Below are positions 1 to 64,000 of a stretch of DNA of 64,000 nucleotides, piece after piece. Position numbers and translations under genes: made by a program. The stretch is from Azolla caroliniana (taxonomy: Eukaryota > Plantae > Polypodiophyta), in NCBI GenBank assembly GCA_043228905.1, contig JBHGNT010000012.1:11532001-11596000 (forward strand), written 5' to 3'. The notes under the pieces were generated by a model that was not told the origin of the DNA, did no database searches, and worked only from the letters and a program-made list of their open reading frames with translations. Position 1 is the first letter of the stretch. Every line of letters starts with the position of its first letter.

Positions 1-177
1 CTGCTCCGCACTAATCAAGGTACCATTCCATGTCTGATACGTAACTAGGTACCAGACTGGCATAGCTTTCCGGATTGTGACACGGTCCTCCCTTCCCACC
101 TATTCAGACTCCTTGGTCTGAGATCCTGGTGGTTCCCTCCTATTTCTACGCATCCATGCGGAAAACCGCAACATCTT

Positions 178-194
178 TGGTGAGCTCGACGTGA
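178..194 (+). promoter_or_regulatory. Primer-binding site, degenerate tRNA-Trp type
   Basis: TGGTGAGCTCGACGTGA, 2 mismatches to TGGTGAACCCGACGTGA, 4 nt after an LTR-ending CA. Confidence 0.7.
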
Positions 195-750
195 AAAGGG
201 CGGTAGAGGAGTCCGAAGATGAGAGGAAGCAAAATCGTTGAAGCCATGGCAGCGACTGTCGACCACCTAAACGCTCGAGAGCGAGCGCCCTCTACAGGGT
301 TGTTGAATCGATAGTCGTCACGATAGGCCATTTCAATGGACAACATGTGACTAGCTACCTAGATACCAACCGGGCTAAGCTGATGATGAGGGACATACCA
401 GAGGTCAGACGGCTTGCCGGATTCCCTCAAGTCGTTACGCAGAGCATCCACGCCGAGGTGCTCGAGGTGCGAGCAAACTGTCGTAACTGGGTAGAATTCG
501 AGAGGCAGCTCCTCGAAAGGTATGGTTTCGACGACTCCCTCTGGTTGTCGAAGAAGGACTTTATGGATTAGGTGAAGAGACCCGACAAGGGATGGAAAAT
601 GTCAGCTCTGCTTTAGAAGTTCGAAAAGCGGTTCGTGAGACTCTCGACGCTAGACCGGACCGCGCTCGCGGATGAAATGAGACAGTGGATCGAGTCGGGA
701 ATGGCACCGACCAATGTGGTCGCAGGACCATCTGAGCGCAACTCTTGATG

Positions 751-1072
751 TGTAAGGGGAAGACAACTACAACCTAACCTCCGCAGGGTGTAGCACCCAA
801 CGCGTACTTACCTTGTGTGTACTGCAAAACAGTCTTGTACAAAGAACGAGAAATGGAAACAAGAGACCAATAGATAGAATACCAAGATTAGAGAGATAAA
901 CTATATTAAAATGGCGCTCTCATAATACGCTAGCTTTTTACAATAGTCTCTCGCCCCTTATCTACACAGGGCTTCTAATCGATTACGCTCCCTGCGTAAA
1001 ATCGTTACACGCGTTACTTTAACGCTCCTAATATACTACTCTATTTTTCATGTGTTATGTCCGGCGGTTACA
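751..1072. repeat. Orphan (solo-like) LTR interrupting the gag remnant
   Basis: TGTAA...TTACA termini and an AT-rich interior between gag-like flanks. Flanks (TGATG / ATTCC) do not form a TSD. Confidence 0.55.
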
Positions 1073-2477
1073 ATTCCGGCGGACAACAAAAATCTCCACA
1101 TTGCGCAAGCATGGAGGGATGGCGGGGGTCAATCGCGCGACCAGAGGCCGCCGTTCGACCAGAGGTGCATGTGGTGCGACGTTGTCGGCCACATCCGGAG
1201 GGACTGTGCTGATTTCGCAGAGGTGCTTAAGAGTAACTTGGAGTACCTTTGGAATGGTCGGGTACACGCCAGCGATACGTGAAGGGCCTTGGAGGTAAAT
1301 ACTGGCTGCGGTGGAATGAAAAGGGTAATGGAGGAAGCTGCGGCGCGGCACACCGAAACCATCCACTATTTGGCATCCACCGGGATCCGGGTAGGACGGG
1401 ATAGGAGTGTCGGCTCCGAATTCTGGCCACTAGTGTTGGGAGGCCTGTCAAGGGCAATACTAGGAAAGGAAGAGGCGGACCTTGTGGAGAAGCGGGTCTA
1501 GGAAGTCACCGGGTGGAGCGACCCGGTCGAAAAAAGATTGGCTTCATGGAGGTTGCTTGCCAGAACTACGAAGTTTTGGTAGAGGACAAATGGGCCGGGA
1601 AAAGTGGAGGAGTCAAACTGTCTAACCGGTATGATACCCGTAGTGCGCAGAAGAAGAGTGACGGAGGTCCGACAGGCCCATGGGATGGGACGAAGCTGAC
1701 GAGCTTCCGGTTAAGCTCGGAGATAGAGAGGGTGATGGACCTACGGAAGTTCTTCGAGGAGTGGATCCTCGTGGGCGAAAACGCGGATGAGGGTGAGGAT
1801 CTGGGAGAGGACCTGATCAACGACGACCCGGTAAGGGACGCGTAAAGTCTGAGTCACAATCTCCACCACTTCACTACTTGGCACATGTCGGAGGATGTGC
1901 AGTTTGGTGGGGGTGGATGTCGTCAAGGATTCCGGCTAAAGAGGGAAACGGAGCGAGACGCACGAGAATGGTTGTTTACACGGATGTACAAAGTTTAGCC
2001 TTTATGTGTGAAACATGTAATAACATTGGACTAGTAATTACTAGGTAGTAGGGTTAATGGGCACTTTAAAGACCCGCACGAATAAAGAGGAATGTGGGAG
2101 TTTGACATTATGGAATCGAGGAAAATATCTATCGGAAGCTGCTGATTTAACTATCTGATGTAACAGCTCTCTCTCCCCTTGGGCTAAAAGGAGGGAGAAA
2201 AGACTGAGAAAGGGATCCAGAAATTAGGAGGAGGAAGTGTTGTCGGATTGAGCGTCAAGTTCTCTACCTCTCTCTCTCTTCCCGTCTTGTGCTCTGCACC
2301 GTTTCGAACAAGGAGTGGAAGCCTCTGCTCTCGCTTGCAGCTCGCGTGTTCCCGAGCAAAGATTCTTTGTCTTGTCTCCCTGTGTGTGTCTATGTGTGTC
2401 TCTCCTGAGAAGGAGCTCCAAGTAACCAACCGGTACAAAACCCCGCGCGTACCGTAGGACCTGCCCCGGGTACAACA

Positions 2478-5400
2478 GACAATGCCGAATCTAGCAATGC
2501 ACGGAAAGCCTACTGCTACTACTGCCGACAGGAAGGCCATTATAGTAACCAGTGCCCGGTAAAGAGCTATGAAAAACGACCGGCGGTAAATATGGTAGTC
2601 CCTGAGGTGGCAGACCTGCAGCAGGTGACCACAAGGTCGAAGGGCATGGCCAAAGAATGGGAGACATAGGAGACCATACGGAAACAAGCAACGGAATGGG
2701 TAAAGAAAGCAAACGAGCAGAATGTCACAGACTTACAGCAGCAAAAGGAGAACACCGCAGGGCTTGCCGGCAGTAGTCACTCCGAGAACGAGACATGGCA
2801 GGCGTTGCAAGAATGCCAGATTACGTTACCACTAGGAAGACTCCTACAACTCGTGCCAAGATTCACGGAAGGACTGAAGACGGCCATGACGGCAGGAGAA
2901 CCATCACCGGCACCGGTACTCTTCTCGAATCCGGAGGAGGGACCAACAGTGGTAGACACCAGCAGTCCGGTAATCACTGCCATTGTAAAAGGGAAAGAAC
3001 TCCCTGGCACAGTTATAGGCGGAGGCTCTGGGGTAAATGTAATAAGCCTCCGGACGTGTGATGACCTAGGAATCCACGAGTGGGAGCCATGTCCGTTCTG
3101 GTTGCGGATGGGCGATACAAGCTCAGTGCGGCCGACAGGATTAATACGGAAATTAGAAGTCACCGTCGGCGGGCATACATTTCACATCTCGGCCGTAGTG
3201 CTACAATTATAGGCACAAGGCGCATACCCGCTATTGATGGGGTGGCCATGGTTGAAAACGGCACATATCAAACAGAATTGGCGAAAAAATATAATTACCT
3301 TCCGGCGAGGAAAAGCCAAGGTACGGGTACCAACACAGCCAAGGACGAGCACTGGCAAGGAATGTACACCGTTGTATGCAGAATGCATCAACATGCTCGA
3401 AGGGTTAGCGGACGAAGAAGAAGCTCAATACCTACAGGAAAACCCGAAGATCATACCCCTCTTTGAAATTGACATTGCCGAAGCCGTAGCACCGTACTTA
3501 CCGCAACCGGAAGAACCGGATAAAGACGCAATCCGGGAGTTACGACAAGCGCAGGAAGCGTTGGAACGGGAAATGGCCGTTTCACAGCGCGTAAAAGCAT
3601 CGCAACTGGAAGAGGTGAATTTAGGCACCACGGACGAAGCAAAACCGGTGCACATCGCCAAGGAGATGAAGTCCGGAGACAAAAGGGCGATGATAACACT
3701 TCTCACGGAATTTCGCGACGTATTCGCCTGGTCATACGAAGACATGCGAGGACTCGACCCTCAGTTATACCAGCATCAAGTGCACTTGAGCAAGGACGCA
3801 AAACCAGTGGCACAAAGAAGGTACCGGATGAATCCCAATTATGCTGCCAAGGTCAAGGAAGAAATCGACAAACTGCTAAGAGTTGGCTTTATCCGTCCGG
3901 TAAAGAAAGCGACATGGCTAAGCCCGATCGTAGTCGTACCGAAGAAGAACAGAAAAATTCGAGTTTGTGTGGACAACCGGAAACTCAATGCGGCTACGGT
4001 AACGGATGCGTTTCCACTTCCGTTCACAGATGGAGTGTTGGATGCCGTCGCCGGCCACGAGGTCTATAGCTTCCTAGACGGATTCAACGGGTATAATCAG
4101 ATCCGGATGCACCCCGACGACCAAGAGAAAACGGCATTCGTCACCGAATGGGGGTGTTTGTGGCCGTGGTGATGATGTTCGGACTCAAAACGGCACCGGC
4201 AACATTTCAACGAATCATCATGGAAATCTTTGGTGAATATATTCCGGCTTTTATGCAGGTTTTCCTTGACGATTTCGCCGTCTATAGCCGGGAGGAGGAC
4301 CATTTTCAGCACCTCCGTCTTTGTCTAGAAAAGTGTAGAGCGTACCGGCTAAGCTTGAATCCGGCAAAGTGTGTATTTGGCGTGTCCAGTGGAACTTTAT
4401 TAGGACATATTGTGAGCCAGGAAGGTATTGCAGTCGACTCGGACAAAGTGAAAGCCATATTAGAAGCACTGGCGCCGGCAACGGCAAAGGCATTAAGCCG
4501 GTTCTTAGGCCAGATCCGGTGGCACAGCCGGATGCTCCGATACTTGGCCGACCTAGCTACACCGTTACATGCCGCCATACATCGGACACCATTCCAGTAG
4601 ACCGATACTAAGGATAGGGCGTATAAGGCCCTCAAGGTACTATTGTCGCAGGCACCGGTAGTACAACCTTCGGATTGGAGTAAAGAATTTCATGTGTTCG
4701 TGGACGCCTCCGACATCGCAATCGGAAGCGTACTGATGCAGCTTATGGAACCAAAGTGGTACCGGCCAGAAGCTATCCCAAACAGAACGGAACTACTCTA
4801 CTACGGAACGGGAAGCTCTAGGAATGATCTACAGTGTGACAAAGTTTCGGCACTATTTATTGGGAAGGAAGTTTTCCTTCCATGTAGATCATTCGGCACT
4901 CCTTTACCTGGTGTCCAAGGCGTCACTCACCGGCAAATTGGCCCGGTGGACCTTATTGTTACAGGAGTTCGAGTTTGAAATATTCCACCGACCCGGTATA
5001 CAGCATGCCGTAGCAGATTACTTAAGCTGATTGGAGTCCGGAGAGACGGGTGACGGAGTACCGGATGAGTTTCCAGATGCGGAGCTGTTTCGAGTCACTA
5101 CGGAGACGGCAGCAGATGAGACAGTGGCCTAGGAAGATAAGTGGCTCACAAATATGCACCAGTTTCTGAGCACAGGACTGCCTCCGGAAGAGCTGAACCG
5201 GGACGAACGGAAACGCCTGGCGGTACAAAGCCGACATTTCTGCTTACTGCAAGACACACTGTACCACAAGGGCGCTGACGGCATATGGAGACGGGCGGTG
5301 CGTAGCGATGAAAAGGAACTGATACTGAGGGAAGCCCACTGCGGAGTTGCCGGAGGTCACTATGCCGGAGATGCGACTGCCAGAAAAATATGGCAAAGTG

Positions 5401-6728
5401 GCCTATGGTGGCCAATGACATTAAGAGATGCGGTACGGTACGCAAAAGAATGTGACCTATGCTAGAGAATGGGCCAGCCAACGGAGCAGGCTCGTATGCC
5501 ACACCAGCTGGTACTACCACTCGAGCCATTCCAAAAGTGGGGGCTGGACTTTGTAGGACCGTTCAAGCCACCGGCAATGAGAACAGGTAATCGGTACGTT
5601 ATCGTTGCTACGGATTACTGCACGAAATGGGTGGAGGCCAAAGCTTTACGGGATAACACCATTGCGTCAATGGCAAAGTTTCTATATGAGTACATCTGGT
5701 GCCGTTACGGATGCCCCATTGAATTGATAAGTGACCAAGGGGGGCACTTTCTCGGACAAGTAGTGGAAAGCCTAACGAACTTCTATGTCATGGTCCACAA
5801 ACGAAGCACACCTTACTATCCACAGGCGAACGGATTAGCGGAATCAACAAACAAGACGCTCCAGAACATCCTTCGGAAGATCGTCAACGAGAACCGGACG
5901 GATTGGGACACAAAGCTACATAGCGCGTTTTGGGCATACTGGACGGCATACAAAACGAGCATCCGAACAGCACCGTTCCAGTTGGCGTTCGGACTCGAGG
6001 CGGTCATGCCGGTAGAATTTCAAGTACCTAGCTTACGGATCCAGCTACGAGAATGGCTGAACGAGAAGGAGTCGGAGACAATAAGGTTGACATCGCTATG
6101 TGAGTTGGAGGAACAACGGTTGGCCAACATCCTACATTTAGAATTGGAGCAACGGCGACGGAAAGCATTCGTCGACCGGCACAGGAAAGGTAACGAAAAA
6201 ATGTTCGCAATCGGCAAACTAGTGTTAGTATTCCAAACCCGGATGGGCAAGATGTCGGGTAAACTAAGGTTTAGATGGACCGGACCATATTGGCTAACAC
6301 GGGAGTATAATGGGTCCTACCAGTTGGGGACACTTGCCGGCGAAGTGCTGGGCAAATGGGTCAACGGATTCTGGTTAAAAGCATATAGAGGACCGATGCC
6401 TAAGAACCCGTTTGAGCAAAGGACCAACGACAACCGTCGCCGGCTGAGGGCCAGCCGGGAACCAGTCAACCGGAGACCACTACGACGCAGGGAGCAACGA
6501 CAAGAGACGCCGGTGTCAGAGCCACAAACGGAGGAGCAGCCGGAGCAACCACCAACGGACCCGCCGCAACAGACAGCAACAGAGCAGCAACAGCAACAAC
6601 AACAACAACCACTTCTAGATGAACCATTGGAGCCTCTCGAACAAAGCATTCTGGACATTTTGGACGAAGAATAGCAAGGGTTGGTTGTGGATTCGACGTA
6701 CAAGGTACTGTCCCACGGGCGTGCCATG
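2478..6728 (+). pseudogene. Ty3/Gypsy gag-pol (non-chromovirus type), disrupted by stops and frameshifts
   Basis: Knuckle CYYCRQEGHYSNQCP. Protease site (I)GGGSGVNVIS with the catalytic Asp lost. RT WLSPIVVVPKK, FLDGFNGYNQI, MFGLKTAPATFQR, FLDD. RNase H FVDASDIAIG. Integrase H..GH..C..C, KWGLDFVGP, ISDQG, YPQANGLAE, WTGPY. No chromodomain. Confidence 0.93.
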
Positions 6729-7095
6729 TGTTACCGGCCGGCAAAGGAGTCCAGAGTGGGAAACGGAGAGCTAATTAAGTAGTAGGAATGTGGTTGTAAT
6801 TAAGCTATGAGTGTGGACGGACGGACCGGAAACGGTATGCCGTTCCGGATCCGGACCGATCCCGAACAGGTGCGGATGGCACCGTTTTGTAATACAGACC
6901 GGAAACCTATTTAAAGGCCCGGATACAATGTAATAGTTAGCGGTTTATTAATGAAAGCTTAAGCGTTGTTATCTCTCTGTGTTAATTGCCGTTCTATCTT
7001 AATTGTTATATCTTACGCGTGTTGTGAAGACGAGCCTAATAAGTAACTTAATTAAGTCGGATTAAGCGTTGAAGTCTAATCCGGTTGCCGTAACA
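6729..7095 (+). repeat. LTR, 367 bp
   Basis: TGTTAC...GTAACA termini, internal TATTTAAA, followed by CCCTT-TGGTGAA (PBS-like start). No PPT upstream and no TSD. Confidence 0.7.
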
Positions 7096-7149
7096 CCCTT
7101 TGGTGAAGTGTCTCCCGTAGACACCCTGTGTTAGGCCATTGTCCGGCAG

Positions 7150-8326
7150 GCATCATCATAGTGCTCTAACACTCGAAGGCACGGTGATCCATCAAGGACA
7201 TAAAGGAGATTCTTGTAGAAAAGTAAGTTATCTTGCCACTTGAACTCCTTATAGCGTCGAGATGTCCCTGGAAATGTGGAGCAAAATGCATAATTTGGAC
7301 CAAGGTGGACAAAGACATCCTTAGCAAAATCATCAGATTGAAGTTGTTGTCGAATAGTATCAAGAAGACTTGAATCCAATGGCGTGGCACAAACCGTGGT
7401 TGCTTGTAGTTTTGCTAGACCAACGAGAACTTGCCTTTGATTGTTGAAAGTTGGATGTCCAGGGCGAAGTGCCAAATATGAGCGACAAGATAGAGCATCT
7501 ACTTTCCCTTGTTGTTTCCCTGGGTAGAAAATGATCTTGAAATCAAAATGAGTTGAAAATTGCGCCCACCAAGCTTGTCACCTATCTAGCACTCGAGTCG
7601 TCTGAAAATATGTAAGATTTTTGTGGTCACTATAAATGATGATTTGATGAGGCGAACCTTCCAAGCAATGTCACCATTACGCAAACGAGTCGGCCACAAC
7701 TAGTAACTCTTTGTCATGGACCTCGTAGTTGATCTCCACAAAATTAAATTTTTTTGAGTGAAACGCGACTGGATGCAACTAACCATCTTCACCTAGCTGC
7801 GATAGGATGCTCCCCAATGCAAAGTCGGATGCGTCTGCCTCAATGATAAATGGCTTTTACGGATCAACATGAGCTAAGACAAGAGCTAATGTGAATGCCT
7901 CTTTCAACTGAGTAAAGGCTTTGTCTGCTTCATGAGTCCAAACAAATGCTGGATTTCTCTTTGTGAGTTGAGTGAGCGGCAATACAATCTTCGAATAATT
8001 CCATATGAATTTTCAATACAAGTTGGCAAATCCAAGGAAACACTGGACATCGCGGACGGAACTTGGAGTATGCCATTGCAATATTGTTTAAACTTTCGCT
8101 AGATCCATGAAGATACCTTTGGATGAAATGGTATCACCCAAGGACTCAACTTCTTTGCAATAAAATTTCCACTTCTCCAGTTTGGCATAAAGACCATACT
8201 ATCTTAAGCATTGGAGTACCTTCTGCACATGTATATCATGCTTCGTCTGTGTTCTAGAGTAAATCAATAGATCATCTAAATAGATGATGAGAAAGATATC
8301 TAGAAAATCTCGGAAAATGTCATTTT
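7150..8326 (-). pseudogene. Ty3/Gypsy chromovirus (Tcn1-like) RT-RNaseH fragment
   Basis: Minus strand reads [72 protein letters not shown], with many stops. Confidence 0.85.
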
Positions 8327-8941
8327 TGTTAGGAAACAGGTCCCTCCGGATGGTGAAGACCCGGTGAGAACCGGATGAAGAGTACCCGGCTACGGAGAGC
8401 CGGATGGTGCAGACCCGGTGAGAACTGGATGTCGAGTACCCGACAAGCGCCGGATGATGCAGGCCCGGTGAGGAGTAGTCACCGGATGAAGAGACATATT
8501 CGTAAATATGTTTCTAAGAGTCCATCGTGGCTATATTTGTAAATAGTCGAAAAGTCATATTAGTATAAATATGATTTAGGGCAAACTTTAGTTCTGAGAG
8601 TTGTTGTCATTCTTGTTCTGCGTAAGATCAGAACGCGTAACTGTGTACAAAGAGAGAGAGAGAAACGAAGAGGTTGTTGCCTCTGTTGTAACCGCCGCCT
8701 GTGGCGAAGATAGAAAGCTCAAGGTTGTTGCCTCGGTGCTTTACTGTTATACACTGTAACATAGTGATAGTTTGCAGCCTATGGGCTGCCGTGGTTTTTT
8801 CCCTAGCTTGGGTTTTTTCCACGTAAACATCCTGTGTACTCTTCTCTTCACTGTGTCGTGCATTCATTCCCCATTTTCTGTGTTTTATTCTAAGCTCGGT
8901 TGTGGCCGAGTGTTGTTCATCGGAGCGTGTAGTTCCTGTCA
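8327..8941 (+). repeat. Family A 5' LTR containing about 2.5 copies of the 54-bp satellite unit
   Basis: 8368-8418 reads GAACCGGATGAAGAGTACCCGGCTACGGAGAGCCGGATGGTGCAGACCCGG, near-identical to the array monomer. TATAAAT near 8564. Confidence 0.92.
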
Positions 8942-11141
8942 AAGTGGTATCAGAGTGAAACGACACAGAAGATAGACGAATCGTTGGGCGGCATGTTCAA
9001 GATCACTGGCTCCAACTATTCAGTGTGGAAGTCGAAGATGAGGGACATGCTTGTGGTTAAAGATCTTTGGTTGCCAGTTCAGTTTGGGGACAAGAGACCG
9101 GACAAGATTGACACCACGATATGGGAGGTGATGCACACGGTGCTTCATCAACATGAGCCTATACAACAACTTCAATGAAGAGAGTAAGGCTCATGAGCTC
9201 TGGGAGAAGATTGACATTATGTTTCAAAACAAAAATGTTGTTAACCAGGTTTCGGTATTCTGGAAGCTAGTAAGACTCCGGTACCAAGATGGCTCCAGCA
9301 TGGCGGAGCACAAGAATGCCTTCTAGGGGCTGATCCACTAGGCAACATCATTGGAAGTACCTCTCGCCGATGAGGTACTAGCGCTACTCCTGCTCGGTTC
9401 CCTCCCGGATAGCTGGGAGACGTTGGTTGTCACTTTGGGCAACGCCGAGCCGGAAGGAAAACGGTTATCCCTACCAAGAGTGAAGTCGAGCTTGCTAGAT
9501 GAGGAGGAGCATCGGAAAGATAAGGATACGAGATCCAACTCCAAAGTGCTCCTTACCGAATCGGAACGCGGAAGACAAAGGAACTGTAGTCCCCAGAACC
9601 GGGAGAAGTCGGGGACACGGTCAAAGTCAAGGGGGAGGCCTACTTGCTTCTATTGCGGCAACCTGGGACACTTCCAGAAGAACTGTTGGCATTTCCGGAA
9701 AGACAAGGAAACCGACGGTACTGAATCGAAGCGGACACCGGACCGGAACGGTAAAGACCGGAGGGGGCTGGACCGGAAGGGAACGACAGCAATCGCGGCA
9801 AGTGAAGAAGAGTTGATGCTCATCACTGAGGAGAGTGAGATATACCTTGCCGGCGATGAGATGACCTGGGTGGTCGACTCCGGAGCGTCGTTCCACCTTA
9901 CCGCGGACCGGAGATGCTTCTCATCCTACACAGCTGGTGATCACGGTTGTGTCTGGATGGGGAATGAAGGTACATGTCGAATTGTCGGCATAGGAGACGT
10001 GTGGCTGACAACACCAACCGGATGCAAGTTGTTGTTGAAGGATGTCTGACACGTTCCGGAGGTTCGTCTGAGCCTGATATCAGCCGGTCGGCTAGATGAT
10101 GAAGGCTACACGGGTAGCATCCGGAACGATGTTATGAAGTTCAGCAACGGGAGCCTGATTGTGGCTCGGGCCCGGAAGGTAAACACACTGTACCTGATGA
10201 ATGCCCAGTTATGTCTGGAAGAAGTGAACGTGGCATCCAACACTGCCAGTGAGCTGTGGCACAAGAGGTTGTGTCACATGAGCGAGAAGGGGATGAAGAG
10301 GCTTGCAGACGACAACCTCATTCCAGTGAAGAACCTGCACTTGGAGAAGTGCACTGATTGTCTGGCCGGAAAGCAAAACCGGACCTCCTTCCGATCGAGG
10401 CCACCGATGAGACATAATGCACCGCTAGAGTTGGTGCATACTGATGTGTGTCAAGTGGACACGAAGTCACATGCCAGATCGCAGTACTTCGTGACGTTCA
10501 TAGATGATCACAACCGGAAGCTGTGGGCCACACCGTTGAAGACGAAGGATCAGGTGCTATCCATCTTCAAAGAGCTCCACGCGAGAGTGGAAAGAGAAAC
10601 CGGCCGGAAGCTGAAGGCGGTTCGAGCAGATAACGAAGGAGAATATTGGGGGCAGTTCGAGCAGTACTGTCACTCGAAGGGAATCCGGCTCGAATTTACC
10701 GTGCCGAAGACGCCGGAACTAAACGGGCTGGCCGTGAGGATGAATCGAACTATAATGGAGAGGGTCCGGAGTATGCTGGCACATGCAAAACTACCCAAGA
10801 AGTTTTGGGCTGAGGCACTGTCGACGGCGACATATATGATAAATAGATCACCCTCAATACCCTTGGACGAAGACACGCCACAAAGAGTCTGGACCGGTAA
10901 GGAAGTGTCCTACCGGCATCTGAAGATATTCGGGTGTATTGCGTATGTGCATGTAGCTAAGGACCGGAGAGGAAAACTAGATCCGAAGACCCGGTCATGC
11001 ATATTCCTCGGTTACGGTGAGGATGAGTTCGGCTACCGAGTGTGGGACCCGGTCGACAAGAAGGTATTCCGGAGTCGAGATATTATCTTCATGGAAGACA
11101 AGACGCTCGCCGACTGGGAGTCGGAGAAGAAGATAATGAAC
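8327..11141 (+). mobile_element. Ty1/Copia family A copy 1 (5' LTR, gag, protease, integrase); truncated by insertion of B1
   Basis: LTR 8327-8941 (TGTTAGG...CTGTCA), PBS TGGTATCAGAG at 8945. Gag GSNYSVWKSKMRDML, LLGSLPDSWE, CFYCGNLGHFQKNC. Protease WVVDSGASFH. Integrase LWHKRLCH, VHTDV, FIDD, TPELNG, FWAEA. Tnt1-like. Confidence 0.93.
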
Positions 11142-11857
11142 TGTTGAGAGACAATCTCAACATCGGCCGGATCGGCTGAAGAAGCCGAGGACCGGATTGG
11201 TTGGGACCGATCGGTTACGCCGAGTGCGTAAACCGGGAGGTCGTTAGGAAAGATATTCCGTGAGGAATATATTTGGGAGTTAGTGTAGGAGCTCTTTATG
11301 AGCATTGAAGTACTGTCAGTACTTCAGTCAGTCCTTCTAGGACTTGTATAAAAGTGTTCACTGAGCACGTCTTATGTACAGACTGAGCACTATTATTGAA
11401 TATAGTATTTTTTGTGTTTCTCTCTCTGTCTCTCCTGTGTACACCGTGTAAGCTCAAGCTCTCCATTAAACCTGAGTTTCCTCCCTTCTGTTCGGTCTTC
11501 ATACTTGCTTCCGCACGTTTCTTTTTACATGGTATCAGAGTGCGAGGGTTGAGAACCTCTCTGCAGCCGGCACAGCTTGACGAAGAAGAACAAGAACAAC
11601 GATGGATAGAGGCATGGTGAGCTCGCTTCCAACAGAGAAGCTCGACAGAACCAACTACGCGTCTTGGTCCTACAAGATGCACCAGTACCTGCTCGGGCAC
11701 GACTACTGGAGTTATGTCGAAGGAGCTAATGACGCGGTGTCGTGACGATTTTCGGCTACGGTGTGAAACCGAGTGAGACGAATAAACCAAGGATGTGCAA
11801 CATTGCACATGCACTTAGCAAATAAACCTAGCCTAGTGGCACTTGAGTTCATACAGA

Positions 11858-11930
11858 GGGGTGCAAGCAAGGATTGAACCTTGCACCTCTAACATACAAG
11901 ATAATTGCCTTACCACTAGGACAACTATCA
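11858..11930 (-). promoter_or_regulatory. tRNA-derived A-box/B-box module inside the LTR of X (second copy 14730-14802)
   Basis: Minus strand TGTCCTAGTGGTAAGGC (D-arm/A-box-like) ... GCAAGGTTCAATCCTTGC (T-arm/B-box-like) at tRNA spacing. No acceptor stem. Confidence 0.55.
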
Positions 11931-12382
11931 TATAGTGTAGATTGTATGTATTTCCTTTTGATATACAAATTATAGACGAAACTACCATAGAAAACCATGT
12001 GCACAAAACCATGGTTTTAAACCCATGGTTTGTGCATGACATAAGCAAAACCGTGTGCACAAAACCATGGTTTTAGCCCATAGTTTTGTGCATGTCACGA
12101 GCATGGAAAGACCTATAAAAGCCTCTAGTTGGGCTTGTGTAAGGGGGGCTCAATATGTGATATCACCAACACCATTATCATCAATATAATATTTGTCTTT
12201 ATCTTCTTCATATTTTTCTACTTCTCAAGTGTACAATTTTCTTCTTCTCAAGTAAACCATTTTCATTTAATCTTACATTGATCGTCATCTAGCATCGATA
12301 ATTCCGCGATCATCCTCCCCAGTCCAAGACCCCGGTGGTCGCTCGAGTAGCACACGCACGCGCGAATCTTCGCGACATCATT

Positions 12383-12399
12383 TGGTGAACCCGACGTGA
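12383..12399 (+). promoter_or_regulatory. Primer-binding site complementary to the tRNA-Trp(CCA) 3' end
   Basis: TGGTGAACCCGACGTGA is the reverse complement of TCACGTCGGGTTCACCA, the plant cytosolic tRNA-Trp 3' end as I recall it. Confidence 0.8.
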
Positions 12400-12421
12400 A
12401 GAGCAGCAGGGGAGGACGAAG

Positions 12422-13126
12422 ATGGATGGCGAATATCTCATGGAGGCAATGGCAAGAAGGATGATGGAGTTTCTGAGAGAAGAGAAAAGAAGAAATGAAG
12501 CCCAACAAGCCGTCGACAAAGTAGTCGAACGAATGAGCTATTTCAACGGCGCCGATGTCCAAAGTTTCCTAAAAGTCTACAATGCGGAGATGGATTCAAG
12601 AGGTGTGGACAAAGCTATGAGGCTAGAGTACTTTTGTCGGGTGGTGTCTCAACCGATCTTCAAAGATGTAGAAGAGCTTCTAGAAGCTCATGATTCGTGG
12701 TCGACTTTCGAGAAGGCTCTATTGGAGGAATATGGCTATGAGAGACCGAAGGGACAAGATCGACGCAACTTCGACCAATGGGTGGCATCAGCGAAGACCC
12801 ACCAAGGCGCAACACAAGCATTCGTAGACTTCGAGCATCATTTTTCTCAATTGTCGGAGCGGGAACAAAGATTGGTGGGGGTCGATAAGGTCCTTATGTT
12901 CGTCAAGTCAATCGATCGAATGGAAAGGATGACAATCGGCCTCAAACTCGAAGAAGATGACGGTGCAAATGGACTCATCGAGGATTGGAGCAAAGTGGAA
13001 AGTGTATGCCGACTACACGATAAGGGGCAAAGCGAGAATATCGATGACAACAAGACGGCCCATGAGGGACGATCGAAGAGGGACGAGATGCAACAACGCA
13101 CCACCAACAAAAGAAATGAAGCTTAG
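12422..13126 (+). CDS. gag: Gag-like (capsid) protein of element X
   Basis: Intact 234-aa ORF just after the PBS (FNGADVQSFLKVYNAEM...WSTFEKALLEEYG). Homologues at 219-600 and 53140-53710. Confidence 0.7.
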   Translation: MDGEYLMEAMARRMMEFLREEKRRNEAQQAVDKVVERMSYFNGADVQSFLKVYNAEMDSRGVDKAMRLEYFCRVVSQPIFKDVEELLEAHDSWSTFEKALLEEYGYERPKGQDRRNFDQWVASAKTHQGATQAFVDFEHHFSQLSEREQRLVGVDKVLMFVKSIDRMERMTIGLKLEEDDGANGLIEDWSKVESVCRLHDKGQSENIDDNKTAHEGRSKRDEMQQRTTNKRNEA

Positions 13127-14648
13127 AAGGGAGACAAAACCGAGGCGAATGGTGATCGAGGAAGAAGAGACCTCCCAACAAATGCGGGTTAATGAAGTGG
13201 CCGATACAAAGGCTCTAGTTCGGTATGACGGTACCGAGAGAGAAGGTGTGAAACAAGTCACCTTCTTGTCTTACAAAGAAACGACGGCGAAGGAGGAGGC
13301 CGATGACTCGAGGACGGCGAACGCCACTTCGAGGGAGGATAAATGTTTCGGAACACGCATTGTGTACGAAACATCGGGTGATGACGGCGCAAGCATGAGA
13401 AAAGCTTGCATGATCGAGGGAGAAAAAGTGTTTGAGTCTGAAGAGATTGAGGAGGTAGCCATGACAAACGACATCGAGTCGGAGGTGGCTATGGACGAGT
13501 CGACAACGGATAGCCATGTCAAGACTTTCTCCACGATTGTTCCAGAGACTTCGGCGGTTGCACCCGTGTGCCAACGTGAGACCGGAGAGACGGAAGGTGG
13601 TGACGGGAAGACAAAGGCCCAACACAAAGAGGAAGAAGATCGAGGAAGAAAGGATATCCCCACACCTATTCTAGAGACTTCGGCGGTTGTGCACGTGCGC
13701 CAACGTGAGACCGGAGAGACAGAATGTGTGGACAAAAAAGAGGACGACCGGAAGGGCGATGAAGAAGACAAGGTAAATGTAAATGAACGAAGGGATTCCT
13801 TCACACTGGTTCCGGAGACTTCGGCAGTCGAGACCGTGTGTCGACATAAGACCGAAGATAAAGGAGGTGGCGAAGAAGAGACAATATGGCTCGAGGCGAG
13901 CATACACGGAGGGAAGGATATGGCCGACGTGGAGGCCAAGGATGAAGCTGTGGTTGAGTTCGATGGAGAGGTTGCATGCGGGAAGGAAGGAAGAGTCGAG
14001 AACCGGTTGAACCGGAAGACGATCCGGCCGGGATTCCGACCCGAACGAAGGAAGATCCACATGGGAGCCGATCGACCGGGGCCGACCCGGCCGAAACCTG
14101 ATTCGGCGAAAATCGATCGGACGATTCCGATCCAAAAGGGGGCCGACCCAGCCAGAATCAATCGGTCGAGCCCGACTCGGGGAAATGTGAATGCAGACGA
14201 AGGCCAACCAAGCCAAGAAGCGATCGGTGGAGACCGATCCGGACAAGGGCAAACCCGGCCTAATCGGAGATCGACACGAACGATCTACAATACCAAGTTG
14301 AAGACAGTGAGCGTGAGGAGTGGCCAGGAGTCCAATCGAAGGACACGCGCGGTGGACGAAGGAAGAGCGGTCGTATCGACGACATCGTTCGGTAGATCTA
14401 CTACAACCGATCGGGGAAGAAGGTGTGAGCGCCGGATATGGTGGATCGGGTGGCTACGGTGGTTCGGTTGGAAAGATTGCGCATACTCGAAGTGGAAGAC
14501 GAAGTCGACGAGCGTGCAGAAGAACTCGGTTGATCACCGTTGCCAAAGATCTCACCTCTTCACCTTTCTCGGCACATACCGGAGGATGTGCGGGTTTGGT
14601 GGGGGTGGATGTCGTGACGATTTTCGGCTACGGTGTGAAACCGAGTGA
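12957..14648 (+). CDS. Low-complexity E/K/T-rich ORF with internal PETSAV...ETGE repeats; probable frameshifted extension of gag
   Basis: 563-codon stop-free ORF overlapping the gag end. The same repeats occur in element Y (54070-54580). No recognisable enzyme domain. Confidence 0.4.
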   Translation: MTVQMDSSRIGAKWKVYADYTIRGKARISMTTRRPMRDDRRGTRCNNAPPTKEMKLRRETKPRRMVIEEEETSQQMRVNEVADTKALVRYDGTEREGVKQVTFLSYKETTAKEEADDSRTANATSREDKCFGTRIVYETSGDDGASMRKACMIEGEKVFESEEIEEVAMTNDIESEVAMDESTTDSHVKTFSTIVPETSAVAPVCQRETGETEGGDGKTKAQHKEEEDRGRKDIPTPILETSAVVHVRQRETGETECVDKKEDDRKGDEEDKVNVNERRDSFTLVPETSAVETVCRHKTEDKGGGEEETIWLEASIHGGKDMADVEAKDEAVVEFDGEVACGKEGRVENRLNRKTIRPGFRPERRKIHMGADRPGPTRPKPDSAKIDRTIPIQKGADPARINRSSPTRGNVNADEGQPSQEAIGGDRSGQGQTRPNRRSTRTIYNTKLKTVSVRSGQESNRRTRAVDEGRAVVSTTSFGRSTTTDRGRRCERRIWWIGWLRWFGWKDCAYSKWKTKSTSVQKNSVDHRCQRSHLFTFLGTYRRMCGFGGGGCRDDFRLRCETE

Positions 14649-17600
14649 GACGAATAAACCAAGGATGTGCAACATTGCACATGCACTTAGCAAATAAACC
14701 TAGCCTAGTGGCACTTGAGTTCATACAGAGGGGTGCAAGCAAAGATTGAACCTTGCACCTCTAACATACAAGATAATTGCCTTACCACTAGGACAACTAT
14801 CATATAGTGTAGATTGTATGTATTTCCTTTTGATATACAAATTATAGACGAAACTACCATAGAAAACCATGTGCACAAAACCATGGTTTTAAACCCATGG
14901 TTTGTGCATGACATAAGCAAAACCGTGTGCACAAAACCATGGTTTTAGCCCATAGTTTTGTGCATGTCACGAGCATGGAAAGACCTATAAAAGCCTCTAG
15001 TTGGGCTTGTGTAAGGGGGGCTCAATATGTGATATCACCAACACCATTATCATCAATATAATATTTGTCTTTATCTTCTTCATATTTTTCTACTTCTCAA
15101 GTGTACAATTTTCTTCTTCTCAAGTAAACCATTTTCATTTAATCTTACATTGATCGTCATCTAGCGTCGATAATTCCGCGATCATCCTCCCCAGTCCAAG
15201 ACCCCGGTGGTCGCTCGAGTAGCACACGCACGCGCGAATCTTCGCGACAGCGGCACCCGAATCGACACAAAGAGACTTCCCGTCGTGGGAGCAATCGGCG
15301 AGCAGGGTATTGTACTGCTTCGCGTCGTGTGTGGGCGAACAACTATTGAGTTATGTTCGGGATGCAAAGACGCCGAAGGGTGCGTGGGAAATTTTGAAGA
15401 AGATTTTCGCAGCGAGCACCACAGCCAGGAAGCTTCAGCTCCGACAGGAGTTGAGCAACCTACGACAACGCGACTTGTCGGTGGCGGACTATACCTCGAA
15501 GATCAAGGATATCTGCGACTCCCTCGCCTCCATAGAGGTGAACATCGAGGAGAGCGAGATGGTCCAGATCTGTCTCGGAGGTTTGGCGTCGAAGTTCGGA
15601 GAGTTCCGAACGGCTGTGTGTACCCGGTAGAATACACCGTCCTTTTTCGACTTACAGTCGATGCTCCTGGTAGAGGAGAACCACGCGGGTGCATCTACAA
15701 GCGTGCACACCGACAGTAGAATGTTGTACACGGAGGGAGATAGGCCCCATGGACGTGGAGGACGAGGCGAGTCGGCACGCAATGGAGGCGGTCGACGAGA
15801 TCAAGAAAGAAGGCACCGAAGTGTTGCCGACAGCAACTCCGGACCCTCCGGAAACAGGGGGAGTCAAAGCGATGCGAACCGGCAAGGGAAGTCCATCGCG
15901 GAGTGCTGGTACTATGGCAAGAAAGGCCACAGGGAAAGTGAGTGCTAGAAGAAGCGCGGCGATTCGGAGAGAACTGGTTCCGGGAACGGCTCCAGACATA
16001 CCGACAAGGGAAATCGGCAGCGATCGCACTACGCCAAAGACTCCGGGAGAGCCGGAGAAGGGTCTGTCCTCGTGACGAGACCCGAGATCGGACGAGGTGT
16101 GGTACGTAGACTCCGGCACGTCTAACCACATGACGAACCATAAGGAGTGGTTCTCATACCTTGAAAAACCGATACAACCGGGAGTAGTCGCAACAGGAGA
16201 CGACACTCCGCATCCGATCGCGAATGTCGGTGAAGTTCCCCTTAGCCATGTCGGGCAGAAAGGGAAACTCAAGAACGTGTTGCACGTTCCGACAATCACG
16301 AAGAACTTGGTCTCGGTCGGACAGATCATCGACCAAGGGATGGAGGTTCGGTTTACACACCTCGGGTGCTTCATTGAGGAAGAAGGCCGTGTGATTGCGC
16401 AAGGGCACAAAGACGGGAGGATGTTCATCCTCGACTCCACTGACGGCGGCACCGCAATGTTCGTGAAGGGACAAAAGACCGAGTCGGACATCGACTTATG
16501 GCACAAGCGGATAGGCCACGTTAACTACCAACGGCTTCAAGATCTGCAAACGAAACAGGTAGTGTTCGAATTGCCCAAATTTAGTGGCCGAAAGGCACAA
16601 ATTTGTGATGCCTGCCAGCTCGGGAAGCAACACCGACTTCCCTTCCCCAACGAGTGAAACTGGAGCCGGAACAAGCTCGACCTTATACACTCCGATGTAT
16701 GGGGGCCGACACAAAACGTTAGTCTTGGCGGGAGCCGATATTTCATCTCCTTCATCGACGACCACATGTGGCACACGTGGATCTACCTCATTGAGAGGAA
16801 GAGCGATGTCTTCGACTGTTTCCGGGACCTCAAAGGGTTCGTGGAAGCCAAAACGGGACGAAAGATCAAGTGCCTGCGGTCGGATGGCAGAAAAGAGTAC
16901 TTTTCTGGTCAATTCAACGGTTATCTACAACAAATGGGAATTCGCCGCGAATTCAGTTGTAGATACACGCCAGAGCAGAATGGCGTGGCCGAGAGAAAGA
17001 ATCGGTCAGTTGTGGAAGTGGCACGGGCAATGCTGGAGGAGAAGAGCTTGCCCAAGCTCTACTGGGCTGAGGCGGTAAGGACCGCGGTATACATCCTGAA
17101 CCGGATCGGAGACAAAGTGTCGGCGCACGAGCTATATTTCGGAACGAAGCCGAACTTGCGACACTTGAGGGTGTTCGGTAGCATTGCGTATGTGCATGTA
17201 CCGAAGGAGAAAAGGAGGAAGTTAGACGCAAAGGCCGAGAAGTGCATCTTGGTCGGTTACTCGGACGAGTAGAAGGGTTATAAGTGTTATAACCCTCGCA
17301 CCAAACAAGCGCGTGTCAGCCGCGACGTTGTGTTTGACGAGTCCGTGTCCTGGTACCTGCCCCCGACTCGGAACCCCGACTCCAATACGAGTTCTGACGA
17401 TGAGGTCAGCGAGGCTGAGATGCCTCCGGATGAGCCAGAAATCGAGACCTATGAAGAGAGTCCAATTTCACTCCGGTTAAGTGGACCAATTGGACGACTG
17501 AGTCAATACGACAAATCCGATGAAGAGCCGGCGAGTAGTGGAGACTCGGCCGTGCATTCCCCACACAGGAAGCCGAGGAGACGGCTTACGCGCAAAGAGA

Positions 17601-19280
17601 AAGGGAAGAAGAAGGTGTCGGATTCCGGCACGGAAAGGAACGAGTCAGACCGACGCGAGTCCGACTCCGAGGGAACCGGTGACAGGTCTTTAAAGATGAA
17701 GACTGCGTCGGCCGAGAAGGCCTTGACATCGGCTGATGTGAGATTACGCCGATCTACCCGCCAAAAGAACCCAGTTGTGCGATTCGGATACAACGAGTAC
17801 ATGGCGCATCATTATGCGTACATGACCCGTGTAGCGGAAGTGCGTGAGCCGGAGAGCTACGCAGAAGCGGCTAAAGACGTGAATTGGCATGCCGCGATGG
17901 AGGAAGAGATGCACGCATTGGCGGAGAACGAGACCTGGGACCTGGTTGACGCACCGAAGGGTGTGAAGCCGATCGGGTGTAGATGGGTGTACAAAGTCAA
18001 GTACAACACCGATGGCTCGGTCAACCGGTACAAGGCTCGGCTGGTGGCAAAGGGCTACGCGCAGAAACATGGCATCGACTACGATGAGACGTTTGCGCCG
18101 GTCGCGAAAATGACGACCGTTCGTGTTTTGCTCGCAGTAGCCACGGCCAAGGGGTGGCACTTACATCAGATGGATGTAAAGAATGCGTTCCTACAAGGTG
18201 ACCTTGAGGAACATGTGTACATGGTACAACCCCCCGGATTTCACTCCGGAACGAACTCCTCGGCAGTATGCCGACTGAAGAAGTCCCTTTACGGACTGAA
18301 GCAAGCCCCGCGTGCCTGGAACGCGAAGATCACGCAACAACTGAGTCGGTTGGGCTTCGTCACGTCAAAATCGGACTCTTCCCTGTTCATCCGGAAAGGT
18401 CGACTCGGACCGGTTAGTATTTTACTGTATGTTGATGACTTGGTCATCACCGACGCCGACCTAGGTGAAATCGACCGCGTGAAGCTCCAGCTTGCGGCAT
18501 CGTTCGACATGAAGGATCTGGGGGACCTTCATTACTTCCTCGGGATCGAAGTGATCTGTACCCCCGAAGGCATATTGATCAGCCAACGTGATTACGTGTT
18601 GAGTATGCTCTTCAAACTCGGGATGGCCGACTGTAAGTCCATCTCGACTCCTCTAGACAGAACCATCAAGCTTCGTCCCGATACGGGAAAGGTATGCGAC
18701 CCGACGAGGTTCCGACAAATTGTCGAAAGCCTCATATACTTGACCATCACCCAACCCGACCTCAGTTATCCGGTTGGGGTGATCAGTCAGTTCATGGCGC
18801 GACCTACCCAGGAGCACCTTCAGTGTGCGCAACGCGTACTTCGGTACGTAAGTGGCACTAAGGACCAAGGACTGCTATATCGGACCGGTGCAGCCGTGCA
18901 GTTAGTCGGCTACACCGATACTGATTCGGCTGGCCACACCGCCGATCGCCGATCCACGTCCGGATACGCGTTCTCCCTCAGGAGTGCCACGATCGCGTGG
19001 AGCAGTAAGAAGCAGCCAATAGTTGCTCTGTCGAGCACCGAAACTGAGTATCGAGGAGCGGCTGTCGCGACATGCGAAGCCATATGGTTGAAGCGGCTAC
19101 TTAAGGACCTGCAAGAGGAGGTGTCAGATCCGATGCCGATCTACTGCGACAACGTCAGCAGTATCCAGCTCGCGAAGAACCCCGTCTTCCACGCACGGAC
19201 CAAGCACATTGAGGTGCACTACCACTTCGTCCGTGAGCGTGTCCTTTCCGGTGAAGTCGAACTTCAGTACGTTCTGACGG

Positions 19281-19390
19281 TAGAGAGACACAATTATTGA
19301 GAGGCAAAATGTGTTTACACATATGAATATACTCATTCTTACTCATGTGCACATTTGCACATACCCCTACAACATGACTTTTAATACAAA
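19281..19390. repeat. Internally deleted fragment of the 39694-40211 LTR family
   Basis: GACACAATTATTGAGAGGCAAAA and TGTGTTTACACATA...CATGACTTTTAATAC match about 39949-40209. Confidence 0.75.
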
Positions 19391-22300
19391 GGCTTTACTT
19401 ATCTATCCACGTACCATTACTTATACACTCATGCACTTACAATCCCATAGATAACACATAGGGCACACCCATGGGACAATGCTTTGCACGGGTGAATCCA
19501 AATGCCTTCAATAAACATGAACATCGGTGCTTGGACCAGAACTTACGACCAGAACTCCCTCGGTCTTCTCCTATTGTGTTGGTCAGAACTCCATCAACTG
19601 GAACACATGTAGCATAAACTTATATTTCAACGACACAAACCTATCATTCAGTCAGCACATCTGTGAACATAAAAACTTCGGTACTTTCTTTTGAGTCTTC
19701 AAATGGTATTGTGTGTATGTCTATGTGTTTTTATTTTATGTGAATTTTCGTGAGTTTACAAATTTTAGGATCTACTGTCATGTTTTTGAAATTCTATGTA
19801 TTGCCCTTGAGATTTTTGAAATTCAATGGTTGCCCTTAAGTTTTTGAAATTGTGTTGATGTCCTTTGGTGTTTAAAATTCCATTACTCGCCCTTGATTGT
19901 ATAACCTTCACATTTTCTGAAATTTTGCATATGCCCCTCGCTTTTTCTTCTTCTTTCTTTTGTCTTCCTCTTTTTTTTTTCTTCTTCTTTCTCATGTTCA
20001 TCTTTTGTATTCTTGAATTTCTTTTCTTTTCGGAGGTTGTCTTCTTCTGTTCTTTCTTCTTTTGTCTTTCATCTCTAGCCATCTGTTCGTCTATCTGGCC
20101 ATCCGACCGTCTATTTTTCCTTTCTTTTTATCTCTGTTTGGCCCCGTTCGGCCGTTTCTCTGATGCTTTGGTTTGCGTAGCTCGTGCTTTCTTTGAAGCC
20201 TTCTCTTGAGTTGATTGGACCATGTCCTTACTTCCCTCTCTCACTTCTTTCACGTTCTCTTGGGTCATCTTTGAGGCATCCGAAGCCTTCTCCTTGGCGG
20301 TCTTCGTGGAATCCGAGCCCTTCTTCTTGCTTCCCGATTACCTTCTATCTTTCTTTCGTCCTTCCTTCTTTCCCCTCATTCAATCTTTTCCTCTTTCACT
20401 ATTATAACATTATCATCATCATATTGTGAAGCTATCTCTCTCTCATCAGAAGGTTCTTCAATAGACTCTCCTTTAACAAAACAGAAGACTCTGCACTTGG
20501 CCGTTGTCGGCCACTCCCTGGCCAATTGTTGTTGTCCAACTGTCGACCGCTGCTATCTGGCCTCCACTCGGCCAATGTGTGGAAATATTTAACCTAAATA
20601 TCACATTATTATTAATTAGAAATATTTAAGTAATTACGAAGAGTTATTTATTATTAGACTTTAGAGAAAACTCTTCATTGAAGAGACATAACTTTTTGTC
20701 CATCGTCTCTACAAACAAGCCTTTGGCTAATGTAATAAAATACAATCAATATAGAACAATTTTGTATATGTGTGATCTCTCTCTTTAGCAATCATTCACT
20801 ATTTGTATAATTACCGAATTCTACATGGTATCAAATTTATAGATTTGTACATCTATCAAATATGACTAGAGAATCCCAGAAGCGTTGATTGATTTGTCAT
20901 CAAGACAAGCGCTAAGCTAGATAGCCCTCTTCCATAAAAATGGCACAATCCTCTACTCATGTAAACATTCTCAACACACACAAACTTTCGTTAATAAAGT
21001 TATCAAAGCAAATTATGGCATTTGGAGTGCTCGACTCGAATTATTATTTTAACACTACAAACTTTGGGATGTAGTGTTAGGATTATCAACAAAACCTGAT
21101 CTCCCCGGACGTGATCAAGTTATTTGGGAAGAGAAAGACCTTGTGGAAAAGATGGAATTATTAGCGCATATATCATCAAATGTTCAAGGAGAAGCGGTCA
21201 GAAAGCTACAAACTTCACATCAAATTTGGGAGACATTAAAGACACAATACGAACCAAAGACGGATGCAGCACAAGTGCACACACTACATGCATATGTCAC
21301 ATTTACAATGAGAGAAGAAGAAGATGTAGATAATTTTCTAACCACTTGGGAAATGAAATTGGGTGATACAATTACACTGGCTTGGCCATTTCCGACAAAC
21401 TACAAAGATGTTTATTATTAGGTTACAACAACTTGATGCAAGCTTTCGTGGCTGAAGCACTTGTCGAGGATATACCAACAAAGAAGGATGACAAATGGTA
21501 TCTCAACATTAGAGAAACAAATCACCTCACACATCGATCGGATTTGGAAATAATGGAGTAAAACAAGCATTAGGCAAAGGCCAACTTACATTTCATCTCC
21601 CGGGAGGAGGAAACTTCACCATCAATGATGTGTACCATGTGCCTGGTATATCCAAGAACCTCCCCTCGATAAGTCAAGCAACTTCGAATGGAACCATCAT
21701 CGAGTTCCATCATAACCAAGCCGTGATTCTTCATGTTCTACCAAATGGTCTCACGATGCGAACTTCCTGTAAAAGACAAGGAGGGTTATATCCGATTAGT
21801 GTACATCCAACAACCCAATCAAAAATCGAAGTTCACACAACCTAAATCGAAAGACAAGAGGAACTCGCCTTACTTTGGCACTATCGAATTAGACATCCAC
21901 ACCTTGTTGCTATGCGAACACTCCAAACTCACAACCTCCCTCAAGGAGTCCCAAAGGATATGTTTTGCATTATTGACTTATGTGAGGTGTACTTGTTCGG
22001 CAAAATGGCATCATCAAAGTTTCCTACAAGTAATTCACGAAGAAGTCGACCTCTTGAACTCGTCCATAGTGACATTAGCGGTCCATTGCCAACTCAATCA
22101 CTTTTAAAATCAAAATATCTTATTAGTTTCATTGATGATTATACAAGGTTTACGATACTAACATTCCTCAAAAGCAAAGACCAAGCTTTCACAGCTTTTA
22201 CAAATTACAAATCACTAACAGAAAAGAAACTAAATCTACAATTGAAATGTCTACAATCTGATGGGGGAGGAGAATAAACAATTTTACAAAATTTTGTAAA

Positions 22301-22734
22301 GACCATGGAATTTTACAACCAATTTCTGTTCCTTCAACACCACAACAAAATGGTCTACCCAAACGAAAGAATCGAACATTCCTTAATTCGGCCCGGAGCA
22401 TGCTGAACCTCGCGTCACTTTTGCCCTCATTTTGGGAAGAAGCTATCGCAACAACATGTTATCTCCAAAATCTTAACTATCATCGAACACTTGGGTTAAT
22501 CACACCATACGAGTTATGGTTTGGAGTAAAACCAAATATGCAAGATCTTAAAATTTCTGGTTGCCTTGCATACGCCTTCGTTCCTACTGAAAAACGATCC
22601 AAGTTAGAACAAAGAGCTAGAAAAGTGATTTTTGGTGGGTACGGAGATGCAAACAGCTACAAAGCTTACCGTTTTTTTGACCCAACCAAGAACACCTTCT
22701 TTTATAGTCATACTATCAAATTTGATGAGTCACC

Positions 22735-25700
22735 TATTAGAGATATGAACTAATGTAAGAATAAAATAAGGATAAAAGATAGATCTAGATAGAAAGGAGA
22801 GAGAGAAAGAAGGGTGTTGATCCACCCGACCACCCCCGAGCGAAGGGATCGAGACGAACTCGAGCCTCGATTGGTGTCCCATACCACCATGGCGTTGAGT
22901 TGTACCCGGTGCTGGCGCGCTTGCTACAAGAGTTGATCCACCACGAAACAGAGTCTCGACGTAGTCAACCAGATGATGAAATGAGGGTAGCTAGTCCTCT
23001 TATTTATAGCGATACCCAAGGCCCCCAGGCAAGTTCACACTTGGCGTAATGAGTTGTCTCAATCCCGAGGATTAAAAGTAATCCTCCCCTTCTTTACACT
23101 CTCGTTTAACACTCACACTTATCCACGTGGCTAGAATACTGCGGTAAATTCTCACCACGGGATATTATATGGTCATGCCCGTAACATACTCCCCTCCCCC
23201 TCTTTAAAACATTGCACTCTTGCAATGGAAAGTTAGGGAAGTTAGTTCTAAGAGTATTTTCGCGTTCCCATGTGGCATCTTTTATTGATTTATCCATCCA
23301 TTTTATTTTAAATTTTCGGATTTCTTTAGTACGTAATTTTTTTGTTTTAACATCGAGAATTCTTTCTGGTACATGTGGTTTACAAGATAATTCTTTAGAA
23401 GTAACCAGAGTTTCAGTTCTAACTATATTGTTGCAAGAACCTAGAAGTTCTTTTAGACGACTCACATGAAAAACTGGATGAATTTCAACACCATCGGGAA
23501 GAGCGAGACGATAGGCTGATGACCCAATGCGTTTGAGAACTGTAAAAGGTCCACAAAACCGTAGGGCTAACTTAGTGCACTTACCCTTAGACGATGTCTT
23601 AGAATTGTGAGGTACACGTAAAAATACCTTCTGTCCAAGGTTGAATACACGAGGTTGCCTATGATGATCGACATAAAAATGCGCTCTATCTTGAGTTGTT
23701 TTTATATTATCTCGTGCAATATGCAACATATCTTGCATATCCTGAAGAAAATTTTGCGTACTTCGCAACTCATCATGATGTATATTAACATCAATTGGGG
23801 CTCGTGGCTGAAAACCATACATCAACTAAAAGGACTATATCGCGTCGACGTATGCTTGGAGTTGTTATAAGCAAACTCCAAAATTGGGAGATAACGTTCC
23901 CATTTTGTTGGTTTTGTACCAATGTATGCTCGAAGCATGTCCTTGATAATTTGATTTACTTGTAACTTTGTTTGTCCATCGGATTGAGGATGATCCATGG
24001 AGCTCATGCTCAACGTAGTTTCTAACTTCTTAAAGACTTGTGTCCAGAAGTCACTAGTAAATTTTGGATCTCGATCACTCACGATATCCATCAGTAACCC
24101 ATAAAAATGAAATAACTCATCAAGGAATTGGTAAGCCAATTCAGGAGTTGTTACCATGGTTTTAGTAGCAATAAATTTGGCCATTTTAGTTAGTCTATCG
24201 ACCACAACCCAGATGGCATCATGGCCTTTTTGGGTGCGAGGAAGGCTAACAATAAAATCCATGGATATACTTTCCCACTTATTATTGGGAATGTCCAAGG
24301 GATGTAAAAGTCATGCGGCTTTAAGTCGCTCGGCTTTGTTAACTTGACATTGGTGACATTTAGTCACATAACTATGTATGTCAGGGTGCATCTTAGGCCA
24401 ATAGAATTGAGTGGAGATGAGAACGAGTGTGCAATGTATTCTAGGGTGCCCTGTTGAGGGTGCATCATGGCATTAAAAAAGAATCATCTTTTGGACCTCG
24501 GGTAAATCTGGAACACAAACTTTCCCATTACGGTAGAGCAGACCATTAGCAATGTGGAAGTATTCCTTCAAGGATGTGGTGGTGTCCGTTCCAGACTCAA
24601 CTCTTGCCCAGTATTTTGCAAAATAACTGCCATCAGGATACTTTCCTTGAAGGTGATCATAAAGATTTGATGTTATTTTAGTGAAGCTAAGCATGTTAAC
24701 TTCACGGATGCGACTTAGTGCATTAGTGATAGTGTTCATGGAACCTTTACGATATCGTATGGAAAAATCAAAGTCCTGGATGAGATCAACCCATCGTGCC
24801 TTACCACCTTTCAGGTATTGTTGGTCACGAAAATATTTCAAGGACTCGTGGTTCGTAGTTACCACAAAGCGATTTGCATAAAGATAATGGCGCCATGTTT
24901 TGAGCGCATGTATAACTGCAAATAATTCCTTTTCTTGAACGGTATACTAAGATTGAGCAGAATCATGTTTCTTACTCTCAAATGCTATTGGTTTACCATC
25001 TTGATATAAGACAACACCTATAGCATAATCGCTTGCATCGGTTTCAACCTCAAAAGGTTTTGAAGGATCGAGTAAAAGAAGTGAAGGAGCCTTGCATACC
25101 AGGTGCTTGAGTTCCTTAAAGGCGACGCCTAACGTAGCATTCTAGACAATAGGTTTTGTAGACTTACGCGTTTGACCTTTTAGAAGATCAGTAAACGACG
25201 TCTTCAATTGGGAGTAATTATGAAGGGATTTTCGCAAAAACCCGACAAAACCAAGGAATGATCGAACTTCTCGAATATTCGGAAGAATGGGCCAAAGCTT
25301 GATTTTCTCGATGCAAGACGGATCAATTTCAACTCCTCGTTTGGTTATGAGATGTCCAAGATAAGTAATTGATTTCTTGAAGAACTCACATTTTGAGATT
25401 TTCGCATAAAATTGTTTGTCATGCTATGTTTGTAAAACAAAGCGGACATGTTTAGCATGTTCTTGTAATGTATGACTATAAACTAAAATATCATCCAAGA
25501 AAATAATGGCAAATTTTCCAAGCTGTTCTCGGAAAACGTCATTCATTTCTTGCTGAAATGTAGCCGGAGCATTGGTCAAACCAAAAGGCATAACCAAAAA
25601 CTCATAATGGCCATAGCGCATACGAAATGCCGTTTTAGGAACATCGTCCTCACTTATACGAATTAGATGGTAGCCAGTATGGAGATCAAGTTTCGTAAAA

Positions 25701-28700
25701 TACCGAGCTCCCTAGAAACGGTCAATTAGATCATCAGTCCGGGGCAATAGATACGAATTCTTGATCATCACTTTATTCAAGCGTCGGTAATTAATACACA
25801 TACGCCATGTGCCCCTTTTCTTTTTAACCAAGAGAACTAGTGCACTCCATGGAGATTTACTATAACGTATATAACCCATTTGTAAATAGTCCTTGAGTTG
25901 CTTAGATACCTCATCCTTTTCGGATCGACTTAAGCAATAAGGAGGTATACTTATTGGTGCAACACCAGGTACAATATCTATACGATGGTCTATATTACAT
26001 TTAGGAGGTAACCCATCTAGTAGTTCACTCGAAAAAAGATCACGAAAATCATTTAAGATTTCATCAAGTTGTTGTTGTTCAAAATATGTTAATTGAACCG
26101 AGACATTATTGATATTGTAAACGTGAATGTCCGGATCCAATACACAATAAAATAGAGTAGAACAAGACAACTCAGATATTGATGGAGAGGAAACAATCGA
26201 GAGGGATTGTTTTTTTACACATGGAATAAAATGAGTACAATCGTTCAGTACAAAAGTTATTGAATGATGAACCCAATCAATAGATAAAGAAGAGTTTTTA
26301 TTATAGAACCAAGGATAACCCAATATTACATCAGTGGTACAAAGATTCATTACATGGAAGTCTACTTCCTCTATATAAGTATCAATAGAAATTCCTAATG
26401 AATGAATCGCCCCGTTGATGTATTGTACTCTTCCATCAGCCAAGTGCACCGTATAGGTGTGATCACTTACGGTGGGTTGGATTCCCCATATCTGAACCAA
26501 ACGATCATTCACAAAGTTGTGTGAACTTCCCGAATCAAACAAAAATTGTATGGGAGATCCATTGATATACCCGTTTGCACGTAGTAAATCATTGGGACCC
26601 AATACATAGTAAGGGAAAGAACATTGACAATTACGTAAATGATGTGTACAGACTAGAAGGACATTAGGAATCTGACCTTTATGGTCTGCAACTTTAGCTT
26701 TGCTGTCGTGCTCTTTCCGTTGGAGTTTTCGACATTGTTCTTTTGTATGACCCTTCTTTTTGCAGAATACGCAAAAAGGATGTTGTCGCTTACAATCGCG
26801 ATCCATGAATTCGTTGGGTGTCTTGCATTTCCCAACAAATTGTGACTGCTTAGTCCCGGGCACTTCGTTGGGTTTTTTGTGGTCCTTCGAAGTGCGTTGA
26901 TAGCGAAGAACTATTTCAACGGCCTCTTCAAAGGATTTTGGATCCTTATCGTGCACTATCCAGTGATAGTCCGAATTGGGGATGGCATTGACAAAACAAG
27001 CTATCAACCAATTGTCCCCTTCTAGACCCGAATTTTGGATTTGGGTTCTAGCCTGGTGAACATAATCTTCTAGCAAGGAAAATTTCCGACTAGAGAGGTT
27101 CATTAAAGCTTGTGCTGCCTCGGTTCGAGAGGGAGGTTGCAGAAATTGGCCCTTGAAAACTATGACAAAATATGTCCAGGTATTGGGCAATTTCACCAAA
27201 CGGTGGCCTTACCCCCTAGTTCTCGGCCAGCATATGCAATCTTCGTCCTATCTAGCATGGGATAGAGCTCAAAATGAGACTCCCATAGGCCCAGCCACGT
27301 GCAGATTGCTTCTCCGGTTCCTTCCCTTTTTGCTCTCGTAAATGGCTTAACGACAAACGATGGTTCACCCTGTCGCTCATCAAGTCTATTAGTCTCACGT
27401 TGTAAACTAATGAACACGTGGCTCGAGAGCACTTTGATATTACCGAAGTTCGGTCATCTGTTGAGCGGTGAAAATAAGGTATTGGGTTATTTGCGAAAAA
27501 TACATTTCAATGAACATTTGTCCAGGAGGATTTCCTTGAGTTCCTTCCGCTTGAGCGGATGACATCGGGTCATTATTTTGAGCCATTAAATGATTATTTC
27601 TGGCAAAGAAATAGGATAAGATCAAACAAATAGTCATAACATCATGTCGTGATGTAAACATATCATGGGTAAACATTAATCGATATCATGATGTCACATC
27701 AATACCCCTCTAGACGTATGAGATGAGGTTCAAGATCAGGTTACTATGGTAACACAAAGGTGTTTTAAAAACCATGGGGGTGACAAATTAATGTCTTTCC
27801 CTAATCTTTATATCGATTTTTTCATGGCGGCTCCCCAAGGCTCAACCATGTATGTTTGCGTCATGAGTAGTTTATACACGAAAAAAATGTTAACAGTAAA
27901 CTATGTTTCTGTGCCCATATATGTGGTTTCGGCTCTTTAAGTCCTATTACGAGGACCCCGCAGTGCACATAGAACTCAAGTCTAAACATGTGTTATAGTC
28001 ATATGTATCAACAATGTTGTATGGACTTTGCTTATATTTGAACTCGAGACCTCGAGAACAAATGCATTGAACACTTGAGCCAACCAAGTAGGTTGCTCTT
28101 CTTGAATGTTTAATGTTTCATGCGTATAACAGATATGCAAGGCATTTGCCCATATATGTTTTTTTAAAAGAAACATATATGTCAAGAGTCCTTATTTCCC
28201 CCTTGTTTACTACAAAATATGTTGGTACGTTACCTAACCTCAAGTCTCGTAATTATGATGGCATACGCCAAAGTGCAACCATGGTCAAGCCAAATGAGCC
28301 CTCTTTTCGTAGTAGGCCCACGTGGCCCATCACATGGTTACGTCATTACGAATGCCTTTCGTAAGAATGATCTCATGGTGGCATCGTATCCATGTAATGA
28401 GGGAGGGATGTTGGATATGTGTGTCATAGGAGCGACCTCACATGAAGTGGGTCAAGCCCTATGTTCTCAACATCATTGTGGCTATATGCATTTCTTTACG
28501 TAATAAAATCGAAGTCACCAACGGAGATGTCAACAATAAAAAATTGTTGAAAAAAGGGATGGTGACAACGCCATTCTCACAAAAATGTGAGGACAACCAC
28601 CAAGATCCTTTTCCCGACAAGGACAACATTCGATAGAAATCATGTAATATCAAATATACACGTATGTTTACTTATCACATATATACGATCAAATACGTAT

Positions 28701-29737
28701 ACGCGTGACCACATATGCGTACATTAAACAAATCGTTACATCAAATAGCCATAAATGATATAATCGAGATACGTAATCGAGGCATATACCTCTACGCAAA
28801 TGAAACATCCAAAAATAAGGGTTCATTGTAATACACAATTGAGGTATTGACCTGACCTCTTACGCATACAAGACCAAACACATATCATTTACAACGAAAT
28901 CGAGGTATTTACCTCATACGCATACGTAACATATGTATGTGAGCGTAATATGCAATTAAGGTATTAACCTCGTGCGCATACGACACTAATCACATATTCA
29001 ATATATGTCAAATGAGGTATTGACCTCATACACATATGTAAACGTTTTATACAACCAATTAATTACCACTACAACATCATTAAATTAATGAAAACAATTA
29101 CATATAGACTATACACATGATTAGATGGGAGAAGAAAAAATAGAAAAAAGAAGAAGGAAAGAGTTACCGAAGTTTGTTGATAGTTGTTTGGATCAAGGCC
29201 GACCGCACATCGATCGATCACCATCAATCAACAAGACAAAAGACAACAAAAGAAACATTAGAACATAGGCTTTGAAACCAACTATTAGAGATATGAACTA
29301 ATGTAAGCATAAAATAAGGATAAAAGATAGATCTAGATAGAAAGGAGAGAGAGAAAGAAGAGTGTCAATCCACTTGACCACCCCCGAGCGAAGGGATCGA
29401 GACAGACTCGAGCCTCGATCGGCGTCCCATACCACCGTTGTGGCGTCGAGTCGTACTTGGTGCTGGCGCGCTCGCTACAAGAGTTGATCCACCATGAAAC
29501 AGAGTCTTGACGTAGTCAACCAGATGATGAAATGAGGGTAGCTAGTCCTCTTATTTAGAGCGATACCCAAGGCCCCCAGGCAAGTTCACACTTGGCCTAA
29601 TGGGTTGTCTCAATCTCGAGGATTAAAAGTAATCCTCCCCTTCTTTACACTCTCGTTTAACCCTCACCCTTATCCACGTGGCTGGAATACTACGGTAAAT
29701 TCTCACCACGGGATATTATATGGTCATGCCCGTAACA
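22735..29737 (-). mobile_element. Full-length Ty3/Gypsy chromovirus D (decayed)
   Basis: LTRs 22735-23186 and 29283-29737. 5-bp TSD TCACC. PPT and degenerate Met PBS on the minus strand. Gag [14 protein letters not shown], protease [28 protein letters not shown], integrase WESISMDF, chromodomain PERILD...KIKW...DATWE. Removal restores C (FDESP|FLES). Confidence 0.95.
28779..29035. repeat. Five degenerate 56-62-bp repeats with a GAGGT-N4-ACCTC hairpin core in the 5' leader of D
   Basis: Cores at about 28779, 28841, 28902, 28958 and 29014, each followed by an ATACGCATA-like motif. Confidence 0.7.
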
Positions 29738-31979
29738 TCACCTTTTCTTGAATCCATGACACCAACACATAACATTGAAAATGATACTCGCGAAGGAGGC
29801 AAAAAATTAGAAGATGATGCTGCCACCGTTCGCCAATCTCATAATAACGTTGTCATTGATGTACGCCGCCCTCCAAATAGAGTCGGCGCCGCCTTCTGCC
29901 ACCCACACAATAGTGTTGCTGATGATGTTTGTTGCCCTCCAAATAGCGCCGCCACCACCGATGCCATCAACTTCTGCCGCCAAAAGAACATTGCGGTTGC
30001 TGACTATCGCCGCGTCCCAAACAACATCGCTATTGATGGTGCCTTTTGCCACCAACACAACAACATTGATGATGATAATCGTTGCCCTTCAAAGAGAACT
30101 CCCATTCGCCACCGACAAAAGAATGTTGATGTCGTTGTTATCACTGCCAGCAACCGATCAAAGAAAGCCGCCAATATCATCGCCGCCTCTCACTTTGATG
30201 AAGTCCCTGATGCTGTCGATCGTTATGTGGTAATCCCTGGCCCTTTTATTCACGCTGATCAGCCACTCCCTCCGATCTCTCCTACACATCGACCCCTTGC
30301 ATTTCCTCTTCCCCAAGAACTCCTCCCATTCGACTCCGCCTACATAAAAAACCAACATTTAAATTTAAAGTTAATAAAAATAAAAGTAAAATAAAAAATA
30401 CATCTTTAAATCTAACCAACCAACATAAAAGAACTACCCAACCTAAACTAACTAACTACATTCACCCACATCTTGATAGTGGTTTCACACCATCCAACTC
30501 TACACATTATGATGACCTCACAAACACATCCTCTACATCAACCTTGTCTTCACCACGCTTACATACATTCAACACTTTACCACTCTCTTTATCAAATTTC
30601 CCGAACTCTAATCAACATGCTCTTGAAAGCCCTCAAACCCATAAAATCATTCCACCATTTCATATTCAATCACCCGACATCACTAGTAATTTTTCAATCA
30701 ACTCAAAATCACAATCCTTGCAAGACTATCCAATTTCTCATATGATAATGACTCACCACCTCACCATACGCGCTCCTTGTCTGATATCTATAAGGAACTC
30801 AACCAATTCGAGGCACACTTTGTGGACCTCGATATGCACGCTCTCATAGTTGAAGAAGAACCGGATACCACAAATGAATTAATTATTACCATTCGAGAAG
30901 CCTTGCCTGGTGCCGATGGCCCTAAATGGAGAGCAACCATGGAAGGAGAGATGACAACCTTATTAAAGAACAAAACTTGGATCCTTGTTGATCCACCACC
31001 TGATCGAAAAATTGTTAGTTGTAATTGGGTTCTTCGGAAGAAGACCGATGCAACTAGAAATATTATATGTTTCAAAGCTCGTCTCGTAGCTTGTGATTTT
31101 TCGCAAATACCTAGAATCGACTTCAAAGATACATTTAGCCCTACATTGCAAAGTATCACATTTCGCATATTCGTCTCTCGCCGCCAAACTTGATTTGGAA
31201 CTCCATCACTTAGATGTTCAAATCGCTTTCCTTCATGGAGAACTCGAAGAAGAGATCTATATGCAACAACCACTGTAGTTTGAAGATTCGACTTGACCAA
31301 ATGTTGTATGTCGCCTACATCGATCCTTATACGGTCTACGACAATCTCCACGAGTTTGGTATCATCAACTTCATAATTTTCTAACTAACAATGGTTATAA
31401 AAAATTAGAGAATTAACCAAATGTATACATTAAAAGAGCTAAGAATAGTTTCATCATAATCGGTGTTTATGTCTACGACTTACCTCTACTTGCCAACTCA
31501 CTCGCGTATCTACAACTTGCGAAGAAGGAACTTCAACAAGATTTTCCAATAACTAAACTTGTTCCAATGAAGTATTTCCTTGGAATGAACCTACAAAGAG
31601 ATCGTGCCAAAGGAACCATTTCTTTTTCCCAAACTCAATACATTGAAAGTGTATTAAAACGTTTTGACATGCTACATTGCAAGCCTATCTCTACACCTAT
31701 GTCAACTCCATGCAAATTATCAATCGAAGATGCTCCTAGAACTATTAAAGAATAAGATGAAATGCTCAATGTTCCTTACAAACAAATTCTTGGATGTATA
31801 CTCTACCTTGTTAGTTGTACACATCGTGATTTATGTTTGACCGTTGGAATTCTTTCAAGATTTATGCAGGATCCCAAACCGAAACATTGGCGAGCTTTAA
31901 AACGACTACCATGTTAACTAAAACAAACAAAAGATATGGAGTTAACTTACTCTAGATCACAATCAGAGTCCGTCAACAT

Positions 31980-34900
31980 TGTAAACGTGAGTGTTTGCGG
32001 AAGCGTAAACCAGAGAACAACACACAGAGAGAGAGAGAGAGAGAGAGCAAAACGTAATTTCAAAATTATATCAAGACTCTACATACACACTGTGCTAAGT
32101 AGCACTATTTATACAAGTCCTCTTGGGACTGACAGAAGTACCATGTACTTCAATGCTCACACGAGCATCTGACACTTACTACGAGACTATAGATACCTAG
32201 GAGTCTTATCCTATTCTAGGCTTCCGATTGGACTGCCGGTTACAGATTGCACCCGGCCTCCACTGCTTGCCGGTTCGGTTGCTCACCGTCATACCAATCC
32301 GTTTCGCCCGATCCGTCTCGCTTACCGGCTCCGGCTTATTCAGCCGATCCGGCTCCAGTTGAGCTTGTCGCTCAACACTCCCCCTCAAGCTCAACCTGAG
32401 GTGGGGTCGTAGTGTCGACCTCTGTGGCAATCAGTTCGTTCAACCGACTCCTCCTGGCGTCACTCCGTCTTGCTCGCGCTCCTCGTCCGGTCCGGTCCCG
32501 TTTGCCGCGACCCCTTTGGTTCTGCGTGCCTTGACCCTCTCGGTTGGCATGTCTGCTCAATAGGCCCATCTCAGCACTCACGTTGCTGTGACTCCGGTGC
32601 TTGCCGATCCGTCGGTTCTCCCACGATGGCATCGACTTCCGCTGTGTCCGTGTCCCCTTGGTCTTCAGTCGATCCGACTCATTCGGATCCATCTGTTGAT
32701 CCGAGTCAGCTGTCTCCGACTCGTTCCAGCTCTTGTCCGAATCGGTACACTCCGATTCGACTTCCGGCTTCAGGCCTCTCACCACATCGGACCACTTCCG
32801 TGTCTTGGCCTTCTCCATGCTTCCCTCGGCTTCTTTAGCCGGTGAACCGAAATCGAATTCTTCATTCGATTCCGCATCATGGTCAGTACCTTCGTGATGA
32901 CCTCCGCACAGCATGCACTTCTCTTCCTGAGTGCACAACTCTTCTTCACAGCCGCTTGCTCTGACCTGTTCGGATGTGTCGACTTCCTTCGCCGACTCGG
33001 CTTCCTTTATCTTCTTGTCTCCTCTTCTTTCGGCTTTGCCTGTTTCGGTAGAGACTTTGTCCTTGCTTCTCCCCCTCAAGTGCGGCCCGTCGAGATGCTG
33101 AACACCAAGCATATCGGTAAAGTGATGCAACTTGTCCGATCCGAGCGGCTTGGTGAAGATGTCGGCAACTTGCCGATCCGTATGAACATACCGTAGGTCA
33201 ACTTCACCGCTCAGGACCCGCTCACGCACGAAGTGGTAGTGCACCTCGATGTGCTTTGTGCGAGCATGGAACACAGGGTTCCTGGCGAGCTACAAGCTGC
33301 TCATGTTATCGCAGTAAATCGGGATCGGGGTCGGCACCTCGATCCGCAAGTCTCGCAGCAGTCGCCGAAGCCAGATGGCTTCACAAGTGGCAACGGTAGC
33401 GGCCCGGTACTCAACCTCAGTGCTTGACAAAGCCACTATGGGCTGCTTCTTGCTGCTCCACGCAATGGCCGCGCTACCTATGGAGAACATGTATCAGATG
33501 CATCGCCGGCCCAGTCAGCATCTGTGTAACCGACAAGCTCTTCTGATATACCTCGCCGGTATAGCAGTCCCCGGTCCTCAGTGCCGCTGACATACCGTAA
33601 TATTCGTTGCGCGCACTAAAGGTGCTCCACGGTCGGCTTCTGCATGAACTGACTTACCATGCCGACCGGATAGCTGATGTCGGGTCGGGTGATGGTTAAG
33701 TATATCAGGCTTCCGACAATCTGTCGGAACCGTTGCTCATTGCAGGCCGGTCCGGAGTTGGGAAGAAGCTTCTGGTTCCGGTCCAGGGGTGTGGAGACAG
33801 GCCGGCAAGCCGTCATGCCGAACTTATACAGCATATTCAACACGTAATGTCGTTGTGAGAGCAATATGCCGTCGGGGGTCCGGATCACTTCGATCCCAAG
33901 AAAATAATGAAGGTCCCCCAGGTCCTTCATTTCGAATGCGTCCGACAACTGGGACTTGACGCAGTTGATTTCGGGAAGACCTGGTTCGGTGATGACTAAA
34001 TCATCCACATACAAGAGTATACATACCGGACCATCAGAGCCTTGCCGGATGAACAACGAAGAGTCTGACTTAGAGACAGCAAACCCCAGCTTACGCAACC
34101 GGTGCGTCATCTTCGCGTTCCAAGCTCGGGGGGCTTGCTTCAAGCCGTAAAGTGACTTCTTCAGTCGGCATACCGCCGATTTGTTCATCTCCGATTGAAA
34201 TCCGGGGCGCTGAGTCATAAAGACTTCTTCTTCAAGCTCTCCTTGAAGGAAGGCGTTCTTCACATCCATCTGGTGAAGATGCCACCCCCTTGCCGCAGCA
34301 ACCGCCAGTACCACACGAACCGTCGTCATCTTTGCCACAGGAGCGAAGGTCTCGTCGTAGTCGATTCCGTGGGTCTGCGCGTATCCCTTCGCCACTAACC
34401 GGGCTTTGTGCCGGTTAACAGAACCGTCGGCGTTGTACTTGACCTTGTACACCCACTTGCATCCGATCGGTTTACAGTGACGGGGAGGATCAACTAGGTC
34501 CCAATTTTGGTTGGCATCGAGTGCCCGCATTTCTTCGTCCATAGCGGCACGCCAATTTGCATCCTTTTGCTGCTTCTGCGTAGCTCTCCGGCTCGCGCAC
34601 TTCTGTCACCTTAGTCATGTACGCATAATGATGCGCCATGTATTCATTGTACCCGTACCGCACAACGGGATCCTTCTGACGGGTTGATCGGTGCAACGCA
34701 CCGTCACTTGATTTGAGGCCCTTCTTGGCCAGTTCGGTCTTCGTTGCCGAAGATCTGCCTTTCTCCTTTCCGGAGTCGGATACGCACCAATCCGACTCAT
34801 CGTTGCTGGTTTCGAATTCCAGCATCTTCCTCTTCCCCTTCTCTTCGCGCGTGAACCGTTTCCTCGGTTCCTTGCGCGGGGAGAGCACGGCAGAGTCTCC

Positions 34901-37851
34901 ACCACTTGCCGTCTCTTCATCTGACTGGTCCAACCGACTCAGTCGCTCGTTCGGTCCACTCAACCGCAACGATTCCGGACTCTCATCTTGAGTCCCGGCT
35001 TCATCATCCTCTTCCAAGGCTGATTCAGGCTCACTGGCCTGATCTTCCGGCATTCGGTCGGGATCGGAAGTCGGAGTCGGTACGGAGTACCAAGATGCCG
35101 ATTCATCGAACTCGACATCCCGGCTAACTCGGGCTTCCTTCGTCCGGGGGTTATAGCACTTATACCCCTTTTGCTCTTGGGCATAGCCGACTAGGATGCA
35201 TTTTTCCGATTTTGCATCCAGCTTCCTCCGCTTCTGATCCGGCACATGCACATACGCTAGGCTGCCAAATATCCGAAGGTGTCTTAAGTTCGGCTTGCGC
35301 CCGAAATACAGCTCATGAGCTGACACCTTGTCCCCAATGCGGTTTTGTATGTAGACGGCCGTCTGGACCGCCTCCGCCCAGTAGAACCGGGGCATGCTCT
35401 TCTCCTCCAGCATTGTCCTTGCCGCCTCGACGAGTGTCCGGTTCTTCCTTTCGGCCACACCGTTTTGCTCTGGTGTGTATCTGCAGCTAAACTCTCGCCG
35501 AATTCCCTTCTGCTGCAGATAACTAGTGAATTGGCCGGAAAAATATTCCTTTCCGCCATCCAACCGAAGGCATTTGATCTTCCTCTCCGATTCCCGTTCC
35601 ACCATCTTCTGGAGGCTCTGGAAACAATCGAAGACTTCACTCTTCCGCTCAATGAGGTAGATCCAAGTATGTCGAGTATAGTCGTCGATGAAGGAGACGA
35701 AGTACCAGCTCCCGCCAAGGCTTACACTTTGTGCCGGTCCCCACACATCCGAATGGATGAGATCGAGCTTGTTACGGCTCTAGTTCCGTTCGGTGGGGAA
35801 TGGAAGCCGGTGTTGCTTCCCAAGTTGGCAGGCTTCACAAATTTCGGCTCTCTGGCCGCTGAACTTTGGCAAACCGAAAACGACTTGTTTCGTTTGCAGG
35901 TCTTGAAGCCTCCGATAGTTGACGTGGCCTATCCGCTTGTGCCATAGGTCGATGTCCGACTCGACCTTCTGTCGTTTTGCGAACAGAGCGGTGCCAATGT
36001 CATTGGTTTTGAGGATAAACATCCTCCCGTCTCTGCGCCCTTGCGCAATGACTTCGTCCTCATCTTCAATGAAGCACCCGAGGTGCGTAAACCGCACCTG
36101 CATCCCTTGGTCGACAATCTGACCGACGGACACCAGGTTCTTCGTGATCGTCGGAACGTGTAATACGTTCATCAGCTTCCCTTTCTGTCCGACGTGGCTT
36201 TGAGGGACTTCTCCGACGTGCACGATTGGGTGTGGAGTGTCGTCTCCGGTTTCGACTACTCCTGGTTGATCCGGTTTCTCCAGAAAGGAGAACCACTCTT
36301 TGTGGCTCGTCATGTGGTTCGACGCGCCGGAATCAACATACCACACTTCCTCCATTTTGGAAGTGGTCTTCTTCATTGAGTTTGCCTTGTGATTCATCAC
36401 CAAGGCTGGCCCCTTACCGGCCTTTCCGGTTCTAGATCCTCCTGATCCGTTTGCGTAGTGCGAGTTTTGCCGGCCATCCTTACCGGTCTTGCCGTATCCG
36501 GATTTGTCCGAATCGGCACGCTTTCTCCAACACTCGCTTTCCCTGTGGCCTTTTTTGCCACAATACCAGCATTCCGTAGCGGATTTGTCTTGCCGGCCTC
36601 CGGCACCGCCTTGACTCCCCCTGCTTGTGGAAGTCCCAGAACTGCTGTCGGCACACTCATAGTGCCTCTGTTCCTGCTCTTGCCGGCCGCCTCCATTGCG
36701 TGCCAACCCACCTCTTCCACCACGCCCACAGTGCCGATCCGTTCCCGTGTACAGCATCCGGCTGTCCGGGGATGCACTGGTAGATGCACCGGCGTGGTTC
36801 TCCTCTACAAGGAGCATCGACTGTAAGTCGAAGAATGAGGGGGTATTCTCCCTTGTACACACCGCAGTCCGGAACGCTCCGAACTTGGACGCCAGGCCTC
36901 CGAGACATACCTGCACCATCTCGTCTTCTTCTACGGTAACATTGATAGAGGCAAGCGAGTCGCAGATCTCCTTTATCCGGCCTGTGTAGTCTGCCACAGA
37001 CATGTTCTTCTGTCGAACATTGCTCAACTCCTCTCTGAGTTGTAGCTTCCGGGCAGTGGTGCTTGCGGCGAAAACCTTTTTCAGGTTCCCCCAAGCATCC
37101 TTCGGTGTCTTGGCGTCACGGATGTGGCTAAGCAGCTGATCGCCGACACTGGACGCGAAGCAGTACATCACCCTGCGTGCCGCCTGTTCCCATACCGGGA
37201 AGTCCTTGTGTGCCGAGTCGGGTGTCGCATCATTCGCTCCTTCGACATAACTCCAGTACCCGTGTCCAAGCAGGTACTGGTGCATCTTGTAAGACCAGGA
37301 TGCATAGTTGCTCCTGTCGAGCTTCTCCACCGGGAGCGACGTAGCCATTCCTCTATCCATGTCTTCTACTGTGTCTGTTTTCGACCTGTTAGGGTTTTCT
37401 TCTCAAGAGTTAAATGACTGCAGCAGAGGTTCTCAACCCTTGCGCTCTGATACCATGTAAACGTGAGTGTTTGCGGAAGCGTAAACCAGAGAACAACACA
37501 GAGAGAGAGAGAGAGAGAGAGCAGAACGTAATTTCAAAATTATATCAAGACTCTACATACACAATGTCCTAAGTAGCACTATTTATACAAGTCCTCTTGG
37601 GACTGACAGAAGTACCATGTACTTCAATGCTCACACGAGCATCTGACACTTATTACGAGACTATAGATACCTAGTAGTCTTATCCTATTCTAGGTTTCCG
37701 ATTGGACTGCCGGTTACGGATTGCACCCGGCCTCCACTGCTTGCCGGTTCGGTTGCTCACCGTCATACCAATCCGTTTCGCCTGATCCATCTCGCTTACC
37801 GGCTCCGACTTATTCAGCCGATCCAGCTCCGGTTGAGCTTGCCGCTCAACA
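31980..37851 (-). mobile_element. Full-length Ty1/Copia E (B-related subfamily), 5872 bp, pol broken
   Basis: LTRs 31980-32377 and 37456-37851 (about 13 substitutions plus a GA indel). TSD AACAT. PBS TGGTATCAGAGC, PPT GAGGGGGAG. ORF pieces 37360-35780 (gag-PR), 35746-34490 (INT), 34542-33616 (RT), 33274-32372 (RNaseH end plus extension). Confidence 0.96.
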
Positions 37852-39693
37852 AACATGAATCTTGAAGGATGGACCAATCCATCACAATTGTCTGGTTGGA
37901 CAAATTCAGATTGGGGGGGAGATATTGATGGTCATAAGTCAACAAGTGGCTTTGTATATTGTCTCGCCGGAGCCATTATAGCATGGAGGTCTAAGAAGCA
38001 AACAACAGTCGCCCTATCTTCAACGGAAGTTGGATATGTAATTGATGCATTCACTATCTAAAGAAGGAATATGGATTCATTCTATACTTGAAGAACTTAA
38101 CTTGTTTAAGACTTCAAAGCTAATCCTTCATTGTGATAATCAATCATGTATAAAGTTAACTTGTAATCCGAAAATGAATGATAATATTCGACATGTCTCT
38201 TTCAAGCATCATTTTCTACGAGACTTAATCAAAGAGAAGAAGCTAGATTTGAAGTATGCGTCTACAACACTAATGTGGGTCGGTTTTCTAGCAAAGCCTC
38301 CTCAAACAAAGCATGTCAGTTGATGCAGAAAGATTGTTCTAACAATGCCAAACTATTCTTCGAACGACAATACTTTTGAATAAAATAATATTTATCTTAA
38401 GGGGGGGGGGGGTGTGGAAATATTTAACCTAAATATTACATTATTATTAATTAGAAATATTTAAGTAATTACGAAGAGTTTTTTATTATTAGACTTTAGA
38501 GAAAACTCTTCATTGAAGAGACATCACGTTTTGTCCATCGTCTCTACAAACAAGCCATTTGGCTAATGTAATACAATACAATAAATATAGAAGAATTTTG
38601 TGTATGTGTGATCTCTCTCTCTAGCAATCATTCACTATTTGTATAGTTGCCAAATTCCACAATCCGGCCTCCACTCGGCCGCATTATGGCTGCCACTGTC
38701 CAGCCAATCGCCGCCGCCCCTAAGCCGTTCTTCGACTATTGTCGGCTAGTCCCCAGCCAATTGTCGTTGTGTAGCAGTCGGCCACTACTATCTTGCCTCC
38801 ACTCGGCTACTGCTATTCGGCCTCCACTCGGTCGTTGTCTGGCCAATCGCCACCGCCACTTGGCCGCTATTTGGCCGCCACTCAATCGTTGTTTGAGCAT
38901 TGTCCAACCTTCGTTGTTTGGCCGTTGTTTTGGCCGCCGCTCTGTATCGTCTCCCGTTGTTCAGTAGCCGCTATTTGGCCATTGTTCCATTCTTTGTCCT
39001 TCTCTCTTCTTCTTCTTCTATTTGTTGTTGATGATGATATTTGTGGATGATGATGATGATACACAGGGAGTGGGGAAAAATCATTGAATAATCGAATTAA
39101 TATGGCAAATTCCCATTGGCTTGGATCAAAATCTATGGTTTAATACCAAAAGAAATTGCATATGAGTATGTATAAATATATAATGGGACTCGATTCTGCC
39201 TCTAAAGGTTTTGCACCATCAGACCTATCTGTATATTTGGGTAGCTTGAAATAAAAAAGGGTGAATTGGGAGGAGTAATTTCAGAGAACGGAAGATAGAG
39301 ATGAGTAGGGAGGCTACACATGTAGAAAGAGCTAAGAGAAGGTGGGGCCATTCCAATTAATTAGGTTAGTTATGGAGTAACTAGATTAGCGACTAGCAAT
39401 GTAGTCCTCATGGATTTGGATGTGCCGGATTACTCCATTTTATTTTATTTTAATTTTTCTTGATGATGTCGAGTATCTGCAGATGATCCTGAAATATCAA
39501 AGCAATCTAATAAGCTGAATTTAATCAAGATCCATTTAACAAGAAGCTTGGACCTTGAAGTTTAGAAAGTTTAGAATGACATAACATTCAAATTAAGTAA
39601 CAAAAGAATGATACTGAAACATAAACTGCATTGTCATGAAAAATGGATTTCAAAACAAAAAAGAGTTGCTTTAAATTTGTTTTAATCCCTCAA

Positions 39694-40211
39694 TGCCACT
39701 ATGGCAATGTCATAATGGCCATCAACGCCACGTTATTGTGATCAAGGCTCTTGTTGATGAGATGTACACGATATGCCGATTTTCGTGTGCAACCCCCTTT
39801 CTTGGTGGGTCGGCTGTAGGGTGTGTTGATTTTCTTGCCAAAAGAGGTCGGCCGCAGGGTGTGCCAAGTGTTGATGGATGGGGGGTGGAGCCAAGAAGAA
39901 CTCCACCCCACCTCCCAAGGGGAAGAGAGTGTGAGGGGAAGAGAGAGGGACACAATTATTGAGAGGCAAAAACTATTACTATGATTCATGTTCCCTATGG
40001 TGGGGTTATATAGGTGCATTACATAAGGATCACAATCCAAGAACATCCAATGAGGCTTGTAGGTTAGTTACATAACCTTCTAAGTACCTAGACCCACTTT
40101 ACAACATTGCACACATTCATATAAATGTGCATGTGTTTACACATATTAATATACTCATTCTTACTCATGTGCACATTTGCACATACCCCTACAACATGAC
40201 TTTTAATACCA
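39694..40211. repeat. Probable solo LTR, 518 bp
   Basis: TG...CA ends, flanks CTCAA / CTCCA (1 mismatch), partial second copy at 19281. Confidence 0.5.
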
Positions 40212-40336
40212 CTCCAAAGAAATAACGAAGCTATTAGAAGAGTTCAAGGATGACCAACTAGAGTTCGCACTAGAGCTAGAAGCTTATGAAGCTGAACGAG
40301 TGTAGTTGGAGAAAGAGCACGAAGGAGGAAAGGAAC

Positions 40337-40627
40337 TGTTGGGATCTTGGTCCCTCCGGATGGGATGATGAACGCCCGGTGAGAACCAGATGATGAGTAG
40401 CCGGCAAGGAAGACCCAGTGAGAACCGAATGTTGCAGGCCCGGTGAGAACCTCTCACTGGATGAAGGGACATATATGTAAACATGTTCCAGAGACCCCAC
40501 TAGGGCTATATTTGTAAATAGCCCGAAAGTCATATTAGTATAAATATGACCTAGGGCAAACAGTGTGCATCAATTGTTGTCACTATTTTGTATAGAGTTA
40601 TTGGTGTAACTGTTGTACAAAGAGTAG

Positions 40628-40673
<46 letters not shown>

Positions 40674-40936
40674 TCTCTATTGTAACCGCCACCAGGCGAA
40701 GATTGTGAGGGCGAGGTCGTTGCCTCTGTGTTCCCCTGTTGTATTCTCCTTGCATAGTGAGAGTTGGAGTTTGTGGACTCCCGTGGTTTTTCCCGTTTAG
40801 GGTTTTCCATGTTAACATCCTATGCATTCTCTTCTGTTTGTGTACTTACTTCCATTTCTCATCTTTCTGTGTTTGATTATCATTAAGTGATCTAAGTCTC
40901 GGTTGTGGCCGAAGATTATTCCGCATATTCTCTTCA
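40337..40936 (+). repeat. Solo LTR of Copia family A
   Basis: TGTTGGGATCTTGGTCCCTCCGGATGG...TCTTCA with perfect 5-bp TSD GGAAC. Shares CCCGGTGAGAACC repeats, GGCTATATTTGTAAATAG, TATAAAT and CTCGGTTGTGGCCGA with the 8327 LTR. (GA)n at 40634-40668. Confidence 0.92.
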
Positions 40937-41949
40937 GGAACTAGATCACATTCAACTTCTCGACAGTGAATCAAGCGAACAATCCCAAGACATATCTGAT
41001 AACGCAGCCCCATACCCCCCCCCCCCCCCACTAACATCGCGCCAGCCAAGACCGTCAACGAACATCCAACTATCACTCTCTCAAACGTTGCCACCTTGCC
41101 ACAAGATGCAGAAGCCCACCACGACGAATCATCGCGATTGTTATCTTAGGCGATCCCACACAACAAAGAGATCAGAGACGAAATAGTCGGGGAAACAATG
41201 ATAGCGACGAAGCTGATAACACATATTGCGACCTCACCAAACGCCCCCACCATTGGCAAAAACTAGTCGGCTCAAATGAGCTGAACATTTTACACATTTT
41301 GGACGATGCCTAGTCGGCAAACGAGGTTCAACCGTGCAAGGCACTGTCCCACAGGTGTGCCATGTGTTGGCTAGTCTAGAGGTCCCAAGTGTGAAAAGGC
41401 TAAAGGACAATTACGGGATTGGTGGGGCCGGACAAGGAGTAACTAAATGGCACAAAATATTATTAGTAGTAGCGGTTCACGTTCTAAATGTTACCGCCCA
41501 TGCTTCGTATAAAAAGGGGCATGGGAAGAATGTAAAGGGTGATAAAAAATAATAGTGTATTAAGTCATGCATGCTAATAGAAATCTGATTTGCTTATACT
41601 TTTTCTCTATCTATGTGTCAAGAGTCTTATCTGTATTGAGCGTCTTTAAGTGATCTGTGTATCGTGCACATAACCAATCGGTTGTAGCTAGCTCGGATCC
41701 CAATCTCCACAATCTCCATAATCATACCCGTACGCATGTTAGGTTTTGGTAAGGCAGAGAACTTGTCTATACCATCATCTCCCTACCAAAAGACCTTGAT
41801 CCGGATACCAAAGGAATGAGTATCCAACACCATGTTACCATAAACTGGTAACATGAATGTAAGCCATAGCATAAAAATCCTTTCATAAATACTCTCTTAT
41901 TGTGATGATACTTTCTTCATTCATTTTATAAAAGTGACCTCCGGTCTTT

Positions 41950-43056
41950 TCCCTATTCTCTACATCGGCACAGAATACTTGCAGTTCTACTGCTTGCTCC
42001 GACCATTCCTTCCATATCGTAGCAGAACATTCCTCAAGTTTTTCCCTCATTCATTTATGTTGGTTGTCTATAGTCATCCGGATTCTTTTTATATGCATCT
42101 CAACCTTCTCTTCCATGGCCTGCTTCTCCTACTTCAACTGCTTAATCTGCATTGCCATTAATGTCGTTATCTGAGCCTGATAAGTGGTTTGTACTCTTTC
42201 CGGCACTACTGTAGATTGTCCCAGCATCCAGTCTTGGTCCTCTAGCAACTTAGCCTTCTCCTTCTCCGCCTTTTCTCTCATCTTCACCTTTGTTTCTTCA
42301 AATATTTTTTCCTACAACATCAGGGATTCAGCCTTGTCCTTCACTTTTTCTTGTGCCTCTTTGAGCCTTTCCCATTGCCGGTCGTACTCCTTTTCCAACT
42401 CCTTGTGATCTCGATAGAGTTTCTCAAAATAAGCTTTCTTGTCCTTCAGGAATCGGTTATTCTGTGCACACAACTTGTCATCCCGTTCCTTCTATTGGTA
42501 GAGTTCTTCCTTCAGCCTTTCAATTTCTATTTCCACCATTATTTTTAGTTTCTCTTTTTCCTAATGAATTGTCGCCTCTCTTCCTTCCACCAGTCCACAT
42601 TTCCTTGGACCCAACATAGTCCTTCCTCTATGTTTTGTTTCTCTGCTTCGGCTACTCACCGTAATTGTTTTTCTTTCTCAATCACGGCTGATTGTGCGAC
42701 TTTGTCTTCTTTTAAGCTTTCTATCTCCTTCTCCCCTTGCTCTACCTGTTTGACTGGTGCATTCTCCACACCGGGTACTTCTCTCCGTGGCCCATCCTCA
42801 CCTCTTGTACCTTGTCGGTGGTCCTCTCTTGACCTTTTTCTGCCTGTAATGCCAATAACTCGTTGGCTTGCTTTAACTCCTGCTCTAGTTCTTTAATTCG
42901 ACCCTTGGCCTCCATCAATTTCTTGGCCATATCGTCTGTCTTATCTTTCTCTGCTTGCCGCATCATTGTGAACGTATCCAATGGCGATGTCATCGTTAAT
43001 CTGGCCTGAATGTCTTCATGTTTTGGTATGATGTCCCATTCCTTTTGCTCAGCTAC
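41950..43056 (-). pseudogene. Decayed E/K/Q-rich coiled-coil-like ORF, probably a retroelement accessory ORF
   Basis: KKLMEAKGRIKELEQELKQANELL and a strongly purine-rich minus strand. Multiple stops. Family not identified. Confidence 0.3.
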
Positions 43057-45707
43057 TGTTAGAGCTAGATCCTAATGTAAGCATGAGATGAGGATATAAT
43101 AGATAGAAAAATAAGAGACGAGAGAGAAAGAAGGGTGTCGATCCACCGGACCACGCTTCAGCAAAGGGATCAAGACAAACTCGAGCCTTGATCGGCGTCC
43201 CATACCACCGTAGTGCACTCGCTACAAGAGTTTGATCCACCACAAGGACAAAGTCTCGACGTAGTCAAGAGATGTCAAGTAAGGGTAGCTAGATCTAAGG
43301 CCCCCAGGCAAGTTCACACATGGCCCTAATGGGTTGTCTTAATCCGAAGGATTAAAGGTAATACTTCCCTTCTTTACACTCTCGTTTATCCCTCAGACTT
43401 TGTCCACGTGTATAGAATACCATGGTACAATCTTACCACAGGATATTATATGGTCATGCCCGTAACATACGCCCCCCCCCCTCTTTAAAACATTGCATTC
43501 TTGCAATGAAAAGTTAGGGAAGTTAGTTTTTAGAGGGTTTTCTCGTTCCCATTTAGTATCTTGTATGGACTTATCCATGCATTTAATTTAAAATTCTCGA
43601 ATTATTTTAGAGCGCAAATTTTTCGTTTTATAATCAAGAATTCTCTCTAGTACATGTGGTTTAGAAGATAATTCTTCAAAAATAACCAGAGTTTCAGTTG
43701 TGAGTGTATTGTCGCTAGAACCAAGAAGTTCTTTTCGACGACTTACATGAAAAACTAGATGGATTTCAATGCCATTAGGAAGAGTGAGACGATAGGGTCA
43801 TGAACCAATGCGTTTGAGGACTGTAAAAGGTCCACAAAACCATGGGGCTTAACTTAGTGCACTTACCCATAAACAATGTCTTAGAATTGTGAGGTACATG
43901 TAAAAATACCTTCTTCTAGGGTTGAATACACGAGGTTGCCTATTATGATTGGCATAAAAACACACTCTATCTTGAGTTGTTTTTATATTATCTCGTGCAA
44001 TATGAAGCATATCTTGCATATCTCGAAGAAAGTTTTGCGTACTTCGCAACTCATCATGATGTCGTGGTTGAAAACCATACATCAACATAAAAGGACTATA
44101 TCCTGTCGATGTATTCTTGGAGCTGTTATAAACAAACTCCAAAATTGGGAGATAACGTTCCCATTTTGTTGCTTTTGCACCAACGTATGCTCGAAGCATG
44201 CCCTCAATAATTTGATTTACTTGTTCTGTTTTTCCATCGAGGATGATCCATGGAGCTCATGCTCAATGTAGTTTCTTAAAGACTTGCGTCCAAAGTCGCT
44301 AGTAAAATTTGGATCTTGATCACTCAAAAAATCTATCGGTAACCCAAAAAAACGAAATAACTCATCAATGAGTTGGTAAGCCAATTCTAGAGCTATTATC
44401 GTGGTTTTAGTAGCAATAAATCTGGCCATTTTAGTTAGTCTATCAACCACAACCCAAATGGCATACAGTAAAATCCATGGATATACTTTCCCACTTATTG
44501 TTAGGAATTTCCAAGGGATGTAAAAGTCCAGTGGCTTTAAGTCACTTGACCTTGTTAACCTTTTAGTCATATATCTATGTATGTCAGGACACATCTTAGG
44601 CTAGTAAAATTTAGTGGAGATGACAACAAATGTGCGATGCATTCCAGGGTGCCCTGTTGAGGCAAATGTGGAACACAAAATTTCCCATTATAGTAGAACA
44701 GGCCCTTAACAATGTGGAAGGATTCATTCGAGGATGTGGTGATGTCTGTTCCAGACTCAACTCTTGCCCGTATTTCGAATGATCGAACTTCTCGAATATT
44801 CCGAAGAGTGGGCCAAATTTGGACTTTCTCGATGAGAGACAGGTCAATTTGAACTCCTCGTTCGGTAATGTGATGTTCAAGATAAGTAATTGATATTTTG
44901 AAGAACTCACATTTTGAGATCATTGCGTAGAATTGCTTGTCGCGCAATGTTTGTAAAACAAACTGGACATGTTTAACATGTTCTTCTAATGCACAACTAT
45001 AAACTAGAATATCATCCAAGAAAATAATGACAAATTTTCTAAGTTGTTCTCAGAAAATGTCATTCATTTGTTGTGGAAATGTGGCCGGAGCATTGGTCAA
45101 ACCGAAAGGCATGACCAAAAACTCATAATGGCCTAACGCATACAAAATGCCATTTTATGAATATCTTCCTTACGAATTAGATGGTAGCCCGTACAGAGAT
45201 CACGTTTTGTAAAATATAGAGCTCCCTAGAGATGGTCAATTAGATTGTCATCCCGAGGCAATGGATATGAATTCTTGATCGTCACTTTATTCAAGTGTTG
45301 GTAATTAATACACATACACCATGTGCCCTCTTTCTTTTTTACCAAGAGAACAGGTGCACCCCATGGAGATTTACTATAATGTATATAACCGATTCGTAAA
45401 TACTCCTTGAGTTGGTTAAATACCTCATCCTCTTTGGATCGACTTAACATACAGAGCTATACTTATTGGTGCAATGCCAAGTACAATATCTATACAATGG
45501 TCTATATTCTGTTTAGGAGGTAACCCATGCGGTAATTCACTCGGAAAAACATCACGAAAATCATTTAACATTTCATCGAGTTGTTGTTGTTCAAAATATG
45601 ATAAATGACTCGCGACACTATTGATATTATAAACGTGAAAGTTCAGATCAAGTACACATTAAAATAAAGAAGAACAAGACAACTCGGATATTGATGGAGA
45701 GGAAACA
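43057..45707 (-). mobile_element. Truncated, internally deleted second copy of chromovirus family D
   Basis: 3' LTR 43057-43467 (TGTTAGAG...GTAACA). Chromodomain, integrase and RT segments are colinear with 23187-26196. Confidence 0.9.
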
Positions 45708-46071
45708 ACCCGGATCGGAAGAGGAGCACGAGTCGAAGAAAAGGGAGAACTGAATCGGTTGATACCAACTCAGCCGAGGCCAAAAAATCAAACCGATTGT
45801 TCGATTTGATCGTCGACAAAAATCGAATCCAAATCAATTGGACTATTAGCCAACTTTATCGAAGCCGACTCGGGGCTATATCTGTAAATAGAGTTAATGT
45901 GCCCTTGTGGGCTATATTTGTAAATAGCCCTGAATGTTGTATAAGTATAAATACATGTAGGGAAATCATTATGATTGTTGTATAGTTGTTGAATAGTTAC
46001 TGTTGGTAGTTACCTCTGTAACTAAGAGAGAGAGTGAGAGTGGTAACTCTATAGCCATCTGTCAGACGAAG

Positions 46072-47640
46072 AGTTATGTCGGCGATCAACTGTTGAGCCA
46101 TATCCGGGACGCCAAAACGACGAAGGAAGCTTGGGGAAACCTGAAGATCTTCACCGCAAGCACCACGGCCCGGAAGCTGCAACCGACAAGAGTTGAGCGA
46201 TGTCCGACAGAAGGACATGTCGATGGCTGACTATACATCCCAGATCAAAGACATCTACGACTCACTTGCCTCTATCAACATAATCATCGAGGAAGATGAG
46301 ATAGTGTAGGTTTGTCTTGGGGGCCTAGTGGGTCTGTACAAGGGAGAATACGCCCTCGTTTTTTGACTTACAGTCAATGCTCCTAGTAGAGGAGAACCAC
46401 GCAGGTGCATCAACGAGCACACACACTGACAGCAAGATGTTGTACACAGAGGCGGATAGGCTCTGTGGTCGTGGCAGATGAGGCGGATCGGCACACGGTG
46501 GAAGCAGCTGATAAGCGCAGAATCGGAGGCACAAGGATGGTGCCGAGAACAGTTCTGAACCCTCCACAAGTAGTGGGAGTCATTGCGGTGCCGAGAATCG
46601 ACAATAGAAGACCGCAACGGAATGTTGGTACTACGGTCAGAAGGGCCACAAAGAGAGTGAGTGCTGGAAAAAACACGCCGATTCGAACAAATCTGGATCC
46701 AGCAAGGCCGGACGGGGAAGCCGACAAAGTTCGCACTACACGGAAGTTACAGAAGGATCCAGTTCCAAAAATGGATCGGGCCCAACCTATGTGATGAAAC
46801 ACAAGGCTAACACAATGAAGACAAACACCTCGAAACCGAGCGAGGTATGGTATGTTGATTCCGGAGCATCAAACCATATGAGAATCCATGCTGAGTGGTT
46901 TTCTTATTTAGAAAAACCAGAACAACCAGGGGTGGTCGAAATCGAAGAAGAGGGCAAAGTCATCGCACAAGGGTGCCTAGATGGGAGGATGTTTATCCTC
47001 AAGACAAATGATGTTGGCACCGCTATGTTTGCAAAAGGTCAAAAGGTTGAATCGGACATCAACCTGTGGTACAAGTGGATCGACCACATCAATTTCCAGA
47101 AGCTTCAAGAGATGTAGTCGAAACACGTGGTTTTCAGATTGCCAAAGTTCATTGGCCAGAAAGGCCAAATCTATGAAGCGTACCAGCTTTGGAAGCAGCA
47201 TAGGCTTCCATTCCCCAATGAGAAGAATAAGAGCAGGAATCGACTTGATCTCATCCATTCGGATGTGTGGGAACCCGTATAAAATGTGAGCATCGGTGGG
47301 AGTCGGTATTTCGTCTCCTTCATTGACGATTTCACCTAACACACTTGGATCTATCTAATCGAGAAAAAAAGCGAAGTCTTCTCGTGTTTCCAAGATTTGA
47401 AGAACTTTGTCGAATGCAAGACCGGAAGGAAGATCAAGTGTCTGAGATGAGATAGCAGAAAAGAGTATTTTTCCAACTAGTTCACGAGCTATCTGTAGAC
47501 GAAGGGAATTTGACGGGAGTTCTCTTGCAGATACACACCGGAGCCAAACGGCGTGGCCGAGCGTTGGAACAGGGAACCAAGGGGATGGTTCACGCACAAA
47601 GAAAAGGGGAAGACGAAAATCCCAGAGTACGACATTGGTC
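46072..47640 (+). pseudogene. Degenerate B/E-family Copia gag-PR-integrase fragment
   Basis: VGDQLLSHIRDAKT, SMLLVEENHAGAST, WYVDSGASNH, ESDINLWYKW, with internal deletions. Confidence 0.88.
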
Positions 47641-47670
47641 GAGCCGAGTTGTTGGCCGTTGGCGGCCAAG

Positions 47671-47836
47671 TATGTAAGAGGAAGGGGCGAGCCGGTTTCC
47701 AGATATATAATAATATTATGAGTTACATAAATCGTTCTGGATCTGGATCGGCATACCTATTCCAGATCCGTCTGTTCCTATAACTAATAATATTATTATA
47801 TTTCCGGAAACCGGCTCACCCCTTCCTCATTACATA
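47671..47836. repeat. About 165-bp fold-back inverted repeat
   Basis: TATGTAAGAGGAAGGGGCGAGCCGGTTTCC...ATAATAATATTA pairs with TAATATTATTAT...GGAAACCGGCTCACCCCTTCCTCATTACATA. Confidence 0.85.
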
Positions 47837-48654
47837 TTACTTTTTGGCAACCCCCCTTTGAAGTTGAAGTAAAAGACTAATACGCGGCAAAGCCATGGGA
47901 ACAACGAAATGTGCAAGAAATCAAATCGATGATGTGCGAGAAATGGTGATGGTGATTGGAAGAGGTCGAGGAATGCCACACGGTGATGTTGTGCGAGAGG
48001 ACGTCGTAGAAGGATATACAATGGACATATGTGCAAGTGTGCGGTTAGGGACATCGTGGTTCGAGAGACAACCAAAAAGACAAAGACAAACAATGACATG
48101 GCCAGACGAACAACGTTGGAGAAGGAGCGGCAAAGAAACTTCGGATACAAGTAGCACAGGAACCGGTGCATGTAGGACCGGAAAGAGAAGTGCTGAGAAT
48201 GCACAGGAAGTGCTGAGAATGCACAGGAGATGGTTCCAGAAGAAGTGGCGCAGAGACAACCAGAACCGGAACCAGAGTTGGTTAACAAGAATGGCCAACA
48301 TAGATAGAGAAGGAGACGTTGACACAAACCAGACATTGACGGCCAGAAAAACAGACAACGCCAGAAAGACATGGCTAGAGGCACCAGATATGGACGACCG
48401 GATAGACACTATTGAAACAGGACGAGGCAACCATACAAGCTGGACCGCACAGGCACGGAGAGAGGGGAATGGACGGGCCAAAAGGACGCATACCGACTCA
48501 AGCGACACGGCCGAAAAGCAACTAGAACGACAACCAGACAGTGGCCGGAAGGGGAAGATTAACCGGACAGTGGTTGGAGCAATCGAAGCGGCCAGAGAAA
48601 CGGACAGATGACCAGGAAGAAGAACGGACACATGGCCGGAAGACAATGGTGGAT

Positions 48655-49200
48655 TAAATTGAGCCCCGCGTTCCTGGAATGCGAAAATCACGCAGCGACT
48701 GCGTCGGATGGGGTTTGCCATGTCAAAGTTTGACTCTTCACTGTTCATCCGGCAAGGTCGGCACAGGCCGGTAAGCATTTTGCTTTATGTTGATGATTTT
48801 ATCATCGTCGGTGCCGACCTGGACGAAATTGACCTCATCGATTTCAAACTCGCGCCATCGTTCAAAATAAAGGATCTCGAGGGCCTTCATTACTTCCTCG
48901 GGATCGAAGTGATCCGCACCCCAGAAGGCATACTGATCATTAAACGCCACTATGTGTTGAGTATGCTCTTCAAATTTAGTATGACGGAATGCAAATCCAT
49001 CTCGACTCCTCTGGGCCGAAATGTGAAGCTTCGCCCTGACTCCGGAACGGCATATGCCGAAAAGGTTCAGACAAATAGTCGGAACCCTTATCTATCTTTA
49101 GTGTGCATACTGAATAATCAGGTATGTTAGCGGCACTAAGGACAAGGGATCGTTGTATCGGACCAGTGTAGCCGGACAACTTGTCAGCTACACAAATGTT
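48655..49200 (+). pseudogene. Degenerate B/E-family RT fragment
   Basis: APRSWNAKITQRL, SILLYVDD, LHYFLGIEV; abuts a second, better-preserved RT. Confidence 0.85.
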
Positions 49201-51357
49201 GATGCGTTCCTGCAAGGTGACCTTGAGGAACAGGTGTACATGGTACACCCCCCGGATTTCACTCTGGAACGAACTCCTCGGCAATATGTTGACTGAAGAA
49301 GTCCCTTTACGGACTGAAGCAAGCCTCGCGTGCCTAGAACGCGAAGATCACGCAACAACTGCGTCGGATGGGCTTCGTCACGTCAAGATCGGACTCTTCC
49401 CTATTCATCCGGAAAGGTCGACTCGGACCGGTTAGTATTTTGCTATATGTTGATGACTTGGTCATCACCGGCGCCGACCTAGGAGAAATCGACCGCGTGA
49501 AGATCCAGCTTGCGGCATCATTCGACATGAAGGATCTGGGGGACCTTCATTACTTCCTCGGGATCGAAGTGATCCGTACCCCCGAAGGCATATTGATCAG
49601 CCAACGTCATTACGTGCTGAGTATGCTCTTCAAATTCGGGATGGCCGACTGTAAGTCCGTCTCGACTCCTCTGGACAGAACCGTCAAGCTTCGTCCCGAT
49701 ACGGGAAAGGTATGTGACCCGACGAGGTTCCGACAAAATGTCGGAAGCCTGATATACTTGACCATCACCCGACGCGACCTCAGTTATCCTGTCGGAGTGA
49801 TCAATCAGTTCATGGCGCGACCTACCGAGGAGCACCTCCAGTGTGCGCAACGCATACTTCGGTATGTCAATGGCACTAAGGACCGGGGACTGCTATATCG
49901 GACCGGTGCAGCCGCGCAATTAGTCGGCTACACTGATGCTGATTGGGCTGGCAACGCCGCTGATCGCCGATCCACATCCGGATACACATTCTCCCTCGGG
50001 AGTGCCGCGATTGCGTGGAGCAGTAAGAAGCAGCCGACAGTTGCATTGTCGAGCACCGAAGCTGAGTACCGAGGAGCGGCCGTCACGACATGGGAAGCCA
50101 TATGGTTGAAGCGGCTACTTAGGGACCTGCAAGAGGAGGTGTCAGATCCGACAACGATCTACTACGACAACCTCAGCAGCATCCAGCTCATGAAAAACCC
50201 TGTTTTCCATGCACGGACCAAGCACATTTAGGTGCACTACCATTTCATCCGTGAGCATGTCCTTTCTGGTGAAGTCGAACTTTAGTACGTTCCAACGGAT
50301 CGGCAGACTGCCGACATCTTCACCAAGCCTCTTGGTCTAGACAAGTTGCGGCAATTCTCAGGTGCGCTCGGAGTGCGTCACCTCGACGTGCCAAACTTGA
50401 GGGGGAGAACAGTCCCGAACGACTAAGCAAGGCAGCAAGAAAGGAGCGGAGACCGCGACACTGAGTTGGTTGACTCGGTTGTCAAGTTGGACTTCGGATC
50501 GGCTGAAGAAGCCGAGGGCGGACCCGCGGAAAAGTCCGGAAGCGGACAGAAGGGGAGCAACCGAAGGAGAGAGCCGAAGCCAACCACGCATGGGGAAGAT
50601 GACGCCACCGAGGGCGAGAAGACCAAAGTCGAGTTGGAGACAGCCAACTCGGACGAGAGCGAAAACCGATCGGAGGTAGCTGAGTCGGTTCAGATGTTTG
50701 ATTCAGATACGCTGAATCAACCGAGGCCCAAGCCGAAGAAAAGGCAGCAGGAGAAGTGTCAACACCGCAACAACAGAAGAGCTGATAAGGGCCACATGAG
50801 CAAACAAGCCGACCGGAAGGGTCGAAGCGCGCGGAGTCAAACAGGCCGTCAACGCGAGCGAGGCGTGAAACCAGGAGGAACGGGAGCTGTGAGCCCGAAG
50901 ATCCCGAAGAGCCTCAAGTTGAGCTTGAGGGGGAGTGTTGAGAGACAAGCTCAATATCGGCCGGATCGGCTGAAGAAGCCGAGGACCGGATCGGTTGGGA
51001 CCGATCGGTTAGGCCGAATGCGTAAACCGTTACGTAGGTAGGGCCGGATCGGTGTGTAAACAGGGAGGCCGTTAGGAAAGATATTCCGTGAGGAATATAT
51101 TTGGGAGTTAGTGTAGGAGCTCTTAATGAGTATTGAAGTACTGTCAGTACTTCGGTCAGTCCTTCTAGGACTTGTATAAAAGTGTTCATTGAACACACAT
51201 ATGGATAGAGTGTGTTGAATATAGTTCTTGTGTTTTTCTCTCTCACTCCCTCTCTGTCTCTCCCGCGTATACTGCGTAAGCTCAAGCTCTCCATTAAACC
51301 TGAGTTTTCTTCCTTCTGTTTGGTCTTCATACTTGCTTCCGCACGCTACTTTTTACA
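49201..51357 (+). mobile_element. Copia family B copy 2 (RT-RNaseH, extension, 3' LTR)
   Basis: AFLQGDL, YVDD, DADWAG, RTKHI. PPT TTGAGGGGGAG at 50925. LTR 50936-51357 is homologous to 11142-11529. Confidence 0.92.
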
Positions 51358-54300
51358 AAGGATGTTTGACACGTTCAGGAGGTTCGACTGAACCTGATAT
51401 AAGCCGGTCGGCTAGATGATTAAGGCTACACGAATAGAATGCAGAACAGAGTCATGAAATTCAGCAAAGGAAGCCTGATTTTGGTTCAAGCTCGGAAGAT
51501 CAACACGTTATATCTTATGCATGCCCAAATACGCCGGGAAGAAGTGAATGTAGCATTTGACATTGTCGGTGAGCTGTGGCACAAGAGACTGTGTCATATG
51601 ACCCAGAAGGGGATGAGAAGAATTGCTGAAGACAACCTCATTCCGGAGGTGAAAGACGTGCAGCTTGAGAAGTGCACCGACTGCTTGGCTGGAAAGCAAA
51701 ACCAAACCTCCTTCCGATCAAAACCATCGGTGAGACGGAATGCACCACTAGAGCTGGTGCATATCGATCTGTGTCAAGTAGACACGAAGTCACATGCTGG
51801 ATCGCAATACTTCGTGATGTTCATTGATGACAATAGCCATAAGTTATGGGTCTCACCGCTAATAAAAGACAAAGGATCAGGTGTTATCCATCTTCAAGGA
51901 GCTTCACACGAGAGTGGAAAGAGAAACCGGCCGGAAGCTGAAGGTGGTTCGAGCAGACAATGGAGGAGAATACTGGGGGCAGTTCAAGGAGTATTTCTAG
52001 TCGAAGGGAATCCGGTTCAAATTGACCGTGCTGACGACGTCGGAACTAAACGTGCTGGCTGAACGGATGAACTGGACCATAATGGAGAGAGTTTGCAGCA
52101 TGCTAGCACATGCCAAGTTAGCCAAGACATTTTGGGCTGAGGCGTTAACGACGGTGACTTACGTGATAAACAGATCACCCTCAGTACCCTTGGACGAAGA
52201 CACGCCGCAAAGATTATGGACCGGTAAGGACACGTCTTACCGACATCTAAAGGTGTTCGGGTGTCTCGCATATGTGCATGTTGCAAACGACAAGAGAGCC
52301 AAACTGGATCTGAAGTCCAGGCCATGCATATTCCTTGGATACAACTATGATGAGTTCATTTACCGGGTGTGGGATCTGGTCTACAAAACGGTGTTCTGGA
52401 GTTGAGACATAGTCTTCATGGAAGACAGGACCATAGCCGACTAGGAGTCGGAGAAGAAGATGATGAACTCTGGATCATCCAATGAAAACCGGCTTGAGGA
52501 CACAAGGACCTACCCGGTTGAAAACCGGATGTTGGCCGGCAACCGGTGTCGTGAAGATTTCCGGCTTTGGTGTGAAACCGGGATGGAATGGGCAAGTCAG
52601 CAATGTGCAACATGTGCACATATATAGTAGGAAAAAAAGTGTATACAATAAGGTGGAGAATTTATCCCACATTGTAATGTCTCTCCCTCCTTGGGCTATA
52701 AAAGGAAGGGAGGGGTCTCTTGTGAAGGTGGTTGCCTATTTTGAGTGAGAGAGGTATACCACTTAGGTCGAGGGTTTCTATTTCGGTTTTAGGGTTTCGT
52801 CCAAGGTTTTACTATTTTTCTTCTTTATCATCTTCTTTACTTTACTTATCCGGTTAGGGTTTTCTTGTAGTCGTTTTGGTGCGGCCTATGCGGCCATGCT
52901 TGTAATCGTTCGCGGAGTCTTAATATAACTTGTTGTGTATCTTGACTCCATCTTTTTTCTTGTTCCATCCATTCTATGTTTATGTCCTATTTTTTCTTCT
53001 CTCCTCTCGAGCTAAGCTTTCATTCCCCCTCTACTCCCTAGTCCAAGACACCCACGGTCCCACCTAAGATCTTACACGTACTCGCAAAATACCACGACAT
53101 CTTTGGTGAACCCGATGTGGAAGGGCGGCAAGGGAGGATGGAGTTGGAAGACGAAGACTTCGTAGAGATGGTGGCCGAAGTGGTGATGGAGTTCGGATGA
53201 GTGACGATGAGACAGGAAGCTATTGAACGAGTGGTAGAAAGAGTCGATCGTTTCAACGGGGACAAAGTCCCATTCTACTTGAAAGCCTACAATGCGGAAA
53301 TGGAGGTGCGAGGCGTAGACAAGGCGTTTAGGTTGGAGTTCTTCTGTCGGTTCATCACCGTCCATATGCACGCTGAATTAAAGGAGCTCCGAGGAGCTCA
53401 TAGTTCGTGGGAGGCCTTCGAAAAGGCGCTCTTGTAGGCATACGGAGGACGGCCAAAGAGCCGAGGACGGCGCGACTTCGACCAGTGGGTTGCATCGGTG
53501 ATGATCCACTGGGGCGCAACGAAGGTGTTCAGGGAGTTCGAGCGGCGCTTTACTCAGCTCCTGGAGCGGGAACAAAGTCTGGTGGGGGTGGACAAAGTCT
53601 TGTTGTTCGTTAGGTCAATCGACCGAGCGGAATGGGAGGCCATCGGAATTGAGCTCGAAGACGACAACGGAGCGAATGGCCTTACCGAGGACTGGTTGGA
53701 AGTCGAATAAGCATGCCAACGGTTGGATGAGGAGCAGTCCATGAAAGGTAATGGGAAGATAACGCATCATCACAACAAGGAGCGGGCACGCGACAAGATC
53801 GGCGAAGCTCGATGTTTAAGCCTTGGTCCGGGAAGCATACGAGGCTCTGAAGGTGACAGTCGACGAAGAAGAGAGATCCGACACGTGGATGGATCCTGGA
53901 GACTCAGAGCTAGTCAGCCATCCAGACAAGGCGGACATGGCCCAAGCAGAGGCCGAAGAATGGTACGACGGTACCACAGGAGAGGGTGCGGAGCAAGACA
54001 CCCTCTCGACTTGCGGAGAAAGACTAGCCGAGGAGGAGGTCGGGAGCGGAGAAGAGCCCTCCACGCGGATTCCGGAGACTTCGATAGTCGATCTTGTGTG
54101 CCGACATAAGACCGGAGAGATGGAAGGAGCCAGCGAGGAGTCCTAGCACGATGCCAACGAAGATGGATGGGAAACGGCCTGCGAGGAGGTCCAGGACGGA
54201 GCCACGGTAGAGAAGGAGGAAACGAGTGTCGGCGGCAAGGCGAGCAACCAAGACTATGACAAGGAGAACGAGGAAGAGGAGGAGGCAAGCGTAATCAAGG

Positions 54301-57300
54301 CTTGCGTAATCGGGGACGGGGTAGCCGCGGACAACGACATCCGGACAGACGTGGCTACGGATATGACAAGTGGTGGTGTCGGGACCTTACCCACACCAAT
54401 TCTAGAGACTCCGGCGGTCGGCCCGAGAGCTGGCGTGAGACCTAGAGTGACGGACAATGGTGGCGGCAAGGCGGGTGAACAAAATGAGAATGAGGAAGAT
54501 TGTAGCGGACGGAGGAGAGATCCCTCGACACCGGGACCAGAGACTTCGGCGGTTGCGTACCAACATAAGACCGGAGAGATGGGCGGTAGCCGTGAGGATG
54601 TGAGCCGACATTTTAACGTCTCTCCCTCCTTGGGCTATACAAGGAAGGGAGGGGTCTCTTGTGAAGGTGGTTGCCTATTTTGAGTGAGAGAGGTATACCA
54701 CTTAGGTCAAGGGTTTCTATTTCGGTTTTAGGGTTTCGTCTAGGTATTTACTATTTTTCTTCTTCATCATCTTCTTTACTTTACTTATCCAGTTAGGGTT
54801 TTCTTGTAGTTGTTTTGGTGCGGCCTATGCAACCATGCTTGTAATCGTTCACGGAATCTTAATATAACTTGTTGTGTATCTTGCTTCCATCTATCTTCTT
54901 GTTCCATCCATTCTATGTTTATGTCCTATTCTTTCTCCTCTCCTCTTGAGCTAAGCTTTCATTCCCGCTCTACTCCCTAGTCCAAGACCCCCATGGTCCC
55001 GCCTAAGATCTTACTCGTACTCACGGAATACCGTGACATCTTTGGTGCCGTGAGTACGTGTAAGATCTTAGGCGGGACCGCGGGCGGGGGTCTTGGACTA
55101 GGGAGTAGAGGGGGAATGGAAGCTTAGCTTGAGAGGAGAGGAGAAAGAATAAGACATAATCATAGAATGGATGCATGCAAGATACACAAACGAGTTATAT
55201 TAAGAAACACCAAACGCTTTACAACCATGGCCGCATAGGTCGAATGAAAACACTATATGGAACCCAAACCGAATAAGTAAAGTAAAGAAGACGATGATGA
55301 AGAAAAATAGTAAAACCCTGGACGAAACCCTAAAACCGAAATAGAAACCCTCGACCTAAGTGGTATACCTCTCTCACTCAAAATAGGCAACCACCTTCAC
55401 AAGAGACCCCTCCCTTCCTTTTATAGCCCAAGGAGGGAGAGACATTACAATGTGGGATAAATTCTCCACCTTATTCTATATAGTATTTTTCCTACTATAC
55501 ATGTGCACATGTTGCACATTGCCAACTTGCCCATTCCATCCTGGTTTCACACCAAAGCCGGAAATCTTCACCACACCAGATGACACTCGACGAACCGACT
55601 GGATACGGAAAAGAAACTAAACCGACCGAAGAAGAAGAAGAAGAAGACAACACCTGAACTAGACAAGATCCTAAATCGAACTCGAATGAGGAACAAACAG
55701 AGGAACCGGTAGTTAGAAACCAAGGACGGAGATATCCTCTCTGAGAGAGAAGAGCCCCCCGGAGATTTCCGGATGTAGAGCATGTGTTGCTAACCGATGA
55801 GGGGGAGCCGAAAAGCTTCGATGAAGCAAAGAGAGACACCCACAGCCACAAGTGGTTGAGTGCCATGCAGGATGAGATGGATTCCATGCATGAGAACCAC
55901 ACATACGATCTGACAGAGTTGCCAAAAGGGAAGAGAGCACTCCGGAATAAGTGGGTGTACAAGCTGAAACCGGGAGACGCCGGAAACCCACCAAGATACA
56001 AAGCCTGGATCGTGGTGAAGGGGTTCCAACAGAAGAGAGGAGTGGATTTCGACGAGATCTTTGCCCCGATAGTAAAGATGACATCCATCCGGACAATATT
56101 GGGGAGAGCGGCAAGCATGAACCTCGAGGAAGTCCTGGTGTGCCGGCTGAAGAAGAGCTTATATGGATTGAGGCAAGCTCCCCGGCAATGGTACCGGAAG
56201 TTCGACTCCTTCATGACCAACTAACGGTACCACAAGACCAAGGTCGATCACTGCGTGTTTGTAAAGAAATTTGATGGAGGAGATTTCCGGATACTCCTCC
56301 TATATTTGGATGATATGTTGATCGTCGGACGAGACCAAGGCAAGATTCGGATGCTGAAGAAGGCTCTGAACCGGACCTTCTCAATGAAAGACTTGGGGCC
56401 AGCAAGACAGATATTGGGAATGCACATCATGCGGGACCGATCGAAGAAATTGTTGTGGTTGTCACAGGAGAAGTATGTGACAAAGGTGCTTCAATGGTTG
56501 AACATGTCAAAGGCGAAACCGATCAGATCGACACTTCCAACAAATTGCAATCCGGAAAAGAAAGCCCAACAACAAAGGCGGAGAAGACGGACATGATGAA
56601 GATACCATATGCCTCTATCGTCGGAAGCTTGATGTACGCGATGGTATGTACCCGGCCGAATATCGGATATGCAGTCGGAGTGGTAGGCCGATTCATGAGA
56701 AATCCCGGAAAAAGGCACTGGAACGCGGTCAAGTGGATATTCTGGTATTAGAAAGGCACCTCAAGTATGTGCCTCCGGTTCGGATATGTCGGCTGATGCA
56801 GATACCAGCCGGTCGACATCCGGGGAGCTGTTTCGTGGCAATCGAGGTTGTAGAAGACAGTTGCGTTGTCAACCATGGAGGCGGAGTACATGGCAATTGT
56901 GGAAGCCGGCAAGGAGATAATTTGAATGAAGGACTTCATCGAAGAGCTAGGGATCCAACGGGAGGAATATCGGCTCTACTGTGACAGTCAAAGTGCCATC
57001 CACCTTGCAAAGAATGTGGCCTACCATCTTGGACGAAACATATCCAGTGGAGGTACCAATGGATCCGGGAGAGAGTAGAAGATCAAGAGTTCGTGCTGAT
57101 GAAGATCCAGATGGCGGAGAATAAGTCAGATATGTTGACCAAGGTGTTAACGACCGATAAGTTGGACGCGTGCCGAAAGTGGATCGGGCTGATGAGACAT
57201 CCCATGCCAAAGTGAAGGGGGAGATTGTTGGGAAGTCGGTCCCTCTGGATGGGATCCGGTCATGAATGAAGACGAACACCCGGTGAGAATAGGAAGAGAA
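51358..57300 (+). mobile_element. Copia family A copy 2 (integrase, RT, RNase H, start of 3' LTR), interrupted by Y
   Basis: 51358-52467 parallels 10038-11141. RT LLTDEGEP, KWVYKLK, LYGLRQAPRQW, YLDD. PPT GAAGGGGGAGA at 57214. LTR start TGTTGGGAAG at 57226. Confidence 0.9.
52547..55575 (+). mobile_element. Element Y: gag-only Trp-primed element ending in an inverted LTR
   Basis: LTR 52547-53099, PBS TGGTGAACCCGATGTG, decayed gag, 5'-truncated LTR about 54608-55038, PBS stub TCTTTGGTG, inverted LTR 55048-55575. Flanks CCGG / CCAG. Confidence 0.85.
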
Positions 57301-57501
57301 TGACAGGAACTACACGCTCCCTTTGCACAACGCTCGGCCACAACCGAGCCTAGAATAATACACAGAAAACAGGGAATGAAACACAACACGATAGAGAGAA
57401 GAGTACACAGCATGTTTACGTGGAAAACCCAAACTCGGGAAAAAACCACGGCAGCCCACAGGCTGCCAACTATCACTATGTTACAGTGTACAATAGTAAA
57501 G
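57301..57501 (-). repeat. Family A LTR 3' end inserted in inverted orientation in the A2 3' LTR
   Basis: TGACAGGAACTACACGCTCC... is the reverse complement of about 8740-8941. Confidence 0.9.
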
Positions 57502-60500
57502 TGTTGGGAGACAGGTCCCTCCGGATGGGAAGGGAGAAGAACAGTGCCGACGAACAATCTCGGGCAAGGCCGAAACCGAACGAGGAGTACCCGGCTACGG
57601 AGAGCCGGATGGTGCAGACCCGGAATGAACCGGATGAGGAGTACCCGGCTTCGGAGAGCCGGATGATACAGACCCGGTATGAACCGGATGAGGAGTACCC
57701 GGCTACGGAGAGCCGGATGGTGCAGACCCGGTATGAACCGGATGAGGAGTACCCGGCTTCGGAGAGCCGGATGATACAGACCCGGTATGAACCGGATGAG
57801 GAGTACCCAGCTACGGAGAGCCGGATGGTGCAGACCCGGTATGAACCGGATGAGGAGTACCCGGCTTCGGAGAGCCGGATGGTGCAGACCCGGTATGAAC
57901 GGGATGAGGAGTACCCGGCTACGGAGAGCCGGATGATACAGACCCGGTATGAACCGGATGAGGAGTACCCGGCTACGGAGAGCCGGATGGTGCAGACCCG
58001 GTATGAACCGGATGAGGAGTACCCGGCTTCGGAGAGTTGGATGATACAGACCCGGTATGAACCGGATGAGGAGTACCCGGCTACGGAGAGCCGGATGGTG
58101 CAGACCCGGTATGAACCGGATGAGGAGTACGCGGCTTCGAAGACCCGGATGATACAGACCTGGTATGAACCGGATGAGGAGTACCCGGCTACGGAGAGCC
58201 GGATGGTGCAGACCCGGTATGAACCGGATGAGGAGTACCCGGATTCGGAGAGCCGGATGATACAGACCCGGTATGAACCGGATGAGGAGTACCCGGCAAC
58301 GGAGAGCCGGATGGTGCAGACCCGGTATGAACCGGATGAGTACCCGGCTTCGGAGAGCCGGAGGATACAGACCCGGTATGAACGGGATGAGGAGTACCCG
58401 GCTACGGAGAGCCGGATGATATAGAGCCGGTATGAACCGGATGAGGAGTACCCGGCTACGGAGAGCCAGATGGTGCAGACCCGGTATGAACCGGATGAGG
58501 AGTACCCGGCTACGGAGAGCCGGATGATACAGACCCGGTATGAACCGGATGAGGAGTACCCGGCTACGGAGAGCCAGATGGTGCAGACCCGGTATGAACC
58601 GGATGAGGAGTACCCGGCTTCGGAGAGTCGGATGATACAGACCCGGTATGAACCGGATGAGGAGTACCAGGCTACGGAGAGCCGGATGGTGCAGACCCGG
58701 TATGAACCGGATGAGGAGTACCCATCTTCGAAGAGCCGGATGATACAGACCCGGTATAAACCGGATGAGGAGTACCCGGCTTCGGAGAGCCGGATGGTGC
58801 AGACCCGGTATGAACCGGATGAGGAGTACCCGGCTACGGAGAGCCGGATGGTGCAGACCCGGTATGAACCGGATGAGGAGTACCCGGCTTCGGAGAGCCG
58901 GATGATACAGACCCGGTATGAACCGGATGAGGAGTACCCGGCTACGGAGAGCCGGATGGTGCAGACCCGGTATGAACCGGATGAGGAGTACCCGGCTTCA
59001 GAGAGCCGGATGATACAGACCCGGTATGAACCGGATGAGTACCCGGCTTCGGAGAGCCGGAGGATACAGACCCGGTATGAACCGGATGAGGAGTACCCGG
59101 CTACGGAGAGCCGGACGATACAGACCCGGTATGAACCGGATGAGGAGTACCCGGCTACGGAGAGCCAGATGGTGCAGACCCGGTATGAACCGGATGAGGA
59201 GTACCCGGCTTCGGAGAGTCGGATGATATAGACCCCGTATGAACCGGATGAGGAGTACCCGGCTACGGAGAGCCGGATAGTGCAGACCCGGTATGAACCG
59301 GATGAGGAGTACCCGGCTTCGGAGAGCCGGATGATACAGACCCGGTATGAACCGGATGAAGAGTACCCGTCTACGGAGATCCGGATGATACATACCCGGT
59401 ATGAACCGGATGAGGAGTACCCGGCTACGGAGAGCCAGATGGTGCAGACCCGGTATGAACCGGATGAGGAGTACCCGGCTTCGGAGAGTCGGATGATACA
59501 GACCCGGTATGAACCGGATGAGGAGTACCCGGCTACGGAGAGCCGGATGGTGCAGACCCGGTATGAACCGGATGAGGAGTACCCATCTTCGAAGAGCCGG
59601 ATGATACAGACCCGGTATGAACCGGATGAAGAGTACCCGTCTACGGAGATCCGGATGATACATACCCGGTATGAACCGGATGAGGAGTACCCGGCTACGG
59701 AGAGCCGGATGGTGCAGACCCGGTATTAACCGGATCAGGTGTACTCGGCTTCGGAGAGTCGGATGATACAGACCCAGTATGAACCGGATGAGGAGTACCC
59801 GGCTACGGAGAGCCGGATCGTGCAGACCCGATATGAACCGGATTAGGAGTACCCGGCTTCGAAGAGCCGGATGATAAAGACCCGGTATGAACCGGATGAG
59901 GAGTACCCGGCTACGGAGAGCCGGATGGTGCAGACCCGGTATGAACCGGATGAGGAGTACCCGGCTTCGGAGAGCCGGATGATACAGACCCGGTATGAAC
60001 CGGATGAGGAGTACCCAGCTATGGAGAGCCGGATGGTGCAGACCCGGTATGAACCGGATGAGTACCCGGCTTCGGAGAGCCGGATGATACAGACCCGGTA
60101 TGAACCGGATGAGGAGTACCCGGCTACGAAGAGCCGGATGGTGCAGACCCAGTATGAACCGGATGAGGAGTACCTGGCTACGGAGACCCGGATGATGCAA
60201 ACCCGGTATGAACCGGATGAGCAGTACTCGGCTTCGGAGAGGCGGATGATACAGACCCGGTATGAACCGGATGAGGAGTACACGGCTACGGAGAGCCGGA
60301 TGGTGCAGACCCGGTATGAACCTAATGAGGAGTACCCGGCTTCGAAGAGCCGGATGCTACAAACCCGGTATGAACCGGATGAGGAGTACCCGGCTTCGGA
60401 GAGCCGGATGATACAGACCCGGTATGAACCGGATGAGGAGTACCCGGCTACGAAGAGCCGGATGGTGCAGACCCAGTATGAACCGGATGAGGAGTACCTG

Positions 60501-63500
60501 GCTACGGAGAGTCGGATGATGCAGACCCGGTATGAACCGGATGAGCAGTACTCGGCATCGGAGAGGCGGATGATACAGACCCGGTATGAACGGGATGAGG
60601 AGTACCCGGCTACGGAGAGCCGGATGGTGCAGACCCGGTATGAACCTAATGAGGAGTACCTGGTTTCGAAGAGCCGGATGATACAAACCCGGTATGAACC
60701 GGATGAGGAGTACCCGGCTTCGGAGAGCCGGATGATACAGACCCGATATGAACCGTATGAGGAGTACCCGGCTACGGAGAGCCAGATGGTGCAGACCCGG
60801 TATGAACCGGATGAGGAGTACCCGGCTTCGAAGAGCCGGATGATACAGACGCGGTATGAACCGGATGAGGAGTACCCGTCTACGGAGAGCCGGATGGTGC
60901 AGACCCGGTATGAACCGGATGAGGAGTACCCGGCTTCGGAGAGCCGGATGATACAGACCCGGTATGAACCGGATGAGGAGTACCCGGCTTCGGAGAGCCG
61001 GATGATACAGACCCGGTATGAACCGGATGAGGAGTACCCGGCTACGGAGAGCCGGATGGTGCAGACCCGGTATAAACCGGATGAGGAGTACCCGGCTTCG
61101 GAGAGCCGGATGATACAGACCCGGTATGAACCGGATGAGGAGTACCCGGCTACGGAGAGCCGGATGGTGCAGACCCGGTATGAACAGGATGAAGAGTACC
61201 CGGCTTCGGAGAGCCGGATGGTGCAGACCCGGTATGAACCGGATGAGGAGTACCCGGCTACGGAGAGCCGGATGGTGCAGACCCGGTATGAACTGGATGA
61301 AGAGTACCCGGCTTCGGAGAGCCGGATGGTGCAGACCCGGTATGAACCGGATGAGGAGTACCCGGCTACGGAGAGCCGGATGGTGCAGACCCGGTATGAA
61401 CCGGATGAGGAGTACCCGGCTTCGGAGAGTCGGATGCTACAGACCCGGTATGAACCGGATGAGGAGTACCCGGCTACGGAGAGCCGGATGGTGCAAACCC
61501 GGTATGAACCGGATGAGGAGTACGCGGCTTCGAAGAGCCGGATGATACAGACCTGGTATGAACCGGATGAGGAGTACCCGGCTACGGAGAGCCGGATGGT
61601 GCAGACCCGGTATGAACCGGATGAGGAGTACCCGGCTTCGGAGAGTCGGATGATACAGACCCAGTATGAACCGGATGAGGAGTACCCGGCTACGGAGAGC
61701 CGGATGGTGCAGACCCGATATGAACCGGATGAGGAGTACCCGGCTTCGGAGAGCCGGATGATACAGACCCGGTATGAACCGGATGAAGAGTACCCGTCTA
61801 CGGAGATCCGGATGATACATACCCGGTATGAACCGGATGAGGAGTACCCGGCTACGGAGAGCCGGATGGTGCAGACCCGGTATGAACCGGATGAGGTGTA
61901 CTCGGCTTCGGAGAGTCGGATGATACAGACCGAGTATGAACCGGATGAGGAGTACCCGGCTACGGAGAGCCGGATGGTGCAGACCCGGTATGAACCGGAT
62001 GAGGAGTACCCGACTTCGAAGAGCCGGATGATACAGACCCAGTATGAACCGGATGAGGAGTACCCGGCTACGGAGAGCCGGATGGTGCAGACCCGGTATG
62101 AACCGGATGAGGAGTACCCGGCTTCGGAGAGCCGGATGATAAAGACCCGGTATGAACCGGATCAGGAGTACCCAGCTACGGAGAGCCGGATGGTGCAGAC
62201 CCGGTATGAACCGGATGAGTACCCGGCTTCGGAGAGCCGGATGATACAGACCCGGTATGAACCGGATGAGGAGTACCCGGCTACGGAGAGCCGGATGGTG
62301 CAGACCCGGTATGAACCGGATGAGGAGTACCTGGCTACGGAGAGCCGGATGGTGCAGACCCGGTATGAACCGGATGAGGAGTACTCGGCTTCGGAGAGCC
62401 GGATGATACAGACCCGGTATGAACCGGATGAGGAGTACCCGGCTACGGAGAGCCGGATGGTGCAGACCCGGTATGAACCTAATGAGGAGTACCCGGCTTC
62501 GGAGAGCCGGATCCTACAGACCCGGTATGAACCGGATGAGGAGTACCCGGCTTCGGAGAGCCGGATGATACAGACCCGGTATGAACCGGATGAGGAGTAC
62601 CCGGCTACGGAGAGCCGGATGGTGCTGACCCGGTATGAACCGGATGAGGAGTACCCGGCTTCGGAGAGCCTGATGATACAGACCCGGTATGAACTGGATG
62701 AGGAGTACCCGTCTACGGAGATCCGGGTGATACATACCCGGTATGAACCGGATGAGGAGTACCCGGCTACGGAGAGCCGGATGGTGCAGACCCGGTATGA
62801 ACCGGATGAGGAGTACCCGGCTTCGGAGAGCCGGATGATACAGACCCAGTATGAACCGGATGAGGAGTACCCGGCTACGGAGAGCCGGATGGTGCAGACC
62901 CGGTATGAACCGGATGAGGAGTACTCGGCTTCGGAGAGCCGGATGATACAGACCCGGTATGAACCGGATGAGGAGTACCCGGCTACGGAGAGCCGGATGG
63001 TGCAGACCCGGTATGAACCTAATGAGGAGTACCCGGCTTCGGAGAGCCGGATCCTACAGACCCGGTATGAACCGGATGAGGAGTACCCGGCTTCGGAGAG
63101 CCGGATGATACAGACCCGGTATGAACCGGATGAGGAGTACCCGGCTACGGAGAGCCGGATGGTGCTGACCCGGTATGAACCGGATGAGGAGTACCCGGCT
63201 TCGGAGAGCCTGATGATACAGACCCGGTATGAACTGGATGAGGAGTACCCGTCTACGGAGATCCGGGTGATACATACCCGGTATGAACCGGATGAGGAGT
63301 ACCCGGCTACGGAGAGCCGGATGGTGCAGACCCGGTATGAACCGGATGAGGAGTACCCGGCTTCGGAGAGCCGGATGATACAGACCCAGTATGAACCGGA
63401 TGAGGAGTACCCGGCTACGGAGAGCCGGATGGTGCAGACCCGGTATGAACCGGATGAGGAGTACCCGGCTTCGGAGAGCCGGATGATACAGACCCGGTAT

Positions 63501-64000
63501 GAACCGGATGAAGAGTACCCGTCTACGGAGATCCGGATGATACATACCCGGTATGAACCGGATGAGGAGTACCCGGCTACGGAGAGCCGGATGGTGCAGA
63601 CCCGGTATGAACCGGATGAGGTGTACTCGGCTTCGGAGAGTCGGATGATACAGACCCAGTATGAACCGGATGAGGAGTACCCGGCTACGGAGAGCCGGAT
63701 GGTGCAGACCCGGTATGAACCGGATGAGGAGTACCCGGCTTCGAAGAGCCGGATGATACAGACCCGGTATGAACCGGATGAGGAGTACCCGCGTACGGAG
63801 AGCCGGATGGTGCAGACCCGGTATGAACCGGATGAGGAGTACCCGGCTTCGGAGAGCCGGATGATACAGACCCGGTATGAACCGGATGAGGAGTACCCAG
63901 CTACGGAGAGCCGGATGGTGCAGACCCGGTATGAACCGGATGAGTACCCGGCTTCGGAGAGCCGGATGATACAGACCCGGTATGAACCGGATGAGGAGTA
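57502..64000 (+). mobile_element. Third family A LTR whose U3 repeat region is expanded into the array (runs off the window)
   Basis: Starts TGTTGGGAGACAGGTCCCTCCGGATGG, compare TGTTAGGAAACAGGTCCCTCCGGATGG at 8327. Confidence 0.85.
57573..64000 (+). repeat. 54-bp tandem (satellite) array, about 119 monomers visible, continuing past the window end
   Basis: Consensus GAACCGGATGAGGAGTACCCGGCT(A/T)CGGAGAGCCGGATG(GTG/ATA)CAGACCCGGTAT, with mostly alternating variants and occasional 51-bp units. Confidence 0.99.

Follow-up and report, generated by a model that had tools for sequence, protein, structure and literature searches.

A satellite-like array probably expanded from a 54-bp U3 repeat of a Copia long terminal repeat

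The birth of satellites from LTR sequence is a known kind of event, with precedents in Ogre, CRM and Sobo, and such beginnings are usually inferred long after they took place. In Lathyrus sativus, the satellites FabTR-51 to -58 are derived from Ogre elements (Vondrak et al. 2020, PMC7004042; Macas et al. 2009), and both scenarios, expansion and capture, have been discussed for them (PMC7004042). In hop, the LTR of SaazCRM1 contains the centromeric satellite SaazCEN (PMC12371157), and in maize tandem repeats derived from CRM have been described (Sharma et al. 2013, PMC3648361). The Sobo satellite of Solanum bulbocastanum and centromere repeats of potato are retrotransposon-derived as well, as cited in PMC3648361.

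The locus described here lies at the end of a window of 64,000 bp, meaning the whole stretch of DNA that was analysed, and adds a case from the U3 of a Copia LTR that extends the known mechanism and reveals no new one. As with the Ogre satellites (PMC7004042), many copies of an LTR element contain short tandem sub-repeats, and the same monomer is also found in a long array. Indeed, with a monomer homologous to an LTR sub-repeat and found in short as well as expanded arrays, the present array would count as a retrotransposon-derived satellite in the sense of Vondrak et al. 2020. However, the Ogre repeats belong to the 3′ untranslated region of a Ty3/gypsy element of a legume, whereas those studied here belong to the U3 of a Ty1/Copia LTR in what is probably a fern genome; furthermore, the Ogre study (PMC7004042) provides genome-wide array-length distributions and FISH, while here one expanded array is described from its sequence. 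The satellite monomer is part of an LTR, as in SaazCEN (PMC12371157) and the maize CRM repeats (PMC3648361), but SaazCRM1 and CRM are centromere-targeting Ty3/gypsy chromoviruses with CENH3 data, and the present array is of Copia origin and known from sequence alone. Homology to an LTR is likewise shared with the Sobo and potato repeats as cited in PMC3648361, whose monomers, according to the same citation, are kilobases long and combine LTR with other DNA, in contrast to the 54-bp U3 sub-repeat amplified alone here.

The features of the locus and of the related LTRs in the window are collected in Table 1. TRF reports one array from 57574 to 64000, with a period of 54 bp, 119.3 copies, 90% matches and a score of 10439, in agreement with the more than 119 copies of the preliminary description. 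The array runs over 6.4 kb to the window end, which cuts it, so that its 119 units are a lower bound. Typing of the units distinguished type A (n = 51) from type B (n = 43), and the two mostly alternate to form a 108-bp dimer; the 54-bp period first described is thus retained, and the plain monomer array is replaced by an A/B dimer repeat. A 51-bp length variant accounts for five units with irregular spacing, and larger duplications are found on top of the dimer. The monomers carry many private changes and the substitution spectrum is deamination-biased, with G>A or C>T in 88 of the 176 substitutions. Low divergence in the array can reflect homogenisation instead of youth, which counts against the reading favoured below.

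Table 1. Positions of the array, its left flank and the related LTRs within the window
Feature	Positions	Strand	Basis
5′ head of the array-bearing Copia LTR, sub-type A2, 72 bp, starting TGTTGGG	57502–57573	+	Sequence; shared heads
First unit, native unit 1 of the LTR	57574–57627	+	In register with L001 unit 1
TAAAG, candidate 5-bp target site of the array-bearing LTR	57497–57501		Read from sequence; second copy would be past the window
Tandem array, 54-bp unit	57574–64000	+	TRF; monomer segmentation and typing
Latest internal duplication	62333–63464	+	62333–62924 identical to 62873–63464
Inverted 3′ (R-U5) part of an older family-A LTR, 201 bp	57301–57501	-	87.7% identical to 8739–8941
75-bp head of the 3′ LTR of a third Copia, 40337-like sub-type	57226–57300	+	Broken at 57300 by the inverted LTR
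Polypurine tract AAGTGAAGGGGGAG of the upstream Copia element	57210–57223	+	Same tract before the LTR in L002 and L005
Reference family-A 5′ LTR, TG...CA	8327–8941	+	About 2.5 units at 8346–8472 (TRF)
Solo LTR, related sub-type	40337–40936	+	68% identical to LTR-A; degenerate units

The array begins 72 bp inside the LTR (5′ terminus TGTTGGG at 57502, first unit at 57574), where about 70 bp had been given. Position 57502 is a true LTR terminus, because a polypurine tract precedes the terminus in other copies (L002 and L005, and also loose contig ends before 57502) and because the inverted LTR interrupted at this point continues normally elsewhere, the contigs of other copies extending beyond 57501 with CACCGAGGCAACAACCTTGAGC, the next bases of that LTR. 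The array-bearing LTR, on the plus strand, is nested inside an inverted LTR of the same family. The latter ends cleanly at 57301 with ...CCTGTCA and in turn lies within a third Copia, in its 3′ LTR. A coding remnant upstream aligns just past the RVT_2 domain of a Copia polyprotein, and the 54-aa remnant of this pol gave no Pfam match. The motif TAAAG, which had been proposed as the target site, is still a candidate, but the flank taken for host DNA is the inverted R-U5 of another family-A LTR, so that TAAAG falls within that LTR. A 5-bp target-site duplication is observed at the related solo LTR, flanked by GGAAC at 40332–40336 and 40937–40941. The surroundings of the array consist of nested dead retrotransposons, a setting that is not specific to centromeres; the seeding of a (peri)centromeric satellite, raised as possible in the preliminary description, is a conjecture.

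At the left edge, the first unit is of type A with three private changes and has a GGAATG unit junction found nowhere else in the array, and the second unit is already of type B. Divergence from relatives is about 5% for the LTR head and for the first unit, whereas interior type-A units differ by 1.3% from their own consensus, which fits growth after insertion accompanied by a homogenisation that did not reach the edge unit.

The family is Ty1/Copia, with TG...CA LTR ends, a PBS, a polypurine tract and Copia-type gag and domain order. The LTR at 8327 has TGTT...GTCA ends, contains TATAAATA at 8564–8571 and is followed by the PBS TGGTATCAGAG (tRNA-iMet-type) at 8945–8955 and then by the domains Retrotran_gag_2, zf-CCHC, Pol_BBD, gag_pre-integrs, rve and SH3_retrovirus, this element copy being truncated ahead of its reverse transcriptase. 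Its units are located about 90–220 bp upstream of the TATA box, and hence in U3. The U3 of the tobacco Copia element Tnt1 also carries variable short tandem boxes upstream of its TATA box, and these boxes have been shown to be enhancers and are not known to form kilobase arrays. The likeness to the 54-bp unit, which has no sequence relation to them, is an analogy limited to short U3 repeats upstream of a TATA box. The type-A consensus of the array is identical at 51 of 54 positions to 8369–8422, which bears out the near identity first noted with the 2.5 units of this LTR, but not its status as a plain sister copy: it lacks a 45-bp head segment present in the array-bearing LTR and represents a different sub-type. 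The degenerate units reported in the solo LTR at 40337 were found again, at the same position and in about 1.5–2 copies.

The comparison outside the window included five independent LTR copies of the same subfamily, L001 to L005, from public metagenome assemblies. All of them share the 72-bp head of the array-bearing LTR; 4, 3, 3, 2 and 1.5 units come next, and then the LTR tail, which in this family reads CACCGGATGAAGAGACATATTCGTAAATATG ... GGCTATATTTGTAAATAG ... TATAAATATGA ... CCTGTCA, and a TATA box. In L003, L004 and L005 the head is again 72 bp long and has 4–7 differences from that of the array-bearing LTR. Array units 1–4 are in register with the units of L001, and the GGTATG unit junction of the array is common to three outside LTRs. 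Including the LTR at 8327, the other copies have 1.5, 2, about 2.5, 3, 3 and 4 units as against at least 119 in the array, the one expanded array seen. Type A is found in 12 of the 13 full units of these six copies, with 1–7 differences from the type-A consensus of the array, and exact type B is present in the array and absent from all six, with partial precursors in unit 2 of L001 and unit 1 of L004.

These alignments strongly support the view that the monomer goes back to a short, variable U3 repeat of a Copia LTR family: the five outside copies carry the same head and 1.5–4 units, and type A equals the LTR unit. Growth in place at the array-bearing LTR is likely, since the junction on the left is that of the native LTR and the edge unit matches the LTR head in divergence. 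The in-place expansion of a U3 repeat put forward in the preliminary description is thus upheld for its U3 origin, by five outside LTRs with the same head and units in the same register, and as likely for its location. Overall, we favour as probable a satellite-like expansion of the 54-bp U3 repeat, after integration, at one Copia LTR copy. The small variation in unit number among ordinary LTRs (1.5–4) would probably arise during reverse transcription, through slippage or a switch of template. The array-bearing copy, a 5′ or solo LTR, would have integrated into the older inverted LTR, and its unit block would have grown afterwards, with unequal exchange or slippage at replication as the mechanism: a first phase in 54/108-bp register would have fixed the A/B dimer, and in a later phase, as the repeat pattern suggests, whole blocks of several units (270, 540 and 1725 bp) would have been duplicated. 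Decay would consist largely of C>T and G>A changes, amid dead retrotransposons.

A base-by-base comparison can be made between the parent repeat with its 1.5–4 units, the native left junction and an apparently young array of 119 or more units whose dimer has newly become fixed. Should the LTR resume at the right junction, the locus would be a datable Copia U3 example in a lineage, probably ferns, whose satellite origins are little described. More tentatively, the locus might be the birthplace of a new satellite family in a fern-type genome, arising from a single Copia LTR, where an enhancer-like U3 repeat would have grown past the size constraint of the element, acquired a new A/B dimer absent from the parent LTRs, and would now be spreading or growing independently. 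Were this possible but less secure extension true, the parent, the intermediate states and the product would all be readable in one genome.

Expansion at this LTR has to be weighed against an origin elsewhere: the A/B satellite may have derived earlier from an LTR and pre-existed as a larger array, from which ectopic exchange or gene conversion with the U3 units of an ordinary LTR produced the locus, so that only its left edge would be LTR. We regard this as unlikely, although exchange within homologous units would also yield a junction in register and exact type B is missing from the six other LTR copies. Public low-coverage runs also bear on this point; these are assembled Logan contigs of about 80–150 bp, which give no copy number. 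Most consensus words of the array seem to be present in the runs of two organisms, and each of the four runs compared has the type-B letter T at 57759. Furthermore, a share of about 0.4 of the words sampled from 57301–57800 is held by the low-coverage runs of two organisms versus 0.20 explained by the compared LTR copies, which suggests that array-type words may be multi-copy elsewhere. On the other hand, protein-based and pattern searches, which are weak tests, detected no other long array of the monomer. Exact-pattern scans of JGI metagenome contigs with the unit junction and with the unit core gave no match, nor did a search for other expanded arrays (candidates of at least 12 units) with the 400-aa minus-frame ORF of the array, and the plus-frame ORF matched only short arrays borne by LTRs; neither array-encoded ORF is on record in public assemblies. 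As the ORF searches cover only called ORFs in mostly short-read assemblies, such a blank says little. Further points against a pre-existing satellite are a diverged first unit that looks like a native unit 1, a second unit already of type B, which seeding of the dimer by units 1 and 2 of the array-bearing LTR would predict, and the partial type-B states found in LTRs.

The array could also be real with a length or internal order distorted by over-expansion or mis-joining in the assembly, which we judge improbable. One exact duplication of 592 bp, with an offset of 540 bp or 10 units, and the use of assembled short-read contigs for comparison are compatible with such an artefact. However, outside this block the longest exact repeat inside the array is 213 bp, and the private changes, the deamination bias and the irregular 51-bp variants are those of a resolved natural array and not of a stuttered consensus. 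An expansion before integration, through repeated template switching while the element was RNA or cDNA, and then copied into both LTRs of a giant-LTR element, is very improbable. Changes between 1.5 and 4 units most probably do have this origin, on the analogy of Macas et al. 2009 as cited in PMC7004042, but an LTR of more than 6.9 kb would be needed, far beyond the 0.5–0.7 kb of all other copies seen. The interior units also show much lower divergence than the LTR head, and the block duplications are indicative of exchange at the DNA level.

The array was also considered as a coding gene and rejected, its protein relatives being only ORFs called on LTRs. Four of the six consensus frames are open because 54 is a multiple of 3; for the ORFs of L001 and L003 the recorded product is not given by the bacterial code, in the case of P0001 because an in-frame TGA was read as W. 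Contig joints linking the LTR head to later units were set aside as register ambiguities of a tandem repeat and are not used as evidence. Searches in or beside the array for tRNA genes and for Rfam families gave no match, and the array itself is probably without function of its own. It is GC-rich, with four CCGG sites per unit; the dimer as single-stranded DNA folds better than shuffled sequences (z = -3.6), an excess from which we draw no functional claim and which is due to the self-complementarity of these four sites.

An origin of the array from a U3 repeat is strongly supported by homology, by register and by LTR copies from outside the window. A single array at 57574-64000 was detected by Tandem Repeats Finder (period 54, 119.3 copies, 90% matches, score 10439); its copy number is a lower bound since the window end cuts the array, and the result bears out the more than 119 copies of the preliminary description. 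When anchored on the unit start, the array splits into 120 units (114 units measure 54 bp, five 51 bp, and the last is truncated), which unit positions 24, 39 and 41 separate into type A (A, G, G; 51 units) and type B (T, A, A; 43 units). Both types alternate for the most part, so that the underlying repeat is a 108-bp dimer, though not a perfectly regular one; inter-unit identity rises at lags 2 and 5. The mean distance of a unit from the consensus of its type is 0.7 bases for type A and 1.6 for type B, and the decay is deamination-biased, with G>A or C>T making up 88 of the 176 substitutions. The longest exact internal repeat covers 592 bp, with 62333-62924 recurring as 62873-63464 ten units (540 bp) further on, and the second longest 213 bp at an offset of 1725. 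Together with the unit-level differences, these repeats describe an array whose units can be told apart one by one and in which a few multi-unit blocks were duplicated recently. The dimer, as single-stranded DNA, folds better than shuffled controls (z = -3.6) because of its CCGG palindromes, at most a hint that slipped structures might aid expansion. No tRNA gene or Rfam family was matched in the array region.

Features of the reference family-A LTR, of the left flank of the array and of LTR copies outside the window
Feature	Position	Strand	Remark
Family-A LTR	8327-8941		begins TGTTAGG, terminates CCTGTCA
About 2.5 units	8346-8472		within LTR 8327-8941
TATA box, TATAAATA	8564-8571		within LTR 8327-8941
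Primer binding site, TGGTATCAGAG	8945-8955		after LTR 8327-8941
Polypurine tract of third Copia	57210-57223	+	
75-bp head of third Copia's 3' LTR	57226-57300	+	left of inverted LTR
Inverted last 201 bp (R-U5) of another family-A LTR	57301-57501	-	87.7% identical to 8739-8941
Head of array-bearing LTR, TGTTGGGAGACAGGTCCCTCCGGATGG	from 57502, 72 bp	+	then first unit at 57574
Units in contig L001			4
Units in contig L002			3
Units in contig L003			3
Units in contig L004			2
Units in contig L005			1.5

The features of the LTR at 8327 and the order of the domains in the ORFs downstream of it (Copia-type gag, zinc knuckle, Pol_BBD, gag_pre-integrase, integrase core and SH3 domains) identify family A as a Ty1/Copia family, and its units, lying about 90-220 bp upstream of the TATA box, are thereby placed in U3. 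As the preliminary description had it, the array starts about 70 bp after the 5' terminus of its LTR and its monomer is nearly identical to that of the 8327 LTR, whose full unit at 8369-8422 matches the array type-A consensus at 51 of 54 positions. The degenerate units that it placed in U3 of the solo LTR at 40337-40936 were likewise seen at the corresponding place of this LTR, which has a GGAAC target duplication and is 68% identical to the family-A LTR. A second length-variable site of family-A-type LTRs is an (AG)n microsatellite downstream of the TATA box, with about 20 repeats in the solo LTR (40629-40668), fewer at 8327 (8650-8665) and about 17 in contig L001 (1867-1900).

Using as bait the reading frame of the array, which is open because 54 is a multiple of 3, we recovered via ORFs called on LTRs five contigs (L001-L005) from the ENA metagenome assemblies ERZ27227309-313. 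All five carry an LTR with a head like that at 57502 (equally 72 bp long in L003, L004 and L005, with 4-7 differences from the window head) and, after the units, an LTR tail (CACCGGATGAAGAGACATATTC..., GGCTATATTTGTAAATAG, TATAAATATGA); from LTR start through units, identity to the window reaches 91.8%, and L002 and L005 are 3' LTRs with a polypurine tract in front. Across the LTRs, unit number runs as degenerate, 1.5, 2, 2.5, 3, 3, 4 and at least 119, and the four units of L001 are in register with the first four of the array when aligned jointly. Among the six non-expanded LTRs, 12 of the 13 full units are of type A, with 1-7 differences from the array type-A consensus, and none is an exact type B; partial type-B states occur in L001 unit 2 (T, G, A) and L004 unit 1 (A, A, G). 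Judging from these sequences, the array dimer seems to derive, as a fixed form, from units 1 and 2. The unit junction GGTATG is common to the array, L002, L004 and L005, and GGTGAG is found in L001, L003 and the 8327 LTR. A GGAATG first-unit junction (57624-57626), present once in the array, has most contig depth at this site in one public run of organism A, and three organism-B runs mostly have GGTGAG there, which suggests that many organism-A LTR copies have the GGAATG variant. The recorded products of two public gene calls, P0001 (L001 1262-1759) and P0006 (L003 150-374), were not reproduced under the bacterial code, P0001 matching only with an in-frame TGA read as tryptophan; both were rejected as real genes, being ORF artefacts of repeat DNA. 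In L001 (about 140-1030) the LTR adjoins an AT-rich tandem repeat that has a period of about 360 bp and no relation to the 54-bp unit.

While the U3 origin claimed in the preliminary description stands, the expansion in place that it also claimed is likely only, at a moderate level of confidence. The left junction of the array is the native junction of the LTR head with unit 1, which shows three private changes and, alone among the array units, a GGAATG junction. Divergence from their relatives is about 5% for the head and unit 1, as against 1.3% from consensus for interior type-A units, the usual picture of an array grown and homogenised from within that leaves an old edge unit, and the block duplications point to DNA-level unequal exchange. 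Alternatively, a pre-existing array might have exchanged with the homologous units of the LTR, in which case the left junction, the end that was read, would look identical; the right end lies beyond the window. Of the sampled 31-mers of 57301-57800, the best public runs (two organisms, from several studies) contain 0.38-0.43; consensus array words account for about 0.34 of the 31-mers of this stretch, and only 0.20 are common to the recovered LTR copies. All four runs compared contain T, the type-B letter, at 57759. Array-type words are therefore multi-copy in independent samples, in data that are assembled contigs and carry neither copy number nor length; this locus alone, with at least 43 type-B units, could explain them. 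Other long arrays gave no match in two pattern scans of JGI metagenomes or with a minus-frame 400-aa array ORF that matches only arrays of about 12 or more units, and the high-identity matches of an exhaustive HMMER search of 1.84 billion representative proteins were LTR-borne short arrays only; as satellites fail to assemble from short reads, these blanks count for little.

The DNA left of 57502 is other LTR sequence, not host DNA, and three LTR ends fall within 350 bp (57226-57573). The inverted family-A LTR has a clean terminus at 57301, and the pol remnant upstream of the polypurine tract at 57210-57223 aligns just after the RVT_2 domain of a Copia polyprotein. The simplest reading is that of two successive integrations, each with a clean LTR terminus: the inverted element would have entered the 3' LTR of the older third Copia, and the array-bearing element or solo LTR would then have entered the inverted LTR. 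Both break points are supported by contigs from public data: those that match the inverted LTR extend beyond 57501 with CACCGAGGCAACAACCTTGAGC, its normal continuation, and those that match the head of the array-bearing LTR have polypurine-type sequence in front of it. A recurrent fold-back structure instead of chance nested insertion might also give this arrangement, a possibility against which the two clean termini favour nesting. No polypurine tract directly precedes 57502 in the window, so the array-bearing LTR is a 5' or solo LTR, of which TAAAG (57497-57501) would be the candidate target site.

The observed basis for a mechanism consists of the homology and register between array and U3 units, the variable unit number, the nested context, the dimer and block duplications and the deamination-biased decay. 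Small changes in unit number may arise during reverse transcription, the origin proposed for the Ogre 3'UTR repeats (PMC7004042), and the large expansion would be post-integration, via unequal sister-chromatid exchange or slippage. The units may act as U3 enhancer modules of the element, and the array itself is probably functionless heterochromatin. Satellite origin from tandem repeats within LTR retrotransposons is well documented (PMC7004042, PMC3648361, PMC12371157): the Ogre 3'UTR repeats gave rise to nine Lathyrus satellites (PMC7004042), Sharma et al. collected maize CRM-derived repeats, the Sobo satellite, potato centromere repeats and a rodent satellite resembling retroviral U3 (PMC3648361), and a hop centromeric repeat sits within a CRM LTR (PMC12371157). 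The array described here differs in superfamily (Copia), position (a U3 sub-repeat) and host, and the question of expansion versus capture discussed for Lathyrus applies to it too (PMC7004042). The locus is of value mainly because the parent state, the intermediates, the native junction and the product can each be read.

Elsewhere in the window, a 3.5-kb element (11738-15249), whose bounding 640-bp direct repeats (11738-12377 and 14610-15249) share 99.7% identity, sits where the family-A Copia from 8327 ceases matching its relatives; its 563-aa ORF (12957-14648) has no Pfam match, and the element resembles a young LTR element of non-standard type. Furthermore, two Copia copies (10038-11529 and 50936-52469) are about 80% identical yet permuted, 10038-11142 corresponding to 51358-52469 and the following 11142-11529 to the preceding 50936-51357, which is a rearrangement or tandem duplication in one copy.
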